This document shows positions 1-64,000 of a stretch of DNA of 64,000 nt, one piece after another. Source of the stretch: Pseudomonadota bacterium (lineage in GTDB: Bacteria; Pseudomonadota; Gammaproteobacteria; SURF-13); contig JBGFRC010000001.1 in the NCBI GenBank assembly GCA_041695325.1, forward strand, positions 7,686-71,685, in the 5' to 3' direction. Positions within the stretch are counted from its first letter, which is position 1, and every line of letters starts with the position of its first letter. The translations under genes were made by a program, and so were the position numbers. The notes beneath the pieces were generated by a model, which did no database searches, had not been told where the DNA came from, and worked only from the letters and a program-made list of their open reading frames with translations.

Positions 1-522
1 CTCCAGGTCCAGACATAATCCAGCCAGCTCCAGACGGTGAAAATGAGCGCCAGATAAATCAAACCGCTGATACTCCACTCCGGCAACGGCAGGAGGCTTA
101 GCTTGAGCATCACGGCCAGCACCAGGGTGATCTGCAACACGGTATTGACCTTGCTGATCCGGGTCGGCGCCAGATCAAAAGGGTGGACGGTGTAATGGTA
201 AACCAGCGCGCCGCCGACGATCATCACATCGCGCCCCAGCACCACCGCCACCAGCCAGGCCGGCAACAGGCCGAGCCATGCCAGGGCAATGTAAGCGGAG
301 ACCAGCAATATTTTGTCGGCCAGCGGGTCAAGGATCGAACCCAGGCGGCTCTTCCAGCCGTAACGCTTGGCCAGATAGCCATCGAGGGCGTCGCTCAGGC
401 CCGCCACGCCGAACAGCAGCAGCGCGGTAAAATAGCGTCCATCCGTCAACGCCATGATGAAGGGCGGCACCAGTACGATGCGCACTAGGCTGATAACATT
501 GGGAAGGTTGTTTTTACCCATG
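1..522 (-). CDS. pgsA: CDP-diacylglycerol--glycerol-3-phosphate 3-phosphatidyltransferase; partial, 3' end beyond left window edge
   Basis: Reverse-strand translation from the ATG at 522 gives MGKNNLPNVISLVRIVLVPPFIMALTDGRYF...DALDGYLAKRYG, a CDP-alcohol phosphatidyltransferase signature. The frame is open to position 1. Confidence 0.75.
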
Positions 523-639
523 AACACTCCCGCATTTTAGCAGGGTTTAGGCGTGTGCAGCGCGGGGCTTATAAAGTTGTTTTTTATTTGCAGTCCCTGC
601 GCCAGCCCGATAACATAAACGCCTTCTACAACGTATACC

Positions 640-1701
640 GTGTCCAAGCCCCCCTCAAAAACCTCCCTGCGCTACCAGGACGCCGGCGTCAACATAGACG
701 CGGGCAATGCGTTGGTCGAGCGCATCAAGCCCATCGCGGCGCGCACTGCCCGCCCCGGCCTACTCGCGGGCATCGGCGGTTTCGGCGCGCTGTTCGAGAT
801 CCAGCCCGGACGCTACCGCGAACCGGTGCTGGTCTCGGGCACCGACGGCGTAGGCACCAAGCTCAAGCTCGCCGTCGAGATGGGGCGTCATGACACCATC
901 GGCATTGATCTCGTTGCGATGTGCGTGAACGATGTCATTGTGCAGGGCGCGGAGCCCCTGTTTTTTCTGGATTACTACGCCACCGGCCGGCTCAGCGTGG
1001 AGGTAGCTGCTCAGGTCATCAAAGGCATCGGCGCAGGTTGCGAGCTGGCCGGCGCCGCGCTGGCGGGTGGCGAAACCGCCGAGATGCCGGGCATGTATGC
1101 GGATGGCGATTACGATCTCGCCGGTTTCTGCGTGGGCGTGGTGGAAAAATCGCGCATCGTGGACGGCCGTAAAGTGGCGCCGGGCGACGTGTTGCTCGGA
1201 CTCGCCTCCAGCGGCCCCCACTCCAACGGCTATTCGTTGATCCGCAAAATCATCGAAGTCACCGGCAGCGATCTCACCCTGCCGTTCGATGGCCGCACCC
1301 TGGGCGAGACCCTGCTCACCCCCACGCGCATCTACGTCAAGCCGCTGCTGAAGCTGCTTGACGACGTTGACGTGCACGCCTTGGCGCACATCACCGGCGG
1401 CGGCTTGCTGGAAAATATTCCGCGCGTGCTGCCGCCAACCACCTGCGCGGTGCTTAATCGCAGCGCCTGGACCGCCCCACCTGTCTTTGACTGGCTGCAA
1501 CGGCAGGGCGGTGTCACCGACCATGAGATGTACCGCACCTTCAACTGCGGCGTCGGTATGGTGGTGTGTGTTGCGGCGCAAAACGCCGACGCCGCGATTA
1601 AAACACTTCAAGCGCAAGGCGAAACCGTGTGGCGCATCGGACATATCGAGACGCGCACGGATCCGAACACGGCGCAAGTGGTCATCCAACCGCGCGCATG
1701 A
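640..1701 (+). CDS. purM: phosphoribosylformylglycinamidine cyclo-ligase (AIR synthetase); GTG start
   Basis: 353-aa ORF ...[23 protein letters not shown]... with full-length PurM similarity. Confidence 0.95.
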
Positions 1702-2344
1702 AGCAGGGCGCGCAGCGCAAGCTCCCCGTTGTCATACTCATCTCCGGGCGCGGCAGCAACCTGCGCGCCATCGCCGAGGCGGCGCGTAGTGACCTCCCCA
1801 TCGAAATCCGCGCCGTCATCAGCAACCGCCCCGACGCGCCGGGTCTTGTTTATGCGCGCGAATCCGGCCTACCAGCCGAAGTTCTGGATCACACGCAGTT
1901 TCCAGACCGTGCGGCCTATGATGAGGCGCTGAAAAAACTGATAGACAGCTACGCCCCCGAACTGGTGATACTCGCCGGTTTCATGCGCGTGCTCACACCG
2001 GAATTTGTCGCACACTACCGCGGACGCATGCTCAACATCCACCCCTCCCTGCTCCCCGCCTTCCCCGGCCTGCGCGCCGCCGAGCGCGCGCTCGAAGCGG
2101 GCGCGCGCGAACACGGCGCAAGCGTGCACTTCGTCACGGAAGACGTGGATGGCGGCCCGGTGGTGTTGCAGGCCAGGGTTCCGGTGCTCCCCGGTGACAC
2201 GCCGGAAGCCCTGAACGTGCGCGTGCTGGAAGAGGAACACCGCATTTATCCACGTGCGATACGCTGGTTCGCTGAAGGCAGACTGAAACTGGTTACCGAC
2301 AACCATGGCACCTATGCCACGCTGGACGGTCAAAGACTCAAGCC

Positions 2345-2348
<4 letters not shown>
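1698..2348 (+). CDS. purN: phosphoribosylglycinamide formyltransferase
   Basis: [25 protein letters not shown]...; ATGA overlap with the purM stop. The track ORF starts earlier at an in-frame non-homologous extension. Confidence 0.9.
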
Positions 2349-4349
<2,001 letters not shown>

Positions 4350-5537
4350 TCAATCCCCTGCTGCAATTACTTTCCACACGCCATTTTGTTTTGTCAGCAC
4401 ACGGTCACACTGCATCTCGCGCGCCCCGCCGTCCTGTCCTGGCAAGGCCGTGACCACGCGTTCCCCCTGCGTGCGCAGCTCTGAAACTTTCGCATTCAGC
4501 GCCGCATCATCCGACGCTGGCGCATAAATTCCACGCGCGGCCGAGGGCGCCGCGGGCACGAGGCTGAGCAGGGTTTTGACATCCGTGCTGAAGCCGGTGG
4601 CGGGACGCGCGCGTCCGAACACCTTGCCGACGTCGTCATAGCGTCCGCCTTGCGCCACGGCCTGGCCGTGTCCGGGCACGAAGGCGGCAAACACCACGCC
4701 GGTGTGATAGGCATAGCCGCGCAGCTCGGCCAGATCGAAGTACACGGGCGCAGTGCCGAAGCGCCGTTGCGCGGCTTGTGCGATCACCTTGAGCTTGGCG
4801 AGCGCGTCCATGACCGCTTGCGGCGCGCCGCGCAGACGTTGCTCCGCCTCTTCCAGGATTTCATCCCCGCCGTTCAACTCCGCCAGGCACAGGAGGCGCG
4901 CGTGCTGCTTTTTATCGAGCTTGAGGCGAGCGAGCGCTTGTTCGATCTCCGGCAGCGCCTTGCGTTGCATGGCGTCAAACAGTTCCGACTCCTGTTCGGC
5001 GTCGAGCCCGGCCTCCCCGGCCAGCGCGCGGAAGATGCCGACGTGGCCCAGGTCCACGTGAAAGTCATGGATGCCAGCGGCGCGCAAGGTTTCCACCATC
5101 AGCGCCAGCACCTCGGAGTCGCTCTCAATACCGGCGTGGCCGAACAGCTCCGCGCCCGCCTGCAGCGGGTTGCGCGTGCGCGCGAGCCCGTCGGGCCGGG
5201 TGTGCAGCACACCGCCGAAATAGCACAGGCGCGTAGGGGTGTTGCGCTTCAGATAATGCGCGTCTATGCGCGCCACCTGCGGCGTCATGTCGGCGCTCAC
5301 GCCCATCAGGCGTCCGCTGAGCGGATCGGTGAGCTTGAAGGTTTGCAGGTCGAGATCATTGCCGGCGCCGGTGAGCAGCGCCTCCAGATACTCCACCGGC
5401 GGCGGCACGACCAGCTCGTAACCCCAGCAGCGGAACAAGTCCAGCAGGCGGCGGCGCAATTGCTCCAGGCGCTCCGCTTGCGGCGGCAGCACCTCTTCAA
5501 TACCTTCAGGCAGCAGCCAGCGGTTGGGAATGGACAT
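4350..5537 (-). CDS. hisZ: ATP phosphoribosyltransferase regulatory subunit
   Basis: 395-aa HisRS-like paralog immediately upstream of purA, the conserved hisZ position. Confidence 0.9.
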   Translation of the reverse strand: MSIPNRWLLPEGIEEVLPPQAERLEQLRRRLLDLFRCWGYELVVPPPVEYLEALLTGAGNDLDLQTFKLTDPLSGRLMGVSADMTPQVARIDAHYLKRNTPTRLCYFGGVLHTRPDGLARTRNPLQAGAELFGHAGIESDSEVLALMVETLRAAGIHDFHVDLGHVGIFRALAGEAGLDAEQESELFDAMQRKALPEIEQALARLKLDKKQHARLLCLAELNGGDEILEEAEQRLRGAPQAVMDALAKLKVIAQAAQRRFGTAPVYFDLAELRGYAYHTGVVFAAFVPGHGQAVAQGGRYDDVGKVFGRARPATGFSTDVKTLLSLVPAAPSAARGIYAPASDDAALNAKVSELRTQGERVVTALPGQDGGAREMQCDRVLTKQNGVWKVIAAGD

Positions 5538-5552
5538 GGGGGAATACCGTTA

Positions 5553-5738
5553 TCAGTGCACGATGTAGAGCAAGGCCAGACCGAGCAGCATGCTCACCAG
5601 CCCCGCCATGCGCAGCGCCATGTCGTCCATTTGATTGATCACGTGCAGCAGGCGCCGCACCCAGGCTGGGTTGAGAAACGGCGCGATGCCTTCTATCACC
5701 AGCAGCAGCGCAAGGGCGCTCAGCAGCGTGTCCCACAT
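5553..5738 (-). CDS. DUF2065 family small membrane protein
   Basis: 61-aa hydrophobic protein at the conserved position between hflC and hisZ. Confidence 0.6.
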   Translation of the reverse strand: MWDTLLSALALLLVIEGIAPFLNPAWVRRLLHVINQMDDMALRMAGLVSMLLGLALLYIVH

Positions 5739-5754
5739 CGTCAGGCGCTGCGCG

Positions 5755-6636
5755 TCACGGCTTGCCTTTCCCGTACTGGTCCTTGAAGTATTTAAAGAAC
5801 TCCGAATCGGGGTCTATCACCAGCACGTCGCTCTTGTCGCGGAAGGTGTTTTTATATGCGTTCAGGCTGCGATACAGCGAGTAGAATTCCGCGTCGCTGC
5901 TGAAGGCCCTGGCGTAAATGTTCGCCGCCTGCGCATCGCCTTCGCCGCGGATGCGCTCCGCGTCGCGGTAAGCCTCGGCGATGATCACCGTGCGCTGGCG
6001 GTCGGCGTCGGCCCGGATGAGCTCGGCCGCCTCCGCGCCGCGGGCGCGGAACTCGCGCGCCGCGCGCGCGCGTTCCGCGCGCATGCGGTCATACACCGAG
6101 CTGCTCACCTCCTTGGGCAAATCCACGCGGCGCAGGCGCACGTCCACCACTTCGATGCCCAATTCCCTGGCCTGCTCGGTAGCCTCCCGCTTTACGATAT
6201 CTATAAGTTGCGCGCGGTCACCGGACACCACGTCCTGCAGGGTGCGCTTGGCGAATTCGCCGCGCAGGCCCTTTTTGATGATCTGGAACAGGTTGGCCCC
6301 GGCGCGCGCCGGATCGCCGCCGGTGGCGGTGTAGAAGCGCGCCACGTCCACGATGCGCCACTTGACGTAGGAGTCCACCAGCACGCTCTTCTTCTCCACC
6401 GTGAGATAGTCCTCCGGCTCGGCGTCCAGCGTCTGGATGCGCGCGTCGAATTTGCGCACGTTATAAAGTATCGGCACCATGGCATAGAGGCCCGGTTTGA
6501 AATCGGTGCGCACGATCTCGCCCAGGCGGAACAGGATGGCGCGCTCGCGCTGATGCACGGTGAATAACGAGGCATAGGCCAGGATCAGCGCCCCGACCAC
6601 GGCGATAATGGTCCACATCTTCTGGTTTTCGCTCAT
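5755..6636 (-). CDS. hflC: protease modulator HflC
   Basis: SPFH/band-7 protein MSENQKMWTIIAVVGALILAY...; follows hflK. Confidence 0.95.
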   Translation of the reverse strand: MSENQKMWTIIAVVGALILAYASLFTVHQRERAILFRLGEIVRTDFKPGLYAMVPILYNVRKFDARIQTLDAEPEDYLTVEKKSVLVDSYVKWRIVDVARFYTATGGDPARAGANLFQIIKKGLRGEFAKRTLQDVVSGDRAQLIDIVKREATEQARELGIEVVDVRLRRVDLPKEVSSSVYDRMRAERARAAREFRARGAEAAELIRADADRQRTVIIAEAYRDAERIRGEGDAQAANIYARAFSSDAEFYSLYRSLNAYKNTFRDKSDVLVIDPDSEFFKYFKDQYGKGKP

Positions 6637-7817
6637 CAGCGTCCTCCCCGCTCACGCGTGCGTTCACGCGGGTCGCTGGGCTGCGCCGCCGCGTCCCGCC
6701 CCTCCTGGATTGGGGTCTGGGCGGCGGCCGGCGGCAACAGCTGCTCCAGTGTCTTGTCGGCGGGCGCGCCGCCCAGGCGGTCAAGCGGCAGGTACAACAG
6801 GTTGCCACTGCCCTTGACATCCACCATCACCTTCCCCGCGCTGGCGAGCACGGATTCCACCGCCTCCAGATATAACCGCTCGCGCGTCACCGCGGGCGCC
6901 TTGCGGTACTCGCCAAGCACCTGCATAAAGCGGCTTCCCTCGCCCGTGGCTTGGGCGATCACCTGCGATTTATAGGCCTCGGCCTCCTGCAGCTGACGCG
7001 ACGCTGAGCCGCGCGCCACCGGCACGATGCCATTGGCGTACGTATGCGCCTCGTTGATCAGGCGCTGCTCGTCTTCACGCGAACGCACCACGTCCAGAAA
7101 CGCGTCGCGCACCTCCGCCGGTGCGGTGGCCTGCTGCATGTTGACGCTGGTCACCTGCAGGCCGGTGCCGTAGCGGTCCAGGATATCCTGCATCAGCATC
7201 TCGAGTTGCGGCTCGATCTCCTTGCGGCCCTCGGCGATAACCAAATCCATGTTGCTCTTGCCGACGATTTCACGCACCGCGCTCTCCGTGACCCGGAGCA
7301 GGGTGGCGTCCGGATCGCGCACATTGAACAGATAGGCAGTCGCATCCTTGATCTTGTATTGCACGGCAAGCTTGAGGTCTACGATGTTTTCGTCCCTGGT
7401 CAGGATCAGCGACCCGCTGTTGCCGCCGTCGGTTCCGCCGCGCATGCCGATCTCCACGCGCTTGATCTGGTCCACGTTCACCACCTCGACCCTTTCGATG
7501 GGATAAGGCCAGTGCCAATGCGGCCCGGGCAGGGTGGTCACGGTGTATTCGCCGAAACGAACCTCCACACCGCGCTCGGCGGGATCTATGATGTAAATGC
7601 CGGAGAGCAGCCAGACAACCAGGACCACGCCGCCTATCAGCGAAGCGCTGCGGGCGTTCACGCCGCCCGGGGCACCGCCGCCCTTGCCGCCGCCAAACAG
7701 GGCGCTCAATTTTTTCTGGAAACGGCGCAGCATTTCATCCAGGTCGGGCGGCCCGCTCGCGCCGCCGCGCCCGCCCCAGGGGTCCTTGCTGCCGCCACCC
7801 GGTTCATTCCAGGCCAT
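6636..7817 (-). CDS. hflK: FtsH protease activity modulator HflK
   Basis: Gly-rich N-terminus then SPFH domain; conserved hflX-hflK-hflC order. Confidence 0.95.
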   Translation of the reverse strand: MAWNEPGGGSKDPWGGRGGASGPPDLDEMLRRFQKKLSALFGGGKGGGAPGGVNARSASLIGGVVLVVWLLSGIYIIDPAERGVEVRFGEYTVTTLPGPHWHWPYPIERVEVVNVDQIKRVEIGMRGGTDGGNSGSLILTRDENIVDLKLAVQYKIKDATAYLFNVRDPDATLLRVTESAVREIVGKSNMDLVIAEGRKEIEPQLEMLMQDILDRYGTGLQVTSVNMQQATAPAEVRDAFLDVVRSREDEQRLINEAHTYANGIVPVARGSASRQLQEAEAYKSQVIAQATGEGSRFMQVLGEYRKAPAVTRERLYLEAVESVLASAGKVMVDVKGSGNLLYLPLDRLGGAPADKTLEQLLPPAAAQTPIQEGRDAAAQPSDPRERTRERGGR

Positions 7818-7851
7818 AATGCGTTCCTCGTTGTGTTCGCTTCACCATCAG

Positions 7852-9051
7852 TTATGAAACCGCGGCCGGCTGATGATCTTCAAGCCCGGTCATTTCACGT
7901 TCATAGTAGCTTGCAGTGCGTTGTCCGGCTGCGTGCTCGGCCAGCGCCAGGCGCAGCAGGTCCAGTCCCGCGCCGCTTGCGGCGGAGACCCAGACCCGCT
8001 TTATGCTTCCGTCACGGTTACGCTCCAGACGCGGAGCGCTATTTTCCAGCAGATCAATCTTGTTGTACACCTCAATCTGGGGAACGGCCTGTGCGCCGAT
8101 CTCGTGCAGCACCTGATTGACTTGTTCGCGGCGCTCCTGATGCCGGGGGTCGCCGGCGTCCATCACGTGCAGCAGCAGGCTCGCCAGGCGCGTTTCTTCC
8201 AGCGTGGCGCGAAACGCCGCCACCAGGTCATGCGGCAGATCGCGGATGAAGCCCACGGTGTCGGCGAGAATCACGGGCGCGTCGCCCGGCAGCTCAACGC
8301 GGCGCAGCGTAGGGTCGAGGGTGGCGAATAATTGATCGGCAGCGTACACCCTGGCCCCGGTGAGGGCGTTAAACAGGGTGGATTTGCCGGCATTGGTGTA
8401 ACCCACCAGCGACACCGTGGGCAGCGCGGCCTTGCCACGCCGCTTGCGGCCCTGCGCGCGTTGCTGCTGTACCTTGTGCAGGCGTTTCTGCACTTGTTTG
8501 ATGCGCTCGGCGATCTGGCGCCGGTCGCTTTCAAGCTGGGTTTCACCGGGGCCGCCGCGCAGGCCGATACCGCCCTTTTGCCGCTCCAAGTGGGCCCAGC
8601 CGCGCACCAGCCGCGTCGAGATGTGCTGTAGCTGGGCAAGCTCCACTTGCAGTTTCCCTTCGTGGGTCCGGGCGCGGCGAGCAAAGATGTCCAGTATCAG
8701 TCCGGTGCGATCCAGCACGCGGCAATTGAGCAGGCGCTGCAGGTTGCGTTCCTGGGACGGACTCAGCTCGTGATTGAACACCGCCACCGCCGCCTGCTCA
8801 CGCGCGACTGCATCGCGTATTTCCTCGGCCTTGCCGCTGCCGGCGTAGTATTGCGGATCGGGTTTCTTGCGCGTCCCGCCGATTGAGGCCACCGGGACGA
8901 CGCCCGCCGAACGCGCCAGTTCATGCAATTCGGCGAGCTCGGCGGCGTGGTCCCGCGCCCCGTTCAAGCCGGGCCCTGCTCCGTGCAGGTCGAGATGCAC
9001 CAGCACCGCCCGTTCCGCCTTCAGCGGGCGGCCACGCGCACGGTCAAACAA
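7852..9051 (-). CDS. hflX: GTPase HflX
   Basis: G-domain motifs GYTNAGKSTLFNALT and DTVGF; downstream of hfq. Confidence 0.95.
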   Translation of the reverse strand: MFDRARGRPLKAERAVLVHLDLHGAGPGLNGARDHAAELAELHELARSAGVVPVASIGGTRKKPDPQYYAGSGKAEEIRDAVAREQAAVAVFNHELSPSQERNLQRLLNCRVLDRTGLILDIFARRARTHEGKLQVELAQLQHISTRLVRGWAHLERQKGGIGLRGGPGETQLESDRRQIAERIKQVQKRLHKVQQQRAQGRKRRGKAALPTVSLVGYTNAGKSTLFNALTGARVYAADQLFATLDPTLRRVELPGDAPVILADTVGFIRDLPHDLVAAFRATLEETRLASLLLHVMDAGDPRHQERREQVNQVLHEIGAQAVPQIEVYNKIDLLENSAPRLERNRDGSIKRVWVSAASGAGLDLLRLALAEHAAGQRTASYYEREMTGLEDHQPAAVS

Positions 9052-9082
9052 TCACGCCCCCCTCATTGATTGCACACCGGAA

Positions 9083-9331
9083 TCAATCACCGTCATCCGC
9101 TTTGTCCATCTCGGCGAGAGGCAATTTGATATTGCGTGTGGGCACCACCGTGGAGATGGCGTGCTTGTAGACCATCTGGCTGACGGCATTCTTGAGCAGC
9201 ACCACAAACTGATCAAATGATTCAATCTGCCCCTGCAGCTTGATGCCGTTGGTGAGATAGATTGAAACCGGTACGCCTTCTTTGCGCAGGGTGTTTAAAA
9301 ATGGGTCCTGCAGTGATTTGCCTTTGGTCAT
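9083..9331 (-). CDS. hfq: RNA chaperone Hfq
   Basis: [46 protein letters not shown]..., the Sm-like Hfq signature. Confidence 0.97.
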
Positions 9332-9380
9332 TCGTCACCCTCCTTTTGTCGTTTTCATGTCAGGGTCACCGGGAAAGCTG

Positions 9381-10310
9381 TTAGATTGCGGCATCCGTAC
9401 AATAGTTCAATACTTTGGTCAAGACATTTGCGTCCAGGCCGTCAAACCACGTCACGCCCGGCTCCGCGCGCAGCCAGGTAAGCTGGCGCTTCGCCAGTTG
9501 GCGTGTAGCTATAATAGCGCGTTTTGCCATCTCCTCGCAATCAAACTCCCCTTGCAGATGCCGCCATACCTGGCGGTAGCCGACCGCGCGCAGGGCCGGC
9601 GTATCCAGGCTCAAATCCCTGCGCTGTTTAAGGTTTTTCACTTCTTCAATCAGACCGCGCCGCAGCATGTCATGAAAGCGCGCGGCGATGCGTTCGTGCA
9701 GTGCCGCGCGCCGGACGGGCGCAAGGGCGATTTTCTGAATCTGGTAAGGCAACGCGGCGCGCGAGGCCGCGCGGTGCAGTTCGCTCATCGGCGAGCCGCG
9801 CAGTTCGCAAACCTCCAGCGCGCGCTGGATGCGCTGCGCGTCGTTGGGATGGATGCGCGCGGCGGAGACGGGGTCCAGCCGAGCCAGGCGTGCATGCAGC
9901 GCCGCCCAGCCGTGTTGTCCGGCCTCGGCGGTCAGGCGCGCGCGCAGGACGGGATCGGCGCCTGGCAGGTCCGCGAGACCTTGCTCCAGCGCCCGGAAAT
10001 ACAAGAGGGTGCCGCCCACCAGCAGCGGAATACGCCCGCGCCGCGCGATCTGCTCCATCTCGCGCAGCGCATCCAGGCGGAACTGCGCCGCCGAATAAGC
10101 TTCGGCCGGATCGCGGATATCTATCAAGCGATGCGGGGCGCGCGCCAATGTTTCGGGCGGCGGCTTGGCGGTGCCGATGTCCATGCCGCGGTACACCATG
10201 CCGGAGTCCACGCTGATGATGTCGCACGGCAGCCGCTCGGCCAAACTCAACGCAAGCTCGGTCTTGCCGGAGGCGGTCGGCCCCATTAAAAAGATGGCGG
10301 GTGGCAACAT
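9381..10310 (-). CDS. miaA: tRNA dimethylallyltransferase
   Basis: P-loop [10 protein letters not shown]; start placed at internal Met [17 protein letters not shown] (complement of 10308-10310). The longer track ORF would overlap mutL by 76 nt. Confidence 0.9.
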
Positions 10311-10360
10311 AACATGCAGGTGCGAATTGATTCGCGCTTGAAGGCCGAATAAATCCGGCC

Positions 10361-12154
10361 TTACCGCCCCCTCATGAACAGCTTGTCCAGCGCCGTCATA
10401 TCGAGCTGCACCCAGGTAGGGCGGCCGTGGTTGCACTGGTTGCTGCGCGAGGTAGCTTCCATATCGCGCAGCAGTGCGTTCATCTCCGCAATGCTGAGCT
10501 TGCGTCGCGCGCGCACCGCGGTGTGACAGGCCATGCCCGCCAGGATTTCGTTCATCTGTTCACCCGGGCGCGCGCTGGTTCCGTACGCGGCAATGTCCGC
10601 CAGCGCGTCGCGCAGCAGCGCGGCGGCGTCCGCGTCGCCGAGCAGCGCCGGGACCTGGCGGATCAGGAGCGCCTCCGGCCCGGCTCGGCTGATTTCAAAA
10701 CCCAGTTTGTTTAACAGCGCGCCGTGCCGCTCCGCGAGCTCGGCCTCATGCTCGCTCACGTTCACGCTGACCGGCACCAGCAGCGGTTGCGCGCGCACGC
10801 CTTCGCCTTGCAGCGCCTGCTTCAGGCGTTCATACACCACGCGCTCGTGCGCGGCGTGCATGTCCACCAGCACCAGGCCGCTCTTGTTCTCGGCCAGGAT
10901 ATAGATGCCCTGTAATTGCGCCAGCGCATAACCCAGCGGCGGCATATCTTGCGGTGCGGCGGCTTCCCGTATCGGCTCCAACGACGGCATGCCGTGCAAA
11001 ATGTTGTAGGCGCTGATCTGCTCACGCACCTGTGATGCGTTGGGGTGCAGCGGCATGGCGGTTTGCTGCGCGTGTTGCACATGGAACGCGGCTGCCGGCG
11101 GCGCGGCGGAAACGGTCTGGCCCGCGCGCGTCCCGGCCAGTGCCTGCTGCACGGCGCGATACAGAAAATCGTGCGCCAGACGCGCGGTGCGAAAACGCAC
11201 TTCATGCTTGGCCGGATGAACGTTCACATCCACCTCTTCCGGCGGCAGGATAAAGTAGAGCACATAGGCCGGGTGGCGCCCCTGATACAGCACGCCCTGG
11301 TAAGCCTGGCGCAGCGCGTGGCTCACCAGCTTGTCGCGGATCAGGCGCCCGTTGAGATAAAAATACTGCATGTCAGCCTGGCTGCGCGAGAAGGTGGGCA
11401 GGCTGATCCAGCCTCTCACGCGCAACGGCCCGGCCCCGAATTCCATGCCGAGCGCCTGCGCCATGAAACTCTCTCCGCACAGCGCGGCCACGCGCCGCTC
11501 TATTCCTTCCTCGGCGCGCAACGTGAACACCGTGCGCTCGTGGTGGCGCAGCGTGAAGTCCGTATCGGCGCGCGACAAGGCCAGGCGCTTGACCGTCTCG
11601 TGCAGGTGCTCAAACTCGGTCTGCTCGCTCCTGAGAAACTTGCGCCGCGCGGGAATGTTATAAAACAGATCGCGCACCTCCACCGTGGTGCCGACGGGGT
11701 GCGGCGTAGGACGCGGCGCGCCGGTTTCGCCGCCGGCGATGGTCCAGCCGTTGGCGTCTTCCGCGCTGCGCGAGGCGAGTGTAAGACGTGACACGGAACA
11801 GATGCTGGGCAGCGCCTCGCCGCGGAAGCCGAGGCTCTGGACCCGTTCCAGGTCGCCCAAGGTTTGTATTTTGCTGGTGGCGTGACGGCTCAGGGCCAAG
11901 GCTAGATCGTTCCTGCGGATACCGCAGCCGTCGTCGCGCACCCGCATCAGGCGCATGCCGCCCTGCTCCACTTCGATTTCGATCCGGCGCGCGCCCGCGT
12001 CCAGGCTGTTCTCCAGCAACTCTTTCATAACCGAAGCCGGGCGCTCCACCACCTCACCGGCGGCGATCTGGCCTATGAGCACATCGGGCAGGCGCTGTAT
12101 GCGTGGAATTTCCGACAACGGTGTACCTCTTGGTAAGGCCGCTTTGACCCTCAC
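10361..12154 (-). CDS. mutL: DNA mismatch repair endonuclease MutL
   Basis: GHKL ATPase motif [27 protein letters not shown], 597 aa. Confidence 0.95.
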
Positions 12155-12203
12155 AGTATAAGGTCAAATCTCCCGCTTTCTAAGAGGCATATTCGGTAGA
12201 CTG

Positions 12204-13412
12204 TTACAGACGGCGCGCGGAAGTATTCGGACCTTCCTCCTGCGCCACGGTGCGCCGGTGCTGGGCCTCCTCGGCCAGCACCGTACCGGGCGGGGCCTTG
12301 CGGGCGAAATACTCACGCACTCCTTTCATCACGGCTTGTGCGAACTTTTCCTGGCGGCGAGGATCGCGCAACTTTTTTTCTTCAAGCGGATTGGAGATAA
12401 ATGCGGTCTCGACCAGAACGGACGGCACGTCCGGCGACTTCAGCACCACGAACCCGGCCTGCTGTACTTGCGGTTTGTGCAGGTCGCCCACGGCGCCCAG
12501 CTCTTTCAATATACTGGACGCCACGTCGTGACTGGCCTCTATCGTCGCAGTCTGCGACAGGTCGAGCAGCACCGAGGCAAGCAAATCGTCCTTGTCGTCC
12601 AGGCTCACGCCCCCCACGAGATCAGCGGCGTTTTCGCGTTCAGCGAGCCAGTGCGCGACCTCGCTGGTGGCGCCGCGTTCAGACAGGGTAAACACCGAGG
12701 ATCCGCGCGCTTCGGGGCGGAGAAAGGCGTCGGCGTGTATGGACACGAATAGATCGGCCTTGTGTTCGCGCGCCTTGTGGATACGCCCGCGCAGGCTCAC
12801 ATAATAATCGCCGTCGCGCGTGAGCACCGCCTTCATGCCGCGCTCCTGGTTGACAAGCGCGGCGAGCTTGCGCGCAATGGCGAGCGTGACGTCCTTTTCC
12901 CTGGTGCCGCGCTTGCCAAGCGCCCCGGGGTCCTCGCCACCATGACCGGCGTCTATCGCCACCACCACGTCGCGCAACGGCGCAGTGGGCTTGGTTTCAC
13001 GCGGCGGCTCCACGACGGCCTTAGCCGTCGCGGCGGGATACAAGTCCACCACCAGACGGTGGCCGTATTGTTTGTAAGGCTTGAGGGTAAAACTCTTGGC
13101 CTCGACGCCAGGCTTGAGTTGCAGCGTGAAGAGAGTGCCGTCCAGGGCGGGCAGGCTTTCGATTTTACTGAGCAGACCCTTCTTACCGTCATAGGCGGGC
13201 AGCGGATTAAGCAGCCGCGCGTCGCTGATCCGGATTTCAATCCGGCCGGTCTGCTGGGTGAGTTGATACTCTACCGGTCCGCTCAGGTCCAGCACCAAAC
13301 GGGTGTTGTCGGGGGCGGGCCAAATGCGCACGCCCTGAATGTCCACCGGCGCGGCGGCCAGTGGCATCACCGTGACCATCAGCATCAACGCTACGCCCAA
13401 GCGTCTCATCAT
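12204..13412 (-). CDS. amiB: N-acetylmuramoyl-L-alanine amidase (AMIN domain plus Amidase_3)
   Basis: Signal peptide, AMIN domain, amidase_3 core; position between tsaE and mutL as in the E. coli amiB locus. Confidence 0.9.
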   Translation of the reverse strand: MMRRLGVALMLMVTVMPLAAAPVDIQGVRIWPAPDNTRLVLDLSGPVEYQLTQQTGRIEIRISDARLLNPLPAYDGKKGLLSKIESLPALDGTLFTLQLKPGVEAKSFTLKPYKQYGHRLVVDLYPAATAKAVVEPPRETKPTAPLRDVVVAIDAGHGGEDPGALGKRGTREKDVTLAIARKLAALVNQERGMKAVLTRDGDYYVSLRGRIHKAREHKADLFVSIHADAFLRPEARGSSVFTLSERGATSEVAHWLAERENAADLVGGVSLDDKDDLLASVLLDLSQTATIEASHDVASSILKELGAVGDLHKPQVQQAGFVVLKSPDVPSVLVETAFISNPLEEKKLRDPRRQEKFAQAVMKGVREYFARKAPPGTVLAEEAQHRRTVAQEEGPNTSARRL

Positions 13413-13497
13413 CCTGCTCCCAGCCAGGGTTTGCGTCAGCCTACTCTATAAAAAAATATTTTGCAACTATTTTATATGGTTACAGTTTAAACTTCGA

Positions 13498-13980
13498 CTA
13501 ATTTGATGATTGTGGCTGCCAGCCCGCCATGGTACGCAGTATTTCCTCGCCTCGCGCCGTTTTTGCATTTAAATTCAATGACCTACCTTTGTTGACCCAG
13601 GCTAGTGCCAGTGCAATATCCGGCTCCGGCAGCACGCCCTCGCCCCGCTCCGGCCATTCGAGCAGGCAGATGGCACGGGGAGCAAAATAGTCTTCCAGCC
13701 CCATGGCCGTCAATTCGGATGGGGAATTAATTCTATATAAATCAAAATGGTATATTGTTATATCGGCAAGCTCATAGGGCTCAACCAAGGTAAACGTCGG
13801 GCTCTTCACCGCGCCTTGATGCCCTAAAGCACGCAGCACACCACGCACCAGAGTGGTTTTGCCCGCGCCCAGTTCGCCGCTGAGATAAATCCTGTCTCCT
13901 GCGCGCAGTTGCTTGGCCAGCGCTGCGCCGAAGGCCAGCATCACGGCCTCGTCCGCTATCACATAGTGTGTTTCAGGCAC
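13498..13980 (-). CDS. tsaE: tRNA threonylcarbamoyladenosine biosynthesis ATPase TsaE
   Basis: LSGELGAGKTTLVRGVL...SPTFTLVEPY, the YjeE family. Confidence 0.9.
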   Translation of the reverse strand: MPETHYVIADEAVMLAFGAALAKQLRAGDRIYLSGELGAGKTTLVRGVLRALGHQGAVKSPTFTLVEPYELADITIYHFDLYRINSPSELTAMGLEDYFAPRAICLLEWPERGEGVLPEPDIALALAWVNKGRSLNLNAKTARGEEILRTMAGWQPQSSN

Positions 13981-15451
13981 GATTCACCAGCATGCGCAAA
14001 GGCGCGAACAAATCGCTCGCCAGCAGCCCGCGCTCGCCGCGCTGTGCCGCTTCGTCGCCCGCCTGCGCGTGCAGATGCACACCCAGCCGCGCGGCATCGG
14101 CCAGGGTGATGCCTTGCACGGTCAAGCCTGCAATGACGCCGGTCAACACGTCACCCACGCCTGCGCTCGCCATGCTGGGATTGCCCGCGGTACACACGCT
14201 GACCGCTCCATCTCCAGCGGCAATCAACGTGCCCGCGCCTTTCAGCACTGCGACGCCGCCGTACTGCGCACGCAGTTGCCGCACGGCGTAATAACGATCA
14301 CGCTGAATCACGCTGCCCGCGCAATTCAGTAAACGCCCCGCTTCCCCGGGATGCGGCGTCAATATCCAGTCAGCCCGCGTTTGCGGGTGCTGCGCGAGCA
14401 GATTGAGCGCGTCGGCATCCACCACCAAGGGCAAAGAAGTCCGCAACACGGCGTTGAACAACTCGACCGCCCAAGGCGACAGGCCGAGGCCGGGGCCGAT
14501 GGCAACCGCGTCCACCTTTTCCAGCAAGAGCTGCAACTGCTCCGCGTTCTCCACCCCATGACACAACAGCTCCGGGCGCTGAGCGCAGAGTGCCGAGGCA
14601 TGCGATGTGCGCGTGGCGACATAAACCAATCCGGCCCCGGCGCGCGCCGCGGCCTCGCCCGCGAGACGCGCTGCGCCCGCCATGCCGTGATCGCCGCCGA
14701 TCACCAGCACGCGCCCGTAATCGCCTTTGTGCGAGTCGCGCGCGCGCAGCTTGAGCCGCGGTAAATTCTCTGCCGCGAGTCTTACCGCGGCAGGCGTGGC
14801 GCGCTGAACGATCTCCTGCGGCACGCCTAAATCATCCAGCACGATCTTGCCGCAATGATCCGGCGCCGCGCCGGTGAACAAACCCTGCTTGAGGGCGAGA
14901 AAACTGACGGTGACGCTCGCGCGCACCGCCGCACCGTGCACCGCGCCGGTGTCCGCATCCAGGCCGGAAGGAACATCGAGCGCCAGCACGTGCTTGTGCG
15001 CATGATTAATCGCCCTGATCGCTTCGCGCCACGCGCCACTCACCTCCCGATCCAGCCCGATGCCAAACAGCGCATCCACAATCAGCTCGGCGTCTTTGAG
15101 CCGCACCGCGGAAAACGGCGTTACTTCTACGCCCGCCGCGCGCAATGCCTCATACGCCGCCTGCGCATCCCCGCGCAGCGCGCCCTCCTCCCCCGCCTGC
15201 AATACGCACAGCTCCAGCCCGGCCTCATGCGCCAGCCGCGCCGTCACAAACCCATCGCCGCCGTTATTCCCCGTGCCGCACACCAAGACGATGCGCCGTG
15301 CCTTGGGCCAATGCGCGCGCAGCGTCTCAAACGCTGCACGCCCTGCGCGCTCCATCAGCATCGCGCCCGGAATGCCGTATTCCTCGATGGCGATACGATC
15401 AAACTCCCGCACTTGCGCGGCGCGGTATAAGTTGACAGGAAGATCAGACAT
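13973..15451 (-). CDS. nnr: bifunctional NAD(P)H-hydrate repair enzyme (epimerase/dehydratase)
   Basis: 492-aa fused YjeF-N/YjeF-C domains; 8-nt overlap with tsaE. Confidence 0.9.
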   Translation of the reverse strand: MSDLPVNLYRAAQVREFDRIAIEEYGIPGAMLMERAGRAAFETLRAHWPKARRIVLVCGTGNNGGDGFVTARLAHEAGLELCVLQAGEEGALRGDAQAAYEALRAAGVEVTPFSAVRLKDAELIVDALFGIGLDREVSGAWREAIRAINHAHKHVLALDVPSGLDADTGAVHGAAVRASVTVSFLALKQGLFTGAAPDHCGKIVLDDLGVPQEIVQRATPAAVRLAAENLPRLKLRARDSHKGDYGRVLVIGGDHGMAGAARLAGEAAARAGAGLVYVATRTSHASALCAQRPELLCHGVENAEQLQLLLEKVDAVAIGPGLGLSPWAVELFNAVLRTSLPLVVDADALNLLAQHPQTRADWILTPHPGEAGRLLNCAGSVIQRDRYYAVRQLRAQYGGVAVLKGAGTLIAAGDGAVSVCTAGNPSMASAGVGDVLTGVIAGLTVQGITLADAARLGVHLHAQAGDEAAQRGERGLLASDLFAPLRMLVNRA

Positions 15452-15485
15452 GCAAGCTATGTTAAAAGATGCCGCCTGTTCGTAC

Positions 15486-15723
15486 TAGCAGTTCGTTGAA
15501 AAACGAACTGCTAAGCGCCACAGGGGTGAGCCATGCCGGTGGCATGGCGAACGGACGCACAGGACGTGCGCCCTGGACTTTTCCGCGGAGCCGGGACGGC
15601 GCAGCGGAAAAGTGCCGCATCGAAAATCAAACACACAAGTGTTTGATTTTCGGAGCGAGGCGCGGACATGTGCCGCGCCAAGTGAGTTGAAAATCGCCAA
15701 GGATGGCGATTTTCAACAAACTG
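15486..15723 (+). repeat. ~240-bp multi-hairpin intergenic repeat element, copy A
   Basis: About 95% identical to the reverse complement of 59923-60162. It contains the nested palindromes gcagttcgTTGAAAAAcgaactgc, gccatgccggtggcatggc, cttttccgc..gcggaaaag, cgaaaatcaaacacACAAgtgtttgattttcg and gttgaaaatcgcca..tggcgattttcaac. Confidence 0.8.
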
Positions 15724-15964
15724 CTGGCAAAACTTCTTGTCGCAGTTGCGCACTTAAAATAAACGGATGTATCCTTTATGTTATGAGCATACCCGTTGAA
15801 AAAAATTACCGAGGCTATCTTATCGTTGCCAAGTGATGCGCGAGCGTTGCTGGCAGAAAGAACGCCAGTCCGGTCCCAGAAATCCGGCTATTGGCATGCT
15901 CGCACAGAGGCCGGGGCTTAACAAGTGAAGCATGTGGACACGAATAACGTCCCCACCCATCTTT

Positions 15965-16507
15965 TCAGGATTTAAGCTTCGCGTTGTAACGCTCGCGGAA
16001 TTTTTTGAGTTTGGGGGCAATGACCATCTGGCAGTACGGTTGATTGCCGTTTCTGGCGTAGTAATCCTGGTGATAGTCTTCGGCGCGGTAAAACGCGCTG
16101 AACGGTGCAAGCTCGGTAACGATCGGGCCGGGCCAGATCCGCGTTGCGCTGATTTCCTGAATCACCTGTCCGGCAACCCGTTTTTGCTCGGGCGTGTGAT
16201 AAAAAATCACTGAGCGGTATTGGGTGCCGGCGTCATTGCCCTGGCGGTTGAGCGTGGTGGGGTCATGGACGGAGAAGAATATCTCCAGCAATTCCCGATA
16301 GCTGATAACGCCGGGGTCGAACGTGACTTGCACCACCTCGGCGTGGCCGGTGTTGCCGGTACAGACTTCACGATAGGAAGGATTTTTTATCTCGCCGCCG
16401 GAGTAGCCGGATTCGACTTTGGACACGCCTTTGAGGGCGGCGAACAGCGGCTCCAGACACCAGAAGCAGCCGCCGCCCAGGGTTGCAAGCTCCGCGTTCG
16501 CAGGCAT
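15965..16507 (-). CDS. msrA: peptide-methionine (S)-S-oxide reductase
   Basis: [20 protein letters not shown]..., the active-site GCFWC motif. Start placed at the internal Met, 180 aa. Confidence 0.9.
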   Translation of the reverse strand: MPANAELATLGGGCFWCLEPLFAALKGVSKVESGYSGGEIKNPSYREVCTGNTGHAEVVQVTFDPGVISYRELLEIFFSVHDPTTLNRQGNDAGTQYRSVIFYHTPEQKRVAGQVIQEISATRIWPGPIVTELAPFSAFYRAEDYHQDYYARNGNQPYCQMVIAPKLKKFRERYNAKLKS

Positions 16508-17106
16508 CAGGGGAGTTCGCGCTGCATGCCGATGAGAGTGAACAATTCCATGCGCGAGGAGGGATTGTTGAGAAACACGCCGTGCAGTTTGCTGGTGGTG
16601 GTCCAGGAACCGGGTTTTTTCGCGCCGCGGTAGCACATGCAGAAGTGCTGGCACTGCATGATGACCGCAACGCCCTGCGGCTGCAAAACCTCTTCGATGG
16701 TATCCGCGATCTGAGCGGTGAGCTTTTCCTGCACTTGCAGGCGTTTGGAGTAAATGTCCACTACGCGCGCGAGCTTGGACAAGCCGATGATGCGCCCGTT
16801 CGGGATGTAGGCGACGTGCGCCTTGCCCACGAACGGCACCATGTGATGCTCGCAATGGCTGTGCAGTTCGATGTCGGACACCAGCACCAGCTCATCATAG
16901 CCCACCGCCGGCTCGAAGGTTTTGAGCAGATGTTCCTTGGGGTCCTGCTGATAGCCCTGGAAGTGCTCCTGCAATACGCCGATCACGCGCTCGGGCGTGT
17001 CGCGCAATCCGTCGCGGTCCGGATTCTCGCCGATGTACTCCAGCAGCCCGCGGATATGCGCCATGGCTTGCTGGTCTTTTTTATTGAACGATGAGGAATC
17101 AGGCAT
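16507..17106 (-). CDS. folE: GTP cyclohydrolase I
   Basis: ...[11 protein letters not shown]...; 199-aa FolE. Confidence 0.95.
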
Positions 17107-17177
17107 GATAGGTGTCCAGTGTTACCGGATAAACGAATAATGGGTTGATGAGCGGTGTGCGCCACGCCGCTACAATT

Positions 17178-17447
<270 letters not shown>

Positions 17448-17508
17448 TCATTTCACCCGCTACTTTTCCAACGTCGGCTAAATTACTATACCTGACTAAA
17501 ATAGTCAA

Positions 17509-18144
<636 letters not shown>

Positions 18145-18189
18145 TCATGCACAGAGCTTGCATCATCCTGCCGGAATACCGACGTCTTC

Positions 18190-18483
18190 ATGACTCGCAC
18201 AAAACTGTTGCCGCTGCTCATTCTGCTCGCCGGGCTGAGCGCCGCTTGCGCCAGCATTCCCTCGCAGGAGATGAGCGACGCGCGCCAGGCGGTGCAGGCG
18301 GCGCATGAGGCCAACGCGGACAAGCTTGCCCCTGAGCCGCTTAACGAAGCGCAGAAACTGCTGGACGAAGCACGCACCGCGCTCGGCCAGGGCGATTACA
18401 GCGCGGCGCGCGCCAAGGCCATCCGCGCCAAAGAAGCCGCGATCCGCGCACGCGAACAGGCGCTGGGCGCCCAGCCTGAATAA
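18190..18483 (+). CDS. DUF4398-like small lipoprotein
   Basis: Lipobox LSAAC after the signal peptide; Ala/Glu-rich helical remainder. Confidence 0.55.
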   Translation: MTRTKLLPLLILLAGLSAACASIPSQEMSDARQAVQAAHEANADKLAPEPLNEAQKLLDEARTALGQGDYSAARAKAIRAKEAAIRAREQALGAQPE

Positions 18484-18519
18484 ACACACGCTCAAGTTTT
18501 CAATCACCTCTTCCTGCGC

Positions 18520-20220
18520 ATGCGCACCTCACAGCTATTACTGCCCACACTCAAGGAAACACCCTCCGACGCCGAAGTCATCAGTCATCAGTTGATGCTG
18601 CGTGCGGGCATGATCCGCAAACTCGCCGCTGGCATCTATAACTGGCTGCCCCTCGGCCTGCGCGTGCTGCGCAAGGTGGAGGCCGTTGTGCGCGAGGAAA
18701 TGAGCCGCGCCGGCGCGCAAGAGCTGCTGATGCCCGCGGTGCAGCCCGCCGAGCTGTGGCAGGAATCCGGGCGCTGGGGGCAATACGGCCCTGAACTGTT
18801 GCGCCTGCAAGACCGTCACCAACGCGACTTCTGCTTCGGCCCGACGCACGAGGAGGTCATCACCGATCTGGTGCGCAACGAAATCCGCAGTTATAAACAA
18901 CTGCCTGCGATCTTTTACCAGATCCAAACCAAATTCCGCGACGAACCGCGCCCGCGGTTCGGCGTGATGCGCGCGCGCGAATTCCTGATGAAGGATGCGT
19001 ATTCATTTCACGCTGATAAAGCCAGCCTGGAAAAAACCTATCAGGTGATGCATGACGTCTATACCCGCATCTTCACCCGTCTTGGGTTAAGATTCCGCGC
19101 CGTGTACGCCGACACCGGCGCCATCGGCGGCACCGGTTCGCAGGAGTTCCACGTGCTCGCCGACTCCGGCGAAGACGCCGTCGCGTTTTGCCCGGATTCG
19201 GACTACGCCGCCAACGTGGAACTAGCCGAGGCCGTCGCGCCCGCGGGCAAGCGCCCTGCCCCACAACAGACGATGCAAATCGTGGACACGCCGGGCAAAC
19301 ACAGCATCGAAGAAGTCAGCGGCTTTTTAAAAATGGATCCCGCCCAGTGTCTGAAGACGCTGCTGGTGCAGGGCAAGGAAGGCGTCGTCGCGCTGGTGTT
19401 GCGCGGCGATCACGAATTGAACACGGTAAAAGCGGCCAAGCTGACGCAGGTTTTCGCCCCGCTGACACTGGCCACCCCGCAGCAGGTTCAGGACGCGGCC
19501 GGCTGCGCGCCGGGATCGGTGGGCCCGGTGGGGCTAAAGATTCCCGTCATCGCCGACCGCGCCGCCGCGCACGCAAGCGACTTTGTGTGCGGCGCAAATC
19601 AGGACGGCAGGCATTTCACCGGCGTCAACTGGAGCCGCGATCTGCCGGAGCCGCTGGTCGCGGACATCCGCAACGTCGTGCAAGGCGACCCTTCCCCCGA
19701 CGGCCAAGGCACGCTGTCCATCGCGCGCGGCATCGAGGTCGGCCACATTTTCCAGCTTGGCGGTAAATACTCCAGCGCCATGGGCGCGAGCTATCTCGAC
19801 GAAAACGGGCAATCGCAAATCATGGAGATGGGCTGCTACGGCATCGGCGTATCGCGCGTGGTGGCCGCCGCCATCGAACAGAACCACGACGCACGCGGTA
19901 TCATCTGGCCTGTGCCCCTTGCGCCGTTTCACGTCGCGCTGCTGCCGATGAACATGCACAAGTCGCCGCGCGTGCAGGAAACGGCGGAGAAACTCTATAC
20001 AGAATTAACACACGCCGGGATTGAGGTGTTATTCGATGATCGCCCCTTGCGCGCGGGCGTGATGTTCGCCGACATGGAGCTGATCGGCATCCCCCATCGC
20101 ATCGTCGTCGGCGAACGCGGCCTCGACGCCGGAACGGTGGAATATCAGAACCGTCGCGACGCGCAAAGCCGGAATGTACCGCTTGCTGAAATCACCGGCC
20201 TTCTGAAAGCGCGCTTATAA
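18520..20220 (+). CDS. proS: proline--tRNA ligase
   Basis: 566-aa class II aaRS with an editing domain and full-length ProRS similarity. Confidence 0.95.
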
Positions 20221-20532
20221 GCCGCTCTCCCTCCAGTCGGCCAGAAACTGCTCCAGGCCGAGGGTAGTGAGCGGGAGCCTGACCGTCACATTGGGCGCAA
20301 TCCTGGCCAGTTCGCGGCCCTGCTTGAGCATGCCTTCATAATCCATCGCAACGACCTCGGCGCTGACCGGGCCTTGCACCATCTCGCAGATCATCGCAAT
20401 CTGCTTATGAAAGCTGATACCGGTTTCCTTGGCTAGCAGCGATGGATTGGTGGTCACACCGTCGGCCATGCCCAACTCCACGGCTTTGCGTATATCCTCA
20501 AGATGTCCCGTGTCTATGGGGTAGCCATCCAA
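20215..20532 (-). pseudogene. internally deleted, start-less copy of the transaldolase/fructose-6-phosphate aldolase gene (paralog of 26240-26890)
   Basis: Its translation matches residues ~5-77 of the intact copy fused directly to the last 16 residues (…VRLPLT|[16 protein letters not shown]). The junction lies at the microhomology cccgctcac. There is no ATG at the 5' end, where the sequence diverges from the intact gene. Confidence 0.8.
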
Positions 20533-20574
20533 ACATCATGCCCAATCTCTGAAGGAGGTCATATGCCGAAGAAC

Positions 20575-20625
20575 CAAGCCTGGCACTGGTTTTCGGGAAA
20601 TTAACGCTCACAACTACCCACACGA
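20575..20625. repeat. 50-bp junction motif, copy 1 (ttcgggaaattaacgctcacaactacccacacgacttccagaagagcc)
   Basis: Near-identical to 26080-26130. Both copies lie between a tal-derived segment and IS630-like remnant sequence. Confidence 0.6.
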
Positions 20626-20673
20626 CTTCCAGAAGAGCCCCAAAATCTATATTCGCGCATTTTTGAGGATCAT

Positions 20674-21327
20674 TCAGCGCGCCGCCGCCCGGGAGAACAA
20701 TCTTCGCCCGAATGCGCCGCCGAATGCGGCGAGCACGGCCGCCGGGCCGAGGTTCCAAATCAGGATCAGCGTGGTCGCGTCCAGGTCATGAAAAAGCGAC
20801 AGCGCCGTTGCGGTCATGGCGGCGACGGCGAGGCCGCCCGTGATCGCGACCGGCGCCGGCGCGAGCAACGCCGCGTGGCGCAGCATGATGAGCAGCGCGA
20901 GCGAGAGCGGCGCGCCAACGAGCACGAGCGTCGCGAAGCAGCGCGCGGTCTCGCCGAGCGACACGCCCTCGGGCCCGATGCTGACCCAGGCGGTGAAACA
21001 GCCGTAGCCGATGGTCGCCACCCATACGAGGAGCCCGGGCGCAGGCAGAAGGAGCCAGCCTCGCGAGCGGTCGGGGAGGCTCAGGAGGAACGCGGCAATC
21101 GCGGCAAGGACGCCGGTCGCGAGCGCCGCGGCGACGCTGAGAACGAATACCGGCTGCTCGAGGCGAAACTCCAGGTCCGGGCGCACTCCGCGCGAGACGG
21201 CCAGCAGCGCGAGGATCAGCGCCGCGAAGAGCAGCCAGCCGGCGGCGCGCACGAGCGGCGGCCGCAGGCGCCGCAGCGGCGCCAGATGCGCGACAAGTGT
21301 CTCGATCAGGTCGGGCGTATTGATCAC
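20674..21327 (-). CDS. DUF1109 (NrsF-family) membrane anti-sigma factor
   Basis: 217 aa, six predicted TM segments, N-terminus INTPDLIETLVAHLAPLRRL, two cysteines in predicted outward-facing loops (GYGCFTAW, ARCF). ATGA-coupled to the upstream ECF sigma gene. Confidence 0.8.
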   Translation of the reverse strand: MINTPDLIETLVAHLAPLRRLRPPLVRAAGWLLFAALILALLAVSRGVRPDLEFRLEQPVFVLSVAAALATGVLAAIAAFLLSLPDRSRGWLLLPAPGLLVWVATIGYGCFTAWVSIGPEGVSLGETARCFATLVLVGAPLSLALLIMLRHAALLAPAPVAITGGLAVAAMTATALSLFHDLDATTLILIWNLGPAAVLAAFGGAFGRRLFSRAAAR

Positions 21328-21947
21328 CGGTCCGTTCGTTTCGTTCCGAGCAGTTTCCGCAGGCGCTTCAACGCGCGATGCGTAGCCACCTTGAGCGCCG
21401 CGACCGACATGCCGCTCGCCGCAGCCGCTTCCTGCAACGACATCTCCTTCAGCTTGAGAAGCTCGATCGCCTGGCGCTGTCCGGCGGGCAGATTCTCGAC
21501 CGCCTCCCGCAGCAGGCGCGCCTCGGAGGCCGCCTCCTGGCAGTTCGCCTCGGGCCCGGCAAAGGTTTCATGCTCGGGTTCGAGCGGCACCTCGCGGGCC
21601 CCCGCGCGTCCGTGCCGGCGCAGCGCATCCGCGATGCGCCGATTGGCGATCGCGACCAGCCACGGGCCGAAGGGGCGGGCAGGGTCGTAGGTATTGCGTA
21701 CTGCATGCACGGTGAGCAGCGTCTCCTGCACCACGTCCTCGACGTCGCTGCGGTTCCGCAGGCGCCGCGCCGCAAGCGAGCGCAGGTAAGGCGTCACCTG
21801 TTCGAGCAGCCGCCGGTAGGCTTCGCGGTCGCCGCCCTGCGCCCGCGCCATGCAGAGCGACCAGTCGAGTTCATGGCCGGCAGGCGCCTCCCCGGCCTTC
21901 CTGATGAGGCTCAGCGCCGGTCCGCGGCCGGGTCGGTTGGATCGCAT
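21324..21947 (-). CDS. ECF-type RNA polymerase sigma-70 factor (SigF-like)
   Basis: Sigma-70 region 2 (DVVQETLLTVHAVRNTYDPARPFGPWLVAIANRR) and region 4 (LPAGQRQAIELLKLKEMSLQEAAAASGMSVAALKVATHRALKRLR). Start ambiguous: 21947 (MRSN...) or 21851 (MARAQ...). Confidence 0.85.
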   Translation of the reverse strand: MRSNRPGRGPALSLIRKAGEAPAGHELDWSLCMARAQGGDREAYRRLLEQVTPYLRSLAARRLRNRSDVEDVVQETLLTVHAVRNTYDPARPFGPWLVAIANRRIADALRRHGRAGAREVPLEPEHETFAGPEANCQEAASEARLLREAVENLPAGQRQAIELLKLKEMSLQEAAAASGMSVAALKVATHRALKRLRKLLGTKRTDR

Positions 21948-22136
21948 GATGGAAATTTTAGCACATGGAGTCGGATCGGGCCGTCGGAAGCGGGGGCCCC
22001 TACCAGGATGTTGATAAATGCCGCATGACACCGTTTTCTTGGCGCAGTGACCGCGCTGTTCTCCTGGGGATGGCATTGTCCCTATGACCTCCCTTAAGGG
22101 GAGTGGTTCGAGGACTTTATCAACACCCTGCTACCT

Positions 22137-22162
22137 GTAACCTTTTGTTGCGCCCCGCCGAA
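22137..22162 (+). promoter_or_regulatory. ECF sigma (SigF-type) promoter GTAACC-N16-CGAA upstream of the DUF2282 precursor gene
   Basis: gtaacc at 22137-22142, exactly 16 nt, then cgaa at 22159-22162, about 47 nt upstream of the ATG at 22209. This matches the published Caulobacter SigF-dependent promoter consensus. Confidence 0.55.
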
Positions 22163-22208
22163 CTTCCTGTCGCGGCCCCGATCCCGGGGCCTTCTACAGG
22201 AGGAAAAC

Positions 22209-22505
22209 ATGGATCAGAAAGGCATTGTCGCGGCGGCGATCGCCGGCCTGTTCGCGCTGGGTGCGGCGACGGGTTCCGCGCTGGCGCAGGACAAGAAGGA
22301 GATGGAAAAGTGCTGGGGCGTGGTAAAGGCCGGCCAGAATGACTGCGGCAGCAACGCGACCGCGCATGCGTGTGCCGGGCAGTCGAATAAGGACTACGAC
22401 CCGAACGACTTCAAGGCGGTGAAAACCGGCACCTGCATCCAGATGGGCGGGAGCCTGAAGCAGGGCGAGCCGGGCGAGCTGGCCAAGAAGCACTTCAAGG
22501 GCTGA
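22209..22505 (+). CDS. DUF2282 bufferin-type precursor peptide (BufA-like), Sec signal peptide
   Basis: Signal peptide [26 protein letters not shown]. Core [26 protein letters not shown]...[10 protein letters not shown] has four Cys in the conserved DUF2282 arrangement. Strong RBS aggagg. Confidence 0.85.
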
Positions 22506-22515
22506 AGAGCGCGGC

Positions 22516-23370
22516 ATGAGCGCAGTCGCGGTTTCAGGCAGCGGCCCGCAGGGACTCGGGCCGGGGATCGGGCTGCGCGCGCCGCACTATCGCGCTTTCC
22601 TCGAGGCGCGCCAGCCTGTTGGCTGGGTCGAGGTCCACAGCGAGAACTACTTCGGGCAGGGCGGCTACCACCGGCACGTGCTCGAACGCGTGCGCGCCGA
22701 TTACGCCGTCAGCCTGCACGGGGTCGGGCTCGGCATCGGCTCCGCGGAGGGCTACCGCGAGCGCCACCTGAGGCGGCTGCGCTCGCTCGCGCGGTGGATC
22801 GAGCCGGTTTTCGTCTCCGAGCACTTGTGCTGGGGGGCGGCGTCCGGCCGGCACTTCAACGACCTGCTGCCGCTCGCCTACGGCCGGGAGGCGCTTGCAC
22901 TAGTGAGCGCGCGCGTCGAGCGCGCGCAGGAACTCCTCGGCCGGCGCCTGCTGATCGAGAACGTCACGGCGTATCTCGAGTTCGCCGGGCAGGAGATGGC
23001 CGAGGCCGAATTCATCGCCGAACTCGCGCACCGCACGGGCTGCGGCGTGCTGCTCGACGTGAACAACCTGTACGTGAATCAGCTTAACCACGGCGGCGAT
23101 GCGCTCGCTGCCCTGCGCACGCTCCCCGCGGGCTGCGTCGAGGAGATCCACCTTGCCGGCCATCTGGTCACCGAGGACTGCGTGATTGACCACCACGGCG
23201 CTCGCGTCGCCGAGCCCGTGTGGCGGCTCTACAAGGCCGCCCTCGAGCGCTTCGGTCCGGTCCCGACGCTGATCGAATGGGATACCGACATCCCGGAGCT
23301 TGCGGTGCTGCTCGATGAGGCCGCGCGCGCCGGCCGGTGCATGGGGGAACGCCTTGGCCTCGCTGCTTGA
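22516..23370 (+). CDS. DUF692 / MNIO-family (multinuclear non-heme iron oxidative) enzyme (BufB-like)
   Basis: 284 aa, TIM-barrel DUF692 signature ...VEVHSENYF..., [14 protein letters not shown]. Immediately follows the precursor gene. Confidence 0.85.
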
Positions 23371-24139
23371 GTTGCAGCGCGGCTTCGGGTCCGCGCTCGC
23401 CGACGCCGCGGGCGCAGCGCGCTCGGCCGCGCTTTTCCGCGGTCCGCCCGAGCGCGCGCTCGCGCGCCTCGCCGTGTATCGCGGCAACGTCTTCGGCAAC
23501 TGTTCGAAAGCGCTCGCCGGCGCGTATCCGATCGTTCGCAAGATCGTGGGCGAGGAATTCTTCGAGGACCTCTCACGCGCCTACTGGCGCTCGCGGCCTT
23601 CGGTGAGCGGCGACCTGAACGAGTACGGCCGCGGCTTCGATGCGTTCCTCGCAGGCTGCGCGCAGGTGCAGGACCTGCCGTATCTGCCGGACGTCGCGCA
23701 CATGGAGTGGCTCGCGCACCGCGCCTACTACGCCGCGGACAGCGCGCGCTTCGATCCCTCGCGCCTTGCGGCGCTGCCGCCGGAGCGCCATCCGGGCCTG
23801 CGCCCGGTGCTCGCCCGCGCCTGCGCGCTGTTCGAGTCGCACTGGCCGCTGGCACGGATCTGGGAGGTACACCAGGACGACTACACGGGCGAGATCAACG
23901 TTGATCTCGGCGCGGGCGGCGAGCGCATACTGGTGCACCGCCCGGCCTGGCGCGCCGTGGTCATCGGGCTCGGCGCCGCGGACCATGCGCTGCTCTGCGC
24001 CATCCGCGACGGCCTAGCGCTGGGGCCAGCGCTCGAGGCGGCGCTCGCCGCCGATCCCGCCTACGGCCCGTCTGCAGCGCTCGCGCGCTGGGTCGGCGCC
24101 GGCGCGATCGTGGCTCTTGCCGCGGGAGAGCCGCGATGA
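23315..24139 (+). CDS. DUF2063 domain protein (BufC-like MNIO partner)
   Basis: N-terminus ...[17 protein letters not shown] typical of DUF2063; overlaps the MNIO gene 3' end. Start approximate (first in-frame ATG). Confidence 0.8.
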
Positions 24140-24594
24140 GGGCGATCGGCGCATGGCTTCCGGCGATCGAGCGCGTGCTCGCCTGGTTGCAGGCGGCCGG
24201 CCATCTGGTCGATCTGGCGATCCGACTCTACGTCGCGAACGTGTTCTTCAAATCGGGCCTGGTCAAGATCGGCAACTGGGACGGCACCCTGTATCTGTTT
24301 CACGAGGAATACCGGGTGCCGCTGCTCCCGCCCGAGGTCGCGGCCTGGCTCGGCACGTTCGGGGAGCTCTTTTTCCCGCCGCTGCTCGCGCTCGGGCTCG
24401 CCGCCCGCTTCGCCGCGCTTTCGCTCTCCGTGTTCAACGTAGTGGCGGTAATCTCCTTCTGGCACGTGCTCAGCACCAACGAGGCGGCGCTGATGTCGCA
24501 CTTTTACTGGGGCTTGCTGCTGCTCGTTCCGCTGTGCCACGGCCCGGGCAAGCTCTCGCTCGATCACTGGATCTGGCGCTGGGTTTCCCGCTAG
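24136..24594 (+). CDS. DoxX family membrane protein
   Basis: 152 aa, four TM helices, DoxX signature; ATGA overlap with the DUF2063 gene. Confidence 0.8.
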   Translation: MRAIGAWLPAIERVLAWLQAAGHLVDLAIRLYVANVFFKSGLVKIGNWDGTLYLFHEEYRVPLLPPEVAAWLGTFGELFFPPLLALGLAARFAALSLSVFNVVAVISFWHVLSTNEAALMSHFYWGLLLLVPLCHGPGKLSLDHWIWRWVSR

Positions 24595-24624
24595 GCACGA
24601 GGAGCGAAGAGTGGACGCTTCGCC

Positions 24625-25740
24625 ATGAACCTGCGCAGCCTTGCGCTGGCGGCGGCGCTCGCGCTCGCCCCGGGTACGGTGCTCGCGCAGAGCGCGGAGG
24701 ACAGGCGCGAGTGGCCGCGGACCGATTTTTCGCGCCGCACGGTGGACCTCGCCGAGATCGAATCGGGCGGGCCGCCCAAGGACGGCATTCCGGCGATCGA
24801 CCGCCCGAGGTTCGTGGGCGCGCGCGCCGCGCGCACCTGGCTCAAGGCGAAAGAGCCGGTGATCGTGCTGCGCCTCGGGGGCGAGGCCCGTGCCTACCCG
24901 CTCCAGATCCTGATGTTCCACGAGATCGTGAACGACATGGTCGGCGGTGTGCCGGTCGCGGTCACGTTCTGCCCGCTATGCAACGCCTCGATCGTGTTCG
25001 AGCGCCGGGTCGGCGAGCGCGTGCTCGACTTCGGCACCACAGGGCGGCTCCGGCTCTCCGACCTCGTGATGTACGACCGGCAGACCGAATCCTGGTGGCA
25101 GCAGTTCACCGGCAAGGGGATCGTCGGGCACTATGCGGGAACTGAACTCGTGCGCTTGCCCTCGGAGATCGTCGCCTTCGAGGACTTCTCCGCCGCGCAT
25201 CCGATGGGGCTGGTGCTCTCGCGCGAGACGGGTCATGCGCGCCCGTACGGGCGCAACCCCTACGCGGGCTACGACCGGATCGACCGGAGCCCGTTGCTGT
25301 TCTCCTCGAGGCTGGACCCGCGGCTGCCGCCGATGGAGCGGGTGCTCTCGGTCACCGTGGGCGCAAAGCACCGGCTCTATCCGCTCACGCTGCTGGAAAA
25401 GCATCCCGTCACGAACCGGGAGCTGGAGGGCCTGTCCTACGCCGTGTTCGCCAAGCGCGGCATGGCCTCGCCGCTCGACCGCCCGGAGATCGAGCAGGGG
25501 CGGCCGATTCCGGCGGCGACCGCGTTCGCGCGGCGTCTCGAGGGCCGGACGCTCGAATTTGTCTCCCGCGGCGGCCGCTATTTCGACACGGCGACCGATT
25601 CCGAGTGGAACCTGCTCGGCGAGGCCGTGGCCGGGCCGCTAAAGGGCAAGCGCCTCGCCCCGCTCGAGAGCGGCGTTCACTTCGCCTTCGCCTGGCTCGC
25701 GTTCAACCCGGAAAGCGAGATCGTGCGCAGCCTGCCTTAG
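24625..25740 (+). CDS. secreted DUF3179 domain-containing protein
   Basis: Signal peptide MNLRSLALAAALALAPGTVLA then ...GIPAIDRPRFV...AYPLQILMFHEIVND...FCPLCNASIVFERR. 30 nt downstream of doxX, same strand. Confidence 0.7.
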   Translation: MNLRSLALAAALALAPGTVLAQSAEDRREWPRTDFSRRTVDLAEIESGGPPKDGIPAIDRPRFVGARAARTWLKAKEPVIVLRLGGEARAYPLQILMFHEIVNDMVGGVPVAVTFCPLCNASIVFERRVGERVLDFGTTGRLRLSDLVMYDRQTESWWQQFTGKGIVGHYAGTELVRLPSEIVAFEDFSAAHPMGLVLSRETGHARPYGRNPYAGYDRIDRSPLLFSSRLDPRLPPMERVLSVTVGAKHRLYPLTLLEKHPVTNRELEGLSYAVFAKRGMASPLDRPEIEQGRPIPAATAFARRLEGRTLEFVSRGGRYFDTATDSEWNLLGEAVAGPLKGKRLAPLESGVHFAFAWLAFNPESEIVRSLP

Positions 25741-25773
25741 TGGTCTGGTTCATAAATTCGGCAACGTATGTAT

Positions 25774-26075
25774 TCACGCCGCAAGAGGCAAAGGCGAGGG
25801 CTCGGCCGCGAACTTTCTGAGCAGCCGCGTGAGATCATCGCGCGTGAATCGCCAGTCAAACGGCGTGGCCATGCTCTCCAAGTGGTCCTGGAAGCGCAGC
25901 AATCGATCTGCGACCTCCGAAAGGCAGGAGAAGTCGTTGGGGGTAAGCGCCTTGCGCTGGACGATGGAGAAATAGATCTCGATCTGGTTGAGCCAATTGG
26001 TGTGAACCGGACCGTGAACGAGGACCAAGTTCGGGTAGGCCTGGGTCAGGCGTCGCACGCAGGGCTGGCCGCCTG
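25774..26075 (-). mobile_element. IS630-family transposase gene remnant (C-terminal ~100 codons only)
   Basis: Translation ...NLVLVHGPVHTNWLNQIEIYFSIVQRKALTPNDFSCLSEVADRLLRFQDHLESMATPFDWRFTRDDL matches the C-terminus of DDE_3/IS630 transposases. The frame is closed by a stop immediately upstream, so the N-terminal ~240 codons are missing. Confidence 0.7.
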
Positions 26076-26079
26076 GCGC

Positions 26080-26130
26080 GTGTTTCCGGGAAATTAACGC
26101 TCAAAACTACCCACACGACTTCCAGAAGAG
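26080..26130. repeat. 50-bp junction motif, copy 2
   Basis: ttccgggaaattaacgctcaaaactacccacacgacttccagaagagcc. It is followed at 26137-26215 by a second copy of the tal 5' region, including ATGAAATTT and then a stop. Confidence 0.6.
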
Positions 26131-26239
26131 CCTAAGAAATTTCATCACCACCTCCTGCCTTCAGGCATGACACCGTCAAGTTTCATGCCCAAAGCCAAAT
26201 GATGTTAGAATTTCGCGTTCGTTATGTATAAAAGCATGC

Positions 26240-26890
26240 TTATAAGCCGCTCTTCTTCCAGTCGGCCAGGAACTGCTCCAGGCCGAGGGTGGTGAGCGGG
26301 TGTTGGTACATCTGCTCCAGCACCTTGAACGGCAGGGTGGTGACGTGCGCGCCGATGCGCGCGGCTTCGATTACGTGGGTGACGTGGCGGATAGAGGCCA
26401 CCAGCACCTGTGTCTTCCATTCGTAATTGCGGTAAATGTCCACGATTTCCCCGATGAGCTTCATGCCGTGCTCGCCGACGTCATCCATTCTGCCCACAAA
26501 GGGTGACACAAACGCCGCTCCCGCCTTGGCGGCGAGGATGGCCTGCGCGGCGGAAAAGCACAAGGTGGCGTTGACCATCACACCCTCCTTGCTCAACACC
26601 GAGCAGGCGCGCATGCCGTCAGGCGTGAGCGGGAGTTTGACCGCGACGTTGGGCGCGATTTTGGCCAGCTCGCGGCCTTGTTTCAACATCCCCTCGTAAT
26701 CCGTTGCCACCACTTCAGCGCTGACCGGGCCTTGCACCATCTCGCAGATCATCGCAATCTGCTTATGAAAGCTGATACCGGTTTCCTTGGCTAGCAGCGA
26801 TGGATTGGTGGTCACACCGTCAGCCATGCCCAGTTCCACGGCCTTGCGAATATCCTCCAGATGTCCCGTGTCTATAAAAAATTTCATCAC
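26240..26890 (-). CDS. fructose-6-phosphate aldolase / transaldolase (TalC/Fsa subfamily)
   Basis: 216 aa MMKFFIDTGHLEDIRKAVELGMADGVTTNPSLL..., the short transaldolase family. Intact paralog of the pseudogene at 20215-20532. Confidence 0.9.
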   Translation of the reverse strand: MMKFFIDTGHLEDIRKAVELGMADGVTTNPSLLAKETGISFHKQIAMICEMVQGPVSAEVVATDYEGMLKQGRELAKIAPNVAVKLPLTPDGMRACSVLSKEGVMVNATLCFSAAQAILAAKAGAAFVSPFVGRMDDVGEHGMKLIGEIVDIYRNYEWKTQVLVASIRHVTHVIEAARIGAHVTTLPFKVLEQMYQHPLTTLGLEQFLADWKKSGL

Positions 26891-26982
26891 CGCCCCCTGC
26901 CTCCAGGCGTTACACAGTCAAGCTTCATGCTTAAAGCCAAATGATGTTAGAATTCCGCGTTTGTCAGCGCCATGGAGTATGC

Positions 26983-28236
<1,254 letters not shown>

Positions 28237-28343
28237 ACAGCCCATGACTCTGCCGCACCGCAAATATCTGCTGATTCTCGCTGCACTGTCCAAACCGCTC
28301 GGCGAAGACGAAATCGCCCGCCTGTGGCGGGAGCGGTAAGCCC

Positions 28344-28694
28344 TTATGCGCGCAGCAACGCTTCTATTTTGGCTGCGCAGATAAAGTCGTTTTCCGACAA
28401 ACCCTTGATGGCGTGCGTGGTAAAGCGCACGCGGCATTTGTTGTAGCTCACTTCCAGATCGGGATGATGGTCTTCCTGATGCGCGATCCAGGCCAAGGCG
28501 TTGACAAAGGCCATGGTCTGATAATGGTTTTTGAATTGGAAGGTGCGGCTGATTTCAGTGGCGGTCTCATTCAGCTCCCAGCCGCTGATTTGATTCAGCA
28601 GGTCGCGCGCCTGCGCGGCGCTGAGCGGCTGGGTTCCGCCTTCGCAGACCTTGCAGTGTTTGTTTAGCAGACCGGTTGTCATAGCTTCCTCCAC
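28344..28694 (-). CDS. phhB: 4a-hydroxytetrahydrobiopterin dehydratase
   Basis: ...FKNHYQTMAFVNALAWIAHQEDHHPDLEVSYNKCRVRFTTH..., the PCD/DCoH signature. Confidence 0.85.
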   Translation of the reverse strand: MEEAMTTGLLNKHCKVCEGGTQPLSAAQARDLLNQISGWELNETATEISRTFQFKNHYQTMAFVNALAWIAHQEDHHPDLEVSYNKCRVRFTTHAIKGLSENDFICAAKIEALLRA

Positions 28695-28733
28695 CCTCTC
28701 CCCGGCTCCGTCCCTGCGAGGGGGAGGGAGAAA

Positions 28734-29036
28734 TTACTTGAACTTGTAGAACGTCCGGTTGAGATACGCGGTCACGTCCTCGATTTGCTCGTCCGTCCAT
28801 TTCAGGCGCGCGTTCGTTTCGCAGAAGCGCACGCGCTTTTTCAAGGCGTCCAGCGAGTGGATGATGCGGTTGGACCGCATATGCACCGAGGTGTCGTGAC
28901 AACCCATGCAGTTCGCTTGATACAGCGCCTCGCCGCGCTTGGCATCGGCGGCCTGGAGCGCGCCGCTGCCCAGCATGAGCACGGCGCTGAGCATGATTAA
29001 ATTCATTGACCGCTTCATGGTTGATCTCCGTATCAT
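28734..29036 (-). CDS. small periplasmic c-type cytochrome
   Basis: Signal peptide plus a single CMGCH heme-binding motif. Confidence 0.7.
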   Translation of the reverse strand: MIRRSTMKRSMNLIMLSAVLMLGSGALQAADAKRGEALYQANCMGCHDTSVHMRSNRIIHSLDALKKRVRFCETNARLKWTDEQIEDVTAYLNRTFYKFK

Positions 29037-30280
29037 CCCCTGACCTTCGCCAACAAATGACTCACCCTCGCCGGCGCGGGCGGATGCGAGTCATGGAACG
29101 CGGAGTATACCGGATCGGGGGTGAGCGTGTTGGCGTTTTCCTTATACAGCTTGACCAGCGCCTCGGCCAGGGCGCGCGCATCGCTCTGCTCGGCGGCGAA
29201 GTCGTCGGCCTCGAATTCATCCCTGCGCGAAAGCCAGGCGAATGCCGGCTGCAAGAACAGGCTGAACACGGGCGCGACCAGCAGGAACAAGACCAGCGCG
29301 GTGTACAGCGACGGTTGTTGCACACCGAGGCCGGTGTAAAACCAGGGTTGATTGATCAGCCAGCCGAGCAGCGCCAGGCCGGCCAGACTGAAGACCAGGC
29401 CCTGGAACAGGCGTTTTTGCACGTGCCTGCGCTTGAAGTGCCCCAGCTCATGCGCCAGCACCGCCTCGATCTCGGCGGGCTGCAGCTGGCTCATCAGGGT
29501 GTCGAAAAACACGATGCGTTTGTTGGTTCCCAAACCGGTGAAATAGGCGTTACCGTGTCCACTGCGGCGCGAACCGTCCATGACGAAGATGCCGTTGCTG
29601 GTGAAGCCGCACTTTTGCAGCAGGATCTGGATACGCTGGCGCAAGGCCTCGTCCGTCAAGGGGCTGAATTTGTTGAACAGCGGCGCAATGAAGGCGGGAT
29701 AGGCCCACATCATGAGCAGGCCGAAACCCGCCCACACCAGCCAGACATACAGCCACCATAATCCGCCCGTCGTTTGCATCAGCCACAGCACCAGCGCGCT
29801 GAGCGGCGCACCCAGGGCAAGCAACAGCAGCGCCTGCTTGCCCAGATCGGCGGCGAACAGGCGCGGCGTAGTGCGATTGAAGCCGAAGCGTTGTTCGATG
29901 ACAAAGGTGCGGTAGAAGGAGAACGGCAAATCCAACAGCGCCATAATGGCCACGGTGCTGAGAGTAAAGGCGACACCGGTCGCCAACTGCCCCCAGGCCA
30001 GCGCGCGCCAGAGCTGGTCGAGCATGTTCAGCCCTCCGCCCAGCGTCCACAGGCCGAGCCACAGCGCTCCTGCCGCCAACTCGACCTCGGCCAGGCGCAG
30101 CTTGGCCGCGGTGTAGTCGGCGGCCTTGTGGTGGGCTTCCAGGGGGATCTGCGCGCGGAAGGCTTCCGGCACTTCGGCGCGGTGCGCCAGGACGTGGGCA
30201 CGCTGGCGGCGTATGAGCCAAAGCTGCAGAACCCATCCCGCCGTCAACGCCAACACGAAAATCCAGGAAAAGGTATTCAT
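29033..30280 (-). CDS. M48 family metallopeptidase (Ste24/HtpX-like)
   Basis: HELGHFKRRH zinc motif, multiple TM helices. Start at internal Met MNTFSWIF (complement of 30278-30280); the upstream in-frame extension has no homology. Confidence 0.85.
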   Translation of the reverse strand: MNTFSWIFVLALTAGWVLQLWLIRRQRAHVLAHRAEVPEAFRAQIPLEAHHKAADYTAAKLRLAEVELAAGALWLGLWTLGGGLNMLDQLWRALAWGQLATGVAFTLSTVAIMALLDLPFSFYRTFVIEQRFGFNRTTPRLFAADLGKQALLLLALGAPLSALVLWLMQTTGGLWWLYVWLVWAGFGLLMMWAYPAFIAPLFNKFSPLTDEALRQRIQILLQKCGFTSNGIFVMDGSRRSGHGNAYFTGLGTNKRIVFFDTLMSQLQPAEIEAVLAHELGHFKRRHVQKRLFQGLVFSLAGLALLGWLINQPWFYTGLGVQQPSLYTALVLFLLVAPVFSLFLQPAFAWLSRRDEFEADDFAAEQSDARALAEALVKLYKENANTLTPDPVYSAFHDSHPPAPARVSHLLAKVRG

Positions 30281-30362
30281 GGGCACATCAGAGTTCGAGC
30301 GGCTCAGCATAGCCTTTGATACAATGCCCTGCAAGTGGCGGTCTGAATAACAAGGAAAACTC

Positions 30363-30920
30363 ATGGCGCAAAACCCCAATAATCTGATCTGGATAGACCT
30401 GGAGATGACCGGACTCAACACCGATAGCGACCGCATCATTGAAATCGCCACCGTGGTCACCGACAATGGCCTGAATGTCATCGAGGAGGGGCCGGTGTTC
30501 GCCATCCACCAAAGCGAGGAGGTGCTCGCCGCCATGGATGACTGGAATACGCAGCAGCACAATCAGTCCGGGCTGGTGGCGCGCGTGCGCGCCAGCCGGG
30601 TCAATGAAATAGAGGCCGAGCAAAGGACGCTGGAATTCCTGCAAAGGCACGTGCCGCGCAACAAATCTCCCATGTGCGGCAACAGCATCTGTCAGGACCG
30701 GCGCTTTTTGTACCGCGCCATGCCGGACCTGGAAAAATATTTTCACTACCGCAATCTGGACGTGAGCACGGTAAAGGAGCTGGCGCGGCGCTGGGCGCCC
30801 GCGCTCGCCGACGGCTTCGTGAAAACCCCGGCGCATCTTGCGTTGGAGGACATCTACGACTCGATCCGGGAGCTTAAACATTACCGCGATCTGCTCTTCA
30901 AGCTCCCGGGAGTGCCGTAA
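30363..30920 (+). CDS. orn: oligoribonuclease
   Basis: [12 protein letters not shown]...; DEDDh exonuclease, 185 aa. Confidence 0.95.
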
Positions 30921-30940
30921 TAATTCATCTCGGCCAAGAG

Positions 30941-31942
30941 GTGAACCGGCAAATGGACCAACCCCTGCGCGTCCTGTTTGGCGGCGATGTCATGCTGGGA
31001 CGCATCGTGGCGCAATACCTCGGGGCGCACGGCGCGGATTATCCTCTCGGCGGGATCGCCGCGCGCATGAGCGCGGCGGACGTGACCGTGGTCAATCTGG
31101 AGTGCGCCATCACCTCCTCCACCCAGCCGTGGCGCGGCGCGCCCAAGGCCTTTTATTTCGGCGCTCCGCCGGAGGCGGCGCAGTCCCTGGAAAATGCCGG
31201 CGTTGATCTGGTGAGCCTGGCCAATAATCACGCCCTGGATTTCGACAGCGAGGGTCTGCTGGATACGCTGCGTCATTTGGATGAACGCGGCATTGCCCAT
31301 GCCGGGGCCGGCCTGAACATGCACGCGGCCTGCTCCCCGGCCTTCGTTGAACGCGAGGGCGTCAAGTTCGGCATGGCGGCCTACTGTGACCATCAGGAAG
31401 ACTTCGCCGCCGGAGACCATCAGCCGGGCATCGCCTATCTGGACCTCGCGGACGAACAACGGGCGCTGGCGGAGATAGGCAAAGCGTGCAACACGCTGCG
31501 CGATAACGGCGCGCACTGGCCCATTTTGTCGCTGCACTGGGGTTCGAACTGGGCGGAGCGCCCTTCAAGCCATTTCGTAAAACTGGCCCGCGCCGCCATA
31601 GACATGGGCTATGGTGTTATCTTCGGCCACAGCGCTCACCTGTTTCAGGGCATCGAGATTTACCGCGGCCGTCCGATCCTCTACGCCGCGGGCGACCTGG
31701 TGGACGATTATTATGTGGACCCCGATTTTCGCAACGACCACCAACTGCTGTTCGAACTGGAGCTCACGCGCGCCTCGCTCCTGCGCATCAACCTGTATCC
31801 GGTCTTTATCGGCGAGTGCCGCACCGAATTCGCCGCCGGAAAGCAGTTTGACTACATCGCCCGGCGCATGACGCGCCTGTGCGCGGAGCTGGGCACGGAG
31901 GTGCGGCGCGCGGAGCATGCACTCTGGATCAACTGCGCCTGA
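30941..31942 (+). CDS. CapA-family (poly-gamma-glutamate synthesis-like) metallophosphatase
   Basis: ...VLFGGDVMLGR...NLECAIT...SLANNHALDF..., the calcineurin-like CapA signature. Confidence 0.7.
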   Translation: MNRQMDQPLRVLFGGDVMLGRIVAQYLGAHGADYPLGGIAARMSAADVTVVNLECAITSSTQPWRGAPKAFYFGAPPEAAQSLENAGVDLVSLANNHALDFDSEGLLDTLRHLDERGIAHAGAGLNMHAACSPAFVEREGVKFGMAAYCDHQEDFAAGDHQPGIAYLDLADEQRALAEIGKACNTLRDNGAHWPILSLHWGSNWAERPSSHFVKLARAAIDMGYGVIFGHSAHLFQGIEIYRGRPILYAAGDLVDDYYVDPDFRNDHQLLFELELTRASLLRINLYPVFIGECRTEFAAGKQFDYIARRMTRLCAELGTEVRRAEHALWINCA

Positions 31943-31950
31943 AAGCGGGC

Positions 31951-32499
31951 CTAGCCGGCCAGACGGTGTTTGCCGATGCTCACCATTTTTGCCTGCGGCC
32001 CCTCCTCGCCCTGCTCTTCGAGGTACAGCACCTCGGCGCCGATCCGCAGGTGATCAAACGGCGGATGCACCACGCTGTTGCGATGAAAATAAATCTGCTC
32101 GCCGTCCAGCGTTTCGATGAAACCGTAGCCTTCGTCCGGGAACAGTTTGACGATGCGTCCGTGGAGATGTTCCTCATGCGTCTTCACGTCGCCGCGCTGC
32201 TGCCGCGCGTAATCCTCCAGCTGGCGGCCCGCGGCGTTAAACGCGTCGCGCAACGCCACGTACACGTCCTCATCCGGCTGGCGATTCACCGCGATCTCAC
32301 CCCCCGGCACGGTGATATCAATGCGCACATTGTAGAGCTTGCCCTGATGATGATGTTTCTGGGGCATGTCCACCACCACCCGGCAACCCATGATGCGGTC
32401 ATAAAACGATTCCAGCTTTTTCACCTTTTGCCGGATGCGCGCTTCCACGGCCGGAGAAGGGGGCATGTCACGAAAGGTAATTTGCAACGGAATCTGCAT
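31951..32499 (-). CDS. HPF/RaiA-family ribosome-associated protein fused to a C-terminal cold-shock domain
   Basis: N-terminus MQIPLQITFRDMPPSPAVEARIRQKVKKLE... (sigma-54 modulation/HPF fold). C-terminus RIVKLFPDEGYGFIETLDGEQIYFHRNSV, an S1-like CSD motif. Confidence 0.7.
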   Translation of the reverse strand: MQIPLQITFRDMPPSPAVEARIRQKVKKLESFYDRIMGCRVVVDMPQKHHHQGKLYNVRIDITVPGGEIAVNRQPDEDVYVALRDAFNAAGRQLEDYARQQRGDVKTHEEHLHGRIVKLFPDEGYGFIETLDGEQIYFHRNSVVHPPFDHLRIGAEVLYLEEQGEEGPQAKMVSIGKHRLAG

Positions 32500-32603
32500 G
32501 ACGTCACTCCTTGTCTTTTGACGTTTCCACTGTAAGGTAAAAAAACGTCGTCAATCTTTGATCTGGCGCAAGGTTTTCACCCGCATGCTTTTTAAAATCC
32601 ACT

Positions 32604-33635
32604 ATGCATGAAATTGACGGCTCTTACGGAGAAGGCGGAGGGCAACTGGTGCGCACGGCGGTGGCGCTCTCCGCCATGACCGGCCGCGCAATCGCGCTGC
32701 GCAATGTCCGCGCGCGGCGTCCCAAGCCGGGGCTCGCCGCCCAGCACCTCACCGCGGTGCGCGCGGCAGCGGCCCTGTGCCGGGCGGAGATCACCGGCCT
32801 GGAATTAGGCGCGCGCGAGTTCACCTTCCGCCCCGGCAGGCCGCAAGGCGGATACTATGATTTCAACGTGGGTACGGCGGGGAGCGTGGTTCTGGTTTTA
32901 CAGGCGGCGCTGCCGGCCGCGTTTGCCTGCGGGGAGCCGATACACCTGCGTCTTGCCGGTGGCACCGACGTCAAGGCCGCGCCGCCTCTGGATTATTTCC
33001 GTTACGTGCTGTTGCCGCTGCTCTCCAGGATGGGGTTGCCCGTGAACGTCACCGTGCTGCGCCGCGGCTACTACCCGCGCGGCGGCGGCGTGATCGAGGT
33101 GTCGCTGTCGCCGGTGGGGCAACTGCATCCACTCCATCTGGACACATTGGGAGCCGTGCAGGAGATCGAGGGCATCATCCACACCGCCAATCTGGCGGAC
33201 CATGTCGCGGAGCGTATGCGGCAAGCGGCGCTGCGCAGGCTCGAGGGTTTTGCCAACGCGCGCATAGACTGCCGGCGGCTGAGCCGCAGCGAGGCCATAG
33301 GACACGGCGGCGCCATCGTGCTCTGGGCGCGCACGCAGCACGCGCTGCTGGGCGCGGCTTCCACCGCGGAACGCGGCGTGCCCGCGGAGCGCATCGGGGA
33401 GGAAGCGGCCCAGGCCCTGGATGATGAAATCCGCGCCGGCGCGACGATGGATATCCACGCCTCCGACCAACTGCTGATCTATCTCGCGCTGGCGCAGGGC
33501 GCGTCGCGCCTGCTGCTGCGCCGACTCACCTCCCACGCCCAAACCACGCTGTGGCTGCTGCGGCAATTTCTGCCGCTGCGTTTCCAAACCACCCCAAGGG
33601 GAGAGCTGACGTGCCTGGACATCATCCCGCGCTGA
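32604..33635 (+). CDS. rtcA: RNA 3'-terminal phosphate cyclase
   Basis: MHEIDGSYGEGGGQLVRTAVALSAMTGRAIALRNVRARRPKPGL..., canonical RtcA. Confidence 0.9.
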   Translation: MHEIDGSYGEGGGQLVRTAVALSAMTGRAIALRNVRARRPKPGLAAQHLTAVRAAAALCRAEITGLELGAREFTFRPGRPQGGYYDFNVGTAGSVVLVLQAALPAAFACGEPIHLRLAGGTDVKAAPPLDYFRYVLLPLLSRMGLPVNVTVLRRGYYPRGGGVIEVSLSPVGQLHPLHLDTLGAVQEIEGIIHTANLADHVAERMRQAALRRLEGFANARIDCRRLSRSEAIGHGGAIVLWARTQHALLGAASTAERGVPAERIGEEAAQALDDEIRAGATMDIHASDQLLIYLALAQGASRLLLRRLTSHAQTTLWLLRQFLPLRFQTTPRGELTCLDIIPR

Positions 33636-33768
33636 TTGCCAATCCAGTCCAGCCCCACTACAATACACCCGACAGTCACCCGTGTACGGACATAGCCATG
33701 CCTGGTGCACCGCAAATCCGTTTGTTCCACGCCTTCCTGTGCGACGTGCTTGAAATGCAAAGGCAACC

Positions 33769-35052
33769 ATGAAGAAAAGCAAGGCGATGGCGATTAACCC
33801 TGTAACGGGCGGCGTTCCGGCCTGCGAGCCTGGCCGCCGGCACTCACACTCCACCCCGCTGGAACGCTGGCTGGCGGCCAAACTGTTGACGCTGGCTGGC
33901 AACCCGCCCTTGCGTTTGGCGCTGTGGGATGGCGAGGCAATCACCAAGTCCGCCGCGCCCATTCTAGCCAGCATGTGCATCCGCCGCCGCGCGGCGCTTT
34001 ATAAGCTGTTCATCAATCCCAATCTCCATTTCGGCGATCTCTACACGGCAGGCGCTATCGAGGTGGATGGAAACCTGGTCGAGTTCCTGGAGACCGTCTA
34101 TCGCGCGTCGGCTGCAAGGTTTCCCTTCCTCAGGAAAATTCAGACATCGCTGTTCAACCGCCCGCGCTCCAACACGCTGTCCGGTTCGTCCACCAACATT
34201 CATCACCACTATGATCTGAGCAACGAATTTTATGAACTGTGGCTGGACGAGGAGATGCAGTATACCTGCGCCTATTTTCCTTCTCCCGCCATGACGCTGG
34301 AGCAGGCGCAATTCGCCAAGATGGATCACGTCTGCCGCAAACTACGCCTCAAGCCCGGCGAGCGCGTGGTGGAAGCCGGCTGCGGCTGGGGAGGGCTGGC
34401 GCGCCACATGGCGCGCCACTATGGGGTATTGGTGCGCTCCTACAACATTTCCAAGGAACAGGTCCGCTACGCGCGCGAGCGCGCCAAGGCCGAGGGCGTG
34501 AGCGGAGTCGAATATATCGAGGACGATTACCGCAACATCTCCGGCACCTACGACGCCTTCGTGTCGGTGGGCATGCTGGAGCACGTCGGTCTGGATCATT
34601 ACCGTAAACTGGGAGACGTGATTCACCGCTCGCTCACGGAACACGGGCGCGGCTTGATCCACTCCATCGGACGTAACCACCCGGAATTGATGAACGCCTG
34701 GATTGAGAAACGCATCTTCCCCGGCGCCTATCCACCCTGCTTAAGCGAAATGATGAACATTTTCGAGCCGCGCGACTTTTCCGTGCTCGACGTGGAAAAC
34801 CTGCGTTTGCATTACGCCAGGACGCTTGAGCATTGGCTGCTGCGTTTCGAGCAGCATGCCGCGGCGGTGGAAAACATGTTCGACGCGAATTTCGTGCGCG
34901 CCTGGCGGCTTTATCTCGCCGGCTCGCTGGCCGCCTTCCATACCGGCTGCCTGCAACTTTTCCAGGTGGTCTTTACGCGCGGCGCCAACAATCAAATCCC
35001 CTGGTCGCGCGCCCATCTTTACGAAACCGGCCAGCGCGCCCACGCCGTGTGA
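33769..35052 (+). CDS. cfa: cyclopropane-fatty-acyl-phospholipid synthase family methyltransferase
   Basis: SAM motif VVEAGCGWGGLARHMA and CFA synthase C-terminal region. Confidence 0.88.
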   Translation: MKKSKAMAINPVTGGVPACEPGRRHSHSTPLERWLAAKLLTLAGNPPLRLALWDGEAITKSAAPILASMCIRRRAALYKLFINPNLHFGDLYTAGAIEVDGNLVEFLETVYRASAARFPFLRKIQTSLFNRPRSNTLSGSSTNIHHHYDLSNEFYELWLDEEMQYTCAYFPSPAMTLEQAQFAKMDHVCRKLRLKPGERVVEAGCGWGGLARHMARHYGVLVRSYNISKEQVRYARERAKAEGVSGVEYIEDDYRNISGTYDAFVSVGMLEHVGLDHYRKLGDVIHRSLTEHGRGLIHSIGRNHPELMNAWIEKRIFPGAYPPCLSEMMNIFEPRDFSVLDVENLRLHYARTLEHWLLRFEQHAAAVENMFDANFVRAWRLYLAGSLAAFHTGCLQLFQVVFTRGANNQIPWSRAHLYETGQRAHAV

Positions 35053-35070
35053 AGCATTCATCGTCCCCTC

Positions 35071-36189
35071 ATGGAACGCTGTGACGCAGCCATCATAGGC
35101 GGCGGGCCGGGCGGCTCCAGCGCGGCGTGGAAGCTCAAACGCGCGGGTCTCGAGGTCGTGGTGCTGGACAAAAAAACCTTCCCGCGCGACAAGGTGTGCG
35201 CGGGCTGGATCACGCCCAAGGTGGTGGACGCGCTGGAGCTCGATCTGGATGATTATCGCGCAAGCCGCGTGTTGCAAGCCTTCACCGGCTTTCGCACCGG
35301 CTGTCTGGGACAGGACCAGGTTGAAACGACCTACGGCGAGCCGGTGAGTTACGGCATACGCCGCTGCGAATTCGACCACTATCTGCTGCAGCGCTCAGGC
35401 GCGCGGCTCAGGCTCGGCGAGGCGTTGCAATCACTGCGGCGCGAGAACGGCGAATGGATCATCAACGAATCATTGCGCGCGCCGTTGCTGATCGGCGCGG
35501 GCGGGCACTTTTGTCCGGTGGCGCGCCGCCTGGGCGCCAGGCTGGGCGGCACCGAATCCGTGGTCGCCGCGCAGGAAGTTGAGTTCGCCATGAACGAGCG
35601 CCAGATGCAAGAGTGCCGCGTGGCGCAGGAAACGCCGGAATTATTTTTCTGCTCCGACCTCAAGGGCTACGGCTGGGCGGTGCGCAAGGGAAATTATCTC
35701 AATATCGGCCTGGGGCGCGAGGACAATCACAAACTGGCCGCGCACGTGGAAGCGTTTTGCGCGCTCCTTAAGCAACGGGGCAAGATTCCGCACGACATCC
35801 CGGCCCATTTCAACGGCCATGCCTATCTGCTGTACGCGCACACGCCCAGAAAAATCGTCGCGGACGGCGCGCTGCTCATCGGCGACGCCGCCGGGCTGGC
35901 CTACCCGCAGAGCGGCGAAGGCATACTACCCGCGATCGAATCCGCCCTGCTGGCCGCGGACGTCATCCTCGCCGCTCACGGCGACTACCGCTGCGACCAG
36001 TTGACGCCTTATGAAGAAAGGCTCGCGGCGCGCTTTGGCGCGCGCAAGGCCAAGACTCATGCCGGTGTCGTGGTCGAGAAGCTGAAGCAGGTGATGGGAC
36101 GCAGGCTCCTCGCCACACGCTGGTTCTCGCGTCACATCGTGCTGGAGCGGTGGTTCTTGCACAGCCATCTCCCCCCGCTTTACCCCTAG
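35071..36189 (+). CDS. FAD-dependent oxidoreductase (geranylgeranyl reductase family)
   Basis: Rossmann motif AAIIGGGPGGSSAA at the N-terminus; ~370 aa. Confidence 0.75.
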   Translation: MERCDAAIIGGGPGGSSAAWKLKRAGLEVVVLDKKTFPRDKVCAGWITPKVVDALELDLDDYRASRVLQAFTGFRTGCLGQDQVETTYGEPVSYGIRRCEFDHYLLQRSGARLRLGEALQSLRRENGEWIINESLRAPLLIGAGGHFCPVARRLGARLGGTESVVAAQEVEFAMNERQMQECRVAQETPELFFCSDLKGYGWAVRKGNYLNIGLGREDNHKLAAHVEAFCALLKQRGKIPHDIPAHFNGHAYLLYAHTPRKIVADGALLIGDAAGLAYPQSGEGILPAIESALLAADVILAAHGDYRCDQLTPYEERLAARFGARKAKTHAGVVVEKLKQVMGRRLLATRWFSRHIVLERWFLHSHLPPLYP

Positions 36190-36200
36190 CAGGTTGTTTC

Positions 36201-36239
36201 GCAAAGCGAAAAGTGTCATTTTCGCTTTGCTTCGTTTTT
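36201..36239 (+). terminator. rho-independent terminator (perfect 12-bp stem, 6-nt loop, T-run)
   Basis: gcaaagcgaaaa-gtgtca-ttttcgctttgc followed by ttcgttttt, 12 nt after the stop of the oxidoreductase gene. Confidence 0.6.
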
Positions 36240-36411
36240 CAAGCACATAAAGCGTGCTTGAAAAATGGCGGTGCCTGCGGCGCTCTCGCATCCTGCTTCG
36301 CTTGCAAGGCCAGGGCAAGCCATCCTTGGCTTGCCCGCTCGCAGCAGTGCTGCTCGCCCCTGCAACGCACGCAGGCTGTTTCTCAACAGCCTGCTAGCAG
36401 GCAGTTCGACG

Positions 36412-37071
36412 TCAGGCCGTGGCGAGCAACGCAGCATCGCCCCGCAGGCCGTCCTTATTATTGCGCGCGCGCAGCAAGGTCCAGTAATCGAACAGATTGA
36501 CCGGCGTTTGTTCAATAACATCGAGGCCGGTTTGATCCAGGAAAAGTTCCAGGGAAAAATCCGGACGAAACCCCAGCAGTCTGGACAGGGGCGCAATCAG
36601 GCGCTCTACGCCGCCCACCACTGGATTGCCATGCTGGAAGTGATTCACGATATACAGCTCGCCCTCCGGCTTGCATACGCGGCGCATCTCATCCACCAGG
36701 CGCGCGGGATGAGGCACCACGGAGGCCACGTACATCGCTACCACCTTGTCGAAGCTGTCGTCGGCAAAACGCATCTGTTCCGCGTTCATCTTGTGCAATG
36801 CCTCGATGTGGCGCAGGCCGTCCCTTTCAACACGCGCCCTGGCGCGCGCCAGCATCTCGTCGGACACGTCTATCCCGGTGATATGCACATCGCGCGGATA
36901 AAGCGGCAGGGACAGCCCCGTGCCGACGCCCACTTCCAGGATGCGCTCTCCGGGCCGGCATCTCATCCGCTCGATGACCGCGCGGCGCCCCGGCTGAAAC
37001 AGCGCGCCGAAATAAAAATCATAGCGTTGCGCGTAACGCCGGTAAACCCTTTCGACGGCCTGGATGTCCAT
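36412..37071 (-). CDS. class I SAM-dependent methyltransferase
   Basis: ILEVGVGTGLSLPLY motif I; ~219 aa. Confidence 0.75.
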   Translation of the reverse strand: MDIQAVERVYRRYAQRYDFYFGALFQPGRRAVIERMRCRPGERILEVGVGTGLSLPLYPRDVHITGIDVSDEMLARARARVERDGLRHIEALHKMNAEQMRFADDSFDKVVAMYVASVVPHPARLVDEMRRVCKPEGELYIVNHFQHGNPVVGGVERLIAPLSRLLGFRPDFSLELFLDQTGLDVIEQTPVNLFDYWTLLRARNNKDGLRGDAALLATA

Positions 37072-37146
37072 AAAGGCTCCTCAAGGTTGCAGCATCGAAT
37101 ACATTTTGCGTAAAAGCAGCCGTGCAATCAAGAGCGTATGCTTGCA

Positions 37147-37836
37147 TTAACGCACGCCACATTCGAGTACATCGTCCTTTAGCGCCGCGCACATGCGCCA
37201 CATATATTCTTCCTCATAGGCGCTGCGCTGAAGAAAGGAAGGGTCGAGCACCTTATCCGGCAGAAACTTCTGCAGCACGTAACGCCGGGCCCCCTTTATC
37301 AATTTTCCTATCGCCAGAATGTCCTTTTCGTCCAGTTGCGATTTGACCACGGTGGTCCTGAATTCATAGGATACGCCGGAACCCATGACTAATGCAATGC
37401 TGGCGGCGATGTTGCGCGTATCCACGTCCCTATTGATGACCTCCCGGTATTTTTCAAGAGGGGCCTTCACGTCCATGGCGATGTAATCCACCAGCCTGCG
37501 GTCAATTATTTGCTTCAGCGCTTCCGGATTGACGCCGTTGGTGTCAAGCTTCACCAGGAAGCCGAGATTTTTCACCTGGCGCATGAATTCCGGCAAATCG
37601 GCCTGCAGGGTCGGCTCGCCTCCCGTGATGGTGACGGCGTCCAGTATGCCGCAGCGCGTGCGCAAAAAATCAAGCACCTCCTGTTCCGGAATCAACTCCG
37701 CATAGCGCTCGGGCAAGACGAGTTCCGCATTGTAACAATAGCCGCAGCGAAAATCACAGCCGCGGGTGAAGATCACGGCGCAGATTTCGTCAGGGTAATC
37801 TATCAGGGAAACCTTCTGTAATCCTCCGATGTCCAC
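37147..37836 (-). CDS. nrdG: anaerobic ribonucleoside-triphosphate reductase activating protein (radical SAM)
   Basis: CDFRCGYCYN radical-SAM cysteine motif; directly downstream of nrdD. Confidence 0.9.
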   Translation of the reverse strand: MDIGGLQKVSLIDYPDEICAVIFTRGCDFRCGYCYNAELVLPERYAELIPEQEVLDFLRTRCGILDAVTITGGEPTLQADLPEFMRQVKNLGFLVKLDTNGVNPEALKQIIDRRLVDYIAMDVKAPLEKYREVINRDVDTRNIAASIALVMGSGVSYEFRTTVVKSQLDEKDILAIGKLIKGARRYVLQKFLPDKVLDPSFLQRSAYEEEYMWRMCAALKDDVLECGVR

Positions 37837-37838
37837 CG

Positions 37839-39926
37839 CTATACCTTGTACGTCCTTCTGCGCGCAAATTCTTCCTGCTTACCCTTGTTCCACTGGTCGG
37901 TCGGACGTAAATATCCCACGATGCGCGAGTACACCTCGCAGCGCGCGCCGCATTGGGGACACTGCGCGTATTGTCCCGCGAGATAGCCGTGCGCGGGACA
38001 AACACTGAAGGTGGGAGTGAAGGTGAAATAAGGCAGGCGGTAGCGCTCGCAAATCCTGCGCACCAGCTTTTTTATCACCCGGGGCGACTCGATCCTTTCT
38101 CCCACGAAGATATGCAGCACGGTGCCACCCGTGTATTTCGTCTGCAGATCGTCCTGCAGATCCAGCGCCTCAAAAAAGTCATCGGTGTAGTGCACCGGCA
38201 GGTGCGTGGAATTGGTATAAAACGGCTGCGCACCCTTCCTATAATGCTCCTCGTTGGCGCAAATAATATCCGGAAATTTCTTTTTGTCCTTTTGCGCCAG
38301 ACGATAGGCCGTGGACTCCGCCGGCGTGGCCTCGAGGTTATAGTTGTTGCCCGTCTCCTGCTGGAACTCGATGAGCGTGGCACGCATGAAATCGAGTATC
38401 CTGAGCGCGAAGGCGCGCCCGGCCGGGCTCGCGATAGTCTCGCCCAGCAGGTTCAGGCAGGCCTCGTTCATGCCCACCAGGCCGATGGTGGAAAAGTGAT
38501 TCTTCCAGTAGGCGCCGAAGCGCTGTTTGATGTCGCGCAAATAATATTTGACGTAGGGATAAAGCGATTTCTCCGTAAGCCGCTCCAGGGTCTTGCGTTT
38601 GACCTCCAGGCTATCCTTGGCAAGCCGCATCAGGCCGGACAGGCGCTGCTTGAACTCCTCTTCGTCCGCGGAAAGATAGCCCAGGCGCGGCATGTTGATG
38701 GTGACCACGCCGATCGAACCGGTGAGCGGGTTGGCACCGAAGAAGCCGCCGCCCCTGCGCTCCAGCAGGCGGGTGTCTATTCTCAGCCGGCAGCACATCG
38801 AGCGCGCATCTTCCGGCTTCATGTCGGAATTGATAAAGTTGGAAAAGTAGGGCACGCCGTACTTCGCCGTCATGCGCCACAGGCCCTCCAAGTCCGGGTT
38901 GTCCCAGTCAAAATCGCGCGTGACGTTGTAGGTGGGTATCGGGAAAGTGAACACGCGTCCCGCGGCGTCGCCATCCTGCATGACTTCGCAAAACGCCCGG
39001 TTGAACAAATTCATCTCATTCTGGAAATCCTGGTACGGTTTATCCTGCGCCACGCCGCCGATGATGACGCCTTGTCCGGCAAGATAGTCGGGCGGGCGCA
39101 AGTCCAACGTGATATTGGTAAACGGGGTCTGAAATCCGACGCGGGTCGGCACGTTGATATTGAAGATGAATTCCTGCACGGCCTGCTTTACTTCCGCGTA
39201 GTCCAAGCCGTCATAGCGGATAAACGGCGCGAGCAAGGTGTCGAAGTTGGAAAAGGCCTGCGCCCCCGCCGCCTCGCCCTGCAGGGTATAAAAGAAATTC
39301 ACCACCTGTCCCAGCGCGCTGCGGAAATGCCTGGCGGGGCGGCTTTCTATTTTTCCCTGCACGCCTTTGAAACCCTGCGTCAGCAGATCGGTGAGGTCCC
39401 ATCCCACGCAGTAAACCGAGATGGCGTTGAGGTTGTGGATGTGGAAATCGCCGTCCGCATAGGCCTGCCTGATTTCCGGACTGTAGACTTTATTGAGCCA
39501 ATAGACCTTGCTGACTTCGGATGAAATATAGTTGTTGAGCCCCTGCAGGGAATAGGTCATGTTGCTGTTTTCGCTCACCTGCCAATCGAGCTGCCGCAGA
39601 TAATGATCCACCAGCTCAACGTCAGCCTTGGCGATGATTTCGCGCAGCGCCGCGTGTTGCGCGCGATAGAGGATGTAGGCCTTGGCGGTGGCATGATAGG
39701 GCGAGGACAACAGCACCTCTTCCACCGCATCCTGGATTTCCTCCACGCTCGGCGTCCTGGCGCCCAGCTTCCGGTGCGCGGCGTCCACTACCTCGGCGGT
39801 CAACGCCTCGGCGACGTCAGGGCCGAATTCGCCCGTGGCCGTTCCCGCGCGCGCGATGGCGCGAGTGATTCTGGCGGCGTCAAAGGCCGTTACCGTCCCA
39901 TCGCGCTTGATGATGGCTTCAAACAT
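37839..39926 (-). CDS. nrdD: anaerobic ribonucleoside-triphosphate reductase (class III RNR)
   Basis: 695 aa; C-terminal Zn ribbon CPAHGYLAGQYAQCPQCG and glycyl-radical region ...SRIVGYL... Confidence 0.93.
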   Translation of the reverse strand: MFEAIIKRDGTVTAFDAARITRAIARAGTATGEFGPDVAEALTAEVVDAAHRKLGARTPSVEEIQDAVEEVLLSSPYHATAKAYILYRAQHAALREIIAKADVELVDHYLRQLDWQVSENSNMTYSLQGLNNYISSEVSKVYWLNKVYSPEIRQAYADGDFHIHNLNAISVYCVGWDLTDLLTQGFKGVQGKIESRPARHFRSALGQVVNFFYTLQGEAAGAQAFSNFDTLLAPFIRYDGLDYAEVKQAVQEFIFNINVPTRVGFQTPFTNITLDLRPPDYLAGQGVIIGGVAQDKPYQDFQNEMNLFNRAFCEVMQDGDAAGRVFTFPIPTYNVTRDFDWDNPDLEGLWRMTAKYGVPYFSNFINSDMKPEDARSMCCRLRIDTRLLERRGGGFFGANPLTGSIGVVTINMPRLGYLSADEEEFKQRLSGLMRLAKDSLEVKRKTLERLTEKSLYPYVKYYLRDIKQRFGAYWKNHFSTIGLVGMNEACLNLLGETIASPAGRAFALRILDFMRATLIEFQQETGNNYNLEATPAESTAYRLAQKDKKKFPDIICANEEHYRKGAQPFYTNSTHLPVHYTDDFFEALDLQDDLQTKYTGGTVLHIFVGERIESPRVIKKLVRRICERYRLPYFTFTPTFSVCPAHGYLAGQYAQCPQCGARCEVYSRIVGYLRPTDQWNKGKQEEFARRRTYKV

Positions 39927-39966
39927 CGCTCCGGCTCACTCCTTGCGGCAACACGGCATTAACCGC

Positions 39967-40362
39967 TCACAGGCGCGGCGTCGCCTCGTGCGCGTAGGTC
40001 TTTTCACGCTGGCTTTGACAGGTGAAGCAGCGTTTGGCGGTGGGATAGACGCTGAGCCGCTCGTAGCCGATGTCGCCGCCGCAATCAATGCAGACGCCGT
40101 AGCTCAAGTCGGCCAGGCGCAGCCACGCCGCTTCGATGTCGCGGATTTCCTGGATCTGGCGGTCAAACAGGGCGGCGTCCATGTCCGCCAGCATGTCGGC
40201 CACCGATTCATCGCCGATATCCAATACGCCCGAAACCAGGTCGGCATAGTGCTTTTCTCCGGAACGAATCAGCTCCGCGCGCGCCTCGTCGCGCAGTTTG
40301 GTGAAATTGTTGTTCAGCAGTTGACGCAGTTGCTTCAACTGCGCGTTGGTCAGATTGGCCAT
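39967..40362 (-). CDS. TraR/DksA-family C4 zinc-finger regulator
   Basis: C-terminus CIDCGGDIGYERLSVYPTAKRCFTCQ, a four-Cys DksA/TraR finger; ~131 aa. Confidence 0.8.
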   Translation of the reverse strand: MANLTNAQLKQLRQLLNNNFTKLRDEARAELIRSGEKHYADLVSGVLDIGDESVADMLADMDAALFDRQIQEIRDIEAAWLRLADLSYGVCIDCGGDIGYERLSVYPTAKRCFTCQSQREKTYAHEATPRL

Positions 40363-40533
40363 GGCATATCTCCCTTTAAAGTAGGGCTTAAGGAACCTCT
40401 GATTAAGTCAGAAGTTCCTTGCGGTGCAGGGACGCACTGCCATTTTTCAAACACAAAGTGTTTGAAAAATGGAGACCAGGATGGACTTATTCAGAGCTTC
40501 ATATAAGATACCTCAAGCGCTCCTCGAACGGGT

Positions 40534-40547
40534 TTGATGTAGATCAA
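40534..40547. promoter_or_regulatory. perfect FNR-type box TTGAT-GTAG-ATCAA in the divergent region between the dksA-like/nrdDG genes and the dodecin gene
   Basis: Sequence ttgatgtagatcaa matches TTGAT-N4-ATCAA. The spacing suits a class II promoter with a taaact -10 for dodecin (ATG at 40612) and a tatctt -10 on the other strand. Confidence 0.5.
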
Positions 40548-40611
40548 CTTCCACGCTGCAGGTGTTTTGTAAACTGTCATGGTCTTATATCAGGCGCAAA
40601 AGGAGGCCGTT

Positions 40612-40815
40612 ATGCCGCATATACTGAAAGTGATCGAGGTGCTCGCCGAGTCGGATAAGAGCTGGGAAGACGCGGCAGGGCAAGCCATAGCCCGTGCGGC
40701 CAAAACCCTGCACGGCATCAAATCCATCTACATCAAGAATTTCGAGGCCAAGGTGGAAAACAACAAAATCATCAGCTACCGCATCAATGCAAATATTTCA
40801 TTCCTGCTGGATTAG
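40612..40815 (+). CDS. dodecin-family flavin-binding protein
   Basis: MPHILKVIEVLAESDKSWEDAAGQAIARAAKTLHGIKSIYIKNFEAKVENNKIISYRINANISF, the 67-aa dodecin fold. RBS aaaggagg 6 nt upstream. Confidence 0.75.
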   Translation: MPHILKVIEVLAESDKSWEDAAGQAIARAAKTLHGIKSIYIKNFEAKVENNKIISYRINANISFLLD

Positions 40816-40838
40816 CGCAAATATTCCACCGTGACCAA

Positions 40839-41477
40839 TCAGCGGCCTTGCTTGCCGTCGCGCAGAATGGCAACCACCTCCTCGTCTTCCACCTGGGGGA
40901 AATCGAGATAAAACTGCCCCACCGCCTGGAAATACTCCGGTGTGTGCAGGCAGATCACCTCGTCGGCGTAGCCGGCAACCTTGCGCAGCGTATCGGGCGG
41001 CGCCACCGGCACGGCGGCGATCAATTTCTCCGGCTTCTTGGCGCGCAGCGCGTGCAGGGCCGAGATCATGGTGGCGCCCGTGGCCAGGCCGTCGTCCACC
41101 ACGATCACGACGCGGCCTTGCGGGTCCACCGGGGGGTGCACCGGCGTATATTGGGCGCGGCGCTTGCGCATGGTCGCAAGCTGGGCCTGCTTCTCGCGTT
41201 CAATGTATTCAGGGGTGGCGCCCACGCTCGCGGCATAATCCGCAATATAGGTCCAGCCGCTCTCATCCACTGAACCGATGGCGAATTCGGGGCTGCCCGG
41301 CGCGCTGATTTTCCTGACCAGCACCACGTCCATCTCGCCGCCCAGTTCATCGGCGATCAATTTCGCCATGGGCACTGCGCCGCGCGGGATGGCGAGAATT
41401 AAAGGATCCCTGCCCCGGTAATGAGCAAGCTTTTCGGCAAGCCGCCGCGCGGCTTCACCGCGATTTTTAAAGATCAT
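40839..41477 (-). CDS. phosphoribosyltransferase-family protein (type I PRTase fold)
   Basis: MIFKNRGEAARRLAEKL... and PRPP-binding loop VVIVVDDGLATGATM; ~212 aa. Confidence 0.75.
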   Translation of the reverse strand: MIFKNRGEAARRLAEKLAHYRGRDPLILAIPRGAVPMAKLIADELGGEMDVVLVRKISAPGSPEFAIGSVDESGWTYIADYAASVGATPEYIEREKQAQLATMRKRRAQYTPVHPPVDPQGRVVIVVDDGLATGATMISALHALRAKKPEKLIAAVPVAPPDTLRKVAGYADEVICLHTPEYFQAVGQFYLDFPQVEDEEVVAILRDGKQGR

Positions 41478-41509
41478 GCTGTCCCCTCCCGCCAAAAAGC
41501 AATTAATCG

Positions 41510-42361
41510 TTACAGCGCGTGCGCAAGCTGCCGGGCGATGCCGGCCACGCGCACCTTGTGCGGAACCATCGTATCGAGCGTGTCGCTCACCAAAATCCCG
41601 TCAATCGGGGCCTTGGCCAGAATGGCGCGGCTCGGCGCGGAGAAGATCGCGTGCGTCGCGGCCACGGTAATGGACTTGGCGCCCTGTTGCTTCAGCAATG
41701 CCGCGGCGGAGGCGATGGTGCGCCCGGTGTCTATCATGTCGTCCACCATCAGCGCCCTTTTCCCCGCGACCGGGTAGCGCGCCGCGCCGCGCGCGACGAT
41801 ATCGTGACTGGGGCGGCGCTTGGGGATGGTGATGACGGGCAAGCCCTGCGCCACCTCCTCCGCGCGCTGTTGCGCGCCTTGATCGGGCGCGACGACGATA
41901 TCCGTTTTTCGCACAACGCTGCGCACCATATCCGGCAGGCACCGCAGCTCGATGTGAGGAGCAAGCATGGCGCGCAGCGCATCACTGTGCAGGTCCACAA
42001 ACACCCTGCGCCGCGCGGGAATGCGGTTTACGATCCCGGCCATCATGCGCGCCAGCACCGCCTCGCCTTTTTCCGACTGCCGGTCCTGACGGCTGTAGCC
42101 GAGATAGGGAATACAGAGCGCGGCGATGGTAATACCGCTGTCCTCCAAGGCCTGCGCCAGCGCCAGCAGCTCAAACAGCGAGTAAGGCGCGGGCGTGATG
42201 TTGCCCAGCAATATAGCCGAGGCGGGCTTCCTGGAAAATTTGAGCCGGAAATAATACTCGCCGTCCGCAAATTGCCTGACTTCATAGTGCAACAGGCGGC
42301 AATGCATACAGCGCGCGATTTTGCGCGCCAGGCCCAGGCAATTTTTTGCCGCCAGTATCAC
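41510..42361 (-). CDS. ribose-phosphate pyrophosphokinase (PRPP synthetase) family protein, divergent
   Basis: ...ALCIPYLGYSRQDRQ... and ...LMVDDMIDTGRT..., the Prs motifs. 283 aa with an atypical N-terminus. Confidence 0.8.
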   Translation of the reverse strand: MILAAKNCLGLARKIARCMHCRLLHYEVRQFADGEYYFRLKFSRKPASAILLGNITPAPYSLFELLALAQALEDSGITIAALCIPYLGYSRQDRQSEKGEAVLARMMAGIVNRIPARRRVFVDLHSDALRAMLAPHIELRCLPDMVRSVVRKTDIVVAPDQGAQQRAEEVAQGLPVITIPKRRPSHDIVARGAARYPVAGKRALMVDDMIDTGRTIASAAALLKQQGAKSITVAATHAIFSAPSRAILAKAPIDGILVSDTLDTMVPHKVRVAGIARQLAHAL

Positions 42362-42373
42362 CGTTTGGACGCC

Positions 42374-43807
42374 TCAGCCCTTGACGCACGCCTTGGGGCG
42401 CAGGAAAGCGACGCGCCGGGCGAGACCCGCCTTTTCCGTCGCCTCGGCCACCAGGTCCACGTCCTTATACGCGCCCGGCGCCTCTTCCGCCGCGCCGCGC
42501 ATGGAACGGGTGCGGATCAGGATGCCGTGCTCGGCCAGCTCGTCAATCAGCTCGCGTCCGCGCCAATGACGCAGCGCCTGATGGCGGCTCATGGAACGCC
42601 CCGCGCCATGGCTGGCCGAGGAGTAGGCCTTGATCTCGCTCTCCGCCGTGCCCGCCAGCACGTAGGAGCCGGTGCCCATGCTGCCGCCGATGATGACCGG
42701 CTGCCCCGTGTCGCGATAGCGTTCGGGAATGGCGGGATGCCCCGGGCCGAAGGCGCGCGTCGCGCCCTTGCGGTGCACGTGCAGCACGCGCTGCTTGCCG
42801 TTTACCTTGTGCTTCTCCACCTTGCAAGTGTTGTGCGATATGTCGAATAATGTTTCCAGCATGGCGTCCGGCAGCATGCGCGCGAACACTTCGCGCGTGA
42901 GGTGCGTCAGGATTTGACGATTGGCAAGCGCGCAATTGATGGCGGCGTTCATCGCGCCGATATACTGCTGCCCTTCCGGCGAATTGATCGGCGCGCAGGC
43001 CAGCTCGCGATCCGGTAAGGAAATTCCCAGACGCGCGGCGGCCTTGGCGAGCGAAACCAGATACTCGGTGCCGATCTGATGCCCCAGGCCGCGCGAGCCG
43101 CAGTGGATGGAGACCACGATCTGGCCCTGGCGCAGACCAAAAGCCCGCGCGGCCGGCTGATCGTAAATACGATCCACCACCTGCACTTCCAGATAATGGT
43201 TGCCCGACCCCAACGTACCCATCTCGCCGCGCTGGCGTTTCTTGGCGTAATCCGAGACGTTCTCAGGCACGGCGCTCGCCACGCAGCCGTTTTCTTCCAC
43301 ATACTCCAGGTCTTCCGGCACGCCATAGCCTTGTTTGACCGCCCACGCCGCCCCGCCCTTCAGCACCTGGTCAAGCTGCGCCGGGGCGAGCTTGAGCCGC
43401 CCTTCTTCGCCCACGCCCGCCGGGATAGTGTGATACAGGGCGTCGGCCAGGTCCTTTAACCTGGGCGTGACCGCGGGCAAATCGAGATTGGTGCGCAGGC
43501 AACGAATACCGCAGGAAATATCGAAACCCACGCCGCCCGCGGAGATGATGCCGCCCTGCTCGGCGTCAAACGCCGCCACGCCGCCGATGGGGAAGCCATA
43601 GCCCCAGTGCGCATCCGGCATGGTCATCGCGGCACCCACCAGACCGGGCAGCTTGGCGACGTTGGTGATCTGCTCCAGCACCTTGTCGTCCATGCTGGCC
43701 AGCAACGGCTCGCTGCCATACAGACATACCGGCGCGCGCTGCTCGCCGGCAGCGAGCGGCACACTCCAGCGATAATCATCTATCTTCTGCAAACGCCGCA
43801 TATCCAT
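42374..43807 (-). CDS. rtcB: RNA-splicing ligase RtcB
   Basis: MDMRRLQKIDDYRW...HCGSRGLGHQIG...ASHGAGR, canonical RtcB. Start at the internal Met to avoid a 56-nt overlap with archease. Confidence 0.93.
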   Translation of the reverse strand: MDMRRLQKIDDYRWSVPLAAGEQRAPVCLYGSEPLLASMDDKVLEQITNVAKLPGLVGAAMTMPDAHWGYGFPIGGVAAFDAEQGGIISAGGVGFDISCGIRCLRTNLDLPAVTPRLKDLADALYHTIPAGVGEEGRLKLAPAQLDQVLKGGAAWAVKQGYGVPEDLEYVEENGCVASAVPENVSDYAKKRQRGEMGTLGSGNHYLEVQVVDRIYDQPAARAFGLRQGQIVVSIHCGSRGLGHQIGTEYLVSLAKAAARLGISLPDRELACAPINSPEGQQYIGAMNAAINCALANRQILTHLTREVFARMLPDAMLETLFDISHNTCKVEKHKVNGKQRVLHVHRKGATRAFGPGHPAIPERYRDTGQPVIIGGSMGTGSYVLAGTAESEIKAYSSASHGAGRSMSRHQALRHWRGRELIDELAEHGILIRTRSMRGAAEEAPGAYKDVDLVAEATEKAGLARRVAFLRPKACVKG

Positions 43808-43841
43808 TGCGCTACCCTCTTTCTTTGGCGTTATGTGTGAA

Positions 43842-44249
43842 TCAAACATCCACCACGCAGCGCGCCTCCCAGCGGCCGTTCTTGCGCGTAACCGCAAGCA
43901 TGGTGAGCGTCGCTCCTTTTACCTCCACGCCGCGCTCCAAACCCTTGCGCCACGGCTCGCCCCACGCCTGTGCCTGCCATTGCTCGCCCTTCCTGTGTAA
44001 TTCAAAGCGTCCTAAAACCAGGCCTTGGGTCTGCGCCTCGGTGAGCAGGCGATTCAGCCAGGTGACGAACGCCAGCTCGGTGTCGGCCTCCGTGAAGCTG
44101 AACTCAATGTGGCGCGTATTGCGTACCCCGGCGATGGCCACCATGACGGCAAACATCGCTTGCGCGGCCGCGACAAAGGCCTCTTCCACCGTTTTCCCGT
44201 AACCGGTAATGCCGATGTCGGCCTCGTGGTCAAAATAGTCGTAATTCAT
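43842..44249 (-). CDS. archease (RtcB activator)
   Basis: MNYDYFDHEADIGITGYGKTVEEAFVAAAQAMF..., the archease signature. Immediately upstream of rtcB. Confidence 0.85.
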   Translation of the reverse strand: MNYDYFDHEADIGITGYGKTVEEAFVAAAQAMFAVMVAIAGVRNTRHIEFSFTEADTELAFVTWLNRLLTEAQTQGLVLGRFELHRKGEQWQAQAWGEPWRKGLERGVEVKGATLTMLAVTRKNGRWEARCVVDV

Positions 44250-44377
44250 TCCAGGATTAACCCTAGCACAGCCACGCTCGGCATTTGTTTGATCTAGCGC
44301 AAAGCAAGGCAACAATCACTGGCGGTGCGGCCAGCCGCGCTATAAAATTGAAAACAAGCGTCCCAGAGGAGAGCCGC

Positions 44378-44623
44378 ATGTGCCTGGCGATTCCCATGCA
44401 GATCGTGGACATACACGCGCACACCGCGCGCTGCAACGCCAACGGCGTAGAGCGCACGGTAAACCTTTTCCTGATGCAGGAAACACCGCTTGCGGCGGGC
44501 GATTTTGTGATGGTGCACGTAGGCTATGCCATCCAGAAAATCACCCTGCGCGAGGCGCGCTCGGCGTGGCAGCTTTACGATGAGATGCAATCCGCGGAAC
44601 AGGAGGGCGGTTCTCATGCATGA
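44378..44623 (+). CDS. hypC: hydrogenase maturation chaperone HypC/HybG family
   Basis: N-terminal MCLAIPMQIVDI..., the essential Cys2 motif; 81 aa. Confidence 0.9.
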   Translation: MCLAIPMQIVDIHAHTARCNANGVERTVNLFLMQETPLAAGDFVMVHVGYAIQKITLREARSAWQLYDEMQSAEQEGGSHA

Positions 44624-44999
44624 ACTGTCCATCTGCCGCGCGCTCATCCGGCAAATCGAGACCCTGGCAAGACAGCATCTGGCGCAGGCGGTCACGCGCG
44701 TCACGCTGCAAATCGGCCCGCTTTCCGGCGTGGCACCGGAACTGCTGGAGCAGGCCTTTTACGCCACGCGCGAGGGCACGCTGGCCGCGGAGGCGCGCCT
44801 GACAACAGTGCATGCGCCGGTCCGCGTGCGTTGCGAACAGTGCGGCGCGGAGAGCGCAGCGGAGATCCATCGCCTCACCTGCGCCCAATGCGGTGGCTGG
44901 CGCACGCGGCTCATCAGCGGCAATGAAATGCAACTGGTGAGCGTGGAGCTGGAGGGCGGCGATGCCGCCCCCTCAAACGAGGAAGCGGCTTATGTGTAA
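44616..44999 (+). CDS. hypA: hydrogenase nickel insertion metallochaperone HypA
   Basis: MHELSICRALI... with zinc-ribbon CEQCG...CAQCG; 127 aa. Overlaps the hypC stop. Confidence 0.9.
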   Translation: MHELSICRALIRQIETLARQHLAQAVTRVTLQIGPLSGVAPELLEQAFYATREGTLAAEARLTTVHAPVRVRCEQCGAESAAEIHRLTCAQCGGWRTRLISGNEMQLVSVELEGGDAAPSNEEAAYV

Positions 45000-45771
45000 C
45001 ACCTGCGGCTGCACCGTCACCCCCGCCAATCAACACCTTATCTACCGGCCTGTCGAGCAACAACAGCGCACCCTGCCCGTGTTCCATCGCCTGCTCGCGG
45101 AAAATGACGCGCAGGCCGCGCACAACCGCGCGCATTTCGACGCGCACGGCGTGCTGGCCGTGAATCTCATGTCCTCCCCCGGCGCGGGCAAGACAGCGCT
45201 GCTGGAGGCGACCATAGCCGCGCTGCGCGATGAAATGCGGATGGCAGTGATCGAAGGCGACCTGGAAACGGAAAACGACGCCGATCGCATCCGCGCCCAG
45301 GGCGTGCCGGCGGTACAGATCACCACCGGCGCCGCCTGTCACCTGGATGCGCGCATGGTGCACGGCGCGCTGCATCAAATTGATCTGGCCGGGGTAGACA
45401 TTGTCTTCATCGAGAACGTCGGCAACCTGGTGTGCCCGGCGAGCTTTGACCTGGGCCAGCATCGCAACGTGGTGCTGCTCTCGGTCACTGAGGGAGACGA
45501 CAAACCCGCCAAGTACCCGGTGATGTTCCGCGCGGCGGACCTGGTGCTGCTGACCAAAACCGATCTGCTGCCGCATCTGGATAATTTTGACCCCACGCAA
45601 GCGGAGCGATACTTACGCCGGCTTGCCAATCCCGCGCCGCTGTGGCTGCTCTCCTCCAAAAAAATGACCGGCCTTGAACCTTGGCTCAACTGGCTGCGCA
45701 AGCACGCGCGCAAGGCGTCTCCTCCGGTTCATGCCGGCGTTGCACTTTTTTTCACTCCCAATCACGCATGA
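44992..45771 (+). CDS. hypB: hydrogenase nickel incorporation GTPase HypB
   Basis: N-terminal MCNTCGC Ni-binding motif and P-loop SSPGAGKTALL. Confidence 0.9.
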   Translation: MCNTCGCTVTPANQHLIYRPVEQQQRTLPVFHRLLAENDAQAAHNRAHFDAHGVLAVNLMSSPGAGKTALLEATIAALRDEMRMAVIEGDLETENDADRIRAQGVPAVQITTGAACHLDARMVHGALHQIDLAGVDIVFIENVGNLVCPASFDLGQHRNVVLLSVTEGDDKPAKYPVMFRAADLVLLTKTDLLPHLDNFDPTQAERYLRRLANPAPLWLLSSKKMTGLEPWLNWLRKHARKASPPVHAGVALFFTPNHA

Positions 45772-46874
45772 CAGCCCTCTCCGCCCAAGACTGGCTGGAA
45801 AAAATCCGCGCGCTGCCGCTGCGGCGGAAAGTGCGCATCATGAACGTGTGCGGCGGGCACGAGCGCACCATCACGCTGAGCGGATTGCGCCACGCGCTGC
45901 CCGCCAACATCGAGCTCATCCCCGGCCCAGGCTGTCCGGTGTGCGTGTGTCCCGAAGAAGACGTGTACGAGGCCATCCAGCTTGCGCGCCTGGAGCACGT
46001 CATCCTGTGCGTCTTCGGCGACATGCTGCGCGTGCCGGTGAACGCGCCCAAGGGAGACGTACGCTCCCTGGAGCAGGCCAAGGCCGCGGGCGCGGACGTC
46101 CGCCCCGTCGCCTCGCCCGCCGAGGTGGTGCAAATCGCCCGTGCCCATCCGCAACGTCCGGTGGTGTTCTTCGCCGCCGGATTCGAGACTACCATGGCGC
46201 CGCTGGCCGCGATGCTGGCGCAGGGCACGCCGGACAATCTGTTCCTGCTGCTCTCCGGACGCCTGACCTGGCCCGCGGTGGCAATGTTGCTTGCCTCCGG
46301 TGCGCCCGGCTTCGATGCGCTCATCGCCCCCGGTCACGTGTCCACCATTATGGGGCCTGAACAATGGCGCTTCGTGGCGGATGAACATCATATCCCCGCC
46401 GCGATTGGCGGCTTCACGCCCGAAACACTGCTCGCCGCGATGTATTCCACGCTGCGCCAGATCAGCGAAGGCGAATGCTTTCTCGATAACTGCTATCCCG
46501 AAGTGGTGCTGCCGGGCGGCAATACGAGCGCGCAAAAATACCTGGCCGCAACCCTGCAAGTAACGGACGCCACGTGGCGCGGAATCGGCGTGATTCCCGC
46601 GTCGGGATATGCGCTCAAGGAACACCTGCGGGACAAAGACGCACGGCGGCGCTTTTCCTTTCCCTGTAATACCCGCCGCAAACGCATGGGTGAAATGCCG
46701 CCCGGCTGCGACTGCGCCAAGGTGGTGCTGGGCAAGATTTATCCGAACGCGTGCACGCTCTACGGCCGCGCCTGCACGCCGCGCACCCCCATCGGCCCGT
46801 GCATGGTCTCGGACGAAGGCGCCTGCCGCATCTGGTGGGCGGGCGGTGTGCGCGCGGAGACCGAGGCGGTATAA
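45768..46874 (+). CDS. hypD: hydrogenase formation protein HypD
   Basis: MTALSAQDWLEKIRALP...CGGHER...GPGCPVCVCPEE..., the HypD CGxH and CPVC motifs. Confidence 0.95.
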   Translation: MTALSAQDWLEKIRALPLRRKVRIMNVCGGHERTITLSGLRHALPANIELIPGPGCPVCVCPEEDVYEAIQLARLEHVILCVFGDMLRVPVNAPKGDVRSLEQAKAAGADVRPVASPAEVVQIARAHPQRPVVFFAAGFETTMAPLAAMLAQGTPDNLFLLLSGRLTWPAVAMLLASGAPGFDALIAPGHVSTIMGPEQWRFVADEHHIPAAIGGFTPETLLAAMYSTLRQISEGECFLDNCYPEVVLPGGNTSAQKYLAATLQVTDATWRGIGVIPASGYALKEHLRDKDARRRFSFPCNTRRKRMGEMPPGCDCAKVVLGKIYPNACTLYGRACTPRTPIGPCMVSDEGACRIWWAGGVRAETEAV

Positions 46875-46878
46875 GGGC

Positions 46879-47982
46879 ATGCGCCCGATTTTTCATCCGC
46901 AACTGGTCAACGATCCCTTCGGCGACCCCGGCGTGTACGTGGAATTCCTGTTTGAAAAGCGCGCGCTGCTGTTTGACCTGGGCGACCTGCGCGCGCTTGC
47001 GCCACGCAAGATTCTGCGCCTGAGTCACGCGTTCGTATCGCACACCCATATGGATCACTTCATGGGCTTCGATCAATTGCTGCGCATATGCCTCGGCAGG
47101 GACAAGAAGCTCAGCCTGTACGGGCCGCCTGGATTCATCGAGCAGGTCCATCACAAGCTCGCCGCCTACACCTGGAATCTCGTGCAGAATTATCCCGCCG
47201 ACTTTACCCTGGAAGCATTTGAGATTCACCCCGGCGGACAGCTCGATGCGGTTGAGTTTCACTGCCGGCATGGTTTTCAACGCGAGCGCGCACGCACGTC
47301 CGCCATCACTGGCGATATCCTCGTTGATGACCCCGCCTTTCGCGTGCATGTGGCGTTTCTGGATCACAAGACCGCGTGTCTTGCTTTTGCTCTGGAGGAA
47401 AAGCAGCACGTCAACGTGTGGAAAAACCGCCTGCAGGAGCAGGGGCTTGCCGTCGGGCCGTGGCTCAAGGATTTAAAGCACGCGCTGTTGAGCGGCGCAG
47501 CCGACGATACGCCGCTCGCCGTGCAGTGGCATGGGGTGAACGGCGGACGGGAAAAATACCTGCCGCTGGGCCTGCTCAAAACCAACATTCTGCGCATCGT
47601 GCCGGGACAGAAAGTGGCTTACGTCACCGATGTCATCTATCATCCGGAAAACGCAAAGCGCATCGTGGAGCTGGCCCGTGACTCCGACCTGCTGTTCATC
47701 GAATGCACCTTTCTGGAAGAAGATGCCGCGCGCGCGATGGAAAAATATCACCTCACCGCGCGTCAGGCGGGCGCATTGGCGCGCGCGGCCGGCGCGAAGC
47801 GGGTCATTCCGTTTCATTTTTCGCCGAAATACGCCGGCCAGCCGGAGCGGCTCACGCAGGAATTGGCGCGGGCATTTTCCCCGCCGCCTGCCTGTGCGTC
47901 GCCTGCTTGCGCGCTGCGCGCAGGCAAGCACGCGGACAGGCGCGCGGAGGCGCCTGCGCGGAATGCCCTATCGCTCCTCTGA
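46879..47982 (+). CDS. MBL-fold metallo-hydrolase (RNase Z/ElaC-like)
   Basis: HAFVSHTHMDH beta-lactamase-fold motif; ~367 aa. Start at the internal Met MRPIFHPQLVN, 5 nt after the hypD stop. Confidence 0.75.
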   Translation: MRPIFHPQLVNDPFGDPGVYVEFLFEKRALLFDLGDLRALAPRKILRLSHAFVSHTHMDHFMGFDQLLRICLGRDKKLSLYGPPGFIEQVHHKLAAYTWNLVQNYPADFTLEAFEIHPGGQLDAVEFHCRHGFQRERARTSAITGDILVDDPAFRVHVAFLDHKTACLAFALEEKQHVNVWKNRLQEQGLAVGPWLKDLKHALLSGAADDTPLAVQWHGVNGGREKYLPLGLLKTNILRIVPGQKVAYVTDVIYHPENAKRIVELARDSDLLFIECTFLEEDAARAMEKYHLTARQAGALARAAGAKRVIPFHFSPKYAGQPERLTQELARAFSPPPACASPACALRAGKHADRRAEAPARNALSLL

Positions 47983-48381
47983 TTTCGCATGACTCCACAA
48001 GGCATCCATCTCTTCCAGTGTGGACTCCTGCGGTTTGCGGCCGCGCTCGGCGAGCAGCGCCTCGATGCGCCGGAAGCGGCGCTCGAACTTGGCGTTAGCC
48101 CGTTGCAGAGCGGCTTCCGGGGCAACGTCGAGATGACGCGCCAGATTCACGCATACAAACAGCAGGTCGCCGATCTCGTCCTCCAGCCGGTCGTGACCGG
48201 CGCCTTGCGCGATTTCGTGGCGGATCTCGCGCAACTCCTCCTCGATCTTGCCCAGCACCTGTTCCACCTGCGGCCAATCGAAGCCCACGCGCGCCACGCG
48301 CCTTTGAAACTCCAGCGCGTGGGCCAGGGCCGTCAAGGAGGACTGGATGTTATCGAGCACGCTCTCAGGTTTGATCTTCAT
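47968..48381 (-). CDS. mazG: MazG-family nucleoside triphosphate pyrophosphohydrolase (short form)
   Basis: ...EELREIRHEI...EDEIGDLLFVCVNLARHL..., the MazG EExxE motifs. Confidence 0.8.
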   Translation of the reverse strand: MKIKPESVLDNIQSSLTALAHALEFQRRVARVGFDWPQVEQVLGKIEEELREIRHEIAQGAGHDRLEDEIGDLLFVCVNLARHLDVAPEAALQRANAKFERRFRRIEALLAERGRKPQESTLEEMDALWSHAKSEER

Positions 48382-48426
48382 GATCCGGTTTATGTGAGTT
48401 TTCGGACGCCCTGCCGCGCATCATAA

Positions 48427-50724
48427 ATGCACACACCTGTCATGTCATCCCCGCCGCCGCTTGCACCCTCGCGTCAGTCCAGGCGCTGGCTGCTCGGCGG
48501 ACGCGTGCAAGGCGTGGGCTTCCGCCCTTTTGTGTACCGCCTTGCGCGGCATTATGACCTCTCCGGCTGGGTAAGAAATCTCTCCGGCCGGGTGGAGATT
48601 GTGGCGCAGGGCGCAAACGGGACACTGGAACAGTTCAGCCGCGCGCTGATGGGTGAAGCGCCGCCGCTCGCCAGAGTTGAAATTATCTCTTGTGAACCTC
48701 TTGCTCAGACGCAGGACTGCGTATCCTTCCACATCCTGCCCAGCCTGTCCGGCGCAACCGAGTCCATCCATCTGCCGCCGGATTACTTTCTGTGCGCGGA
48801 GTGCTGGAGCGAATTGCACGATCCAGCCAACCGACGTTACCGCTATCCCTTCATTAACTGTACGCAGTGCGGTCCGCGCTACACCGTGATCCGCGCGCTG
48901 CCCTACGATCGCGCCAACACCACGCTCGCAGGCTTTGAACTATGTGCAGAGTGCAGCAAAGAATACGGCAATCCACTCGACCGGCGTTTTCACGCCGAGC
49001 CGGTGGCCTGCCCCGCGTGCGGCCCGCAACTGTTCTTCCATGCGCCGGGGCGCACCTCCATTGACGACACAGCGGACGCCCTGAGCGCATGCGTGGCCGC
49101 ATTGCGCGAAGGGAAGATCGTGGCCGTGAAAGGCGTCGGCGGCTATCATCTTATGTGCGATGCGCGCAGCGACTCCGCCGTGCTGCGCCTGCGCAGCCGC
49201 AAGCCGCGGCCGCACAAACCTCTGGCGGTGATGTTCCCGCTGCAGGGCGAAGACGGATTGAACGGCGTGCGCGGGCACGCGCTTGTCGGCGCCGTTGAAA
49301 CACGCGCCTTGCTTGATCCGGCGTGCCCCATCGTGCTGGTAAAAAAAGGTTCACAGGCCGGATTGTCGCCATACATCGCACCGGGGCTGAATGAAATCGG
49401 CGCACTGCTGCCGTACAGTCCGTTGCATCATTTGTTACTGGAAGAGTTCGGCGCGCCGCTGGTCGCCACCTCCGCCAATATCAGCGGCGAACCGGTGCTC
49501 ACGGATAATGGCAAAGCGCAGGCGCGTCTCGCGCACGTGGCGGATACGTTCCTGCACCACAACCGTCCCATCGCCCGCCCCGCCGACGATGCCGTAGTGC
49601 GCGTCATCGCCGGCAAACCGCGTGTGCTGCGCCTTGGCAGAGGGCTGGCGCCGCTGGAACTCCCCTTGCCTTTTACCCTGCGCCGCCCTCTTCTCGCCTG
49701 CGGCGCGCATATCAAAAACACCACCGCGCTGGCGTGGAATAATCGCGTGGTGATCTCGCCCCACATCGGCGACCTCGGTACCGTACGCAGCATGGAAATA
49801 TATGAACAAACCGCCGCCGATCTGCAAGCGCTTTACGGCGTGCGCGCGGAAATACTGATCTGCGACGCGCACCCCGGTTACGCCAACACGCGCTGGGCGA
49901 GACGCACAGGCTTGCCCGTCATCCCGGTCTGGCATCATCATGCGCACGCCTCCGTGCTGGCGGGTGAATTCCCCGAGGTCAAAAACTGGTTGGTGTTTAG
50001 CTGGGATGGCGTAGGCTTGGGTGAAGACGGGACCCTATGGGGCGGCGAGGCCCTGCTGGGGGCGCCTGGAAACTGGCGGCGCGCAGCGACCCTGCGTCCG
50101 TTTCATTTGCCGGGCGGAGATAAGGCCGCGCGCGGACTGTGGCGCAGCGCGCTCGCATTGTGTTGGGAGGCGGGTTATGCCTGGCGCGAATGTCCGAAAG
50201 ACATCGCACTGTTACAACACGCCTGGCAGCGGCGGCTCAACAGCCCGCAAACCAGCGCGGCGGGGCGATTGTTTGACGGAGCGGCGGCCCTGCTCGGCTT
50301 GGCCGTCGAGACCAGCTTTGAAGGACAAGGACCGATGTATCTGGAGGCCATCAGCGGTGAAATCGCGCAACCCGTCACGCTGCCGTTGCAGCGCAACGCG
50401 CGCGGGATTTGGCAAACCGAGTGGGCGCCGCTCATTCCCTATCTGCTCAATGAGGATTTAACTATTGGGCAACGCGGCGCGGGTTTTCACGCCAGTCTCG
50501 CCCAGACCCTGTTACAGCAGGCACGCGTGTTGCGCGATGAGCACGGCGTAACTCACGTGGGCCTGAGCGGCGGCGTGTTTCAAAACTGCGTGCTTACGGA
50601 GCAGGCGATGGCGCTGCTGAACAATGACGGCTTTGAGGTCCGCCTTACCGAACGCGTGCCGTGCAATGACGGCGGCATCAGCTACGGCCAAATCATCGAA
50701 GCACGCGCCAGGCTGAACAACTGA
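48427..50724 (+). CDS. hypF: carbamoyltransferase HypF
   Basis: 765 aa with acylphosphatase domain, two Zn-finger CxxC pairs, YrdC and Kae1-like domains. Confidence 0.95.
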   Translation: MHTPVMSSPPPLAPSRQSRRWLLGGRVQGVGFRPFVYRLARHYDLSGWVRNLSGRVEIVAQGANGTLEQFSRALMGEAPPLARVEIISCEPLAQTQDCVSFHILPSLSGATESIHLPPDYFLCAECWSELHDPANRRYRYPFINCTQCGPRYTVIRALPYDRANTTLAGFELCAECSKEYGNPLDRRFHAEPVACPACGPQLFFHAPGRTSIDDTADALSACVAALREGKIVAVKGVGGYHLMCDARSDSAVLRLRSRKPRPHKPLAVMFPLQGEDGLNGVRGHALVGAVETRALLDPACPIVLVKKGSQAGLSPYIAPGLNEIGALLPYSPLHHLLLEEFGAPLVATSANISGEPVLTDNGKAQARLAHVADTFLHHNRPIARPADDAVVRVIAGKPRVLRLGRGLAPLELPLPFTLRRPLLACGAHIKNTTALAWNNRVVISPHIGDLGTVRSMEIYEQTAADLQALYGVRAEILICDAHPGYANTRWARRTGLPVIPVWHHHAHASVLAGEFPEVKNWLVFSWDGVGLGEDGTLWGGEALLGAPGNWRRAATLRPFHLPGGDKAARGLWRSALALCWEAGYAWRECPKDIALLQHAWQRRLNSPQTSAAGRLFDGAAALLGLAVETSFEGQGPMYLEAISGEIAQPVTLPLQRNARGIWQTEWAPLIPYLLNEDLTIGQRGAGFHASLAQTLLQQARVLRDEHGVTHVGLSGGVFQNCVLTEQAMALLNNDGFEVRLTERVPCNDGGISYGQIIEARARLNN

Positions 50725-51728
50725 TGCAAGACACCCACATCAGCCTCGCGCACGGCAACGGCGGGCGCTGCATGCGCGAGCTCATCGAACGCCTGTTCGC
50801 GCATCACCTGGCCAATCCGCTGCTCGACATTGACGCCGATGCCGTGCCGCTGCCGATGCCGGAGGGCGAGATCATGCTCACCACGGACGGTTTCACCGTG
50901 CAGCCGCTGGAGTTTCCCGGCGGCGACATCGGGGCGCTCGCCGTACACGGCACGGTGAACGACCTCGCGGTGGCTGGCGCGACGCCGCTCTATCTCACCC
51001 TCAACGCGTTGATTGAGGAAGGCCTGGAAGTCGCCCAGCTCCGGCGCATCATCGCCAGCCTCGCGCGCAGCGCGCGGGAAACCGGCGTGCGCGTGGTGGC
51101 GGGCGACACCAAGGTCGTGCCGCGTGGCGCGGGCGGCGGTCTGTACCTTTCCGCCAGCGGCGTGGGTGCGCGCGCGCCTGGCGTACAGTTGGGCATAACG
51201 CAGATCAGGGAGGGTGATGCGATACTGGTCAGCGGGCCGGTGGGCGATCACGCCGTGGCCGTGCTGCTCGCACGCGAACAATTCGGCCTGCGCGGAAACA
51301 TATACTCCGACATGGCCTGCGTGCTGCCGCTCACCCGCGCCCTGCTCGCCTTTGCCGGTCTGCGCTTCATGCGCGATCCCACGCGCGGCGGACTCGCCAC
51401 CGTGCTGCACGAAATTTGCCGTGCAACCAATCTGGGCGTGCATCTTGAAGAAGCCGCCATACCCATCAGGCCCGCCGTGCGCTCGGTATGTGACATGCTC
51501 GGCTATGACCCGCTCTATCTCGCCTGCGAAGGCCGCGTAGTCGCGGTGATTGCACCCGATCAGGCGCAAGCGGCGCTCGCAGTCTGGCGCACCGCGCCGC
51601 TGGGCGACCAGGCCGCCATCATCGGACACATGACAGGCAACCCGGCGCGTGTAATCCTGGAAACCTACATCGGCGGCAGACGCATACTGGAAGAACTGGA
51701 AGACGACCCCCTGCCGCGTATCTGCTGA
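50724..51728 (+). CDS. hypE: hydrogenase expression/formation protein HypE
   Basis: AIR-synthase-like fold ending ...DDPLPRIC with the conserved C-terminal Cys; 334 aa. Confidence 0.95.
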   Translation: MQDTHISLAHGNGGRCMRELIERLFAHHLANPLLDIDADAVPLPMPEGEIMLTTDGFTVQPLEFPGGDIGALAVHGTVNDLAVAGATPLYLTLNALIEEGLEVAQLRRIIASLARSARETGVRVVAGDTKVVPRGAGGGLYLSASGVGARAPGVQLGITQIREGDAILVSGPVGDHAVAVLLAREQFGLRGNIYSDMACVLPLTRALLAFAGLRFMRDPTRGGLATVLHEICRATNLGVHLEEAAIPIRPAVRSVCDMLGYDPLYLACEGRVVAVIAPDQAQAALAVWRTAPLGDQAAIIGHMTGNPARVILETYIGGRRILEELEDDPLPRIC

Positions 51729-51897
51729 CAACACGCCTGGACCCCGGTCATCGAATCCAGGGTCGAACGGGCATCCCTTGTGACGGGACTTTCCTATTTG
51801 TCGAAAAAAAGGTATTATTTCGACACATTATTCCGATCTGTCGATGCGATCAACAGGTTCTGCGGACGTGTCGAACCACGAGATACTTGATAAACAA

Positions 51898-53037
51898 ATG
51901 AAAAATTTCGATCCCGCCAAGCCCTATAACGCACTGCCCCTGCTGCCTCCACAGGCAGATATCGAAAGCCGGACGGTACTCAAGGCTTGCATCGGCGCCC
52001 GCGCCGCGCTGGGGGAGCTCAAGCAGGCCGCAGGGTTGATTCCCAACCCGGCCATCCTGATCAACACCATTCCCCTGCTCGAAGCGCGCGCCAGTTCCGA
52101 AATCGAGAATATCGTCACCACTGCCGATCGTCTGTTCCGATATGCCCAGAATGATGCGGCAGGGCGGGCCGACCCGGCTACGAAGGAAGCGCTGCGTTAC
52201 CGTACCGCGCTGTATCAGGGGTTCCAATCGCTGAAAAAGCGGCCACTCACCACCGCCACCGCCGTGGACATCTGTCGCACCATCAAGGGTGTGGCCTTGG
52301 ATGTCCGGCGCATACCAGGCACGACACTCGCCAACGACGCTACCGGCAAGGTGATCTATACGCCACCGCAGGGCGAGGCCTTGCTGCGCAAGCTGCTCGC
52401 CAATTGGGAGCGTTTCCTGCACGAGGCCGACGAGTTCGACCCCCTCATTCGCATGGCCGTGGCGCATTGCCAGTTCGAGGCTATACACCCGTTCAGCGAC
52501 GGTAACGGCCGTACCGGTCGCATCCTCAACCTGCTGTTCCTGGTAGAACAAGGGCTGATCGATCTGCCTGTGCTCTACCTCAGCCGTCATATTCTCCGCC
52601 GCAAGGCTGATTACTACCGCCTTCTGCAGGCGGTCACCACCGGGGGACAATGGGAAAAATGGCTGCTTTACATGCTGAGCGGCGTCGAGGAGACGGCCCG
52701 CTGGACCACCACCAAGATTCAAGCCATTCGCGAACTACTTGATGCCACGGCGGATTGGGTTGGCGCAGAACTGCCCGCCATCTGCAGCCGCGAGCTCATT
52801 GAGCTGGTATTCGTTCAGCCATACTGCCGCATCGCAAATGTAGTGGAGGCCGGAATAGCCCGACGCCAGACCGCCTCAGTATATCTAAAGGAACTATGCG
52901 CTGTCGGTATCCTGAAAGAAATGAGCGCCGGACGCGAGAAGCTTTTTATCAACCCACGACTGATGACACTACTCACAGCAGAACACCACGCTGTGTCCAT
53001 ATCTCTGGGGAAGAAAAGATCAAACCATGCCAACTGA
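51898..53037 (+). CDS. Fic-family protein with C-terminal winged helix
   Basis: Fic motif HPFSDGNGRTGR; N-terminus MKNFDPAKPYNALPLLPP typical of this Fic class. Alternative upstream start at 51844. Confidence 0.85.
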   Translation: MKNFDPAKPYNALPLLPPQADIESRTVLKACIGARAALGELKQAAGLIPNPAILINTIPLLEARASSEIENIVTTADRLFRYAQNDAAGRADPATKEALRYRTALYQGFQSLKKRPLTTATAVDICRTIKGVALDVRRIPGTTLANDATGKVIYTPPQGEALLRKLLANWERFLHEADEFDPLIRMAVAHCQFEAIHPFSDGNGRTGRILNLLFLVEQGLIDLPVLYLSRHILRRKADYYRLLQAVTTGGQWEKWLLYMLSGVEETARWTTTKIQAIRELLDATADWVGAELPAICSRELIELVFVQPYCRIANVVEAGIARRQTASVYLKELCAVGILKEMSAGREKLFINPRLMTLLTAEHHAVSISLGKKRSNHAN

Positions 53038-55390
53038 AGCCGACACCTGCCGCAAATTCGTTGTCCCGAAACTCCAGGCCGCCGGGTGGGACAACGAGCC
53101 GCATTCGATCGCGGAGCAGCGCACCATCACCGACGGGCGCATCGTGCCGGTCGGCAAGGGTTTTATCCGCAAGCTGCCCAAACGCGTAGACTACCTGTTG
53201 CGCTATACACGCGATTTCCCGCTTGCCGTTGTCGAAGCCAAGGCCAGCTATAAATCCGCTGCGGACGGGATGCAGCAGGCCAAGGATTATGCCGAAATTC
53301 TGGGTCTCAAGTTCGCCTACGCCACGAACGGCCGCGACATCATCGAATTCGATCACTTCACGGGACGCGAAACGTCGTTGGCGGACTACCCGCCGCCGGC
53401 GGAGTTGTGGCGGCGCTACCGTACCGGCAGCAGGATCAAGGACGACAAAACCGCTGAACGCCTGCTTGCGCCCTTCAACCACGAGGTCGGCAAGGGTGAG
53501 CGTTACTACCAGCAAATCGCCGTCAACCGCACCGTCGAGGCAATTCTCAAAGGGCAGCGGCGTCTGCTCATCACCATGGCCACGGGCACGGGTAAAACCG
53601 TGGTGGCTTTTCAAATTTGCTGGAAGCTATGGAATGCCCGCTGGAACCGAACTGGCGATTATCGCCGGCCACGCATCCTGTATCTCGCCGACCGCAATAT
53701 TCTCATTGACCAGCCGAAGGACGGCATCTTCGCCGCCTTCGGCGACGCGCGCTACAAGATCGAGTCCGGCGAGGTGGTGAAAAGCCGCGAGATGTACTTC
53801 GCCATCTATCAGGCGCTCGCGGAAGATGAGAGGCGCGCCGGTCTGTTCAAGGAATACTCGCCCGATTACTTCGACCTCGTTATCGTGGATGAATGCCACC
53901 GCGGCAGTGCCCGCGACGACAGCGCTTGGCGCAGCATCCTCGACTACTTCCAACCCGCCGTGCAACTCGGCATGACCGCCACGCCTCTGCGCGAAGAAAG
54001 CCGCGATACCTATCTCTATTTCGGCAACCCGATATACGAGTATAGCCTGCGCCAAGGCATTGACGACGGCTTCCTGGCCCCTTACCGCGTACATCGGGTC
54101 ATCACCGAATGGGACGCCGCCGGCTGGCGCCCGAACAAGGTCGATCTTGATCGTTACGGACGCCCGATTCCCGATGACGAATACCAGACCAAGGACTTCG
54201 AGCGGGCGGTGGCATTGCGGGCTCGTACCGAAACCATCGCACGCCATCTCACCGAGTTTCTAAAGAAAACCGACCGTTTCGCCAAGACCATCGTTTTCTG
54301 CGTGGACCAGGAACACGCCAGCGAAATGCGAAAGGCTTTGACCAATCTGAACAGCGATCTCGCCGCCAGGCACCCGGATTACGTCTGCCGCGTCACCGCC
54401 GACGAGGGCGATATCGGACGCGGCCATCTCGGCCGCTTTCAGGACGTGGATACCCAGACGCCGGCAATCCTCACGACCTCGCAACTGCTCACGACCGGCG
54501 TGGATGCACCGACCTGCAAGAACGTCGTGCTCGCCCGGGTGGTGGGCTCGATGGCCGAATTCAAGCAGATCATCGGCCGGGGCACGCGCGTGCGTGACGA
54601 TTACAACAAGCTCTGGTTCAACATTCTCGATTACACCGGCTCGGCGACTCGCCTGTTTGCCGACCCGGCGTTCGACGGCGATCCGGTGAAGCTGACGGAG
54701 GAGGAGTTGCTGGCGGGCGGCGAGAGCAGGATCCTCACCAAAACCGGCATCGAAACAGAAGCTGGAGTGGCGGAACCCGAGGGGCCTTATGTGGTGGAGC
54801 CCCCGGAAGAAGAGCGCCGGAAATATTATTTTGACGGCGGTTCGGTCGAGATTGCGGCCCATCTCGTCTATGAGCTGGACCCGGACGGCAAGCAACTGCG
54901 CGTCGTGCGCTATACCGACTATGCGGCCGAGAAGGTGCGCACGCTTTGCCCCACGGCCCGCGAGTTGCGTGAAAAATGGGCCGATCCGGCACAACGCTCC
55001 GAGATCATTCAGGCCCTCGAAGAGCGGGGCGTCAGCTTCATGGAGCTGGCGGAACAGGCGAAGATGCCCGAGGCCGACCCCTTCGACCTGCTCTGTCATC
55101 TCGCCTTCAACGCGCCGCTGCGCACGCGCCGCGAGCGCGCCCAGCGCCTGAAGAGCGAGCGCAAGGACTTCTTCGAGCAATACGGACCCGAAGCCAGCCA
55201 GATTCTGGAAGAGCTGCTGGAAAAATATGCCGAGCACGGCAATGCCCAGTTCCTGCTGCCGGACGTACTGCACGTCCCGCCCATCTCGTCGCATGGCACG
55301 GTGCGCGAAATCAGCGCCGCTTTCGGCGGTCCCGAGAAACTTCGGCAGGCCGTGAACGACCTGCAAAACCTGCTGTACGCCGCATCGTGA
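53027..55390 (+). CDS. hsdR: type I restriction enzyme R subunit
   Basis: N-terminal restriction domain; helicase motifs MATGTGKT and DECHRG; 787 aa. Confidence 0.9.
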   Translation: MPTEADTCRKFVVPKLQAAGWDNEPHSIAEQRTITDGRIVPVGKGFIRKLPKRVDYLLRYTRDFPLAVVEAKASYKSAADGMQQAKDYAEILGLKFAYATNGRDIIEFDHFTGRETSLADYPPPAELWRRYRTGSRIKDDKTAERLLAPFNHEVGKGERYYQQIAVNRTVEAILKGQRRLLITMATGTGKTVVAFQICWKLWNARWNRTGDYRRPRILYLADRNILIDQPKDGIFAAFGDARYKIESGEVVKSREMYFAIYQALAEDERRAGLFKEYSPDYFDLVIVDECHRGSARDDSAWRSILDYFQPAVQLGMTATPLREESRDTYLYFGNPIYEYSLRQGIDDGFLAPYRVHRVITEWDAAGWRPNKVDLDRYGRPIPDDEYQTKDFERAVALRARTETIARHLTEFLKKTDRFAKTIVFCVDQEHASEMRKALTNLNSDLAARHPDYVCRVTADEGDIGRGHLGRFQDVDTQTPAILTTSQLLTTGVDAPTCKNVVLARVVGSMAEFKQIIGRGTRVRDDYNKLWFNILDYTGSATRLFADPAFDGDPVKLTEEELLAGGESRILTKTGIETEAGVAEPEGPYVVEPPEEERRKYYFDGGSVEIAAHLVYELDPDGKQLRVVRYTDYAAEKVRTLCPTARELREKWADPAQRSEIIQALEERGVSFMELAEQAKMPEADPFDLLCHLAFNAPLRTRRERAQRLKSERKDFFEQYGPEASQILEELLEKYAEHGNAQFLLPDVLHVPPISSHGTVREISAAFGGPEKLRQAVNDLQNLLYAAS

Positions 55391-55412
55391 AACGAGACAG
55401 CAAAGACACCCC

Positions 55413-55507
55413 TGGATTGCTTCGCGGCCTTCGGCCGTTCGCAATGACGGCGACGGCGGGTGCAACCTATCGTCATTGCGAGCGCCCACAGGGCGCGAAG
55501 CAATCCA
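55413..55507. repeat. nested palindromic ~95-bp element, left flank of the GIY-YIG gene
   Basis: Outer arms tggattgcttcgcg / cgcgaagcaatcca and inner arms cgcaatgacg / cgtcattgcg. A second copy lies at 55839-55942. Confidence 0.7.
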
Positions 55508-55548
55508 GTAGTCAATGAGTATTGGCAACACGAAATCCTCCAGAGCCC

Positions 55549-55836
55549 ATGAAACAACCCTGCGTCTACATCATGGCAAACAAACGAAACGGCACGTTAT
55601 ATACGGGCGTTACGTCAAACCTTGTACAACGCGTCCACCAACACAAGGAAGGGGTGGTGGAGGGGTTTACCAGCAAGTACGACTGCAAAATGCTTGTCTG
55701 GTACGAGCCGCACGAAACGATGGAAAGCGCCATCCAGCGGGAGAAACAGATCAAAGGGGGAAGTCGTGCAAAAAAGCTGGCGCGGATTGAGGCCGCAAAT
55801 CCAGCATGGCGGGATTTGTATGGCGACATCGTATAG
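55549..55836 (+). CDS. GIY-YIG nuclease family protein (UPF0213/COG2827 type)
   Basis: MKQPCVYIMANKRNGTLYTGVTSNLVQRVHQHKEG...EREKQIKG..., the GIY-YIG motif; ~95 aa. Confidence 0.85.
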   Translation: MKQPCVYIMANKRNGTLYTGVTSNLVQRVHQHKEGVVEGFTSKYDCKMLVWYEPHETMESAIQREKQIKGGSRAKKLARIEAANPAWRDLYGDIV

Positions 55837-55838
55837 CC

Positions 55839-55942
55839 TGGATTGCTTCGCGCCCTTCGGTCGCTCGCAATGACGAGGCCGCATCAGCGGTGGCGTCATT
55901 GCGAGGAGGGCGGAGCCCGACGAAGCAATCCAGAATCAGCCC
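55839..55942. repeat. nested palindromic ~100-bp element, right flank of the GIY-YIG gene
   Basis: Same arms as 55413-55507 (tggattgcttcgcg...cgcaatgacg...cgtcattgcg...cgaagcaatcca). Begins 2 nt after the GIY-YIG stop. Confidence 0.7.
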
Positions 55943-55995
55943 GGAAGTCCCCGAGAAACCACCACACGACGACATAAAACGAGAGAGCACGCGTA

Positions 55996-57546
55996 ATGCC
56001 ACGTAACAGGAAGACAAAGGCGGACAAGCCGCTCACCACCGCCCAATCGCTCGGCAGCCTGCTCAAGTCCGCGCGCGACATTATGCGCAAGGACAAGGGC
56101 CTGAACGGCGATCTCGACCGCCTGCCGATGCTCACCTGGATCATGTTCCTCAAGTTTCTGGACGACTTGGAGCTTCAGCGGGAGGAAGAGGCGAAGCTAG
56201 CGGGTACCCGGTTCAAGGCCGCTGTCGAAAAACCGTATCGCTGGCGCGACTGGGGCGCGAAGCCGGACGGCATCACCGGCGACGAGCTGCTCGCCTTCAT
56301 CAATCAGGATAAGAGTCGCCGCCCTGACGGCAGCAGGGGACCGGGTCTGTTCGCCTATCTGCGCGGTCTGACCAGCTCCAACGGCGACAACCGCCGCGAC
56401 GTGATCGCGACCGTATTCAAAGGCGTGGATAACCGCATGAAGAGCGGTTACCTGCTGCGCGACGTTATCAACAAGGTCAACGGCATCCATTTCACGGCCA
56501 GCGACGAACTGCACACGCTCGGCTCGCTCTACGAATCCATGCTGCGCGAGATGCGCGACGCCGCGGGCGACTCCGGCGAGTTCTATACACCGCGTCCGGT
56601 GGTGCGCTTCATGGTCGAGGCGGTCAATCCTCGGCTCGACGAAACCGTGCTCGACCCGGCTTGCGGCACCGGTGGCTTTCTGGTCGAGGCGTTCAATCAC
56701 CTGAGCCAACAGGTGGAAACTGTCGCCGGCCGCAAACTGCTTCAGGGCAGGTCTCTTTATGGTTTTGAGCCCAAGCCGCTGCCGTATCTGCTCGCACAGA
56801 TGAACCTGTTATTGCACGGCCTCGATGCCCCGCAGATTGACCCCGGCAACGCGCTGCGCTTCAAGCTCACCGAGATCGGCGAGAAGAACCGCGTGTACGT
56901 GATCCTTACCAACCCGCCCTTCGGCGGAGAGGAGGAAAAGGGTATTCAGGACAACTTCCCCGAGAATCGGCAGACCGCCGAAACTGCACTGCTGTTTCTT
57001 CAGCTCATTATGCGCCGGCTGCATCGTGCGCCGGGGAAATCCGGCTATGCCCGTGCGGCGGTGGTCGTACCCAACGGCACGCTTTTCGGCGACGGTGTCT
57101 GCGCCCGCATCAAGGAAGAACTGCTCAAGGATTTCAACCTGCACACCATCGTGCGCCTGCCGAACGGCGTATTCGCGCCGTACACGAGCATCCCGACCAA
57201 CATCCTGTTCTTCGACCGTTCCGGCCCGACGAAAGACGTGTGGTACTACGAGCAACCCTTGCCCGAGGGTCGTAAGAACTACACCAAAACCCAGGCGATT
57301 CAGTTTGAGGAATTCAAACCTTGCCTTGAATGGTGGAAGAAGCGCGAGGAAAACGATCGCGCCTGGAAGGTGAGCGCCGAAGAATTGCTCGCTAACAACT
57401 GCAACCTCGACCGCAAGAACCCACGCGGCAAGGTGGACTTCGAGCACCTGCCACCGGAACAGCTCGCCGATGACATCCTGAAGAAGGAACAGCGTATCGC
57501 CGAGATCATGACTGAAATCAAGACTATGTTGGCGCAGAAGGTGTGA
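55996..57546 (+). CDS. hsdM: type I restriction-modification N6-adenine DNA methyltransferase subunit M
   Basis: NPPFGG catalytic motif and HsdM N-terminal domain; 516 aa. Confidence 0.95.
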   Translation: MPRNRKTKADKPLTTAQSLGSLLKSARDIMRKDKGLNGDLDRLPMLTWIMFLKFLDDLELQREEEAKLAGTRFKAAVEKPYRWRDWGAKPDGITGDELLAFINQDKSRRPDGSRGPGLFAYLRGLTSSNGDNRRDVIATVFKGVDNRMKSGYLLRDVINKVNGIHFTASDELHTLGSLYESMLREMRDAAGDSGEFYTPRPVVRFMVEAVNPRLDETVLDPACGTGGFLVEAFNHLSQQVETVAGRKLLQGRSLYGFEPKPLPYLLAQMNLLLHGLDAPQIDPGNALRFKLTEIGEKNRVYVILTNPPFGGEEEKGIQDNFPENRQTAETALLFLQLIMRRLHRAPGKSGYARAAVVVPNGTLFGDGVCARIKEELLKDFNLHTIVRLPNGVFAPYTSIPTNILFFDRSGPTKDVWYYEQPLPEGRKNYTKTQAIQFEEFKPCLEWWKKREENDRAWKVSAEELLANNCNLDRKNPRGKVDFEHLPPEQLADDILKKEQRIAEIMTEIKTMLAQKV

Positions 57547-57548
57547 GA

Positions 57549-58721
57549 ATGGCGTGGCCGAATGTGACGCTAAGAGAAGTTTTGACGCCGATCGAACGTC
57601 CTGAGTCACCGCTGCCAGGCACGGCCTACCGCCAGCTCGGAGTAAAGCTGTGGGGCGAAGGCGCTTATGAGCGCGAGACCATTGACGGCGCTGCCACGAA
57701 ATACTCGACGCTTTCCCGCATAGAAGCAGATGACGTTGTGGTCAACAAGATTTGGGCACGCAGCGGCAGCGTCGCGGTAGTGCAGTTTCCGCTTGCTGGA
57801 TGCTACGTCAGCGGAGAATTTCCGACGTTCACTGTGAATCCCGCGAAGTTGTCGCCGCGCTGGATGCATTGGCTGACCAAGACGCCGAACTTCTGGTTGC
57901 AGTGCGACGAGAAGTCACGGGGCACAAGTGGAAAGAACCGCATCAAGCCTGAGCAGTTCCTGAGTGTCGAAATCCCCCTGCCGCCGCTGGCCGAACAGCG
58001 GCGCATCGTGGCGCGCATCGAAGCCCTGTCAGCCAAAATCGCCGAAGTCCGCTCCTTTCGCCAAGAGAGTGTGGAGGAAGGAGAGCGTTTGCTCATTTGT
58101 ATGGCCCATAGACGTGACCTAGACGACAACGCAAAGCAGCGCTCTGGATGGCGTCGCCTTAAACTTCGTGAGTGCATTCAGCTCGTTGACGACTCATGCA
58201 GTGTAGAGGCCGATAAGAGCTATCCAAATCTTGGTATCTACAGTTTTGGCCGAGGGCTTTTTCACAAACCCCCGATCGAGGGCATTTCAACCGCGGCCAA
58301 AACATTGCGGCGCGTGCATCGGGGGCAGTTTATCTACAGTCGCCTGTTCGCATTTGAGGGTGCCTACGGTATGGTGTCCGATGAATTCGATAGGCATTTT
58401 GTCTCCGGTGAGTATCCAACGTTCGAATGCAAGCGGGACTTGATTCGTGCGGAATTTCTGGCCGCATATTTCAGGTCAGCAGAGGTGTGGAGGAGCGTGG
58501 CTATAGGTAGTAAGGGCTTGGGCGATCGTCGCCAGCGCGTACAACCGGACCAAGTGCTCGGTTCAGATATCTGGCTGCCGCCAATTGCTTTACAAAATCA
58601 GCTTGCTGAGTCCCAGGCCAAGGTCGATGCGCTCAAACACCTACAGTCCGAATCCGCCGCCGAACTCGATGCCATGCTGCCCGCCATCCTCGACTGCGCG
58701 CTTAAGGGAGAACTGTCATGA
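57549..58721 (+). CDS. hsdS: type I restriction-modification specificity subunit S
   Basis: Two target-recognition domains separated by conserved helical spacers; start overlaps the hsdM stop. Confidence 0.85.
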   Translation: MAWPNVTLREVLTPIERPESPLPGTAYRQLGVKLWGEGAYERETIDGAATKYSTLSRIEADDVVVNKIWARSGSVAVVQFPLAGCYVSGEFPTFTVNPAKLSPRWMHWLTKTPNFWLQCDEKSRGTSGKNRIKPEQFLSVEIPLPPLAEQRRIVARIEALSAKIAEVRSFRQESVEEGERLLICMAHRRDLDDNAKQRSGWRRLKLRECIQLVDDSCSVEADKSYPNLGIYSFGRGLFHKPPIEGISTAAKTLRRVHRGQFIYSRLFAFEGAYGMVSDEFDRHFVSGEYPTFECKRDLIRAEFLAAYFRSAEVWRSVAIGSKGLGDRRQRVQPDQVLGSDIWLPPIALQNQLAESQAKVDALKHLQSESAAELDAMLPAILDCALKGELS

Positions 58722-58879
58722 GCAATATGGATACATTGCGGCTTTACGCCGAAGGCAAGGTCTTTGTGGAAGGGCGATTCTACCTTCGGGAAACGATTAG
58801 GCTTCTTGACAGGGGATGGCAATACCGTTGGCATCCAGATAGCGGAGACCGCCGACGTTCACAGCTTTTCGCAGACCGC

Positions 58880-59056
58880 GTACGACAAAGGACCGCAAGC
58901 GGCGCTCGCTGTCTGGCGCGCCCTGCCGCTGGGCCAACAAGCCGCCATCATCGGGCGCGTGACGGCACCCCGCCGCGCGCAACCCTGGAAACCCCCATCG
59001 GCGGCAGACGCACCCTGGAAGAACTGGAAGATGACCCCCTGCCGCGCATTTGCTAA
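58880..59056 (+). pseudogene. degenerate, frameshifted duplicate of the hypE 3' end
   Basis: About 85% nucleotide identity to 51565-51731. It encodes ...QAALAVWRALPLGQQAAIIG... then, after a 1-nt frameshift, ...IGGRRTLEELEDDPLPRIC-stop, mirroring the HypE C-terminus. Confidence 0.7.
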
Positions 59057-59122
59057 AAACCTTACATACAAGGCCCGTATCAATATCCCGCTCGATTATT
59101 CTTCGCGCTTTAGGTATCCCGC

Positions 59123-59896
59123 ATGTTCTGGAGTTTAAAATCCTGGCGGCGTCGCCGTATTTTGAAGCGCCGCTCGTTACCGGATGGTATATGGCGGCGC
59201 GTGCTGGAGCGGCTTGTCTTTCTGCAAGACTTGACTCAAGAGGAGCTTGGCCGGTTGCGCGCTTGGGTTGTGCTGTTTTTGCATGATAAGAAATTCAGTA
59301 CGGCGGGCGGACTGGCGCTCACCGACGAAATGCGCGTGATGATTGCGGCGCAGGCCTGTATTCTGATTCTGAATCTCGACCTTGACTATTACGACGACTG
59401 GGTGGAAATCATCGTCTACCCGGATGAATTTATTCCCGATCATGAATACGAGGACGAAACGGGCGTCGTGCATCGTGTGCACGATCCGCTCAGCGGTGAA
59501 TCGTGGCCTCATGGGCCGGTCATTCTGTCGTGGGCGGACGCCGCCGGCCGCGGGGCGGCACCGGGCTATAGCGTGGTGATACACGAATTCGCCCACAAGC
59601 TCGATATGCGCAACGGCGAGGCCAATGGCTTTCCGCAGTTACATGCGGAGATGAGCCGGCCGGCCTGGAGCGCTGCATTCGGCGCGGCTTACGCCGATTT
59701 TTGCATGAAGGTGGATGCAGGCGATGAGACGGAGATTGACCCCTACGCCGCGGAAAGTCCGGCGGAGTTCTTCGCGGTCGTGAGTGAAGCATTCTTCACC
59801 ATCCCGCACAGCGTGCAGCAAATGTATCCGGCGGTTTACCGGCAATTGGCGCTCTTTTACCGCCAAGATACTCTGGCGAGGCGCGGCAACCAATAA
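59123..59896 (+). CDS. mtfA: M90-family zinc metallopeptidase (MtfA-like)
   Basis: HEFAHKLD zinc motif and MtfA-like length (257 aa). Confidence 0.8.
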   Translation: MFWSLKSWRRRRILKRRSLPDGIWRRVLERLVFLQDLTQEELGRLRAWVVLFLHDKKFSTAGGLALTDEMRVMIAAQACILILNLDLDYYDDWVEIIVYPDEFIPDHEYEDETGVVHRVHDPLSGESWPHGPVILSWADAAGRGAAPGYSVVIHEFAHKLDMRNGEANGFPQLHAEMSRPAWSAAFGAAYADFCMKVDAGDETEIDPYAAESPAEFFAVVSEAFFTIPHSVQQMYPAVYRQLALFYRQDTLARRGNQ

Positions 59897-59922
59897 ACGA
59901 ATGAGGCCAGCCAGCCGTACTA

Positions 59923-60162
59923 CCAGTTTGTTGAAAAAGGCCGTCCTGGCCTTTTTCAACTCGCTTCGGCGCGGCACATGTCCGCGCCTCGCTCCGAAAA
60001 TCAAACACTTGCGTGTTTGATTTTCGATGCGGCACTTTTCCGCTGCGCCGTCCCGGCTCCGCGGAAAAGTCCAGGGCGCACGTCCTGTGCGCCCGTTCGC
60101 CATGCCACCGGCATGGCTCACCCCTGTGGCGCCTGGCAGTTCGTTTTTCAACGAACCGCTAC
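59923..60162 (-). repeat. ~240-bp multi-hairpin intergenic repeat element, copy B (inverted relative to copy A)
   Basis: Its reverse complement aligns at about 95% identity with 15486-15723, including all internal palindromes. Confidence 0.8.
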
Positions 60163-61199
60163 TCTTCGCGCGCTCCGACCATACGGCGTGCCGCCAGGGT
60201 CACGGCTTCGGCGTTGGGGATGGAGGCGGCCTCCAGAGCGCCGTTGTAGGGCGTGGGCACGTCCGCGCCCGCGGCGCGCGCGATGGGCGCATCGAGTTCA
60301 TAAAACGCCGCCTCTTGCAGCGCCGCCACGATCTCCGCCCCGGCGCCGGCGAATTTGCAGTCCTCTTCCACCACGATGGCGCGGTGGGTCTTTTTGAGGG
60401 AGGCGACGAGCAACGGCAAATCTATGGGCTTCAAGCTTCTCAAATCAATCACCTCCGCTGAAATGTCGTCTTCGCTGGCGAGCACGTCGGCGGCCTGCAG
60501 GCACACATCCACCATGCGATGCCAGGCGATGAGGGTGACGTGCGCGCCCGCGCGGCGCACGGCGGCGCTGTGCAGGGGCGGGGCTTCGGCGTGAACGTTG
60601 AATGGGTCTTTCTTGAAATAGAGCAGCTCATGCTCCAGCACGATGATGGGATCGTCTTCGCGTATGGCTTGGGTCAACTGCCAGTAGGAATCCTGCGCCG
60701 TGCCGGGCGCCACGATGCGCAGTCCCGGCACGTTCATCAGGGTGTGCTCCAGGCGCTGCGAGTGCTGGGCGGCGAGTTGTCTCGCGACGCCGCCGGGCAT
60801 GCGCACCACCAGCGGCACGCGCAGTTTTCCGCCAGACATGTAGCGCAGCTTGGCGGCCATGTTGATGATGGCGTCCAGGGCGAGCAGCGCGAAGTTGACG
60901 GTCATGATCTCGATCACCGGGCGCCCGCCCACCAGCGCCGCGCCCACGCCGAGGCCGGTAAAGCTGTTTTCCGAGATCGGGGTGTCGCGCACGCGCCATT
61001 CACCGTACTTGGCGTATAGGCCCTGCGTCACGCGATAGCTGCCGCCGTACAGGCCGACGTCCTCGCCCATGATGAACACCGCCTCGTCCGCGGCCAAGGC
61101 CTGATCGAGCGCGATGTTGAGCGCCTCCCACACCATGAGCTCGGAGCGCGCCTTGGCGGGCGCGATGAGACCGGCGCTTTCCTGAGCGGCGTGTTTCAC
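60159..61199 (-). CDS. 2-oxoacid (pyruvate/acetoin) dehydrogenase E1 component beta subunit
   Basis: Transketolase-like pyrimidine-binding and C-terminal domains; ATGA-coupled to the upstream alpha subunit gene. Confidence 0.9.
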   Translation of the reverse strand: MKHAAQESAGLIAPAKARSELMVWEALNIALDQALAADEAVFIMGEDVGLYGGSYRVTQGLYAKYGEWRVRDTPISENSFTGLGVGAALVGGRPVIEIMTVNFALLALDAIINMAAKLRYMSGGKLRVPLVVRMPGGVARQLAAQHSQRLEHTLMNVPGLRIVAPGTAQDSYWQLTQAIREDDPIIVLEHELLYFKKDPFNVHAEAPPLHSAAVRRAGAHVTLIAWHRMVDVCLQAADVLASEDDISAEVIDLRSLKPIDLPLLVASLKKTHRAIVVEEDCKFAGAGAEIVAALQEAAFYELDAPIARAAGADVPTPYNGALEAASIPNAEAVTLAARRMVGAREE

Positions 61200-62173
61200 G
61201 GGCGGCCCTGGTAGAGATTGAGCGGCCGCCGGTAAACGCCATAGTAAAGATCTTCCGGCGCGGGGCCTTGCTCGGCGAAGCGTATCGCTTCCTCGACTAC
61301 GGCGTGCGCCTTCTGGTGCAGGGTTTCGATGTCCTCTTCACTGATCCAGTTATTTTCCAGCGCCCGGTTGCGCAGATTGAGCAGCGGGTCGCGCGCCTTG
61401 AGCTCGGCGACTTCCAGCGCCGAACGGTAGTCTCCGCCGTCGGCCATGGAATGGCCGCGGAAGCGGTAGGTATCGCACTCCAGAAGAAACGGGCCGTTGC
61501 CGCCGCGCACGTGTTGCACAGCGTCACGCGCAGCCTCATACACCACGAGTACATCCATGCCGTCCACGCGCCTGCCCGGCACGCCGTTGCCGCAACCGCG
61601 CTTGTACACCTCGACCACCGCGGCCTGGCGGTGCACCTCGGTGCCGATCTGATAGTGATTGTTCTCGCAGATGAACAGCACCGGCAATTTCCACAGCGCC
61701 GCCATGTTGAGCGACTCGTGAAACGTGCCCTGGTTGGCCGCGCCCTCGCCGAAAAAGCACAGCACCACGTCCGGAGAACGGTTCATCGCCAGCCAATAGC
61801 CAACGCCGATGGCCACCGGAAACGTCTCACCCACAATGGCGTAGCCGCCAAGGAAGCGATGCTCGGCGCTGAACAGATGCATGGAGCCGCCGTAACCGCC
61901 GGAGCAACCGGTGGCGCGCCCGAACATCTCCGCCATGATGGCGCCGGGCGGAACGCCGCGCATCAAGGCGTGCACGTGCTCGCGGTAGGTGCTGACCGCG
62001 TAGTCGCCCGGCTCCGCCGCGCGCAGGCTGCCCACCGCCACCGCCTCTTCCCCGGGGTAGAGGTGCAGGAAGCCGCCGACCTTACCCTGGGTATACTGTT
62101 CCGCCGCGGCCTCCTCGAAACGGCGCGCCAGAAGCATGTCGTAGAGAAACTGCCTGACCAGGTCCCTCTGCAC
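61196..62173 (-). CDS. 2-oxoacid dehydrogenase E1 component alpha subunit (TPP-dependent)
   Basis: TPP-binding region ...GGNGPFLLECDTYRFRGHS...; 325 aa. Confidence 0.9.
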   Translation of the reverse strand: MQRDLVRQFLYDMLLARRFEEAAAEQYTQGKVGGFLHLYPGEEAVAVGSLRAAEPGDYAVSTYREHVHALMRGVPPGAIMAEMFGRATGCSGGYGGSMHLFSAEHRFLGGYAIVGETFPVAIGVGYWLAMNRSPDVVLCFFGEGAANQGTFHESLNMAALWKLPVLFICENNHYQIGTEVHRQAAVVEVYKRGCGNGVPGRRVDGMDVLVVYEAARDAVQHVRGGNGPFLLECDTYRFRGHSMADGGDYRSALEVAELKARDPLLNLRNRALENNWISEEDIETLHQKAHAVVEEAIRFAEQGPAPEDLYYGVYRRPLNLYQGRP

Positions 62174-62250
62174 GGCACGCCCCCTGTTTTATCCGAAACG
62201 GGAGGAGCGCGCTGATTCTGCACCCCTCCCCATCTCGCCCAAGTTCAATT

Positions 62251-62748
62251 TTACTGAATCGCGATACTGTGACGCTTGGCCTTTTCCCGTTTGGGAATGG
62301 TCAACTCCAGCAAGCCGTCCTTGAATACTGCCTTGGCCCTGGCATCGTCCACCTCCGCCGGCAAGGCTATCGTGCGCGTAAACGCCCCGTGCATGATCTC
62401 ACAGCGGCAATACTCGCCCTTTTCCTCTTTTTCCTCGCGACGGGTGCAGCCCTTGATGGTGACGCTGTTCTCCGTCATGGACACATCCAGATCCTTCTTA
62501 TCCACGCCGGGAAGCTCCGCGCGCACCAGGATTTCATCGTCGCGGTCCACGACGTCCGCGCGCGGCGTCAGCTCGCCCGTCAAATCGCCCCACAGCGGCC
62601 GCGCCCAGCTTAAGGGCCGCATCCAGCCGCGTGGAAACATTCTTTCAAACATCTGTTCCATTTCCTCGAACGGGCTCATGATATGCATGGGGGCGGCCTT
62701 CTGCACCTCCTGCCCTTTGGCGGCAACTTGTTTCGTTTCGTTAGCCAT
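62251..62748 (-). CDS. Hsp20/alpha-crystallin family small heat-shock protein
   Basis: Alpha-crystallin domain ...VRAELPGVDKKDLDVSMTENSVTIKG...; start taken at the second ATG (MANETKQ), which has an AAGGAGGAA RBS. Confidence 0.88.
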   Translation of the reverse strand: MANETKQVAAKGQEVQKAAPMHIMSPFEEMEQMFERMFPRGWMRPLSWARPLWGDLTGELTPRADVVDRDDEILVRAELPGVDKKDLDVSMTENSVTIKGCTRREEKEEKGEYCRCEIMHGAFTRTIALPAEVDDARAKAVFKDGLLELTIPKREKAKRHSIAIQ

Positions 62749-62893
62749 GGTCTGTTCCTCCTTCATTTAGCGGGAAAATACCCGGTTACCACGCAACCTA
62801 ACGCGCAACCTTATATAAAATATTAAAAGGCTGCATCGTTCGCGCCTTGATATAGATCAATTTTCAGCGTGTCCGCCCCGCCGGCAAGAACCA

Positions 62894-63394
62894 TTAGCCA
62901 TTCCATATGGTTGCCGTCTCCGGCGCAGTGCTGCGTGGACAGGGGTCGCGTAACCATGCTGTTATTTTGGCGCGAGCGGCCTCAGTCCATTGAGGAAGAT
63001 AGTGCTCCACTGCGAAGGTTGCATCCTCCGGCTGGATGGGGCCGACCTCCAAACCCAGCAGACACAAACGTGCCGGCATGGCGGCGAGCGTGCGCGCCAG
63101 CGCCACGCATTCCGCCACGCCGAGATGGTGACTCGACCAGGCGGCATTCGCCAGGCGCGCGATCTCGTCCCCCTCCAGACAACAGAGACCGCCCGCCTCA
63201 CCGGCGCCGCATACGGCGTCGAGCAGCAGCACGCTGTCTTCCTTGCGCCAGTGTTCGAGCAGCGCCGGCCCCGGGCGGTCCAAGACGCTCACCTCGACGC
63301 ACCGCTCGTCAAACAGGCCGCGCAAGGCTTGCGCCGCCCGCCAGCCGGCCTGGTCGTCACCCCACGGCGAACCGAGGCCGATGACGCGGATCAT
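62894..63394 (-). CDS. hydrogenase maturation protease (HoxW/HyaD family)
   Basis: MIRVIGLGSPWGDDQAGW...HHLGV..., the endopeptidase signature. ATGA-coupled to the upstream hydrogenase large-subunit gene. Confidence 0.85.
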   Translation of the reverse strand: MIRVIGLGSPWGDDQAGWRAAQALRGLFDERCVEVSVLDRPGPALLEHWRKEDSVLLLDAVCGAGEAGGLCCLEGDEIARLANAAWSSHHLGVAECVALARTLAAMPARLCLLGLEVGPIQPEDATFAVEHYLPQWTEAARAKITAWLRDPCPRSTAPETATIWNG

Positions 63395-64000
63395 GTGCGC
63401 CTCAGCGTGAGGTTCAAAAAATGCGTGGCGCAAGAAATGCAAGGATCGTAATTGCGTATCCCCGCCTCCAGCCGCGCGCGCAGCTCATCGTCACACAAGT
63501 CCAAGTTTTCCTCCACCGAGGCGCGCAAATCGGCCTCCATCTGCGCCTGATTCTGGCTGGTGGGCGGCACGATGCGCGATTTTTTCACCAGTCCTTCCTC
63601 GTCCAGCTCATAACGCTGCCATAAGATTCCGCGCGGCGCCTCGGTGCACCACGCGCCCGCGCCGGCGCGCGGGACGATCTCCACAAACGGTTTATCGGGC
63701 GGTGCGTACTGTTCCAGCAGGGCAATGGCTTCGTGCAGGGCGAAATGAACCTCCAGCGAGCGCGCCACGATGCTGTGGTAGGGATTGACGCTGGGCCAGC
63801 GGATGCCCGTCTCCTCGGCCAGGCGCAAGGTGCGCGGCGGTAAATGGTCCAGGTTATTGTTGACGCGCGCCAGCGGCCCCACCCAGTAGGGTTTGCCGTT
63901 GATGAGCGCGTGCAAGGCGGTGGAATGCGGCACCTGATGTTCCATCACGTGCGCATCAAATTCCGCCGCGGACATGGCCAGCCCCTCGCTGGAAATGATG
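63391..64000 (-). CDS. [NiFe] hydrogenase large subunit, C-terminal part (5' portion beyond right window edge); bidirectional/HoxH-like
   Basis: C-terminal Ni-binding motif DPCISCATHFL immediately before the stop. The ORF is open to the window end. Confidence 0.8.
   Translation of the reverse strand, partial: IISSEGLAMSAAEFDAHVMEHQVPHSTALHALINGKPYWVGPLARVNNNLDHLPPRTLRLAEETGIRWPSVNPYHSIVARSLEVHFALHEAIALLEQYAPPDKPFVEIVPRAGAGAWCTEAPRGILWQRYELDEEGLVKKSRIVPPTSQNQAQMEADLRASVEENLDLCDDELRARLEAGIRNYDPCISCATHFLNLTLRRT

Follow-up and report, generated by a model that had tools for sequence, protein, structure and literature searches.

The window analysed in this study, i.e., the whole stretch of 64,000 nucleotides, contains a strongly palindromic repeat of about 240 bp in two copies that lie in inverted orientation, 44 kb apart. 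This raises the question of what kind of element the repeat is, how it came to occupy both positions, and whether its hairpins matter as RNA. In the initial annotation, the repeat was likened to a MITE or a REP-type structured repeat; small RNA genes and duplicated intergenic DNA are other candidates that need to be weighed.

A repeat search of the window delimited one pair of inverted arms (15486-15679 and 59968-60161, 194 nt, 97%) and a second pair (15691-15723 and 59924-59956). As refined, both copies are 235 bp long: copy A spans 15489..15723 with its sense (GGA) strand on the + strand, and copy B spans 59924..60158 with its sense strand on the - strand. Both were matched as long forms of the putative MITE by a covariance model (R1), copy A with 152.8 bits (E 5e-50, model positions 1-152 plus an 86-nt insertion) and copy B with 155 bits (E 1e-50). 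Global alignment of the refined elements (235 nt each) gave 223 identical columns out of 236 (94.5%), which bears out the inverted pair of about 95% identity that had been described, with A on the + and B on the - strand. Identity reaches 97.4% across the first 191 nt, and the remaining differences are mostly located in the last hairpin, where A has TCGCC/GGCGA and B has AGGCC/GGCCT, i.e., two compensatory double changes. On both sides of the element the identity ends abruptly.

The two copies are intergenic, as had been stated for them. Copy A lies between nnr (13973..15451, -) and msrA (15965..16507, -, Pfam PMSR), and copy B lies between the convergent genes mtfA (59123..59896, +, Peptidase_M90) and the E1-beta gene (60159..61199, -), directly 3' of the E1-beta stop codon. 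The identical artefactual ORFs that had been reported on both strands at A and B are present. Spurious ORFs of this type sit in public databases as 'hypothetical proteins', and the translated element matched only three short 'hypothetical proteins' without a Pfam domain in the protein databases. No transposase gene is contained in the element, whose length of 235 bp compares with 127-460 bp in other family members. Its G+C content is 0.57-0.60 versus about 0.61-0.62 in the surrounding DNA, so that it is not AT-rich.

At least five palindromes had been described per copy, and the predicted fold contains seven local hairpins in A as well as in B. The minimum free energy (MFE) of the copies is -142 to -144 kcal/mol, compared to -79 to -90 for 200 dinucleotide shuffles (z = -11.4 to -13.4 on either strand), and 0 of the 200 shuffles equalled the native MFE. 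In copy A (+ strand), the predicted fold and the alignment place hairpin h1, which has a GNRA-type GAAA loop and includes the left terminal inverted repeat (TIR), at 15489..15510. The loop of the core hairpin h2 accommodates a module of 86 nt (15526..15611, +), visible as an insertion against the short consensus in the cmsearch alignment. This module sets the long form apart and holds three further hairpins, namely h2b (15530-15548), h3 (15556-15570, loop AGGAC) and h4 (15578-15612). It is followed by h5 with a 14-bp A/U-rich stem (15621..15652, +) and by h6 with GGAC atop the stem and in the loop (15659..15679, +), both from the predicted fold and the alignment, and lastly by h7 (15686..15717, +), which is predicted to consist of an A-run, a G+C stem, the loop AAGGAU and a T-run. 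In copy B (- strand), the corresponding predicted hairpins are h1 (60137-60158), h2b (60099-60117), h3 (60074-60094), h4 (60035-60069), h5 (59995-60026), h6 (59968-59988) and h7 (59930..59960, loop AGGAC).

The ends of the element are informative as to its origin. Both copies end in 15-nt terminal inverted repeats (CAGTTYGTTGAAAA). A TIR pattern search placed the left TIR of A, CAGTTCGTTGAAAAA, at 15489..15503 (+) and the right TIR, the reverse complement CAGTTTGTTGAAAAT, at 15709-15723; the final 15 nt of the element are hence the inverted complement of the initial 15 (CAGTTCGTTGAAAAA versus CAGTTTGTTGAAAAT in A), with 13/15 matching positions in A, 13/15 in B and 14/15 in a further family member in the window, element C. 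The TIR pattern of the family, CAGNNNGTTGANAAAC (also written CAGKNYGYTGAWAAA), has 8 matches in the window versus 0.16 expected. A match at 29495 falls inside an ORF of 509 aa and is considered to be due to chance.

Directly outside the TIRs of copy B, GTAG is found on the left (60159..60162, -) and again on the right (59920-59923), and the left duplication supplies, with its TAG (60159-60161), the E1-beta stop codon. A metagenome-assembled genome (MAG GCA_030680605.1, locus L094) encodes an E1-beta protein that is 83% identical, has the same convergent mtfA, and contains no element. It reads the E1-beta stop GAGGAGTAG, 23 nt and TTA (mtfA stop), where the window reads GAAGAGTAG, 235 bp plus GTAG, 23 nt and TTA. 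By this comparison, L094 represents an exact empty site for B, and the insertion amounts to 239 bp (235 + 4). Copy B went into a GTAG overlapping the E1-beta stop codon, the duplication leaving the stop intact. Copy A is flanked by CTAG on the left (15485..15488, unstranded) and CTGG on the right (15724-15727), a match at three of four positions and hence a decayed target-site duplication. In two relatives (L095 and L096) whose Nnr is 84-85% identical, the gene order folE-msrA-nnr-tsaE is kept and the msrA-nnr spacers (82 and 264 bp) contain no element; on the nnr side, their homology to the window restarts exactly at the TAG adjoining the end of copy A. The msrA-side flank of copy A is too diverged to be aligned with these relatives, which, together with the imperfect duplication, counts against copy A as a MITE insertion. 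Close relatives lack the element at both loci, and the insertions of A and B in this lineage are recent.

The same comparisons bear on another proposal of the initial annotation, namely that the 44 kb between the copies could be inverted by way of the pair. The gene order on both sides of A and B equals the order in relatives without the element, GC skew is negative across both copies with no change of sign, and a contig from a second sample (L001) shows the same arrangement at A. Given the gene order in relatives at both copies and the unchanged sign of the GC skew, no inversion of the 44 kb has been fixed, and both junctions are ancestral. That the A/B pair might mediate such an inversion is a possibility only.

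The pair that had first been noticed is real, but it does not make up the whole family: five members (A-E) were found in the window, of which C, D and E are diverged. Element C (127 bp, 22004..22130, +) has TIRs as in A and B (CAGGATGTTGATAAA and CAGGGTGTTGATAAA), a different interior, and a perfect CTAC/CTAC duplication (22000-22003 and 22131-22134); it is located upstream of an ECF sigma-factor gene and has only its ends and its duplication in common with the family. Element D (204 bp, 36190..36393, -) matched the covariance model with 41 bits (E 2.6e-12) and is flanked by a CTAG/CTAG duplication (36394-36397 and 36186-36189), the right half of which includes the TAG stop codon of a convergent oxidoreductase ORF (35071..36189, +). 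It contains h1, GGA hairpins (GGGCAAGCCAAGGAUGGCUUGCCC) and an h5-like hairpin, and it lacks h7. Element E (40394..40513, +; 32.7 bits, E 1.6e-9), upstream of a dksA/traR-type gene, is a degenerate relative in which no TIRs can be recognised; it has an h1-like palindrome, h2 (GCAGGGACGC) and an h5-like hairpin.

Relatives were also found outside the window. The protein search with the translated element led to short relatives of about 150 bp (including the leads L004 and L005), one of which is inserted between fliP and fliQ. A scan of GTDB (one genome per species) with the exact h5 pattern returned 29 loci at 1-5 matches per genome, a count that underestimates the family since diverged members such as C-E escape the exact pattern. 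The hosts of these 29 loci are nearly all uncultured Gammaproteobacteria, including Acidiferrobacterales, Halothiobacillaceae, Porticoccaceae and unclassified lineages. Two of the loci, L017 (Senegalimassilia) and L031 (Verrucomicrobiae), seem to have matched the hairpin pattern by chance. When metagenomes were scanned with the first hairpin, about 30 further loci were added, including long forms like those in the window. Covariance model R1, which was built from 16 short forms, gave 57 sense-strand matches scoring 47 bits or more across 55 sources, with two copies at several loci, and it resolves A and B into the short consensus plus the 86-nt module in the loop of the second hairpin. By inspection, the same module, with covarying stems, is present in L036, L058, L072 and L076. 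The family exists in short (~150 bp) and long forms made by the addition of hairpin modules, and uncultured sulfur-oxidiser-like Gammaproteobacteria harbour it widely. Contigs assembled from short reads break within the element. Among 72,556 plasmids, none was matched by copy A in BLASTN.

To these copies a census of insertion sites was applied. Perfect 4-bp direct repeats flank 14 of 53 delimited elements and a further 16 of 53 match at three of four positions, against 0/53 and 2/53, respectively, when the next 4 nt outward are taken as the control. The perfect duplications are CTAG (five times), GTAG and TTAG (twice each), and ATAA, TTAA, CAAG, TTCG and CTAC; most are thus of the form NTAG, and in many cases they include a stop codon. 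Eight of the 14 are non-palindromic (GTAG x2, TTAG x2, ATAA, CAAG, TTCG, CTAC), which identifies them as direct repeats instead of a continuation of the TIRs; their fit to a direct repeat is better than that to an inverted repeat. The sequence YTAR fits 8/14 (CTAG x5, TTAG x2, TTAA), and the others (GTAG x2, ATAA, CTAC, CAAG, TTCG) fit NTAR or are looser. With crude gene calls, 23 of 59 copies have a neighbouring gene that is directed at them and whose stop codon is no more than 2 nt away from an element end. A scarcity of NTAG outside stop codons in G+C-rich DNA, combined with selection against coding insertions, may make gene ends the usual target. The orientation relative to neighbouring genes (47 same, 37 opposite, from crude GC-position gene calls) shows no clear bias, and many copies would therefore be transcribed antisense.

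With the census at hand, little credence can be given to the idea that A and B arose by segmental duplication or gene conversion of ordinary intergenic DNA, or that they are attC-type sites of an integron, and of all explanations considered this one is the least credible. It drew on the fact that the first reading had seen two copies only, and on GTTGAAA and TTTCAAC in the element, which agree with the attC core sites GTTRRRY and RYYYAAC at 6/7 positions. However, the copies number dozens, spread over many genomes and unrelated contexts, and their boundaries are exact and accompanied by duplicated targets, a feature that attC recombination does not produce. Moreover, the core-like motifs stand in reversed order (5' GTTGAAA ... 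TTTCAAC 3' on both strands), and there is no cassette array.

The variety of the duplicated targets also speaks to the REP half of the initial annotation. Spread of REP/BIME- or REPIN-type palindromes by RAYT (an IS200/IS605-like Y1 transposase) would agree with an intergenic, strongly palindromic element of successive hairpins, and a GTAG tetranucleotide does adjoin copy B. Yet the flanking 4-mers vary (e.g., ATAA, CAAG, TTCG and CTAC) and are direct duplications, true terminal inverted repeats are present, HEARO/omega-RNA and other IS200/605-linked Rfam families are unmatched, and an unsystematic look beside the copies noticed no RAYT-like gene, all of which makes this explanation extremely unlikely.

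Instead, A and B very probably go back to two recent events in which a non-autonomous DNA transposon (MITE) was inserted. The features of prokaryotic MITEs are listed in a review (PMC10969869), and the definition given there (PMC10969869) is matched by the size, the TIRs, the direct repeats, the empty site and the dispersed copies; AT-richness, which is typical of MITEs and not obligatory, was not found. The initial annotation had proposed an examination of termini, target duplications and copy number as a check, and the 15-nt TIRs, the 4-bp duplications and the number of copies all favour a MITE. Of the two types that it had named, the MITE is the one upheld by the TIRs, the duplications, the empty site and the dozens of relatives, and the REP type has to be given up in view of the target duplications. 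With their variable sequence, these direct duplications, together with the exact empty site, likewise exclude attC sites and plain duplication. As far as Rfam and the literature searched show, this MITE family is previously undescribed.

A transposase acting in trans is required in the proposed mechanism, and the ends and targets offer a clue to its identity. IS5 duplicates a 4-bp YTAR target (PMC5009759), and published ends of the IS5 family are GAGACTGTTGCA and GAGACCTTTGCAAAA (PMC4596501). The element end CAGGCTGTTGAAAAA agrees with the ends of ISPg4 and ISNme1 (PMC4596501) at 8/12 and 10/15 positions, and with those of E. coli IS5 (GGAAGGTGCGAATAAG, from NC_000913.3) at 9/15, a likeness that is partial (8-10 of 12-15 positions). 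Based on the YTAR-like 4-bp target and the IS5-family-like ends, our best guess for the mobiliser is an IS5-type DDE transposase that would move the element in trans from a gene elsewhere in the genome. No IS5 InsH-like ORF was found in the 642 kb examined, and no TIR pairs 0.7-2.5 kb apart, as would delimit an autonomous element, were found.

The interior of the element carries a second signal. In the alignment of 16 sequences, RNAalifold predicts five core hairpins (h1, h2, h5, h6 and h7) with 51 pairs in total, and 97.1% of the cells are paired. Changes on both sides were observed in 25 of the 51 pairs, compared to 10.9 +/- 1.9 in column shuffles and 3-8 pairs in controls with the partner slid by 1-3 columns. 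The extra hairpins of the long form likewise covary, by inspection, among the window copies, L036, L058, L072 and L076. Furthermore, the hairpin loops differ between the strands. Among 39 elements, 34 have GGA in the loop of h7 and none has TCC there, the base preceding GGA being variable (UGGA, GGGA, AGGA or CGGA), and h2 contains GGA in at least 25/39. Inside delimited elements, the sense:antisense ratio is 114:20 for GGA:TCC and 61:9 for AGGA/ARGGA, with the caveat that the elements are related and the events counted are therefore not independent. In copies A and B, the sense strand forms 6-7 local hairpins with a GGA loop, and the antisense strand forms none. On the sense strand, the paired cells include 68 G-U and 37 A-C combinations. 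Such an excess of G-U is what folding of the GGA strand would produce, but it is suggestive only, as related sequences do not supply independent cells. From the compensatory changes in the five core hairpins, the GGA loops on one strand and the prevalence of G-U over A-C, the element appears to be selected as a folded RNA when co-transcribed with its neighbours.

The GGA loops point to a candidate partner. CsrA/RsmE proteins bind the consensus (A/U)CANGGANG(U/A), and the SELEX motif is RUACARGGAUGU. Representative sites in the element are CAUGGAUG, CAAGGAUG and CACAGGGAUGUG, which we take to fit both the consensus and the SELEX motif. Hairpin h7 of A is, in the predicted fold, terminator-like as well as CsrA-site-like. 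The array of GGA hairpins is enlarged in L011, L012 and L024, three copies in one Acidiferrobacterales MAG with tandem arrays (period 27/54 nt in L011), which contain 9-10 local GGA-loop hairpins in 380-460 nt; hairpins in these long arrays were counted locally because global MFE folds pair the repeated units together. Their hairpin density resembles that quoted for CsrB (PMC1488887).

Could A and B then simply be paralogous Csr/Rsm-type sRNA genes, i.e., immobile CsrA sponges in the manner of CsrB, RsmY or RsmZ that have promoters of their own and were multiplied by conventional duplication? GGA in the hairpin loops of one strand and a terminator-like last hairpin are what such genes would show, and the 1-5 h5-pattern matches per GTDB genome (an undercount) are similar to the copy numbers of Rsm sRNAs. 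Five criteria for CsrA-regulating sRNAs have been put forward (Kulkarni et al. 2006, PMC1488887). Of these, intergenic location holds for A and B, as do repeated GGA motifs in loops or unpaired regions of the predicted fold. A high concentration of AGGA/ARGGA is not seen in the window copies (3 and 2 per 235 nt), whose density is unexceptional next to background windows of 240 nt, which average 1.1-1.25 and reach at most 6-7; only the long relatives L011 (13) and L012 (10) show such a concentration. At gathering score, neither the window nor 14 loci matched any Rfam 15 family. The sensible matches below threshold all belong to the CsrB clan (20-23 bits), namely RsmW with 20 bits (cut-off 52) and TwoAYGGAY with 22 bits (cut-off 43) for copy A, and RsmY with 23 bits (cut-off 57) for L011; these scores are far below gathering, and permissive E-values yielded only weak CsrB-clan and miRNA noise.

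The surroundings of the copies also argue against sRNA genes. The A/B identity extends precisely to the inverted repeats and no further, and upstream of them A and B have no sequence in common. A conserved upstream activating site is another of the five criteria, and the GacA/UvrY box TGTAAGN6CTTACA (up to 2 mismatches, 300 nt upstream) was found for 0 of 21 elements. A simple consensus scan called no sigma-70-like promoter at either copy. For the remaining criterion, a Rho-independent terminator at the 3' end, the candidate is h7 with its A-run, G+C stem and T-run; the T-run is drawn into an extended stem, leaving only 4 T after the G+C core stem in A and B, which is why the simple terminator scan calls nothing at either copy. 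Target duplications and an exact empty site are not expected of such genes, nor are insertions inside operons (fliP-fliQ) and in both orientations. In view of this evidence, sRNA genes are a very unlikely explanation of A and B.

A MITE may nevertheless transport RNA motifs, and we tentatively consider it possible that the family is a mobile CsrA/RsmA-binding module, i.e., a MITE carrying a row of CsrA-type GGA hairpins, a reading that is clearly less certain than the assignment to MITEs as such. No csrA gene was found by phmmer in the DNA examined, and a literature search returned no paper linking CsrA with MITEs. As the likeliest effects at the RNA level, inserted copies would add stable hairpins to the 3' ends of transcripts, with the predicted terminator-like h7 being usable in both directions, and sense-strand transcripts would offer predicted binding sites for a CsrA/RsmA-type protein. 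Copy B, in sense orientation, would become part of the 3' UTR of the E1-beta gene or operon, and copy A would be antisense to an msrA-nnr transcript. Transcripts of A and B would be about 95% complementary and could possibly pair with each other. If the CsrA module is real, a sense insertion behind or before a gene would bring its transcript to CsrA or make a CsrA sponge, and the amplified forms L011, L012 and L024 would be a CsrB-like sponge RNA born from a transposon. This would provide a route for the origin of Csr/Rsm sponge RNAs and for the recruitment of genes to the Csr regulon; should CsrA binding be confirmed, a transposon would be spreading binding sites for a global post-transcriptional regulator. 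Irrespective of CsrA, insertion at stop codons may have altered the 3' ends of many transcripts in uncultured sulfur-oxidiser-like Gammaproteobacteria.

Several known systems resemble the element in part. REP/BIME and REPIN sequences depend on RAYT genes and are not known to duplicate their targets. The element is like them in being intergenic, palindromic, multi-copy and possibly transcript-stabilising, and unlike REP in that direct duplications of variable sequence are the rule. BOX and SPRITE are modular; the number of modules inside them varies, and they show terminator-like hairpins and nested elements. The element shares their modularity, terminator-like hairpins and nesting; their sequence and host phylum are unrelated to it, and they are not known to have a GGA-loop motif or a preference for stop codons. 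Both are mentioned for Streptococcus pneumoniae in PMC10969869. Closer in its ends is the BrickBuilt MITE of Porphyromonas gingivalis, which has been described together with IS5-family elements (PMC4596501): the element has similar IS5-family-like ends (xAGxCxxTTGxAAAA) and, in some copies (L011), a tandemly expanded interior, and its 4-bp YTAR-like target is like that of IS5. It differs from BrickBuilt in that the expanded units are GGA-loop hairpins instead of a plain minisatellite, and in that no matching autonomous IS was found. With CsrB, CsrC, RsmX, RsmY, RsmZ and RsmW (Rfam clan CL00106), the element has in common a row of hairpins, GGA in the loops (often CANGGANG) and a final hairpin with a U-run. 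Unlike these sRNAs, it is without a conserved upstream activating sequence, a promoter or Rfam membership, and it has inverted-repeat ends, target duplications and insertion in either orientation.

Among MITEs, families known from bacteria include Correia/NEMIS of Neisseria, ERIC/IRU of enterobacteria, RUP and MITEAba12. Like these, the element is intergenic, would be co-transcribed as a stable structure, breaks short-read assemblies and spawns spurious ORFs, and as a MITE it is of an ordinary kind that seeds spurious 'hypothetical proteins'. The traits given for MITEs are a size below about 500 bp, no coding capacity, terminal inverted repeats of about 4-30 bp and short, decaying target duplications that are to be seen at least in young copies (PMC10969869). 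The target of the element is NTAG (4 bp), in contrast to the TA of MITEs in general, and, unlike typical MITEs, it is not AT-rich (G+C 0.57-0.60 in a window of 0.62). Most MITEs form one long hairpin from both ends with a drifting interior, whereas this element folds, as predicted, into a row of local hairpins with compensatory changes and a conserved loop motif. What distinguishes it is an interior that seems to behave like a selected RNA, with GGA loops on one strand and, in some copies, a CsrB-like amplification.

Besides the repeat pair described in the initial annotation, the window contains three further members of the MITE family that it did not list. Element C (22004-22130, + strand) has the same ends as the rest of the family and a CTAC/CTAC target duplication, around a different interior; it is positioned upstream of an ECF sigma gene. 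Element D (36190-36393, - strand) is flanked by a CTAG/CTAG duplication, the right-hand copy of which contains a stop codon, and element E (40394-40513, + strand) is a degenerate member located upstream of a dksA/traR-type gene. Element C sits between a divergent gene pair, namely, the ECF sigma gene and a gene at 22516-23370 (+) whose product is a RiPP precursor-modifying enzyme of the MbnB/TglH/ChrH type (Pfam E 9e-102).

The repeat breaks assemblies, as shown by short-read contigs from Logan that belong to this organism and terminate within the element at both loci (L002:1-62 and L003:2756-2812).

In some family members (L035, L042, L055-L059, and L066; e.g., L058:6044-6396), a module of ~45 nt (containing GACGAACGAGCGAAGCGAGTAGGGCTAC) is nested, in either orientation, within the loop of hairpin h5 or within h6. 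This module represents either the insertion of a smaller element into the MITE or a hairpin unit that can be swapped. Certain members carry reversed GGA-hairpin modules, with TCC loops on the sense strand (L024:~1560-1660, from an Acidiferrobacterales MAG, and L036:~1403-1605), so the strand asymmetry of the GGA loops is not absolute. A solo palindrome of 35 bp (L022:308-342) consists of two terminal inverted repeats placed back to back (CAGGTTGCTGAAAAA ... TTTTTCAGCAACCTG) and is possibly an element in minimal or collapsed form.

Other repeats are found in the window as well. A 39-nt motif, CCTGGATTGCTTCGCGGCCTTCGGCCGTTCGCAATGACG, occurs three times at 55411-55876 (two direct copies and one inverted) and is a short palindromic repeat family distinct from the MITE; a similar motif is present in the flank of locus L039. 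The regions 20206-20639 and 26071-26964 have several blocks of 62-264 nt in common that are 87-92% identical and partly rearranged in order. Lastly, ~170 bp at 51565-51732 and 58894-59060 (86% identity) take in the 3' end of a small ORF in each case; the ORF of the second region adjoins a type I restriction-modification S-subunit-like gene (57543..58721).

Follow-up and report, generated by a model that had tools for sequence, protein, structure and literature searches.

Introduction

In Caulobacter vibrioides, nrsF (CC3252), sigF (CC3253) and a string of DUF2282, DUF692, DUF2063 and DoxX genes (CC3254-CC3257) are contiguous (CC3252-CC3257/CCNA_03363-03366; PMC3511200, PMC11626156). NrsF signalling needs periplasmic cysteine residues, and the sigmaF motif and regulon used below come from the same organism (PMC3511200). 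Bufferins, the products of such genes, are modified peptides that bind copper. Buf1 clusters regularly include genes for a sigma factor and NrsF next to buf1 (PMC11626156, PMC12452194), and further conserved genes occur in them in extremely low proportions (PMC12452194). Metal-induced operons of the same DUF2282-DUF692-DUF2063-DoxX composition, termed gig-like, occur in Cupriavidus metallidurans and Legionella pneumophila (cited in PMC11626156). The HvfABC/oxazolin and methanobactin MbnABC systems likewise use an MNIO enzyme and a partner protein to modify cysteines of a ribosomally made precursor into a copper ligand. In Cupriavidus, an ECF sigma gene presumably adjoins the gig-like operon.

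Here we describe a related locus in a 64,000-nt stretch of DNA, hereafter the window. With a probability of roughly 0.8, we interpret it as a canonical Buf1 bufferin cluster with its cognate ECF sigma/NrsF pair and a co-oriented DUF3179 gene, imported horizontally as a 5.1-kb cargo into a gammaproteobacterial host from a high-GC, probably Burkholderiales-like lineage, and working in the way proposed in the Discussion.

Gene content and promoter

A profile search against Pfam, as proposed by an earlier sequence-only reading of the window, and against NCBIfam found all the described ORFs at the positions given for them, and every match was significant. Seven of them, encoding NrsF, an ECF sigma factor, BufA1/DUF2282, the MNIO protein BufB, a DUF2063 protein, DoxX and a DUF3179 protein, make up the block with strong matches, bearing out the gene identities and the bufferin (Buf1) gene set first assigned from the ORFs.

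The biosynthetic genes lie on the forward strand. The precursor gene bufA1 (22209-22505; DUF2282, 76.5 bits) encodes a Sec signal peptide and four cysteines (C35, C46, C55 and C76), a combination shared with the Caulobacter precursor; we compared it with the feature list published for Buf1 precursors (PMC11626156). The MNIO (DUF692) maturase gene bufB (22516-23370) matches PF05114 at 340 bits and the MNIO_BufB equivalog model NF050167 at 364.6 bits, above its cutoff of 310 bits. In contrast to the Hvf and Mbn systems, the enzyme falls under the cutoffs of the HvfB (219.8 against 360 bits) and MbnB (60 against 325 bits) models, and the precursor is of the DUF2282 type rather than of the EGKCG-repeat or MbnA type. 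The partner gene bufC (23354-24139) encodes a DUF2063/HvfC-type protein (PF09836, 77.9 bits; HvfC model, 49 bits, under its cutoff) and is followed by bufD (24136-24594), which encodes a DoxX membrane protein (PF07681, 59.3 bits). From bufA to the DUF3179 gene, all gaps and overlaps measure at most 30 nt, and no terminator was found within this operon.

The regulators are encoded on the reverse strand, with the sigma stop and the nrsF start overlapping by 4 nt. The ECF sigma factor (21324-21947) contains regions 2 and 4 (Sigma70_r2, 55 bits; r4_2, 41 bits; TIGR02937, 87.6 bits), and its 207-residue gene model is identical in public contigs. The anti-sigma factor NrsF (20674-21327; PF06532, 99.7 bits) has six hydrophobic segments, consistent with the six-transmembrane Caulobacter protein. 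Residues C110 and C130 border the second periplasmic loop of the predicted topology and are invariant in homologs from Burkholderia and Rhizobium, so that the two conserved cysteines proposed at the outset are upheld, with an outward orientation that is predicted. They are spaced by 20 residues, whereas the pair in Caulobacter is C131/C181, of which they would be putative equivalents. Unlike its Caulobacter counterpart, this NrsF scores only 16 bits against the 300-bit cutoff of the Caulobacter-type equivalog model.

Upstream of bufA, we found an exact match to the sigmaF-type ECF promoter TGTAACC-N16-CGAA (22136..22162, forward strand), ending 47 nt before the bufA ATG. It is the single exact match in 64 kb, where 0.02 would be expected by chance, and the GTAACC-N16-CGAA motif likewise precedes the precursor gene in Caulobacter. 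For the sigma-nrsF operon, no sigmaF-type promoter was found. A MITE-like insertion of 127 nt (22004..22130), which has 16-nt terminal inverted repeats as well as a 4-nt CTAC direct repeat, separates the sigma gene from the bufA promoter and leaves the -35 and -10 elements of that promoter untouched. A second locus, L166, shares 85-95% DNA identity with the block from exactly the nrsF stop to the DUF3179 stop; it keeps the bufA promoter motif and is otherwise collinear, but lacks the MITE-like element and carries a 118-residue gene between doxX and DUF3179 that is missing in the window.

The MITE-like element between divergent genes, the unrecognised sigma-nrsF promoter, the lost 118-residue gene and the truncated tal and IS630 remnants around the module could mark a decaying passenger that no longer functions in its host. 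We regard this as quite unlikely: none of the seven ORFs is interrupted or shortened, the promoter has been spared, and omega between the window and L166 is 0.14-0.51 for all seven genes, which are under purifying selection relative to L166.

Insertion site and origin

The block lies between proS and icd, where it interrupts one member of a pair of diverged tal copies, with a truncated IS630 element and 62-nt direct repeats marking its edges. The sequence-only reading had described an internally deleted tal pseudogene beside an intact tal, and both are present. The remnant of copy A (20206..20532, ORF 20215-20532, reverse strand; TAL_FSA, 62.7 bits over profile positions 3-122 only) begins only after codon 4, has an in-frame internal deletion of 333 nt and runs into the proS stop at its 3′ end. 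Copy B (26240-26890, reverse strand) is an intact fsa-type transaldolase gene (211.7 bits; TIGR00875, 288 bits against a cutoff of 246). The remnant matches it at 91% (20206-20275 with 26231-26300) and 89% (20267-20517 with 26625-26875), with a dS of 0.56 and an omega of 0.05.

The insertion in copy A amounts to 5,615 nt. Its left end (20518..20639) consists of 60 nt followed by the left copy of the direct repeat (20578-20639) and has no match in the plasmid database. At the right end, a truncated IS630-family element (25738..26070, reverse strand) keeps the transposase gene's 3′ third together with the right inverted repeat. The terminal TA of the element coincides with the DUF3179 stop codon, and its C-terminal ORF (25774-26058, reverse strand) shares 63% identity with an IS630 transposase encoded on a Polaromonas plasmid. 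Next come the right copy of the direct repeat (26071..26132; 92% identical to the left) and the second part of tal copy A (26133..26222), made up of the 4 codons missing from the remnant, the tal-icd spacer and the opening 24 nt of icd. This segment is 87% identical to 26875-26964 and is joined to the intact tal by an 8-nt junction. The two insertion termini are not inverted repeats. The flanking by IS630 proposed at first holds for one side only: a single, truncated copy occurs, on the right.

Comparison with relatives, also proposed beforehand, agreed with an inserted islet. In L176, which has the same flanking gene order, proS-tal-icd runs without intervening genes, and window segments 16505-20274 and 26241-27678 are contiguous; thus L176 has no islet. 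Another relative, L174, carries different cargo at the same junction. The GC content of the islet is 0.69 against 0.617 in the rest of the window, and GC3 is 0.84-0.91 in its genes against 0.71-0.83 in neighbouring ones. On this sequence evidence, the block entered the site as an islet acquired by horizontal transfer.

It could instead be ancestral at the site and deleted in relatives, or be a chimera of metagenome assembly. Only L176 presents a clean empty site; the collections hold no closer relatives, the gammaproteobacterial host ProS being at most 76% identical to any found in 160 loci; and repeated tal sequences could mislead assemblers. The tal copies, however, are only 87-91% identical, so an assembler would not collapse or mis-join them, and the islet joins are identical in the JGI, NCBI MAG and Logan contigs. 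Moreover, the cargo breaks a tal copy after codon 4 with the missing piece on its other side, its edges carry the IS630 fragment and direct repeats, its GC and GC3 differ from those of its surroundings, and L166, where GC is 0.70 throughout, carries this 5.07-kb cargo between unrelated flanks. We therefore consider an origin without horizontal insertion highly improbable.

The closest sequence relatives of the islet are betaproteobacterial. The NrsF proteins of Burkholderia and Cupriavidus plasmids are 62-68% identical to that of the islet, and the homologs of both DUF3179 and NrsF carry the label Burkholderiales or Betaproteobacteria. Unlike the Caulobacter locus, the unit reached its gammaproteobacterial host recently, as an imported islet.

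The DUF3179 protein

The secreted DUF3179 protein (24625-25740, forward strand; 330.8 bits) is the addition with respect to Caulobacter, and the description of it as an appended, uncharacterised secreted gene holds. It contains a near-invariant C-P-L-C motif (C116-P-L-C119), with the conserved site given as His...C-P-x-C. None of the solved structures proved related to it in sequence, and the cited bufferin papers do not mention the family (PMC11626156, PMC12452194). Sco1/SenC proteins are secreted or anchored periplasmic proteins of copper handling and thiol-disulfide chemistry, with paired cysteines and a conserved histidine. The DUF3179 protein resembles them by functional analogy in its paired-cysteine motif, conserved histidine and copper/metal-stress neighbourhood, but its predicted fold is a Rieske-like β-sandwich rather than thioredoxin-like. 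Most likely, it is a periplasmic thiol/metal accessory that would take part in metal hand-off or thiol-disulfide exchange.

In three of the seven ortholog contexts (L166, L169-172 and L181), DUF3179 belongs to the same gene string as buf1; in a fourth (L173), a buf1 cluster lies 8 kb away. These linkages involve three gene orders and two unrelated anti-sigma types, a spread not expected from inherited synteny alone. In the window, the gene shares the strand of doxX and starts 30 nt past it, no terminator was found between the two, and the DNA shared with L166 ends exactly at its stop, which argues that DUF3179 moved as part of the unit.

These observations weigh against DUF3179 being an independent metal/thiol-stress gene that shares resistance islands with bufferins and has no direct role in their maturation, function or regulation. 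Even so, the remaining three contexts had no buf cluster within 8-10 kb of the gene and feature mer, DsbD/thioredoxin, FGE-sulfatase, CopD and cation-efflux neighbours. Distant homologs adjoin chrA and a P-type ATPase gene in Deinococcus and a GDCCVxC/thioredoxin cluster in Thiothrix. Plasmid records with NrsF (74) and with DUF3179 (21) have no genus in common, and the three plasmid NrsF loci inspected, from Burkholderia and Rhizobium, lack DUF3179 beside their sigma/NrsF-Buf1 units, a difference that also sets the present locus apart in the comparison with gig-like operons. Together with the rarity of extra conserved genes in surveyed clusters (PMC12452194), this keeps independence plausible, at somewhat less than even odds.

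DUF3179 might alternatively be a regulatory component, a periplasmic redox or metal sensor whose target is not the peptide but the membrane anti-sigma factor. The periplasmic cysteines that NrsF signalling needs (PMC3511200) are possible targets of a CxxC protein. In L169-172 and L181, the gene ends a sigma-sigma-DUF3379-DUF3179 string and overlaps the preceding putative anti-sigma gene, DUF3379, by 4 nt; in L167 and L186, a sigma-DUF3379 pair lies 5-7 kb upstream. We find this unlikely, as the window and L166 place DUF3179 at the far end of the operon, divergent from sigma-nrsF, and the NrsF systems of Caulobacter, Burkholderia and Rhizobium work or exist without it.

Discussion

By analogy with Caulobacter, periplasmic metal or thiol stress would act on the two conserved NrsF cysteines and free the ECF sigma factor, which would use the TGTAACC-N16-CGAA promoter to transcribe bufABCD and probably DUF3179 as well. 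BufB and BufC would convert the two central cysteines of BufA1 into 5-thiooxazoles in the cytoplasm. The peptide would then be exported by Sec and acquire a disulfide between its outer cysteine pair, and the mature form would buffer excess periplasmic copper. We infer all functional steps from homology; the promoter match alone is seen in the sequence.

The novelty first attributed to the locus mostly fails, as it is an already described bufferin cluster with its usual regulators. The central claim began from the wrong premise that the Caulobacter operon is controlled in trans, CC3252-CC3257 being contiguous (PMC3511200), and the physical fusion of regulators and operon is not new: a sigma/NrsF pair is usual in Buf1 clusters (PMC11626156, PMC12452194), and annotated Burkholderia and Rhizobium plasmids carry the identical six-gene unit. 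DUF3179 is the sole element not previously described for bufferin clusters. It is linked to bufferin systems yet not obligatory for them, and recurs beside such clusters in a few lineages.

Gene content and regulation of the cluster

All the genes that the sequence-only reading had listed between 20215 and 26890 are present, and each open reading frame was identified by Pfam or NCBIfam profile matches. Two regulatory genes occupy the minus strand, encoding an NrsF-family anti-sigma factor (20674–21327; PF06532, 99.7 bits) and an ECF sigma factor with regions 2 and 4 (21324–21947). The plus strand encodes the DUF2282 protein BufA1 (22209–22505; PF10048, 76.5 bits), the MNIO enzyme BufB (22516–23370; PF05114, 340 bits; NF050167 MNIO_BufB, 364.6 bits against a cutoff of 310), the DUF2063 protein BufC (23354–24139; PF09836, 77.9 bits, on the N-terminal domain), the DoxX protein BufD (24136–24594; PF07681, 59.3 bits) and a DUF3179 protein (24625–25740; PF11376, 330.8 bits, full-length). 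Precursors of the Buf1 type are recognised by a Sec signal peptide and four conserved cysteines (PMC11626156, PMC12452194). BufA1 has a hydrophobic signal peptide ending at ALA, before QD, and four cysteines, C35, C46, C55 and C76. The gene order is also that of a Buf1 cluster, with bufB adjacent and downstream, starting 10 nt past the end of bufA, the DUF2063 gene next, and doxX in the operon, where it overlaps bufC by 4 nt.

The sigma factor and DUF1109-type NrsF genes overlap by 4 nt, an arrangement consistent with co-transcription. Six hydrophobic segments are predicted in NrsF, with residues C110 and C130 on either side of loop 2 and predicted to be periplasmic by hydropathy and the positive-inside rule. 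Both cysteines are invariant in five homologs, including a metagenomic relative, two from Burkholderia plasmids and one from a Rhizobium plasmid. Their spacing differs from that of C131 and C181 in the Caulobacter protein, and the Caulobacter-type NrsF equivalog model scores 16 bits against a cutoff of 300.

The sigmaF-binding motif of Caulobacter is GTAACC-N16-CGAA (PMC3511200). At 22136–22162, 47 nt ahead of the bufA ATG, we found TGTAACC-N16-CGAA, the single exact match in the 64-kb window, where 0.02 would be expected by chance; allowing one mismatch added only background matches. The motif is also kept in L166, the metagenomic contig that carries the nearest foreign copy of the cluster. 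Even when one mismatch was tolerated, no autoregulatory promoter of this type was matched upstream of the sigma factor gene (21947, minus strand), a region that holds a MITE-like insertion. This element, 127 nt long (22004–22130), has terminal inverted repeats of 16 nt (CAGGATGTTGATAAAT) and a direct repeat of 4 nt, CTAC; it separates the sigma factor gene from the bufA promoter, whose −35 element lies 5 nt downstream of it. It is missing from the otherwise collinear L166, and no further copy occurs in the window or the comparison loci. An 18-nt inverted repeat (22001–22018 and 22116–22133) was considered as a pair of twin divergent ECF promoters; we rejected this reading because the comparison with L166 shows the repeats to be the terminal inverted repeats of the MITE-like insertion. 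From bufA through DUF3179, intergenic gaps are at most 30 nt or the genes overlap, and no terminator-like site was found between doxX and DUF3179, which makes it likely that DUF3179 is transcribed together with bufABCD from the sigmaF-type promoter.

The physical joining of the regulators to the operon had been put forward as new, on the understanding that in Caulobacter they act in trans. This premise was wrong, as the Caulobacter genes are contiguous: CC3252 (nrsF), CC3253 (sigF), CC3254 (DUF2282), CC3255 (DUF692), CC3256 (DUF2063) and CC3257 (DoxX) (PMC3511200). The bufferin literature places sigF and nrsF in the vicinity of buf1ABCD (PMC11626156), and a 2025 survey lists Sigma70_r2, Sigma70_r4_2 and NrsF as bufferin-cluster domains, in Buf1 and not in Buf2 clusters (PMC12452194). 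We also found the six-gene unit of sigma factor, NrsF and bufABCD on annotated plasmids of Burkholderia contaminans, B. pyrrocinia and Rhizobium sp., one of which carries it next to mer genes. Given the Caulobacter gene order, this literature and the plasmid units, the main argument for novelty falls away. The locus is a canonical bufferin cluster with its usual regulators, horizontally acquired, and its sole novelty is a recurrent DUF3179 extension.

The cluster lies on a horizontally acquired islet

ProS-based scans of genome and metagenome contigs returned 160 loci at 61–76% identity, none of which showed proS-tal synteny. Informative relatives were reached instead through close tal homologs, 90–93% identical. 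One of these, L176 (GCA_038924655.1), has the gene order of the window, msrA-folE-fdx-FMN_red-DUF4398-proS-tal-icd, with no insertion. Window positions 16505–20274 and 26241–27678 are contiguous there at about 85% DNA identity, and nothing in L176 corresponds to 20275–26240. The proposal that the genes were inserted at proS-tal, to be checked by comparing this interval in relatives, was thus borne out by an empty site. In a second relative, L174 (GCA_023484125.1), the tal/proS junction holds a different five-gene cargo (10989–15577), encoding a FecR-domain protein, a 412-residue protein without family, two TPR proteins and a 157-residue protein. The junction is therefore a variable spot, and it looks like an integration hot spot. 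The L174 contig also carries a tandem repeat of its DUF4398, FMN_red and ferredoxin genes.

The cargo has a GC content of 69% (GC3 0.84–0.91), compared with 61.7% elsewhere in the window; the relatives have 59%. Its copy in L166 lies on a contig of 70% GC throughout, between unrelated flanks with ccm and nir genes. The DNA common to the two has its exact limits at the stop codons of nrsF and DUF3179 and consists of segments of 88.6%, 94.5% and 85.5% identity, and omega between the copies is 0.14–0.51 across all seven genes. The sequence thus shows a complete Buf1 gene set, the regulator pair and the cognate promoter, with open reading frames that are intact and under purifying selection. L166 has an additional gene between doxX and DUF3179 (9648–10004); its product is a secreted protein of 118 residues that contains a CxxxxxC pair and matches no Pfam family. 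In the window, 20 nt (24597–24616) stand in place of 382 nt in L166; this gene is missing, and the C-terminus of DoxX is 7 residues shorter.

The host housekeeping genes are gammaproteobacterial. Named homologs of the DUF3179 protein, 74–88% identical, belong to metagenome-assembled genomes (MAGs) of Burkholderiales or Betaproteobacteria, and NrsF homologs of 62–68% identity occur on Burkholderia and Cupriavidus plasmids. The joins of the block to its surroundings recur in a JGI contig, an NCBI MAG contig and a Logan contig, and assembly collapse is ruled out, the repeats being too diverged. The block has an empty syntenic site in a relative, deviant composition and a cargo found in unrelated context, as expected of a genomic island; it is an inserted, horizontally acquired islet.

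Anatomy of the insertion

A unit of about 734 nt, comprising the final 15 nt of proS, the tal region and the initial 24 nt of icd, is present in two diverged copies. Copy B (26231–26964) is intact and carries a complete fsa-type tal (26240–26890, minus strand). In copy A, an insertion of 5,615 nt (20518–26132) interrupts tal after its fourth codon, leaving a larger part at 20206–20517, where the short tal fragment is read (20215–20532, minus strand), and a smaller one at 26133–26222. The larger part has a clean in-frame deletion of 333 nt, whose junction shows a 9-nt overlap, and an 8-nt filler, TATGTATA (26223–26230), links copy A to copy B. Between the copies, tal has a dS of 0.56 and an omega of 0.05, the level seen between the L174 and L176 orthologs. 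We therefore conclude that copy A was still a working gene while it diverged, in another lineage; a recent duplication in situ is rejected on the same values, which are those of orthologs from different species. Import of a related species' DNA by homology-facilitated illegitimate recombination would fit this arrangement.

The insertion opens with 60 nt, the first copy of a 62-nt repeat and a further 34 nt; the seven genes follow, then a truncated IS630 and the second copy of the repeat. An ORF of 94 residues (25774–26058, minus strand) shares 63% identity with the C-terminal end of a transposase annotated as IS630 on a plasmid from Polaromonas. The alignment of the fragment to that element covers its 3′-terminal 340 nt, right end included. 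The terminal TA of the fragment coincides with the stop codon of DUF3179 (25738–25740 in the window, 11114–11116 in L166), which is TAA in L166 and here TAG, made up of the target TA and the first base of the IS. At the tal junctions a T/TA overlap is possible and ambiguous. The 62-nt direct repeats (20578–20639 and 26071–26132) are 92% identical and bracket the cargo; they match neither the left end of the Polaromonas element, nor IS630 ends, nor the plasmid database, nor any other part of the window. A composite transposon built from two IS630 copies is rejected, since there is only one, truncated, and the repeats have no counterpart at the IS630 left end or in the plasmid database. The earlier description of the islet as flanked by IS630 holds for one side, and a second copy is absent.

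DUF3179 is a recurrent but optional extension

The DUF3179 protein of the islet carries a signal peptide and just two cysteines, which form the motif C116-P-L-C119. It matches PF11376 over profile positions 1–292 of 292, with the CxxC present. Among 151 aligned sequences, C116 is a cysteine in 146 (97%) and C119 in 143 (95%). Across 150 diverse representatives the surrounding motif is T-[FY]-C-P-L-C-N, and conservation is 90% or more at H99, E100, N103 and D104. Sequence-based searches of the PDB gave no match, whether run with the single sequence or with a profile; only a fold search was informative, predicting a Rieske-like fold. We know of no characterised member of this family. DUF3179 has been described as a selenoprotein family with a UxxC/T motif (PMC9312934). 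Alone among the cluster components, it is absent from both bufferin papers (PMC11626156, PMC12452194), and neither DUF3179 nor PF11376 occurs in the supplements of PMC12452194.

Close orthologs of the gene, 77–88% identical, were found in seven independent contexts. L166 has the layout of the window with the 118-residue secreted protein before DUF3179. In L169–172 the order is bufA-B-C-doxX-sigma-sigma-DUF3379-DUF3179, DUF3379 being a putative anti-sigma factor of another type. In L181, bufABCD is divergent from sigma-sigma-DUF3379-DUF3179 and adjoins mer genes, and in L173 an MNIO-DUF2063-DoxX group lies 8 kb upstream of DUF3179. DUF3379 has no detectable similarity to NrsF, so DUF3179 stays linked to buf1 under different types of regulator and in different gene orders. 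We considered as a conserved partner, and rejected, the small genes located before DUF3179 in L166 (118 residues) and L167 (125 residues); they are mutually unrelated and have no Pfam match.

In the remaining contexts (L167/168, L180 and L186), mer, DsbD/thioredoxin, FGE-sulfatase, CopD and cation-efflux genes are found near DUF3179, and no buf genes lie within 8–10 kb; two of these contexts also have a sigma-DUF3379 pair. A recurring set of ECF sigma-DUF3379, DUF6969, DUF302, Sulf_transp permease, FGE-sulfatase, DsbD/thioredoxin and mer genes spans L167 2625–19635, L180 4875–12410 and L186 2847–12187; this buf-free neighbourhood may be a second conserved type of metal or sulfur-stress island. 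Distant DUF3179 homologs have as neighbours either chrA and a P-type ATPase gene or a GDCCVxC/thioredoxin cluster. On the Thiothrix subterranea plasmid NZ_CP133216.1 (1609–5891), a distant DUF3179 gene is divergent from genes for a GDCCVxC (seleno)protein, a DUF4395 protein and a 777-residue thioredoxin-domain protein, and the cluster adjoins two cytochrome c peroxidase genes, another thiol/metal redox context. Among plasmid records, NrsF occurs in 74 (Burkholderia, Paraburkholderia, Rhizobium, Cupriavidus and others) and DUF3179 in 21 (haloarchaea, Deinococcus, Thiothrix and others), with no genus common to the two sets. Given these mixed contexts and the lack of a shared plasmid genus, DUF3179 is an optional, lineage-restricted accessory with a general association with metal and thiol stress. 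A rival explanation holds that it is an unrelated resistance gene travelling along: the mer and efflux genes of the buf-free neighbourhoods would suit such a passenger, and the repeated linkage to buf1 under two kinds of regulator speaks for a closer tie.

Proposed function

From the work in Caulobacter, stress would inactivate NrsF through its periplasmic cysteines, and the freed sigma factor would drive the buf operon. BufB together with BufC would then place two thiooxazoles on BufA1, the peptide would be exported by Sec and form its disulfide, and the mature product would bind copper in the periplasm. The role of DUF3179 is most likely that of a putative periplasmic thiol or metal accessory to this system. 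A more specific proposal, to which we give about one chance in four, is that it is a dedicated periplasmic partner of the bufferin, derived from a Rieske fold whose iron-sulfur ligands were replaced by His...C-P-x-C. Such a protein might swap copper with the thiooxazole peptide, or manage the thiol/disulfide state of the peptide or of the anti-sigma factor, and would define an extended Buf1-DUF3179 subtype spreading as a self-contained metal-stress cassette. Alternatively, DUF3179 could be a sensor acting on the anti-sigma factor; the conserved CxxC and the sigma-DUF3379 genes beside several orthologs would accord with this. Against it, DUF3179 in the window and in L166 closes the biosynthetic operon and is divergent from the regulator pair.

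Since the core system and its regulation were already known, the gain is incremental. The islet documents that regulators and operon have passed as one cassette from one proteobacterial class to another. The first description of bufferins dates only from 2024, and a recurrent gene for a secreted CxxC protein is a candidate for a missing periplasmic step, which could be the passing on of metal, the management of disulfides or a signal to the anti-sigma factor. The DUF3179 family, which numbers 10,664 representative clusters at 50% identity, thereby gains its first testable functional context.

What the first reader, a model, noticed from the sequence alone, without database searches (positions are those of the whole stretch)
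20215..26240. Unusual islet boundaries: microhomology-deleted tal copy, duplicated 50-bp motif and duplicated tal 5' region, both next to IS630-like remnants
The left tal copy lacks about 127 internal codons, joined at a 9-bp microhomology (cccgctcac), and has lost its start codon. A 50-bp motif (20575-20625) recurs at 26080-26130. The tal promoter plus its first three codons recurs at 26137-26215, just outside the intact gene. IS630-like coding remnants abut both motif copies (a ~300-bp C-terminal fragment on the right, a heavily deleted trace on the left). This pattern fits a Campbell-type single crossover of a circular element carrying a tal fragment, or IS630-mediated rearrangement followed by decay. 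No integrase is present.
Basis: seen in the sequence. Interest (0 to 1): 0.55.

Follow-up and report, generated by a model that had tools for sequence, protein, structure and literature searches.

The report
Decayed IS scars around bufferin islet
A copper-stress (bufferin) gene islet from a betaproteobacterium sits inside one of two diverged transaldolase gene copies, bounded by broken ends of two insertion sequences: an ordinary, multi-step scar of horizontal transfer at a site where related genomes also take up insertions.

Summary
The sequence observations are largely real, but several details and the interpretation need correcting. The left tal copy (20215-20517) has an in-frame 333-bp (111-codon, not 127) deletion at a 9-bp microhomology. 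Its start is not lost. Codons 1-4 plus the tal-icd intergenic region lie at 26133-26222, so one tal copy is split cleanly by a 5,615-bp block (20518-26132).

The repeated motif is 62 nt (20578-20639 and 26071-26132, 57/62 identical). It is the right terminal end of an ISL3-family insertion sequence, not an IS630 end. The IS630 remnant on the right is real (25741-26070, intact end plus TA). The claimed left "trace" is not supported statistically.

The islet is a complete bufferin cluster (NrsF, ECF sigma, BufA1, MNIO, DUF2063, DoxX, DUF3179), 85-94% identical to a contig whose closest named homologues are betaproteobacterial.

The two tal copies are not a recent duplicate. They differ at 15.6% of sites outside a 104-nt identical gene-conversion tract.

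Three related genomes have the empty proS/tal site. Two other lineages (three contigs) carry different insertions there.

Best reading: heterologous tal duplication, IS-borne islet insertion into the redundant copy, then decay. This is an ordinary kind of structure, and the order of steps is unresolved.

The parts
18520..20220 (+). proS. Its stop overlaps the tal_L stop in the palindrome TTATAA, the native convergent arrangement seen in relatives.
   Evidence: ORF and Pfam context. The same overlap occurs in the empty-site relatives L007, L008 and L018.
20215..20517 (-). tal_L, 3' portion of a split tal/fsa pseudogene: codon 5 to the stop, lacking 111 internal codons.
   Evidence: TAL_FSA E=4.6e-17. 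Repeat families D1 and D3. Reconstruction.
20267..20275 (.). Deletion joint in tal_L. A single copy of the 9-bp GTGAGCGGG remains; it occurs twice in tal_R (26292-26300, 26625-26633), 333 bp apart.
20360..20463 (.). 104-nt tract 100% identical to tal_R 26718-26821. This is a gene-conversion or crossover tract.
   Evidence: 0/104 differences against 33/211 outside the tract. Relatives differ at 9-16/104, and four sites are shared-derived in the two window copies.
20518..20577 (+). 60 nt of unknown origin. It carries a strong Shine-Dalgarno (GAAGGAGG) and an ATG at 20564, opening a 13-codon ORF that runs into the motif.
   Evidence: No significant match in the window, the fetched loci, plasmids, or the IS630/ISL3 elements.
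20578..20639 (+). ISL3-family right-end fragment, left copy. The terminal inverted repeat is 20614-20639 and the element terminus is at 20639.
20640..20672 (.). 33-nt spacer between the ISL3 terminus and the nrsF stop. It is not homologous to the L013 context.
20673..25740 (.). Bufferin islet: nrsF 20674-21327(-), ECF sigma 21324-21947(-), bufA1/DUF2282 22209-22505(+), MNIO/DUF692 22516-23370(+), DUF2063 23354-24139(+), DoxX 24136-24594(+), DUF3179 24625-25740(+). GC is 0.60-0.75, mostly about 0.70, against 0.55-0.62 in the adjacent flanks.
   Evidence: Pfam. GC profile. 88.6%, 94.5% and 85.5% nt identity to L013, ending at the outermost stop codons.
25741..26070 (-). IS630-family remnant: intact right terminal repeat at 25741 next to the TA of the DUF3179 stop, plus the C-terminal ~100 codons of the transposase. 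The 5' ~940 nt are missing.
26071..26132 (+). ISL3-family right-end fragment, right copy. Its inner edge is fused to the IS630 interior. Its terminus (26132) abuts tal_L codon 5.
26133..26222 (-). tal_L 5' piece (codons 1-4 plus 1 nt, 26133-26145) and the tal-icd intergenic region of the left unit (IG_L).
   Evidence: 78/90 identical to 26875-26964. Exact rejoining with 20517.
26223..26239 (.). Joint between the two tal units. TGTATAA may be icd codons 1-3. It is followed by AAAGCATGC, a 9-nt copy of the proS 3' end (7/9 identical to 20206-20214).
   Evidence: The icd assignment is weak (a 7-nt match).
26240..26887 (-). tal_R, the intact 215-aa tal/fsa gene.
   Evidence: TAL_FSA E=1.8e-62. 90-94% aa identity to relatives.
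26888..28236 (+). Native tal-icd intergenic region (IG_R) and icd.

Best explanation
The region is a decayed scar of several separate recombination events at the proS|tal junction. No active or unitary mobile element remains.

(A) tal duplication. The genome carries two diverged tal units in tandem. The left unit is proS-tal_L-IG_L. The right unit is a 9-nt proS tail followed by tal_R-IG_R-icd. They are joined by an illegitimate joint at 26223-26231. Because the copies are as different from each other as from other species, the second unit most likely came from a related lineage. The likely route is one-sided homologous recombination plus an illegitimate end join (HFIR-like). A very old in-situ duplication is the alternative.

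(B) Islet insertion. A 5.6-kb block was inserted into the redundant, proS-proximal copy at codon 5. The block carries a complete SigF/NrsF-regulated bufferin cluster plus DUF3179, probably of betaproteobacterial origin. The DNA was carried by insertion sequences. An ISL3-family element end sits exactly at the tal junction, and a second copy in the same orientation lies 33 nt beyond nrsF. An IS630 had inserted at the TA of the DUF3179 stop codon. Two direct ISL3 copies flanking cargo are what an ISL3-mediated cointegrate or circle (single crossover through ISL3 homology), or a pseudo-compound transposon, would leave.

(C) Decay. Deletions removed both ISL3 bodies, the 5' two-thirds of IS630 and any backbone. 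A 333-bp slippage deletion at a 9-bp repeat shortened tal_L. A 104-nt gene-conversion tract homogenised part of the two tal copies.

Shown: the anatomy, the identities of the pieces, the foreign origin of the islet, the clean split of tal_L, the mosaic tal divergence, and the empty and alternatively filled sites in relatives.

Inferred: the order of A and B, the HFIR-like route, the cointegrate route, and how the left junction (20517|20518) arose.
For: Anatomy of the repeats and the clean split of tal_L.

Motif is an ISL3 end. A 25-mer from the motif hits only two metagenome contigs. There it ends an element encoding a DDE_Tnp_ISL3 transposase, with a matching inverted repeat at the other end. 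The two contigs are 241/249 identical up to the end and unrelated beyond it (16/60). In the window the two motif copies also stop being similar exactly at that terminus.

IS630 remnant.

Foreign islet. GC is about 0.70 against about 0.60. The closest DUF3179 homologues that carry a source name are Betaproteobacteria/Burkholderiales MAGs. The same gene order occurs in L013, at 85-94% nt identity, ending precisely at the terminal stop codons. The gene set equals buf1ABCD plus sigF/nrsF of PMC11626156.

tal copies are heterologous and mosaic. 33/211 differences outside the tract, against 23-34/211 to other species. 23 synonymous against 7 non-synonymous codon differences. Segment divergences are 10.6%, 0%, 26% and 6.6%.

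Hotspot. Empty proS/tal overlap in L007, L008 and L018. A different 5-kb insertion in L005/L006, with the start of the same insertion downstream of tal in L026. A 2.9-kb insertion in L017.

The same architecture is present in a second assembly with 1 mismatch in 20.6 kb.
Against: No 8-bp target duplication typical of ISL3 flanks the block, and no ISL3 left end or transposase exists in the window.

The left junction is 'clean': tal_L loses and gains nothing. Under my model this needs a small repair loss of about 7 nt of the duplicated target plus the IS body. That is a mild coincidence.

Both ISL3 fragments start being alike at the same internal position. This is trivially explained only if the 60 nt to the left is also ISL3 tail, which could not be tested because no close full-length relative was found.

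Flank identities to the nearest species (86.0%, 88.5%, 85.7%) show no clear foreign segment, so the xenologous origin of one tal unit is inferred from divergence alone.

IG_L/IG_R and the tal 3' ends are closer to each other than to relatives. That fits shared ancestry or extra conversion events.
Confidence: 0.55

Rival explanations
1. One-step Campbell-type integration. A 6.4-kb circle excised from a related genome integrated by a single crossover inside tal. The circle ran from the 9-nt proS tail through tal interrupted at codon 5 by the islet, then the intergenic region and icd codons 1-3. This event would create both tal copies at once.
For: It is topologically consistent with the observed order. 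The single 104-nt identical tract, flanked by diverged sequence on both sides, is what a crossover-associated conversion tract would look like. No integrase is needed.
Against: It requires a non-replicating circle made of an arbitrary chromosomal segment whose tal was already disrupted in the donor. It also requires transfer of that circle, and natural transformation linearises DNA. It does not explain the ISL3/IS630 junctions, which must pre-date the event. The low L-R divergence in the tal 3' end (4/61) and the intergenic region (11/77) is not predicted if every segment pair is native versus foreign.
Confidence: 0.15
2. Ancient in-situ tandem duplication of the tal unit in this lineage, with both copies kept functional for a long time. 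Much later the islet inserted into one copy.
For: The joint (possible icd start | proS tail) is what an unequal or illegitimate sister-strand exchange gives. IG_L/IG_R (86%) and the tal 3' ends (93%) are more alike than either is to relatives. The tal_L branch shows mostly synonymous change.
Against: L-R divergence outside the tract (15.6%, and 26% in codons 58-85) is at least as large as the divergence to other species. The duplication would therefore be as old as the species radiation. Yet L007, L008 and L018 have a single tal at an undisturbed proS/tal overlap. Tandem duplicates of identical sequence are unstable, which makes long retention without selection unlikely (general knowledge).
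Confidence: 0.2
3. IS630-mediated composite transposition. Two IS630 copies bracket the islet, insert at a TA in tal, and then decay.
For: The split site is TCTA|TAAG, and the right flank begins with TA. An IS630 remnant is present. The left 60 nt begins after TAT, and has an SD plus ATGCCGAAG that loosely resembles IS630 starts.
Against: The sequence abutting tal on the right is an ISL3 terminus, not an IS630 end. The left 60 nt has no significant similarity to IS630. The intact end of the IS630 remnant faces inward, next to DUF3179. The left flank reads TG, not TA.
Confidence: 0.04
4. Assembly chimera. Contigs of a gammaproteobacterium and a co-occurring betaproteobacterium were joined through short repeats.
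For: The sequence comes from a metagenome. A betaproteobacterial-like contig with the same operon comes from the sister sample. Repeats of 62 and 104 nt exist.
Against: Two assemblies give the same structure. The islet is only 85-94% identical to that contig. The two halves of tal_L flank the block in register, which a chimera would not produce. Exact repeat stretches are at most 28 nt in the motif.
Confidence: 0.03

Closest known systems
IS-flanked (pseudo-)compound transposons and IS-mediated cointegrate scars, with direct IS copies flanking cargo (e.g. the IS26/IS1216-type structures of PMC13055272 and PMC12561309)
   Same: Two copies of the same IS end in direct orientation bracket a cargo block. 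No integrase is present. Formation by a single crossover or a translocatable circle is plausible.
   Different: Only 62-nt right-end stubs survive. There is no transposase, no left end and no target duplication. The IS belongs to the ISL3 family, for which I know of no described pseudo-compound behaviour (from memory, not tested). The structure is no longer mobile.
Homology-facilitated illegitimate recombination (one homologous anchor plus one microhomology joint; PMC3240628 abstract)
   Same: A diverged homologous segment (the tal unit) is joined on one side by an illegitimate joint with 2-3 nt of possible microhomology. On the other side it merges into collinear sequence.
   Different: The outcome here is a duplication rather than a replacement or deletion. 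The homologous crossover point could not be located. Competence of this organism is unknown.
Campbell-type insertion-duplication
   Same: Two direct copies of the target gene arise, with a tract of identity that could mark the crossover.
   Different: Almost nothing lies between the copies. The cargo sits inside one copy. No replicon or vector backbone is present.
Bufferin (buf1) biosynthetic gene cluster of Caulobacter vibrioides (PMC11626156)
   Same: BufA1/DUF2282 precursor, MNIO (DUF692), DUF2063 partner and DoxX, with adjacent ECF sigma (SigF-like) and NrsF anti-sigma genes.
   Different: An extra DUF3179 gene sits at the end. The cluster is present here as a transferred 5-kb islet in a gammaproteobacterial MAG. 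Function was not tested.
Integrase-borne genomic islands inserted at the 3' ends of genes, with att direct repeats
   Same: Direct repeats at the borders, higher GC, and insertion next to a housekeeping gene's end.
   Different: There is no integrase. The repeats are IS termini, not a duplicated target gene end.

Membership tests
ISL3-family insertion sequence (the 62-nt motif) | Terminal inverted repeat shared with an element that encodes a DDE_Tnp_ISL3 transposase | tested here: met
   29-30 nt are identical to the right end of the L003/L004 element. That element has a matching left inverted repeat, and its transposase hits PF01610 at E=3.6e-68.
ISL3-family insertion sequence (the 62-nt motif) | Transposase gene and second (left) inverted repeat present | tested here: not met
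   tblastn and a fuzzy inverted-repeat search (up to 7 mismatches) of the 64-kb window found only the two right-end stubs.
ISL3-family insertion sequence (the 62-nt motif) | 8-bp target-site duplication | tested here: not met
   TAAGAAAT and CCAAAATC, the 8 nt next to each terminus, have no second copy in the same orientation anywhere in 15-32 kb; CCAAAATC has one reverse-complement match, at 26657 inside tal_R.
IS630 family (right remnant) | DDE_3-type transposase homology | tested here: met
   The C-terminal ~100 aa are 63% identical to an annotated IS630 transposase and 74-86% identical to PF13358 proteins. Pfam itself did not hit the 94-aa fragment.
IS630 family (right remnant) | Terminal inverted repeat flanked by a TA target | tested here: met
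   The terminal repeat at 25741 is 29/31 identical to the L015 right end and is preceded by TA. The other end is absent.
IS630 family (claimed left trace, 20518-20577) | Significant similarity to an IS630 element | tested here: not met
   Local alignment scores of 22-25 equal the shuffled mean of about 24.5. No plasmid hits.
Campbell-type integration via tal | Integrated DNA lies between two direct copies of the homologous segment | tested here: not met
   The islet lies inside tal_L at codon 5. Only IG_L plus a ~17-nt joint separates the copies.
Campbell-type integration via tal | Both copies are reciprocal hybrids of donor and recipient alleles | not testable with these tools
   No donor or pre-integration allele was found. 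Only the 104-nt identical tract is compatible.
Integrase-mediated genomic island | Tyrosine or serine recombinase gene at a border | tested here: not met
   All ORFs between 20.6 and 26.1 kb are assigned to other families.
Bufferin BGC (buf1-type) | DUF2282 precursor, MNIO, DUF2063 and DoxX in one operon, with a neighbouring ECF sigma/NrsF pair | tested here: met
   Pfam E-values run from 1.6e-21 to 9e-102. The operon definition comes from PMC11626156. Chemistry and copper phenotype were not tested.
Microhomology-mediated (slippage) deletion | Short direct repeat present twice in the intact copy and once at the joint | tested here: met
   GTGAGCGGG at 26292 and 26625 in tal_R, and once at 20267 in tal_L, 333 bp apart.
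Gene conversion between paralogues | Identity tract far longer than background divergence allows, not explained by conservation | tested here: met
   0/104 differences against 33/211 outside the tract. Relatives differ at 9-16/104 in the same tract. From these counts the chance of such a run is about 3e-5 per position (my calculation).

The most novel reading that the evidence does not exclude
The overlapping convergent stop codons of proS and tal form a clade-wide loading site. Cargo would be captured repeatedly by recombination anchored in tal (one homologous end, one illegitimate end), leaving a duplicated tal piece each time. The footprints would be a whole diverged tal here and a 24-26-nt tal 3' end in L005. 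On this reading the intact tal_R is a 'rescue' allele imported from a sister species after the islet had destroyed the resident tal.
Probability: 0.12. Interest if true: 0.45.

Novelty: new member of a known kind. Interest (0 to 1): 0.25.

Why it matters
The region documents transfer of a complete bufferin (copper-stress RiPP) cluster, probably from a betaproteobacterium, into an uncultured gammaproteobacterium. The betaproteobacterial-like relative comes from a JGI metagenome with an adjacent project code, which I take to be the same study. It also shows how such cargo can settle with little evident cost, by landing in a redundant gene copy at a permissive junction between convergent core genes.

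It is also a useful caution for annotation. Short direct repeats at island borders can be IS termini from a family other than the transposase remnant lying beside them. No new mechanism is required to explain the structure.

Tried and rejected
- IS630 terminus. I tested whether the motif is an IS630 end. It is absent from the complete IS630 relatives L015 and L001. Rejected.
- Common intergenic repeat. The window holds only two copies. The species-representative genome set gave 0 hits, the metagenome set gave two contigs that both carry the ISL3 element, and viral contigs gave 0. Rejected.
- Origin of the 60 nt at 20518-20577. I searched the window, all loci, plasmids and viral contigs, and aligned it to IS630 and ISL3 elements with shuffle controls. 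Nothing was found. A 13-nt match to L004 was judged to be chance (E=0.09).
- Target-site duplications for either ISL3 stub. None found.
- A second tal start downstream of the intact tal in L005. The match scored within the shuffled range. Rejected.
- A donor for tal_L among 120 tal homologues. None is closer to tal_L than to tal_R.
- A foreign-segment signal in flank identity against L017, L018, L005 and L007. No clear step.
- Closer islet relatives through 90% protein clusters. None beyond L013.
- Promoter and terminator scans of both borders. Uninformative.
- A 4-nt CCAA on both sides of the left motif copy could be a remnant of a target duplication. I regard this as post hoc and unproven.

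Full report
LAYOUT. On the + strand the region reads as follows:
- proS, 18520-20220
- tal_L 3' portion, 20215-20517, minus strand
- 60 nt of unknown origin, 20518-20577
- a 62-nt motif, 20578-20639
- a 33-nt spacer
- a seven-gene islet, 20673-25740
- an IS630 remnant, 25741-26070, minus strand
- the 62-nt motif again, 26071-26132
- tal codons 1-4 plus the tal-icd intergenic region, 26133-26222
- a short joint, 26223-26239
- intact tal_R, 26240-26887, minus strand
- the native intergenic region and icd

A second assembly (JGI contig L002) carries the same 20.6 kb with one mismatch. The architecture is therefore not a one-off assembly accident.

CHECK OF THE OBSERVATION. The two blocks of tal_L match tal_R with offsets of 6025 and 6358. 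The gap is 333 bp, which is 111 codons and in frame, not about 127. GTGAGCGGG (CCCGCTCAC on the coding strand, encoding P-L-T both times) occurs at 26292 and 26625 in tal_R and once at the joint in tal_L. This is a textbook microhomology deletion.

The motif is 62 nt long and 57/62 identical, with the outer 28 nt identical. A 45-nt core has two hits in the window against none expected.

The 26133-26222 segment matches 26875-26964 at 78/90.

The key correction concerns the start codon. The segment at 26133-26222 is not an extra copy of the tal 5' end lying beside the intact gene. It is the missing head of tal_L. Joining 26145..26133 to 20517.. gives ATGAAATTTCTTA|TAGACACGGG, in frame, with at most one T shared. 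One tal copy has therefore been split between codons 4 and 5 by a 5,615-bp block, with no loss of target sequence. There is also no 8-bp or TA duplication.

WHAT THE MOTIF IS. A 25-mer from its outer part has no hit in 185,579 species-representative genomes. It has two hits in JGI metagenome contigs. In both contigs it closes an element that encodes a DDE_Tnp_ISL3 transposase (E=3.6e-68) and carries a matching inverted repeat at the other end (TCTTCGTGGTATCGTGTGGGTGG against TCTTCTGGAAGTCGTGTGGGTAG). The two contigs are 241/249 identical up to the motif end and unrelated 2 nt beyond it (16/60).

In the window the two copies likewise stop resembling each other exactly at that terminus, at 20639 and 26132. 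The motif is therefore the right end of an ISL3-family insertion sequence. The window holds no ISL3 transposase, no left end and no further copy.

THE IS630 REMNANT. The 94-aa ORF at 25774-26058 is 63% identical to an annotated IS630-family transposase (E=5e-28). It is up to 86% identical to metagenomic DDE_3 proteins. Against a complete relative (L015), DNA homology runs from 26072 down to 25741. Its terminal repeat is 29/31 identical and is preceded by TA, the TA of the DUF3179 stop codon.

The IS630 right end is thus intact and faces the islet. Its 5' ~940 nt are gone. The break is fused directly to the inner edge of the ISL3 stub.

It has a strong SD and ATGCCGAAG, but scores 22-25 against IS630 and ISL3 elements where shuffles average about 24.5. 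It has no match anywhere else I could search. Its origin is unknown.

THE ISLET. Pfam assigns NrsF, an ECF sigma factor, DUF2282/BufA1, MNIO (MbnB_TglH_ChrH, 9e-102), DUF2063, DoxX and DUF3179. This is the buf1ABCD operon with its SigF/NrsF regulators, described for Caulobacter as a copper-binding RiPP system (PMC11626156), plus DUF3179.

GC is about 0.70 against about 0.60 in the flanks. The closest DUF3179 homologues that carry a source name are Betaproteobacteria/Burkholderiales MAGs. A 101-kb contig from the sister JGI sample (L013) has the same gene order. Identity to it is 88.6% over nrsF-sigma, 94.5% over the buf operon and 85.5% over DUF3179. Homology stops exactly at the two outermost stop codons.

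The host is a gammaproteobacterial MAG lineage. The islet is therefore horizontally acquired, probably from a betaproteobacterium. Its borders are IS-made.

THE TWO tal COPIES. Outside one 104-nt tract (20360-20463 = 26718-26821) the copies differ at 33 of 211 sites (15.6%). That is as much as either differs from the tal of four related species (23-34/211). Inside the tract they are identical, while those relatives differ at 9-11/104 (9-16/104 across the seven relatives), and four sites are shared-derived. The tract is therefore a conversion or crossover tract, not a conserved stretch.

Codon differences are 23 synonymous against 7 non-synonymous. Five of the non-synonymous changes (F4L, K76R, K84R, K211R, K212E) are unique to tal_L. 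So tal_L evolved as a working gene for most of its separate history and died recently.

Divergence is mosaic along the gene: 10.6% (codons 1-22), 0% (the tract), 26% (codons 58-85) and 6.6% (the last 20 codons). The intergenic copies are 86% alike, closer than either is to relatives (68-77%). A recent in-situ duplication is excluded. Beyond that, the history cannot be resolved with the genomes available.

The joint between the units retains 9 nt of the proS 3' end next to tal_R (7/9 identical) and possibly icd codons 1-3 next to IG_L.

RELATIVES. Three related genomes (L007, L008, L018) have the undisturbed arrangement icd-tal-proS, with overlapping stops. L005 and L006 carry a different 5-kb insertion (FecR-like and TPR genes) at the same junction, and L026 carries the start of the same insertion downstream of tal. 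In L005 the insertion is bounded by a 24-26-nt repeat of the tal 3' end next to proS, and the intact tal is followed by a proS-like tail. L017, the nearest species (tal 94% aa), carries a 2.9-kb insertion encoding a 681-aa protein, and its proS C-terminus is rewritten.

The proS|tal junction is thus a recurrent insertion site in this clade. Because the two genes overlap at their stops, only insertions that duplicate or replace gene ends leave both genes intact. That may be why duplicated ends are seen.

MECHANISM. My best reading has three layers.

First, a second, diverged tal unit was added in tandem. The likely route is one homologous crossover on one side and an illegitimate joint at 26223-26231 on the other. 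This is the HFIR pattern (PMC3240628). An old unequal exchange is the alternative.

Second, the islet arrived on IS-bounded DNA and ended up in the proS-proximal copy. Disruption of that copy costs nothing while tal_R is intact. Two ISL3 right ends in direct orientation around the 33 nt, the islet and IS630 are what a single crossover between a resident ISL3 and an ISL3 on an incoming circle or plasmid would leave. A pseudo-compound transposon would leave the same. The large deletion from the IS630 interior to 62 nt before the ISL3 end would then have removed the backbone.

Third, decay followed: loss of both ISL3 bodies, the 333-bp slippage deletion, and the conversion tract.

Two weak points remain. 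No target duplication is present. The left junction is clean, which under this model needs an imprecise repair that removed the IS left end plus about 7 nt of duplicated target.

The equal inner boundary of the two stubs needs no special explanation if the left 60 nt is also ISL3 tail, because the repeat length is set by the right copy's fusion to IS630. I could not verify this.

RIVALS.
It then explains the identity tract elegantly, but it needs an implausible intermediate.
- IS630-mediated transposition is contradicted by the ISL3 terminus at the tal junction.
- An integrase-type island is excluded by the gene content.
- A chimeric assembly is unlikely, given the in-register tal halves and the two concordant assemblies.

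VERDICT. The finding is a real and well-observed mosaic, but an ordinary one: IS debris and a pseudogene around a horizontally acquired, already-described type of gene cluster, at a local insertion hotspot. The interpretation needs correcting on three points. The repeat is ISL3, not IS630. tal_L is split rather than start-less. The tal copies are heterologous. The order of events remains open.

Noticed in passing
L005 8649-13696 (also L006; start of the same insertion in L026): A related gammaproteobacterial MAG has a different ~5-kb insertion (FecR-like gene, two TPR proteins, two proteins with no Pfam hit) at the same proS|tal junction. It is bounded by a 24-26-nt direct repeat of the tal 3' end next to proS. 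The intact tal is followed by ~16 nt resembling a proS 3' end from another lineage.
   Followed up: partly
L017 7649-10508: The closest species (tal 94% aa) has a 2.9-kb insertion between tal and proS. It encodes a 681-aa protein with a GGGTGSG tubulin/FtsZ-like signature (Pfam Tubulin E=0.004, below the family cut-off). The last ~4 codons of proS are replaced by new sequence.
   Followed up: partly
L013 4821-10116: The betaproteobacterial-like counterpart of the islet has an extra 118-aa ORF (no Pfam hit) between DoxX and DUF3179. Identity to the window is uneven: 94.5% in the buf operon against 85-89% in nrsF-sigma and DUF3179. This suggests the islet itself is a recombinant mosaic.
   Followed up: no
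window 20552-20605: A strong Shine-Dalgarno (GAAGGAGG) and ATG open a 13-codon ORF (MPKNQAWHWFSGN) that runs from the unknown 60 nt into the ISL3 stub. It looks like the orphaned start of a truncated gene.
   Followed up: partly
L004 2099-2321 (and L003): The ISL3-family element has an unusually long (~225 nt) GC-rich non-coding tail between the transposase stop and the right inverted repeat, with internal inverted repeats (GTCAAGGA...TCCTTGAC). Only the terminal ~30 nt and a CGCGCCAGG motif are shared with the window's stubs.
   Followed up: no
L015 996-2141; L001 1121-2294: In the close relatives examined (L015, L001) this IS630 subgroup's transposase is split into an HTH ORF and a DDE ORF, and most database homologues are short (about 84-170 aa). 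This may reflect programmed frameshifting or widespread decay.
   Followed up: no
window 20640-20647 and 20574-20577: CCAA occurs immediately on both sides of the left ISL3 stub (..GAACCAA|stub|CCAAAATC..). It could be the remnant of an 8-bp target duplication partly removed by the internal deletion, or it could be chance (about 1 in 200).
   Followed up: partly
L016 1541-3666: A 79%-identical IS630 C-terminal fragment in an ENA contig sits beside two consecutive tyrosine-recombinase genes. This has no evident connection to the window.
   Followed up: no

Follow-up and report, generated by a model that had tools for sequence, protein, structure and literature searches.

A DUF3179 gene as a probable fifth gene of a bufferin 1 operon on an acquired island

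Bufferins are a very widespread and recently recognised copper-defence system. The described systems closest to the locus considered here are the bufferin 1 BGC of Caulobacter vibrioides (bufA1B1C1D1, sigF/nrsF) and the gig operon of Cupriavidus/Legionella. The MNIO maturation step is cytoplasmic, BufB and BufC suffice for it, and DoxX is dispensable (PMC11626156). A published survey of bufferin loci reported no further conserved genes beyond the core (PMC12452194), and DUF3179 is not among the entries in Table S1 of the Dommaraju preprint, the lowest of which is 8.4%.

The window, that is, the whole 64-kb stretch of DNA analysed here, shows the same core gene order as the bufferin 1 and gig systems. 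Genes for DUF2282, MNIO, DUF2063 and DoxX proteins, overlapping or less than 12 nt apart in one orientation, make up a bufferin 1 operon, and the window also shares with bufferin 1/gig the divergent ECF sigma and NrsF genes and an exact GTAACC-N16-CGAA ahead of the precursor gene (Table 1). Compared with these systems, however, the window adds a fifth gene, for an exported DUF3179 protein, after doxX, and its module lies on an acquired island. Judging from this arrangement, DUF3179 is most likely the fifth gene of a bufABCD (bufferin 1) operon under sigmaF/NrsF control, and its co-transcription with bufABCD appears plausible.

Table 1. Features of the bufferin locus and its surroundings in the window
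Feature	Position	Strand	Details
Left copy, 62-nt direct repeat bracketing the island	20578..20639	+	repeat family D5, 92% identity
nrsF-type anti-sigma factor (DUF1109/NrsF)	20674..21327	-	PF06532 E=2.6e-28; 4-nt overlap with sigma gene
ECF sigma factor (sigmaF-like), divergent from bufA	21324..21947	-	Sigma70_r2 + Sigma70_r4_2
sigmaF-type promoter motif GTAACC-N16-CGAA	22137..22162	+	46 nt upstream of bufA ATG
bufA1 (DUF2282 bufferin precursor, 98 aa)	22209..22505	+	PF10048 E=1.6e-21
bufB, MNIO (DUF692) enzyme	22516..23370	+	PF05114 E=9e-102
bufC, DUF2063 partner protein	23354..24139	+	PF09836 E=7e-22; 261-aa call, start from identical contig L009
bufD, DoxX-family membrane protein	24136..24594	+	PF07681 E=5.9e-16
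doxX-DUF3179 spacer, 30 nt	24595..24624	+	without promoter-like or terminator-like site
DUF3179 gene	24625..25740	+	371 aa, ATG start; PF11376 E=1e-98, full length
Sec-type signal peptide, aa 1-21	24625..24687	+	predicted cleavage VLA/QS; sequence reading and hydropathy
Putative redox or metal site	24919..24984	+	His99 (24919-24921), 16 residues, Cys116-Pro-Leu-Cys119 (24970-24981)
IS630-family transposase C-terminal remnant, directly downstream of DUF3179	25774..26058	-	NF033545 positions 245-298/299, E=1e-4
Right copy, 62-nt direct repeat bracketing the island	26071..26132	+	repeat family D5

Operon, promoter and island

We then examined the control signals of the unit. The GTAACC-N16-CGAA motif, which was defined experimentally in Caulobacter (PMC3511200), matches exactly at one place in the 64-kb window and nowhere between bufA and DUF3179, and its place upstream of the unit assigns the latter, at the level of the motif, to the sigmaF/NrsF regulon. 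The same motif is conserved at the equivalent position in L001, where the seven-gene module of the window recurs in a different genomic context. No internal sigmaF-type promoter ahead of DUF3179 was found in the window or in relatives, although one of a type outside the sigmaF and sigma-70 scans may exist. In keeping with co-transcription, the doxX stop and the DUF3179 start overlap in two relatives (4 nt, ATGA, for L128; about 19 nt for L117). For the start of the ECF sigma gene we followed contig L009, which is identical and carries a 207-aa gene call (the longest ORF reaches 22076), and bufD matched NCBIfam HvfX weakly, at 58 bits where the cutoff is 80.

The first-pass annotation had placed the DUF3179 gene 30 nt downstream of doxX and on the same strand, with no promoter-like sequence between the two. 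Indeed, this spacing is exact, and neither a sigma-70-like promoter nor a terminator-like site was found in the spacer, by a scan of little power, since shuffled sequence contains more such sites (mean 4.9) than the scanned region (3). The terminator-like hairpin closest to the spacer, at 24484-24499, lies within the doxX coding sequence, and no tRNA or Rfam elements were found in the 64-kb window.

The bufABCD-DUF3179 module sits on a horizontally acquired, high-GC island of about 5.4 kb. The 45-nt core of the direct repeat that brackets this island occurs twice, and no more, in the window.

The DUF3179 protein and its predicted fold

The DUF3179 ORF is a real gene. It scores 330.8 bits against PF11376 (cutoff 27) and covers profile positions 1-292 of 292, and the best 120 of 7,997 scored homologues are 74-100% identical to the window protein. 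The family is large and forms more than 10,000 clusters when grouped at 50% identity. A search of the NCBIfam profiles returned no match for the protein, and we found no functional study of DUF3179 (PF11376), DUF3379 or DUF6969 in the literature.

The signal peptide and the conserved FCPLCN motif noticed in the first pass both withstood closer analysis. The N-terminus, MNLRSLALAAALALAPGTVLA followed by QS, combines a basic n-region, a hydrophobic core (maximum of 1.95 over a KD 15-mer) and a V-x-A cleavage motif, and a hydrophobic N-terminal segment precedes the domain in 84 of 91 diverse family members, with a lipobox-like motif in 27. FCPLCN corresponds to aa 115-120 (24967-24984) and holds both Cys residues of the protein, which has no other Cys. 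Among 150 diverse representatives, H99 is conserved in 146, C116 in 145 and C119 in 142, and the CxxC is intact in 141. Furthermore, the family signature H-E-x-x-N-D ... T-[FY]-C-P-L-C-N is present in full in the window protein (H99, E100, N103, D104, T114, F115, C116, P117, L118, C119 and N120); each of these residues is conserved in 127-147 of the 150 representatives, except at position 115, where 145 have F or Y.

An AF2 model built from 47 diverse representatives (pLDDT 95.7, pTM 0.91) superseded an earlier, mediocre one built from 30 close homologues (pLDDT 73.7). In this predicted model, DUF3179 is an all-beta protein of about 350 aa with a Rieske/ISP beta fold, and the His99/CxxC region lies in the Rieske-like beta subdomain; the protein has a CxxC active-site motif (C116-P-L-C119) and no thioredoxin fold. 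Neither a Foldseek search of the model against the PDB (E<=1e-3) nor a profile search of PDB sequences gave a match. Instead of the Rieske ligand set CxH ... CxxH, the window protein reads M97-F-H99 ... C116-P-L-C119, and position 97 in the family is I, T, M or L, with no common variant carrying Cys. Without a conserved first Cys ligand, and with Cys in place of the last His, DUF3179 cannot bind a Rieske cluster. The H99-x16-CxxC register may match that of the Rieske CxH-x16-CxxH motif. A profile comparison did not confirm this: a single genuine Rieske ORF was harvested from the surveyed loci, and PF00355 (Pfam Rieske) has no match in the subdomain even at E<=10. The CxxC of DUF3179 could also be structural.

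The family is further marked by its fusions, DsbD_TM+Redoxin+DUF3179, Redoxin+DUF3179 and DUF3179+DsbA-like. Its neighbours include a CcdA-like membrane protein (10 loci), Thioredoxin_3 (5) and CMD/AhpD (5), as well as DsbD_TM, a thioredoxin-domain (Thioredox_DsbH) protein, mer genes, CopD, Cus and ChrA.

Gene neighbourhoods and competing explanations

We next surveyed the surroundings of DUF3179 genes. Among the close relatives, defined as DUF3179 proteins at 75% identity or more and found in 10 Burkholderiales MAGs, a bufferin operon lies within 10 kb in 5 of the 10 genomes, in three architectures, a frequency that is rough because the sample is small and consists of phylogenetically related MAGs. 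By a rough estimate, chance would bring a single-copy gene within 7-10 kb of the bufferin genes in less than 1% of cases per genome, and DUF3179 is thus linked to these genes above chance, across several genomes and gene orders of this lineage. Beyond these five genomes, linkage also occurs at L117, L127 and L128 and, as a deletion scar, at L113. In the other five, DUF3179 stands in contexts without bufferin genes, among other metal- and thiol-stress genes. The DUF3179 copies in plasmid records are all distant (less than 60% identity), and their neighbours are chromate, heavy-metal, thioredoxin and arsenite-oxidase genes instead of bufferin genes. Viewed from the bufferin side, in about 4 of 27 related loci the position directly after doxX holds DUF3179, a member of a second DUF3179 subfamily or the scar of a deletion. 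The proposal of an accessory component was therefore borne out in part: DUF3179 homologues do co-occur with MNIO loci, since the linkage recurs in several genomes and three gene orders, but the protein does not recur across bufferin clusters in general, about 85% of the closest sampled operons being without it. DUF3179 is a facultative, lineage-restricted add-on and not a general or core bufferin component. We consider it somewhat more probable than the opposite, on the sequence evidence, that DUF3179 is a facultative exported protein which is co-regulated with bufferin and carries out redox or metal-thiolate chemistry at its CxxC in the periplasm.

A closer tie, in which DUF3179 would act specifically on exported bufferin, is unlikely, although it accounts for several features of the gene order. 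Wherever DUF3179 belongs to a bufferin operon, it directly follows doxX (the window, L001, L128, L117 and, as a scar left by a deletion, L113). In L117 the slot is occupied by the second subfamily, and this placement of two different subfamilies hints that DUF3179 is tied to bufferin more specifically than by mere co-regulation. In addition, the bufferin disulfide is thought to be periplasmic in origin and DoxX has no assigned role (PMC11626156). Such a dedicated protein might form or isomerise the Cys(I)-Cys(IV) disulfide, keep the thiooxazole sulfurs reduced, or pass Cu(I) to or from bufferin, and it may pair in redox with the membrane protein DoxX. However, the characterised bufferin systems work without DUF3179 (PMC11626156), most close bufferin loci lack it and one has deleted it, and half of its closest relatives reside elsewhere. 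Moreover, 80 more distant DUF3179 loci are without any bufferin gene, with no MNIO or DUF2063 gene detected by tblastn or by profile HMM, and only one of these loci has a DoxX-like match, a weak one; the two nearest relatives of the L117-type subfamily with known context are likewise not next to bufferin genes. In its most specific form, DoxX and DUF3179 would constitute a quinone-linked periplasmic thiol relay dedicated to exported bufferin, a non-thioredoxin analogue of DsbB/DsbA or CcdA/ResA, which seems decidedly improbable; so does its corollary, at the same low level of confidence, that the relay would set the Cys(I)-Cys(IV) disulfide or protect and recycle the Cu-binding thiooxazole sulfurs.

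Conversely, DUF3179 may lie beside the bufferin genes only because mobile metal-stress islands carry both, and not through any functional or regulatory link. The high-GC island of the window with its flanking repeats and IS630 remnant fits this explanation, as do the gene-dense, rearranged surroundings of the close relatives, in which mer, cop, cus and thiol-redox genes abound, and the restriction of every linked case to related Burkholderiales MAGs. Nevertheless, the linkage outlasts rearrangement, in three architectures and with bufferin operons whose BufB is 54-68% identical to that of the window. The translationally coupled overlaps of DUF3179 with doxX or the anti-sigma gene, the promoter motif common to both units of L004 and the recruitment of a second subfamily to the same post-doxX position also argue against passive co-residence, which we regard as quite unlikely.

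As for regulation, an ECF sigma or anti-sigma gene lies within 10 kb of DUF3179 in 8 of the 10 close-clade genomes, and an ECF sigma gene occurs in 10 of the 80 distant loci (Acidobacteriota, Chloroflexota and Betaproteobacteria). In L002, L004 and L127 the genes run sigma-(sigma)-DUF3379-DUF3179 and DUF3179 overlaps the anti-sigma gene by 4 nt, and in L016 DUF3379 is immediately upstream of DUF3179. In L004, the ECF promoter motif TGTAAGGAAC-N14-GTCTTA stands ahead of both bufA and the sigma-sigma-DUF3379-DUF3179 unit. This motif has 12 sites in 2.08 Mb, where a rough estimate predicts about 0.25, and together with the recurrent ECF genes it supports a shared regulon. By analogy with CnrX, these gene orders and the conserved His/Cys site might make DUF3179 a periplasmic co-sensor that binds metal or senses thiol oxidation, modulates the anti-sigma factor and so regulates bufferin expression, but this is very improbable, as only 1 of 13 bufferin-adjacent sigma-DUF3379 modules with sequence room downstream carries DUF3179, which shows no obligate co-occurrence with an anti-sigma factor, the anti-sigma factor of the window is NrsF with DUF3179 at the distal end of the output operon, and the protein has no homology to known sensors, fold searches returning Rieske-like matches only.

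Proposed role and comparison with known systems

The reading of DUF3179 as a facultative, co-regulated exported protein would unite these observations as follows. DUF3179 is a Sec-exported member of a large extracytoplasmic family, whose conserved His...Cys-x-x-Cys site may either form a redox-active dithiol/disulfide or bind soft metals as thiolates. In other lineages, gene fusion or adjacency links the family to the CcdA/DsbD-thioredoxin electron pathway; in the Burkholderiales clade the gene would belong to envelope metal- and thiol-stress regulons under ECF sigma factors (sigmaF/NrsF or sigma/DUF3379), of which the bufferin operon would be another output. Copper or a similar stress would then free the sigma factor, DUF3179 would be made together with bufferin, and its work on thiol or metal chemistry would take place in the periplasm, after export. 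It might handle the bufferin disulfide, handle Cu(I)-thiolates or repair metal-damaged envelope thiols.

We also considered DUF3179 as a cofactor of MNIO maturation, in line with the earlier suggestion of a partner in peptide maturation. This role was rejected as unlikely, because the modification takes place in the cytoplasm and requires nothing beyond BufB and BufC (PMC11626156), whereas DUF3179 is exported.

The repeated coupling of its gene to doxX or to the anti-sigma gene that controls the system makes this periplasmic CxxC protein a concrete candidate for the post-export chemistry of bufferin. The analysis also provides the first structural and contextual framing of DUF3179, as an extracytoplasmic protein with a His/CxxC site on a degenerate Rieske scaffold, with fusions to thioredoxin-fold and DsbD modules and with ECF sigma control. 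If the DoxX-DUF3179 relay were true, it would give a first biochemical role both to the DoxX of the bufferin system and to the large DUF3179 family. The effect on the bufferin field is modest, since DUF3179 is optional and confined to one lineage.

Among the known systems, the Rieske [2Fe-2S] domain (ISP fold) differs from DUF3179 in its ligand set, and the latter has no PF00355 sequence match. Some DUF3179 relatives share with the CnrYXH-type ECF modules the order of sigma factor, membrane anti-sigma factor and exported His/Cys protein, with overlapping genes; unlike in CnrYXH, however, there is no homology, most sigma-DUF3379 modules lack DUF3179, and the window DUF3179 belongs to the output operon and not to the regulator operon. 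Selenocysteine (UxxC/T) forms of DUF3179 have been reported in selenoproteome surveys, which assigned no function to the family and made no link to MNIO (PMC9312934, PMC13188914). These selenoproteins share the Pfam family and the motif position with the window protein, and records labelled "(seleno)protein" occur among its relatives, but position 116 of the window protein is Cys and not Sec. Finally, thiol-disulfide relays (DsbA/DsbB, or CcdA/DsbD to TlpA/ResA to a client such as Sco) differ from DUF3179 in that its CxxC lies on a Rieske-like beta subdomain, without a solved homologue, and not on a thioredoxin fold. Nevertheless, Sec export and the CxxC are common to both, DUF3179 members are fused or adjacent to DsbD_TM, Redoxin/AhpC-TSA, DsbA-like and Thioredoxin_3 domains, and the DUF3179 of the window adjoins DoxX, a membrane protein of quinone-associated type.

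The DUF3179 gene and its promoters

The DUF3179 gene ends the bufferin operon of the window, in which the preceding buf genes overlap or lie a few nucleotides apart. As the first-pass annotation had described, it follows doxX on the same strand, and its product begins with a sequence resembling a Sec signal peptide (MNLRSLALAAALALAPGTVLA/QS) and carries an FCPLCN motif. This motif (aa 115–120) holds the only two cysteines of the protein. The described lack of a promoter-like site also held: a consensus scan of the doxX–DUF3179 gap, of low power here, revealed neither a sigma-70-type promoter nor a terminator-like site. The sigmaF-binding motif of Caulobacter, GTAACC-N16-CGAA (PMC3511200), has one exact occurrence in the 64-kb window, 5' of bufA, and none ahead of DUF3179, which makes co-transcription from the bufA promoter the simplest inferred reading. 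A one-mismatch copy, GAAACC-N16-CGAA, lies within the sigma-factor gene, is kept in L001 (a related locus), and may be an internal promoter or merely conserved coding sequence.

In L004, another ECF promoter type, TGTAAGGAAC-N14-GTCTTA, stands ahead of bufA as well as of the sigma-DUF3379-DUF3179 unit. In other related MAGs it precedes bufA, a sigma gene or a cluster containing DUF6969; 12 sites were observed in 2.08 Mb, versus roughly 0.25 expected. Judged from these sites, the motif indicates a putative DUF3379-type anti-sigma regulon for bufferin operons, separate from sigmaF/NrsF. In each of the two regulator types, buf and DUF3179 are thus predicted to be outputs of a shared sigma factor.

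Positions of features in the window and in related loci (L-numbers) from other genomes
Locus	Feature	Position	Strand	Remark
Window	Island-flank features	20206–20639 and 25774–26964
Window	Transaldolase copies	20215–20532; 26240–26890		Shortened, internally deleted; full
Window	62-nt direct repeat	20578–20639; 26071–26132
Window	NrsF anti-sigma	20674–21327		Completes locus
Window	ECF sigma factor	21324–21947		Divergent from buf genes
Window	GAAACC-N16-CGAA	21544–21569	-	~220 nt 5' of nrsF
Window	GTAACC-N16-CGAA	22137–22162		46 nt 5' of bufA start
Window	DUF2282 bufferin precursor (bufA)	22209–22505	+	Upstream of doxX
Window	MNIO enzyme (bufB)	22516–23370	+
Window	DUF2063 partner (bufC)	End at 24139	+
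Window	doxX (bufD)	24136–24594	+	Stop 30 nt before DUF3179 start
Window	DUF3179 ORF	24625–25740	+	ATG start; 371 aa; PF11376 end to end, E=1e-98 (Pfam)
Window	IS630 transposase C-terminal remnant	25774–26058	-	3' of module
Window	Transaldolase-upstream/icd-start segment	26133–26222; 26875–26964		Duplicated
L001	GAAACC-N16-CGAA	6716–6691
L001	~118-aa protein	9648–10004		Between doxX and DUF3179
L172; L174	~118-aa protein	1587–1844; 11186–11518
L004	TGTAAGGAAC-N14-GTCTTA	5781–5810; 8307–8336		bufA; sigma-DUF3379-DUF3179
L008	TGTAAGGAAC-N14-GTCTTA	3810–3839		Sigma gene
L102; L103	TGTAAGGAAC-N14-GTCTTA	1444–1473; 6585–6614		bufA
L171	TGTAAGGAAC-N14-GTCTTA	5936–5965		DUF6969 cluster
L008; L171	DUF6969 cluster	3847–8885; 6034–9347
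L172; L174	DUF6969 cluster	2625–7567; 2065–6265
L174	Peptidase_C92-like gene	9231–10004		4-nt stop/start overlap with DUF3179
L117	DUF3179, distinct subfamily	3006–3680		Starts ~19 nt ahead of doxX stop
L113	DUF3179 remnant	8947–9015		Final 23 codons
L052	BufA-like (DUF2282) ORF	~370–600	+	HMM E=1e-4

Linkage of DUF3179 and buf genes

An exhaustive search returned 10,664 DUF3179 cluster representatives (E<=1e-3); the family is therefore large. Among 7,997 scored homologues, the best 120 were 74–100% identical and came chiefly from MAGs of Burkholderiales and Betaproteobacteria. In the neighbourhood survey proposed in the first-pass annotation, linkage to buf recurred among close relatives and was absent from the distant loci sampled. 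In the close clade (at least 75% identity to the window's DUF3179), five of ten distinct genomes showed linkage, in three architectures: nrsF-sigma divergent from bufABCD-DUF3179 (the window, with its identical contig L009, and L001, with an extra small ORF before DUF3179); bufDCBA with divergent sigma-sigma-DUF3379-DUF3179 (L002); and bufABCD-sigma-sigma-DUF3379-DUF3179 on a single strand (L004). The L003 buf operon lies 8.4 kb from DUF3179, and L008 and L171–L174 have no buf genes within 10 kb. The adjoining BufB proteins are 54–68% identical to the window's, versus 77–81% for DUF3179, so simple inherited synteny does not account for the linkage; in a rough NJ tree, buf-linked and unlinked DUF3179 genes were intermixed.

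Within 10 kb, neither tblastn nor profile HMMs detected an MNIO, DUF2063 or NrsF gene at any of 80 distant loci (GTDB species genomes, 47–76% identity, many phyla). The only matches of these HMMs, built from 50–90 buf proteins, were two weak ones, one BufA-like and the other DoxX-like. In L052, from an Acidobacteriota MAG, a weak BufA-like ORF stands alone ~9.6 kb from DUF3179, at a locus with no MNIO gene.

Conversely, we surveyed 80 metagenomic loci with BufB 54–75% identical to the window's, ~27 of them judgeable downstream of the operon, and found DUF3179 present or formerly present in ~15% (4 of ~27). One copy (77% identity) lies directly 3' of doxX with an ATGA stop/start overlap (L128), and another belongs to a sigma-sigma-DUF3379-DUF3179 unit divergent from buf (L127). 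The L117 copy is of another subfamily, with YCTLCG as its motif and an N-terminal extension of ~110 aa; many relatives of that subfamily are annotated '(seleno)protein, partial' and span just ~190–300 aa, consistent with a UGA (Sec) codon read as stop. In L113, a deletion scar keeps the last codons alone, fused directly behind doxX and 83% identical to aa 346–368. Antoine et al. 2025 report genes outside the four core buf genes in extremely low proportions, and Dommaraju et al., whose co-occurrence table goes no lower than 8.4%, do not list DUF3179; the supplements of both papers are likewise silent on it. The reverse and published surveys thus agree that DUF3179 is not a conserved bufferin component.

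The DUF3179 protein and its neighbours

The AlphaFold model, from a diverse alignment, reached pLDDT 95.7 and pTM 0.91; no solved structure resembled the whole protein (Foldseek, E<=1e-3; PDB profile search). Among 150 diverse representatives, H99 (146), E100 (144), N103 (145), D104 (141), C116 (145) and C119 (142) are conserved, and CxxC is kept in 141. Thioredoxin-fold modules are fused to DUF3179 in five of ten long family members (DsbD_TM+Redoxin+DUF3179; Redoxin+DUF3179, twice; DUF3179+AhpC-TSA/Trx; DUF3179+DsbA-like). Selenoproteome surveys list selenocysteine forms, UxxC/T (PMC9312934, PMC13188914), and many relatives are annotated '(seleno)protein'. Complete N-termini are available for 91 representatives; in 84 of these a hydrophobic segment precedes the domain, and 27 show a lipobox-like motif. 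Together, these features point to a Cys pair located outside the cytoplasm, putatively redox-active (or binding metal as thiolates), that would trade electrons with thioredoxin-like partners.

We also grouped all ORFs neighbouring DUF3179 at the different loci into clusters and assigned these to Pfam families. ECF sigma factors occur at 15 loci, including Acidobacteriota and Chloroflexota, a DUF3379 anti-sigma directly 5' of DUF3179 at six, a CcdA/DsbD-like membrane protein at ten, and Thioredoxin_3, CMD/AhpD and pyridine-nucleotide disulfide oxidoreductases at five each. Close-clade gene calls add DsbD_TM, a 780-aa thioredoxin-domain (Thioredox_DsbH) protein, FGE-sulfatase, MerR/T/P/A/B, CopD, Cus and multicopper oxidase, while plasmid copies adjoin chrA, a heavy-metal ATPase, a thioredoxin-domain protein and a GDCCVxC selenoprotein.

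Other neighbours recur. A Peptidase_C92-like (YiiX-type) gene adjoins DUF3179 in several Betaproteobacteria loci: overlapping it in L174, shortened in L172, ~40–60 nt 3' in L016 and L017, and ~2 kb 5' in L003 with a GGDEF/EAL gene in between. Four genomes carry an uncharacterised cluster ordered (sigma)-DUF3379, ~220-aa protein, ~80–90-aa protein, DUF6969, ~150-aa protein, DUF302 and Sulf_transp, with GGDEF/EAL often coming next, which could be a further small-protein or sulfur-related stress system. The small secreted ~118-aa protein of L001 (signal peptide, CQLKPRGC motif), absent from the window and without a Pfam or NCBIfam match, recurs near DUF3179 or buf in six more loci (L174, L172, L171, L097, L110, L118).

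Possible roles and relation to known systems

A role for DUF3179 in peptide maturation at the MNIO step is unlikely, since bufferin is modified in the cytoplasm, where BufB and BufC suffice (PMC11626156), and DUF3179 is exported. A dedicated post-export partner of bufferin or DoxX is conceivable, if unlikely: the bufferin disulfide is thought to form post-export, and DoxX is dispensable (PMC11626156).

The seven-gene nrsF-sigF-bufABCD-DUF3179 module lies on a segment of 69–72% GC, versus 56–62% in the flanks, is bracketed by a direct repeat, and is flanked by partial transaldolase duplicates. In L001, the same module (82–96% protein identity) is set between unrelated genes, indicating that it travels as a unit, DUF3179 included. 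We consider it improbable, given the linkage beyond inherited synteny, that DUF3179 is a functionally unrelated hitch-hiker on such islands. Least of all do we expect a CnrX-like co-sensor: among the 13 sigma-DUF3379 modules that adjoin buf and have enough sequence 3' of them, DUF3179 is present in 1, so the anti-sigma factor does not need it.

We lean towards DUF3179 as a facultative CxxC protein of the periplasm: a stress sigma factor would induce it together with bufferin, and the exported protein would act there on thiol or soft-metal chemistry. None of the literature searched connects DUF3179 with MNIO systems or bufferins, or gives it a function; as a first characterisation of this large DUF family, the analysis is useful. 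Of the proposed new accessory component, a real linked gene at a minority of loci survives, and a conserved component does not; the buf operon with DUF3179 is a genuine variant of a known gene cluster, limited to a minority of loci and to particular lineages. At the protein level, the spacing His99-x16-Cys116-x-x-Cys119 equals that of the Rieske motif, CxH-x16-CxxH, in an inferred register. However, DUF3179 lacks the first Cys, with I, T, M or L at position 97, and has Cys for the last His, which excludes a Rieske cluster; the site could instead plausibly be mononuclear or a redox dithiol.
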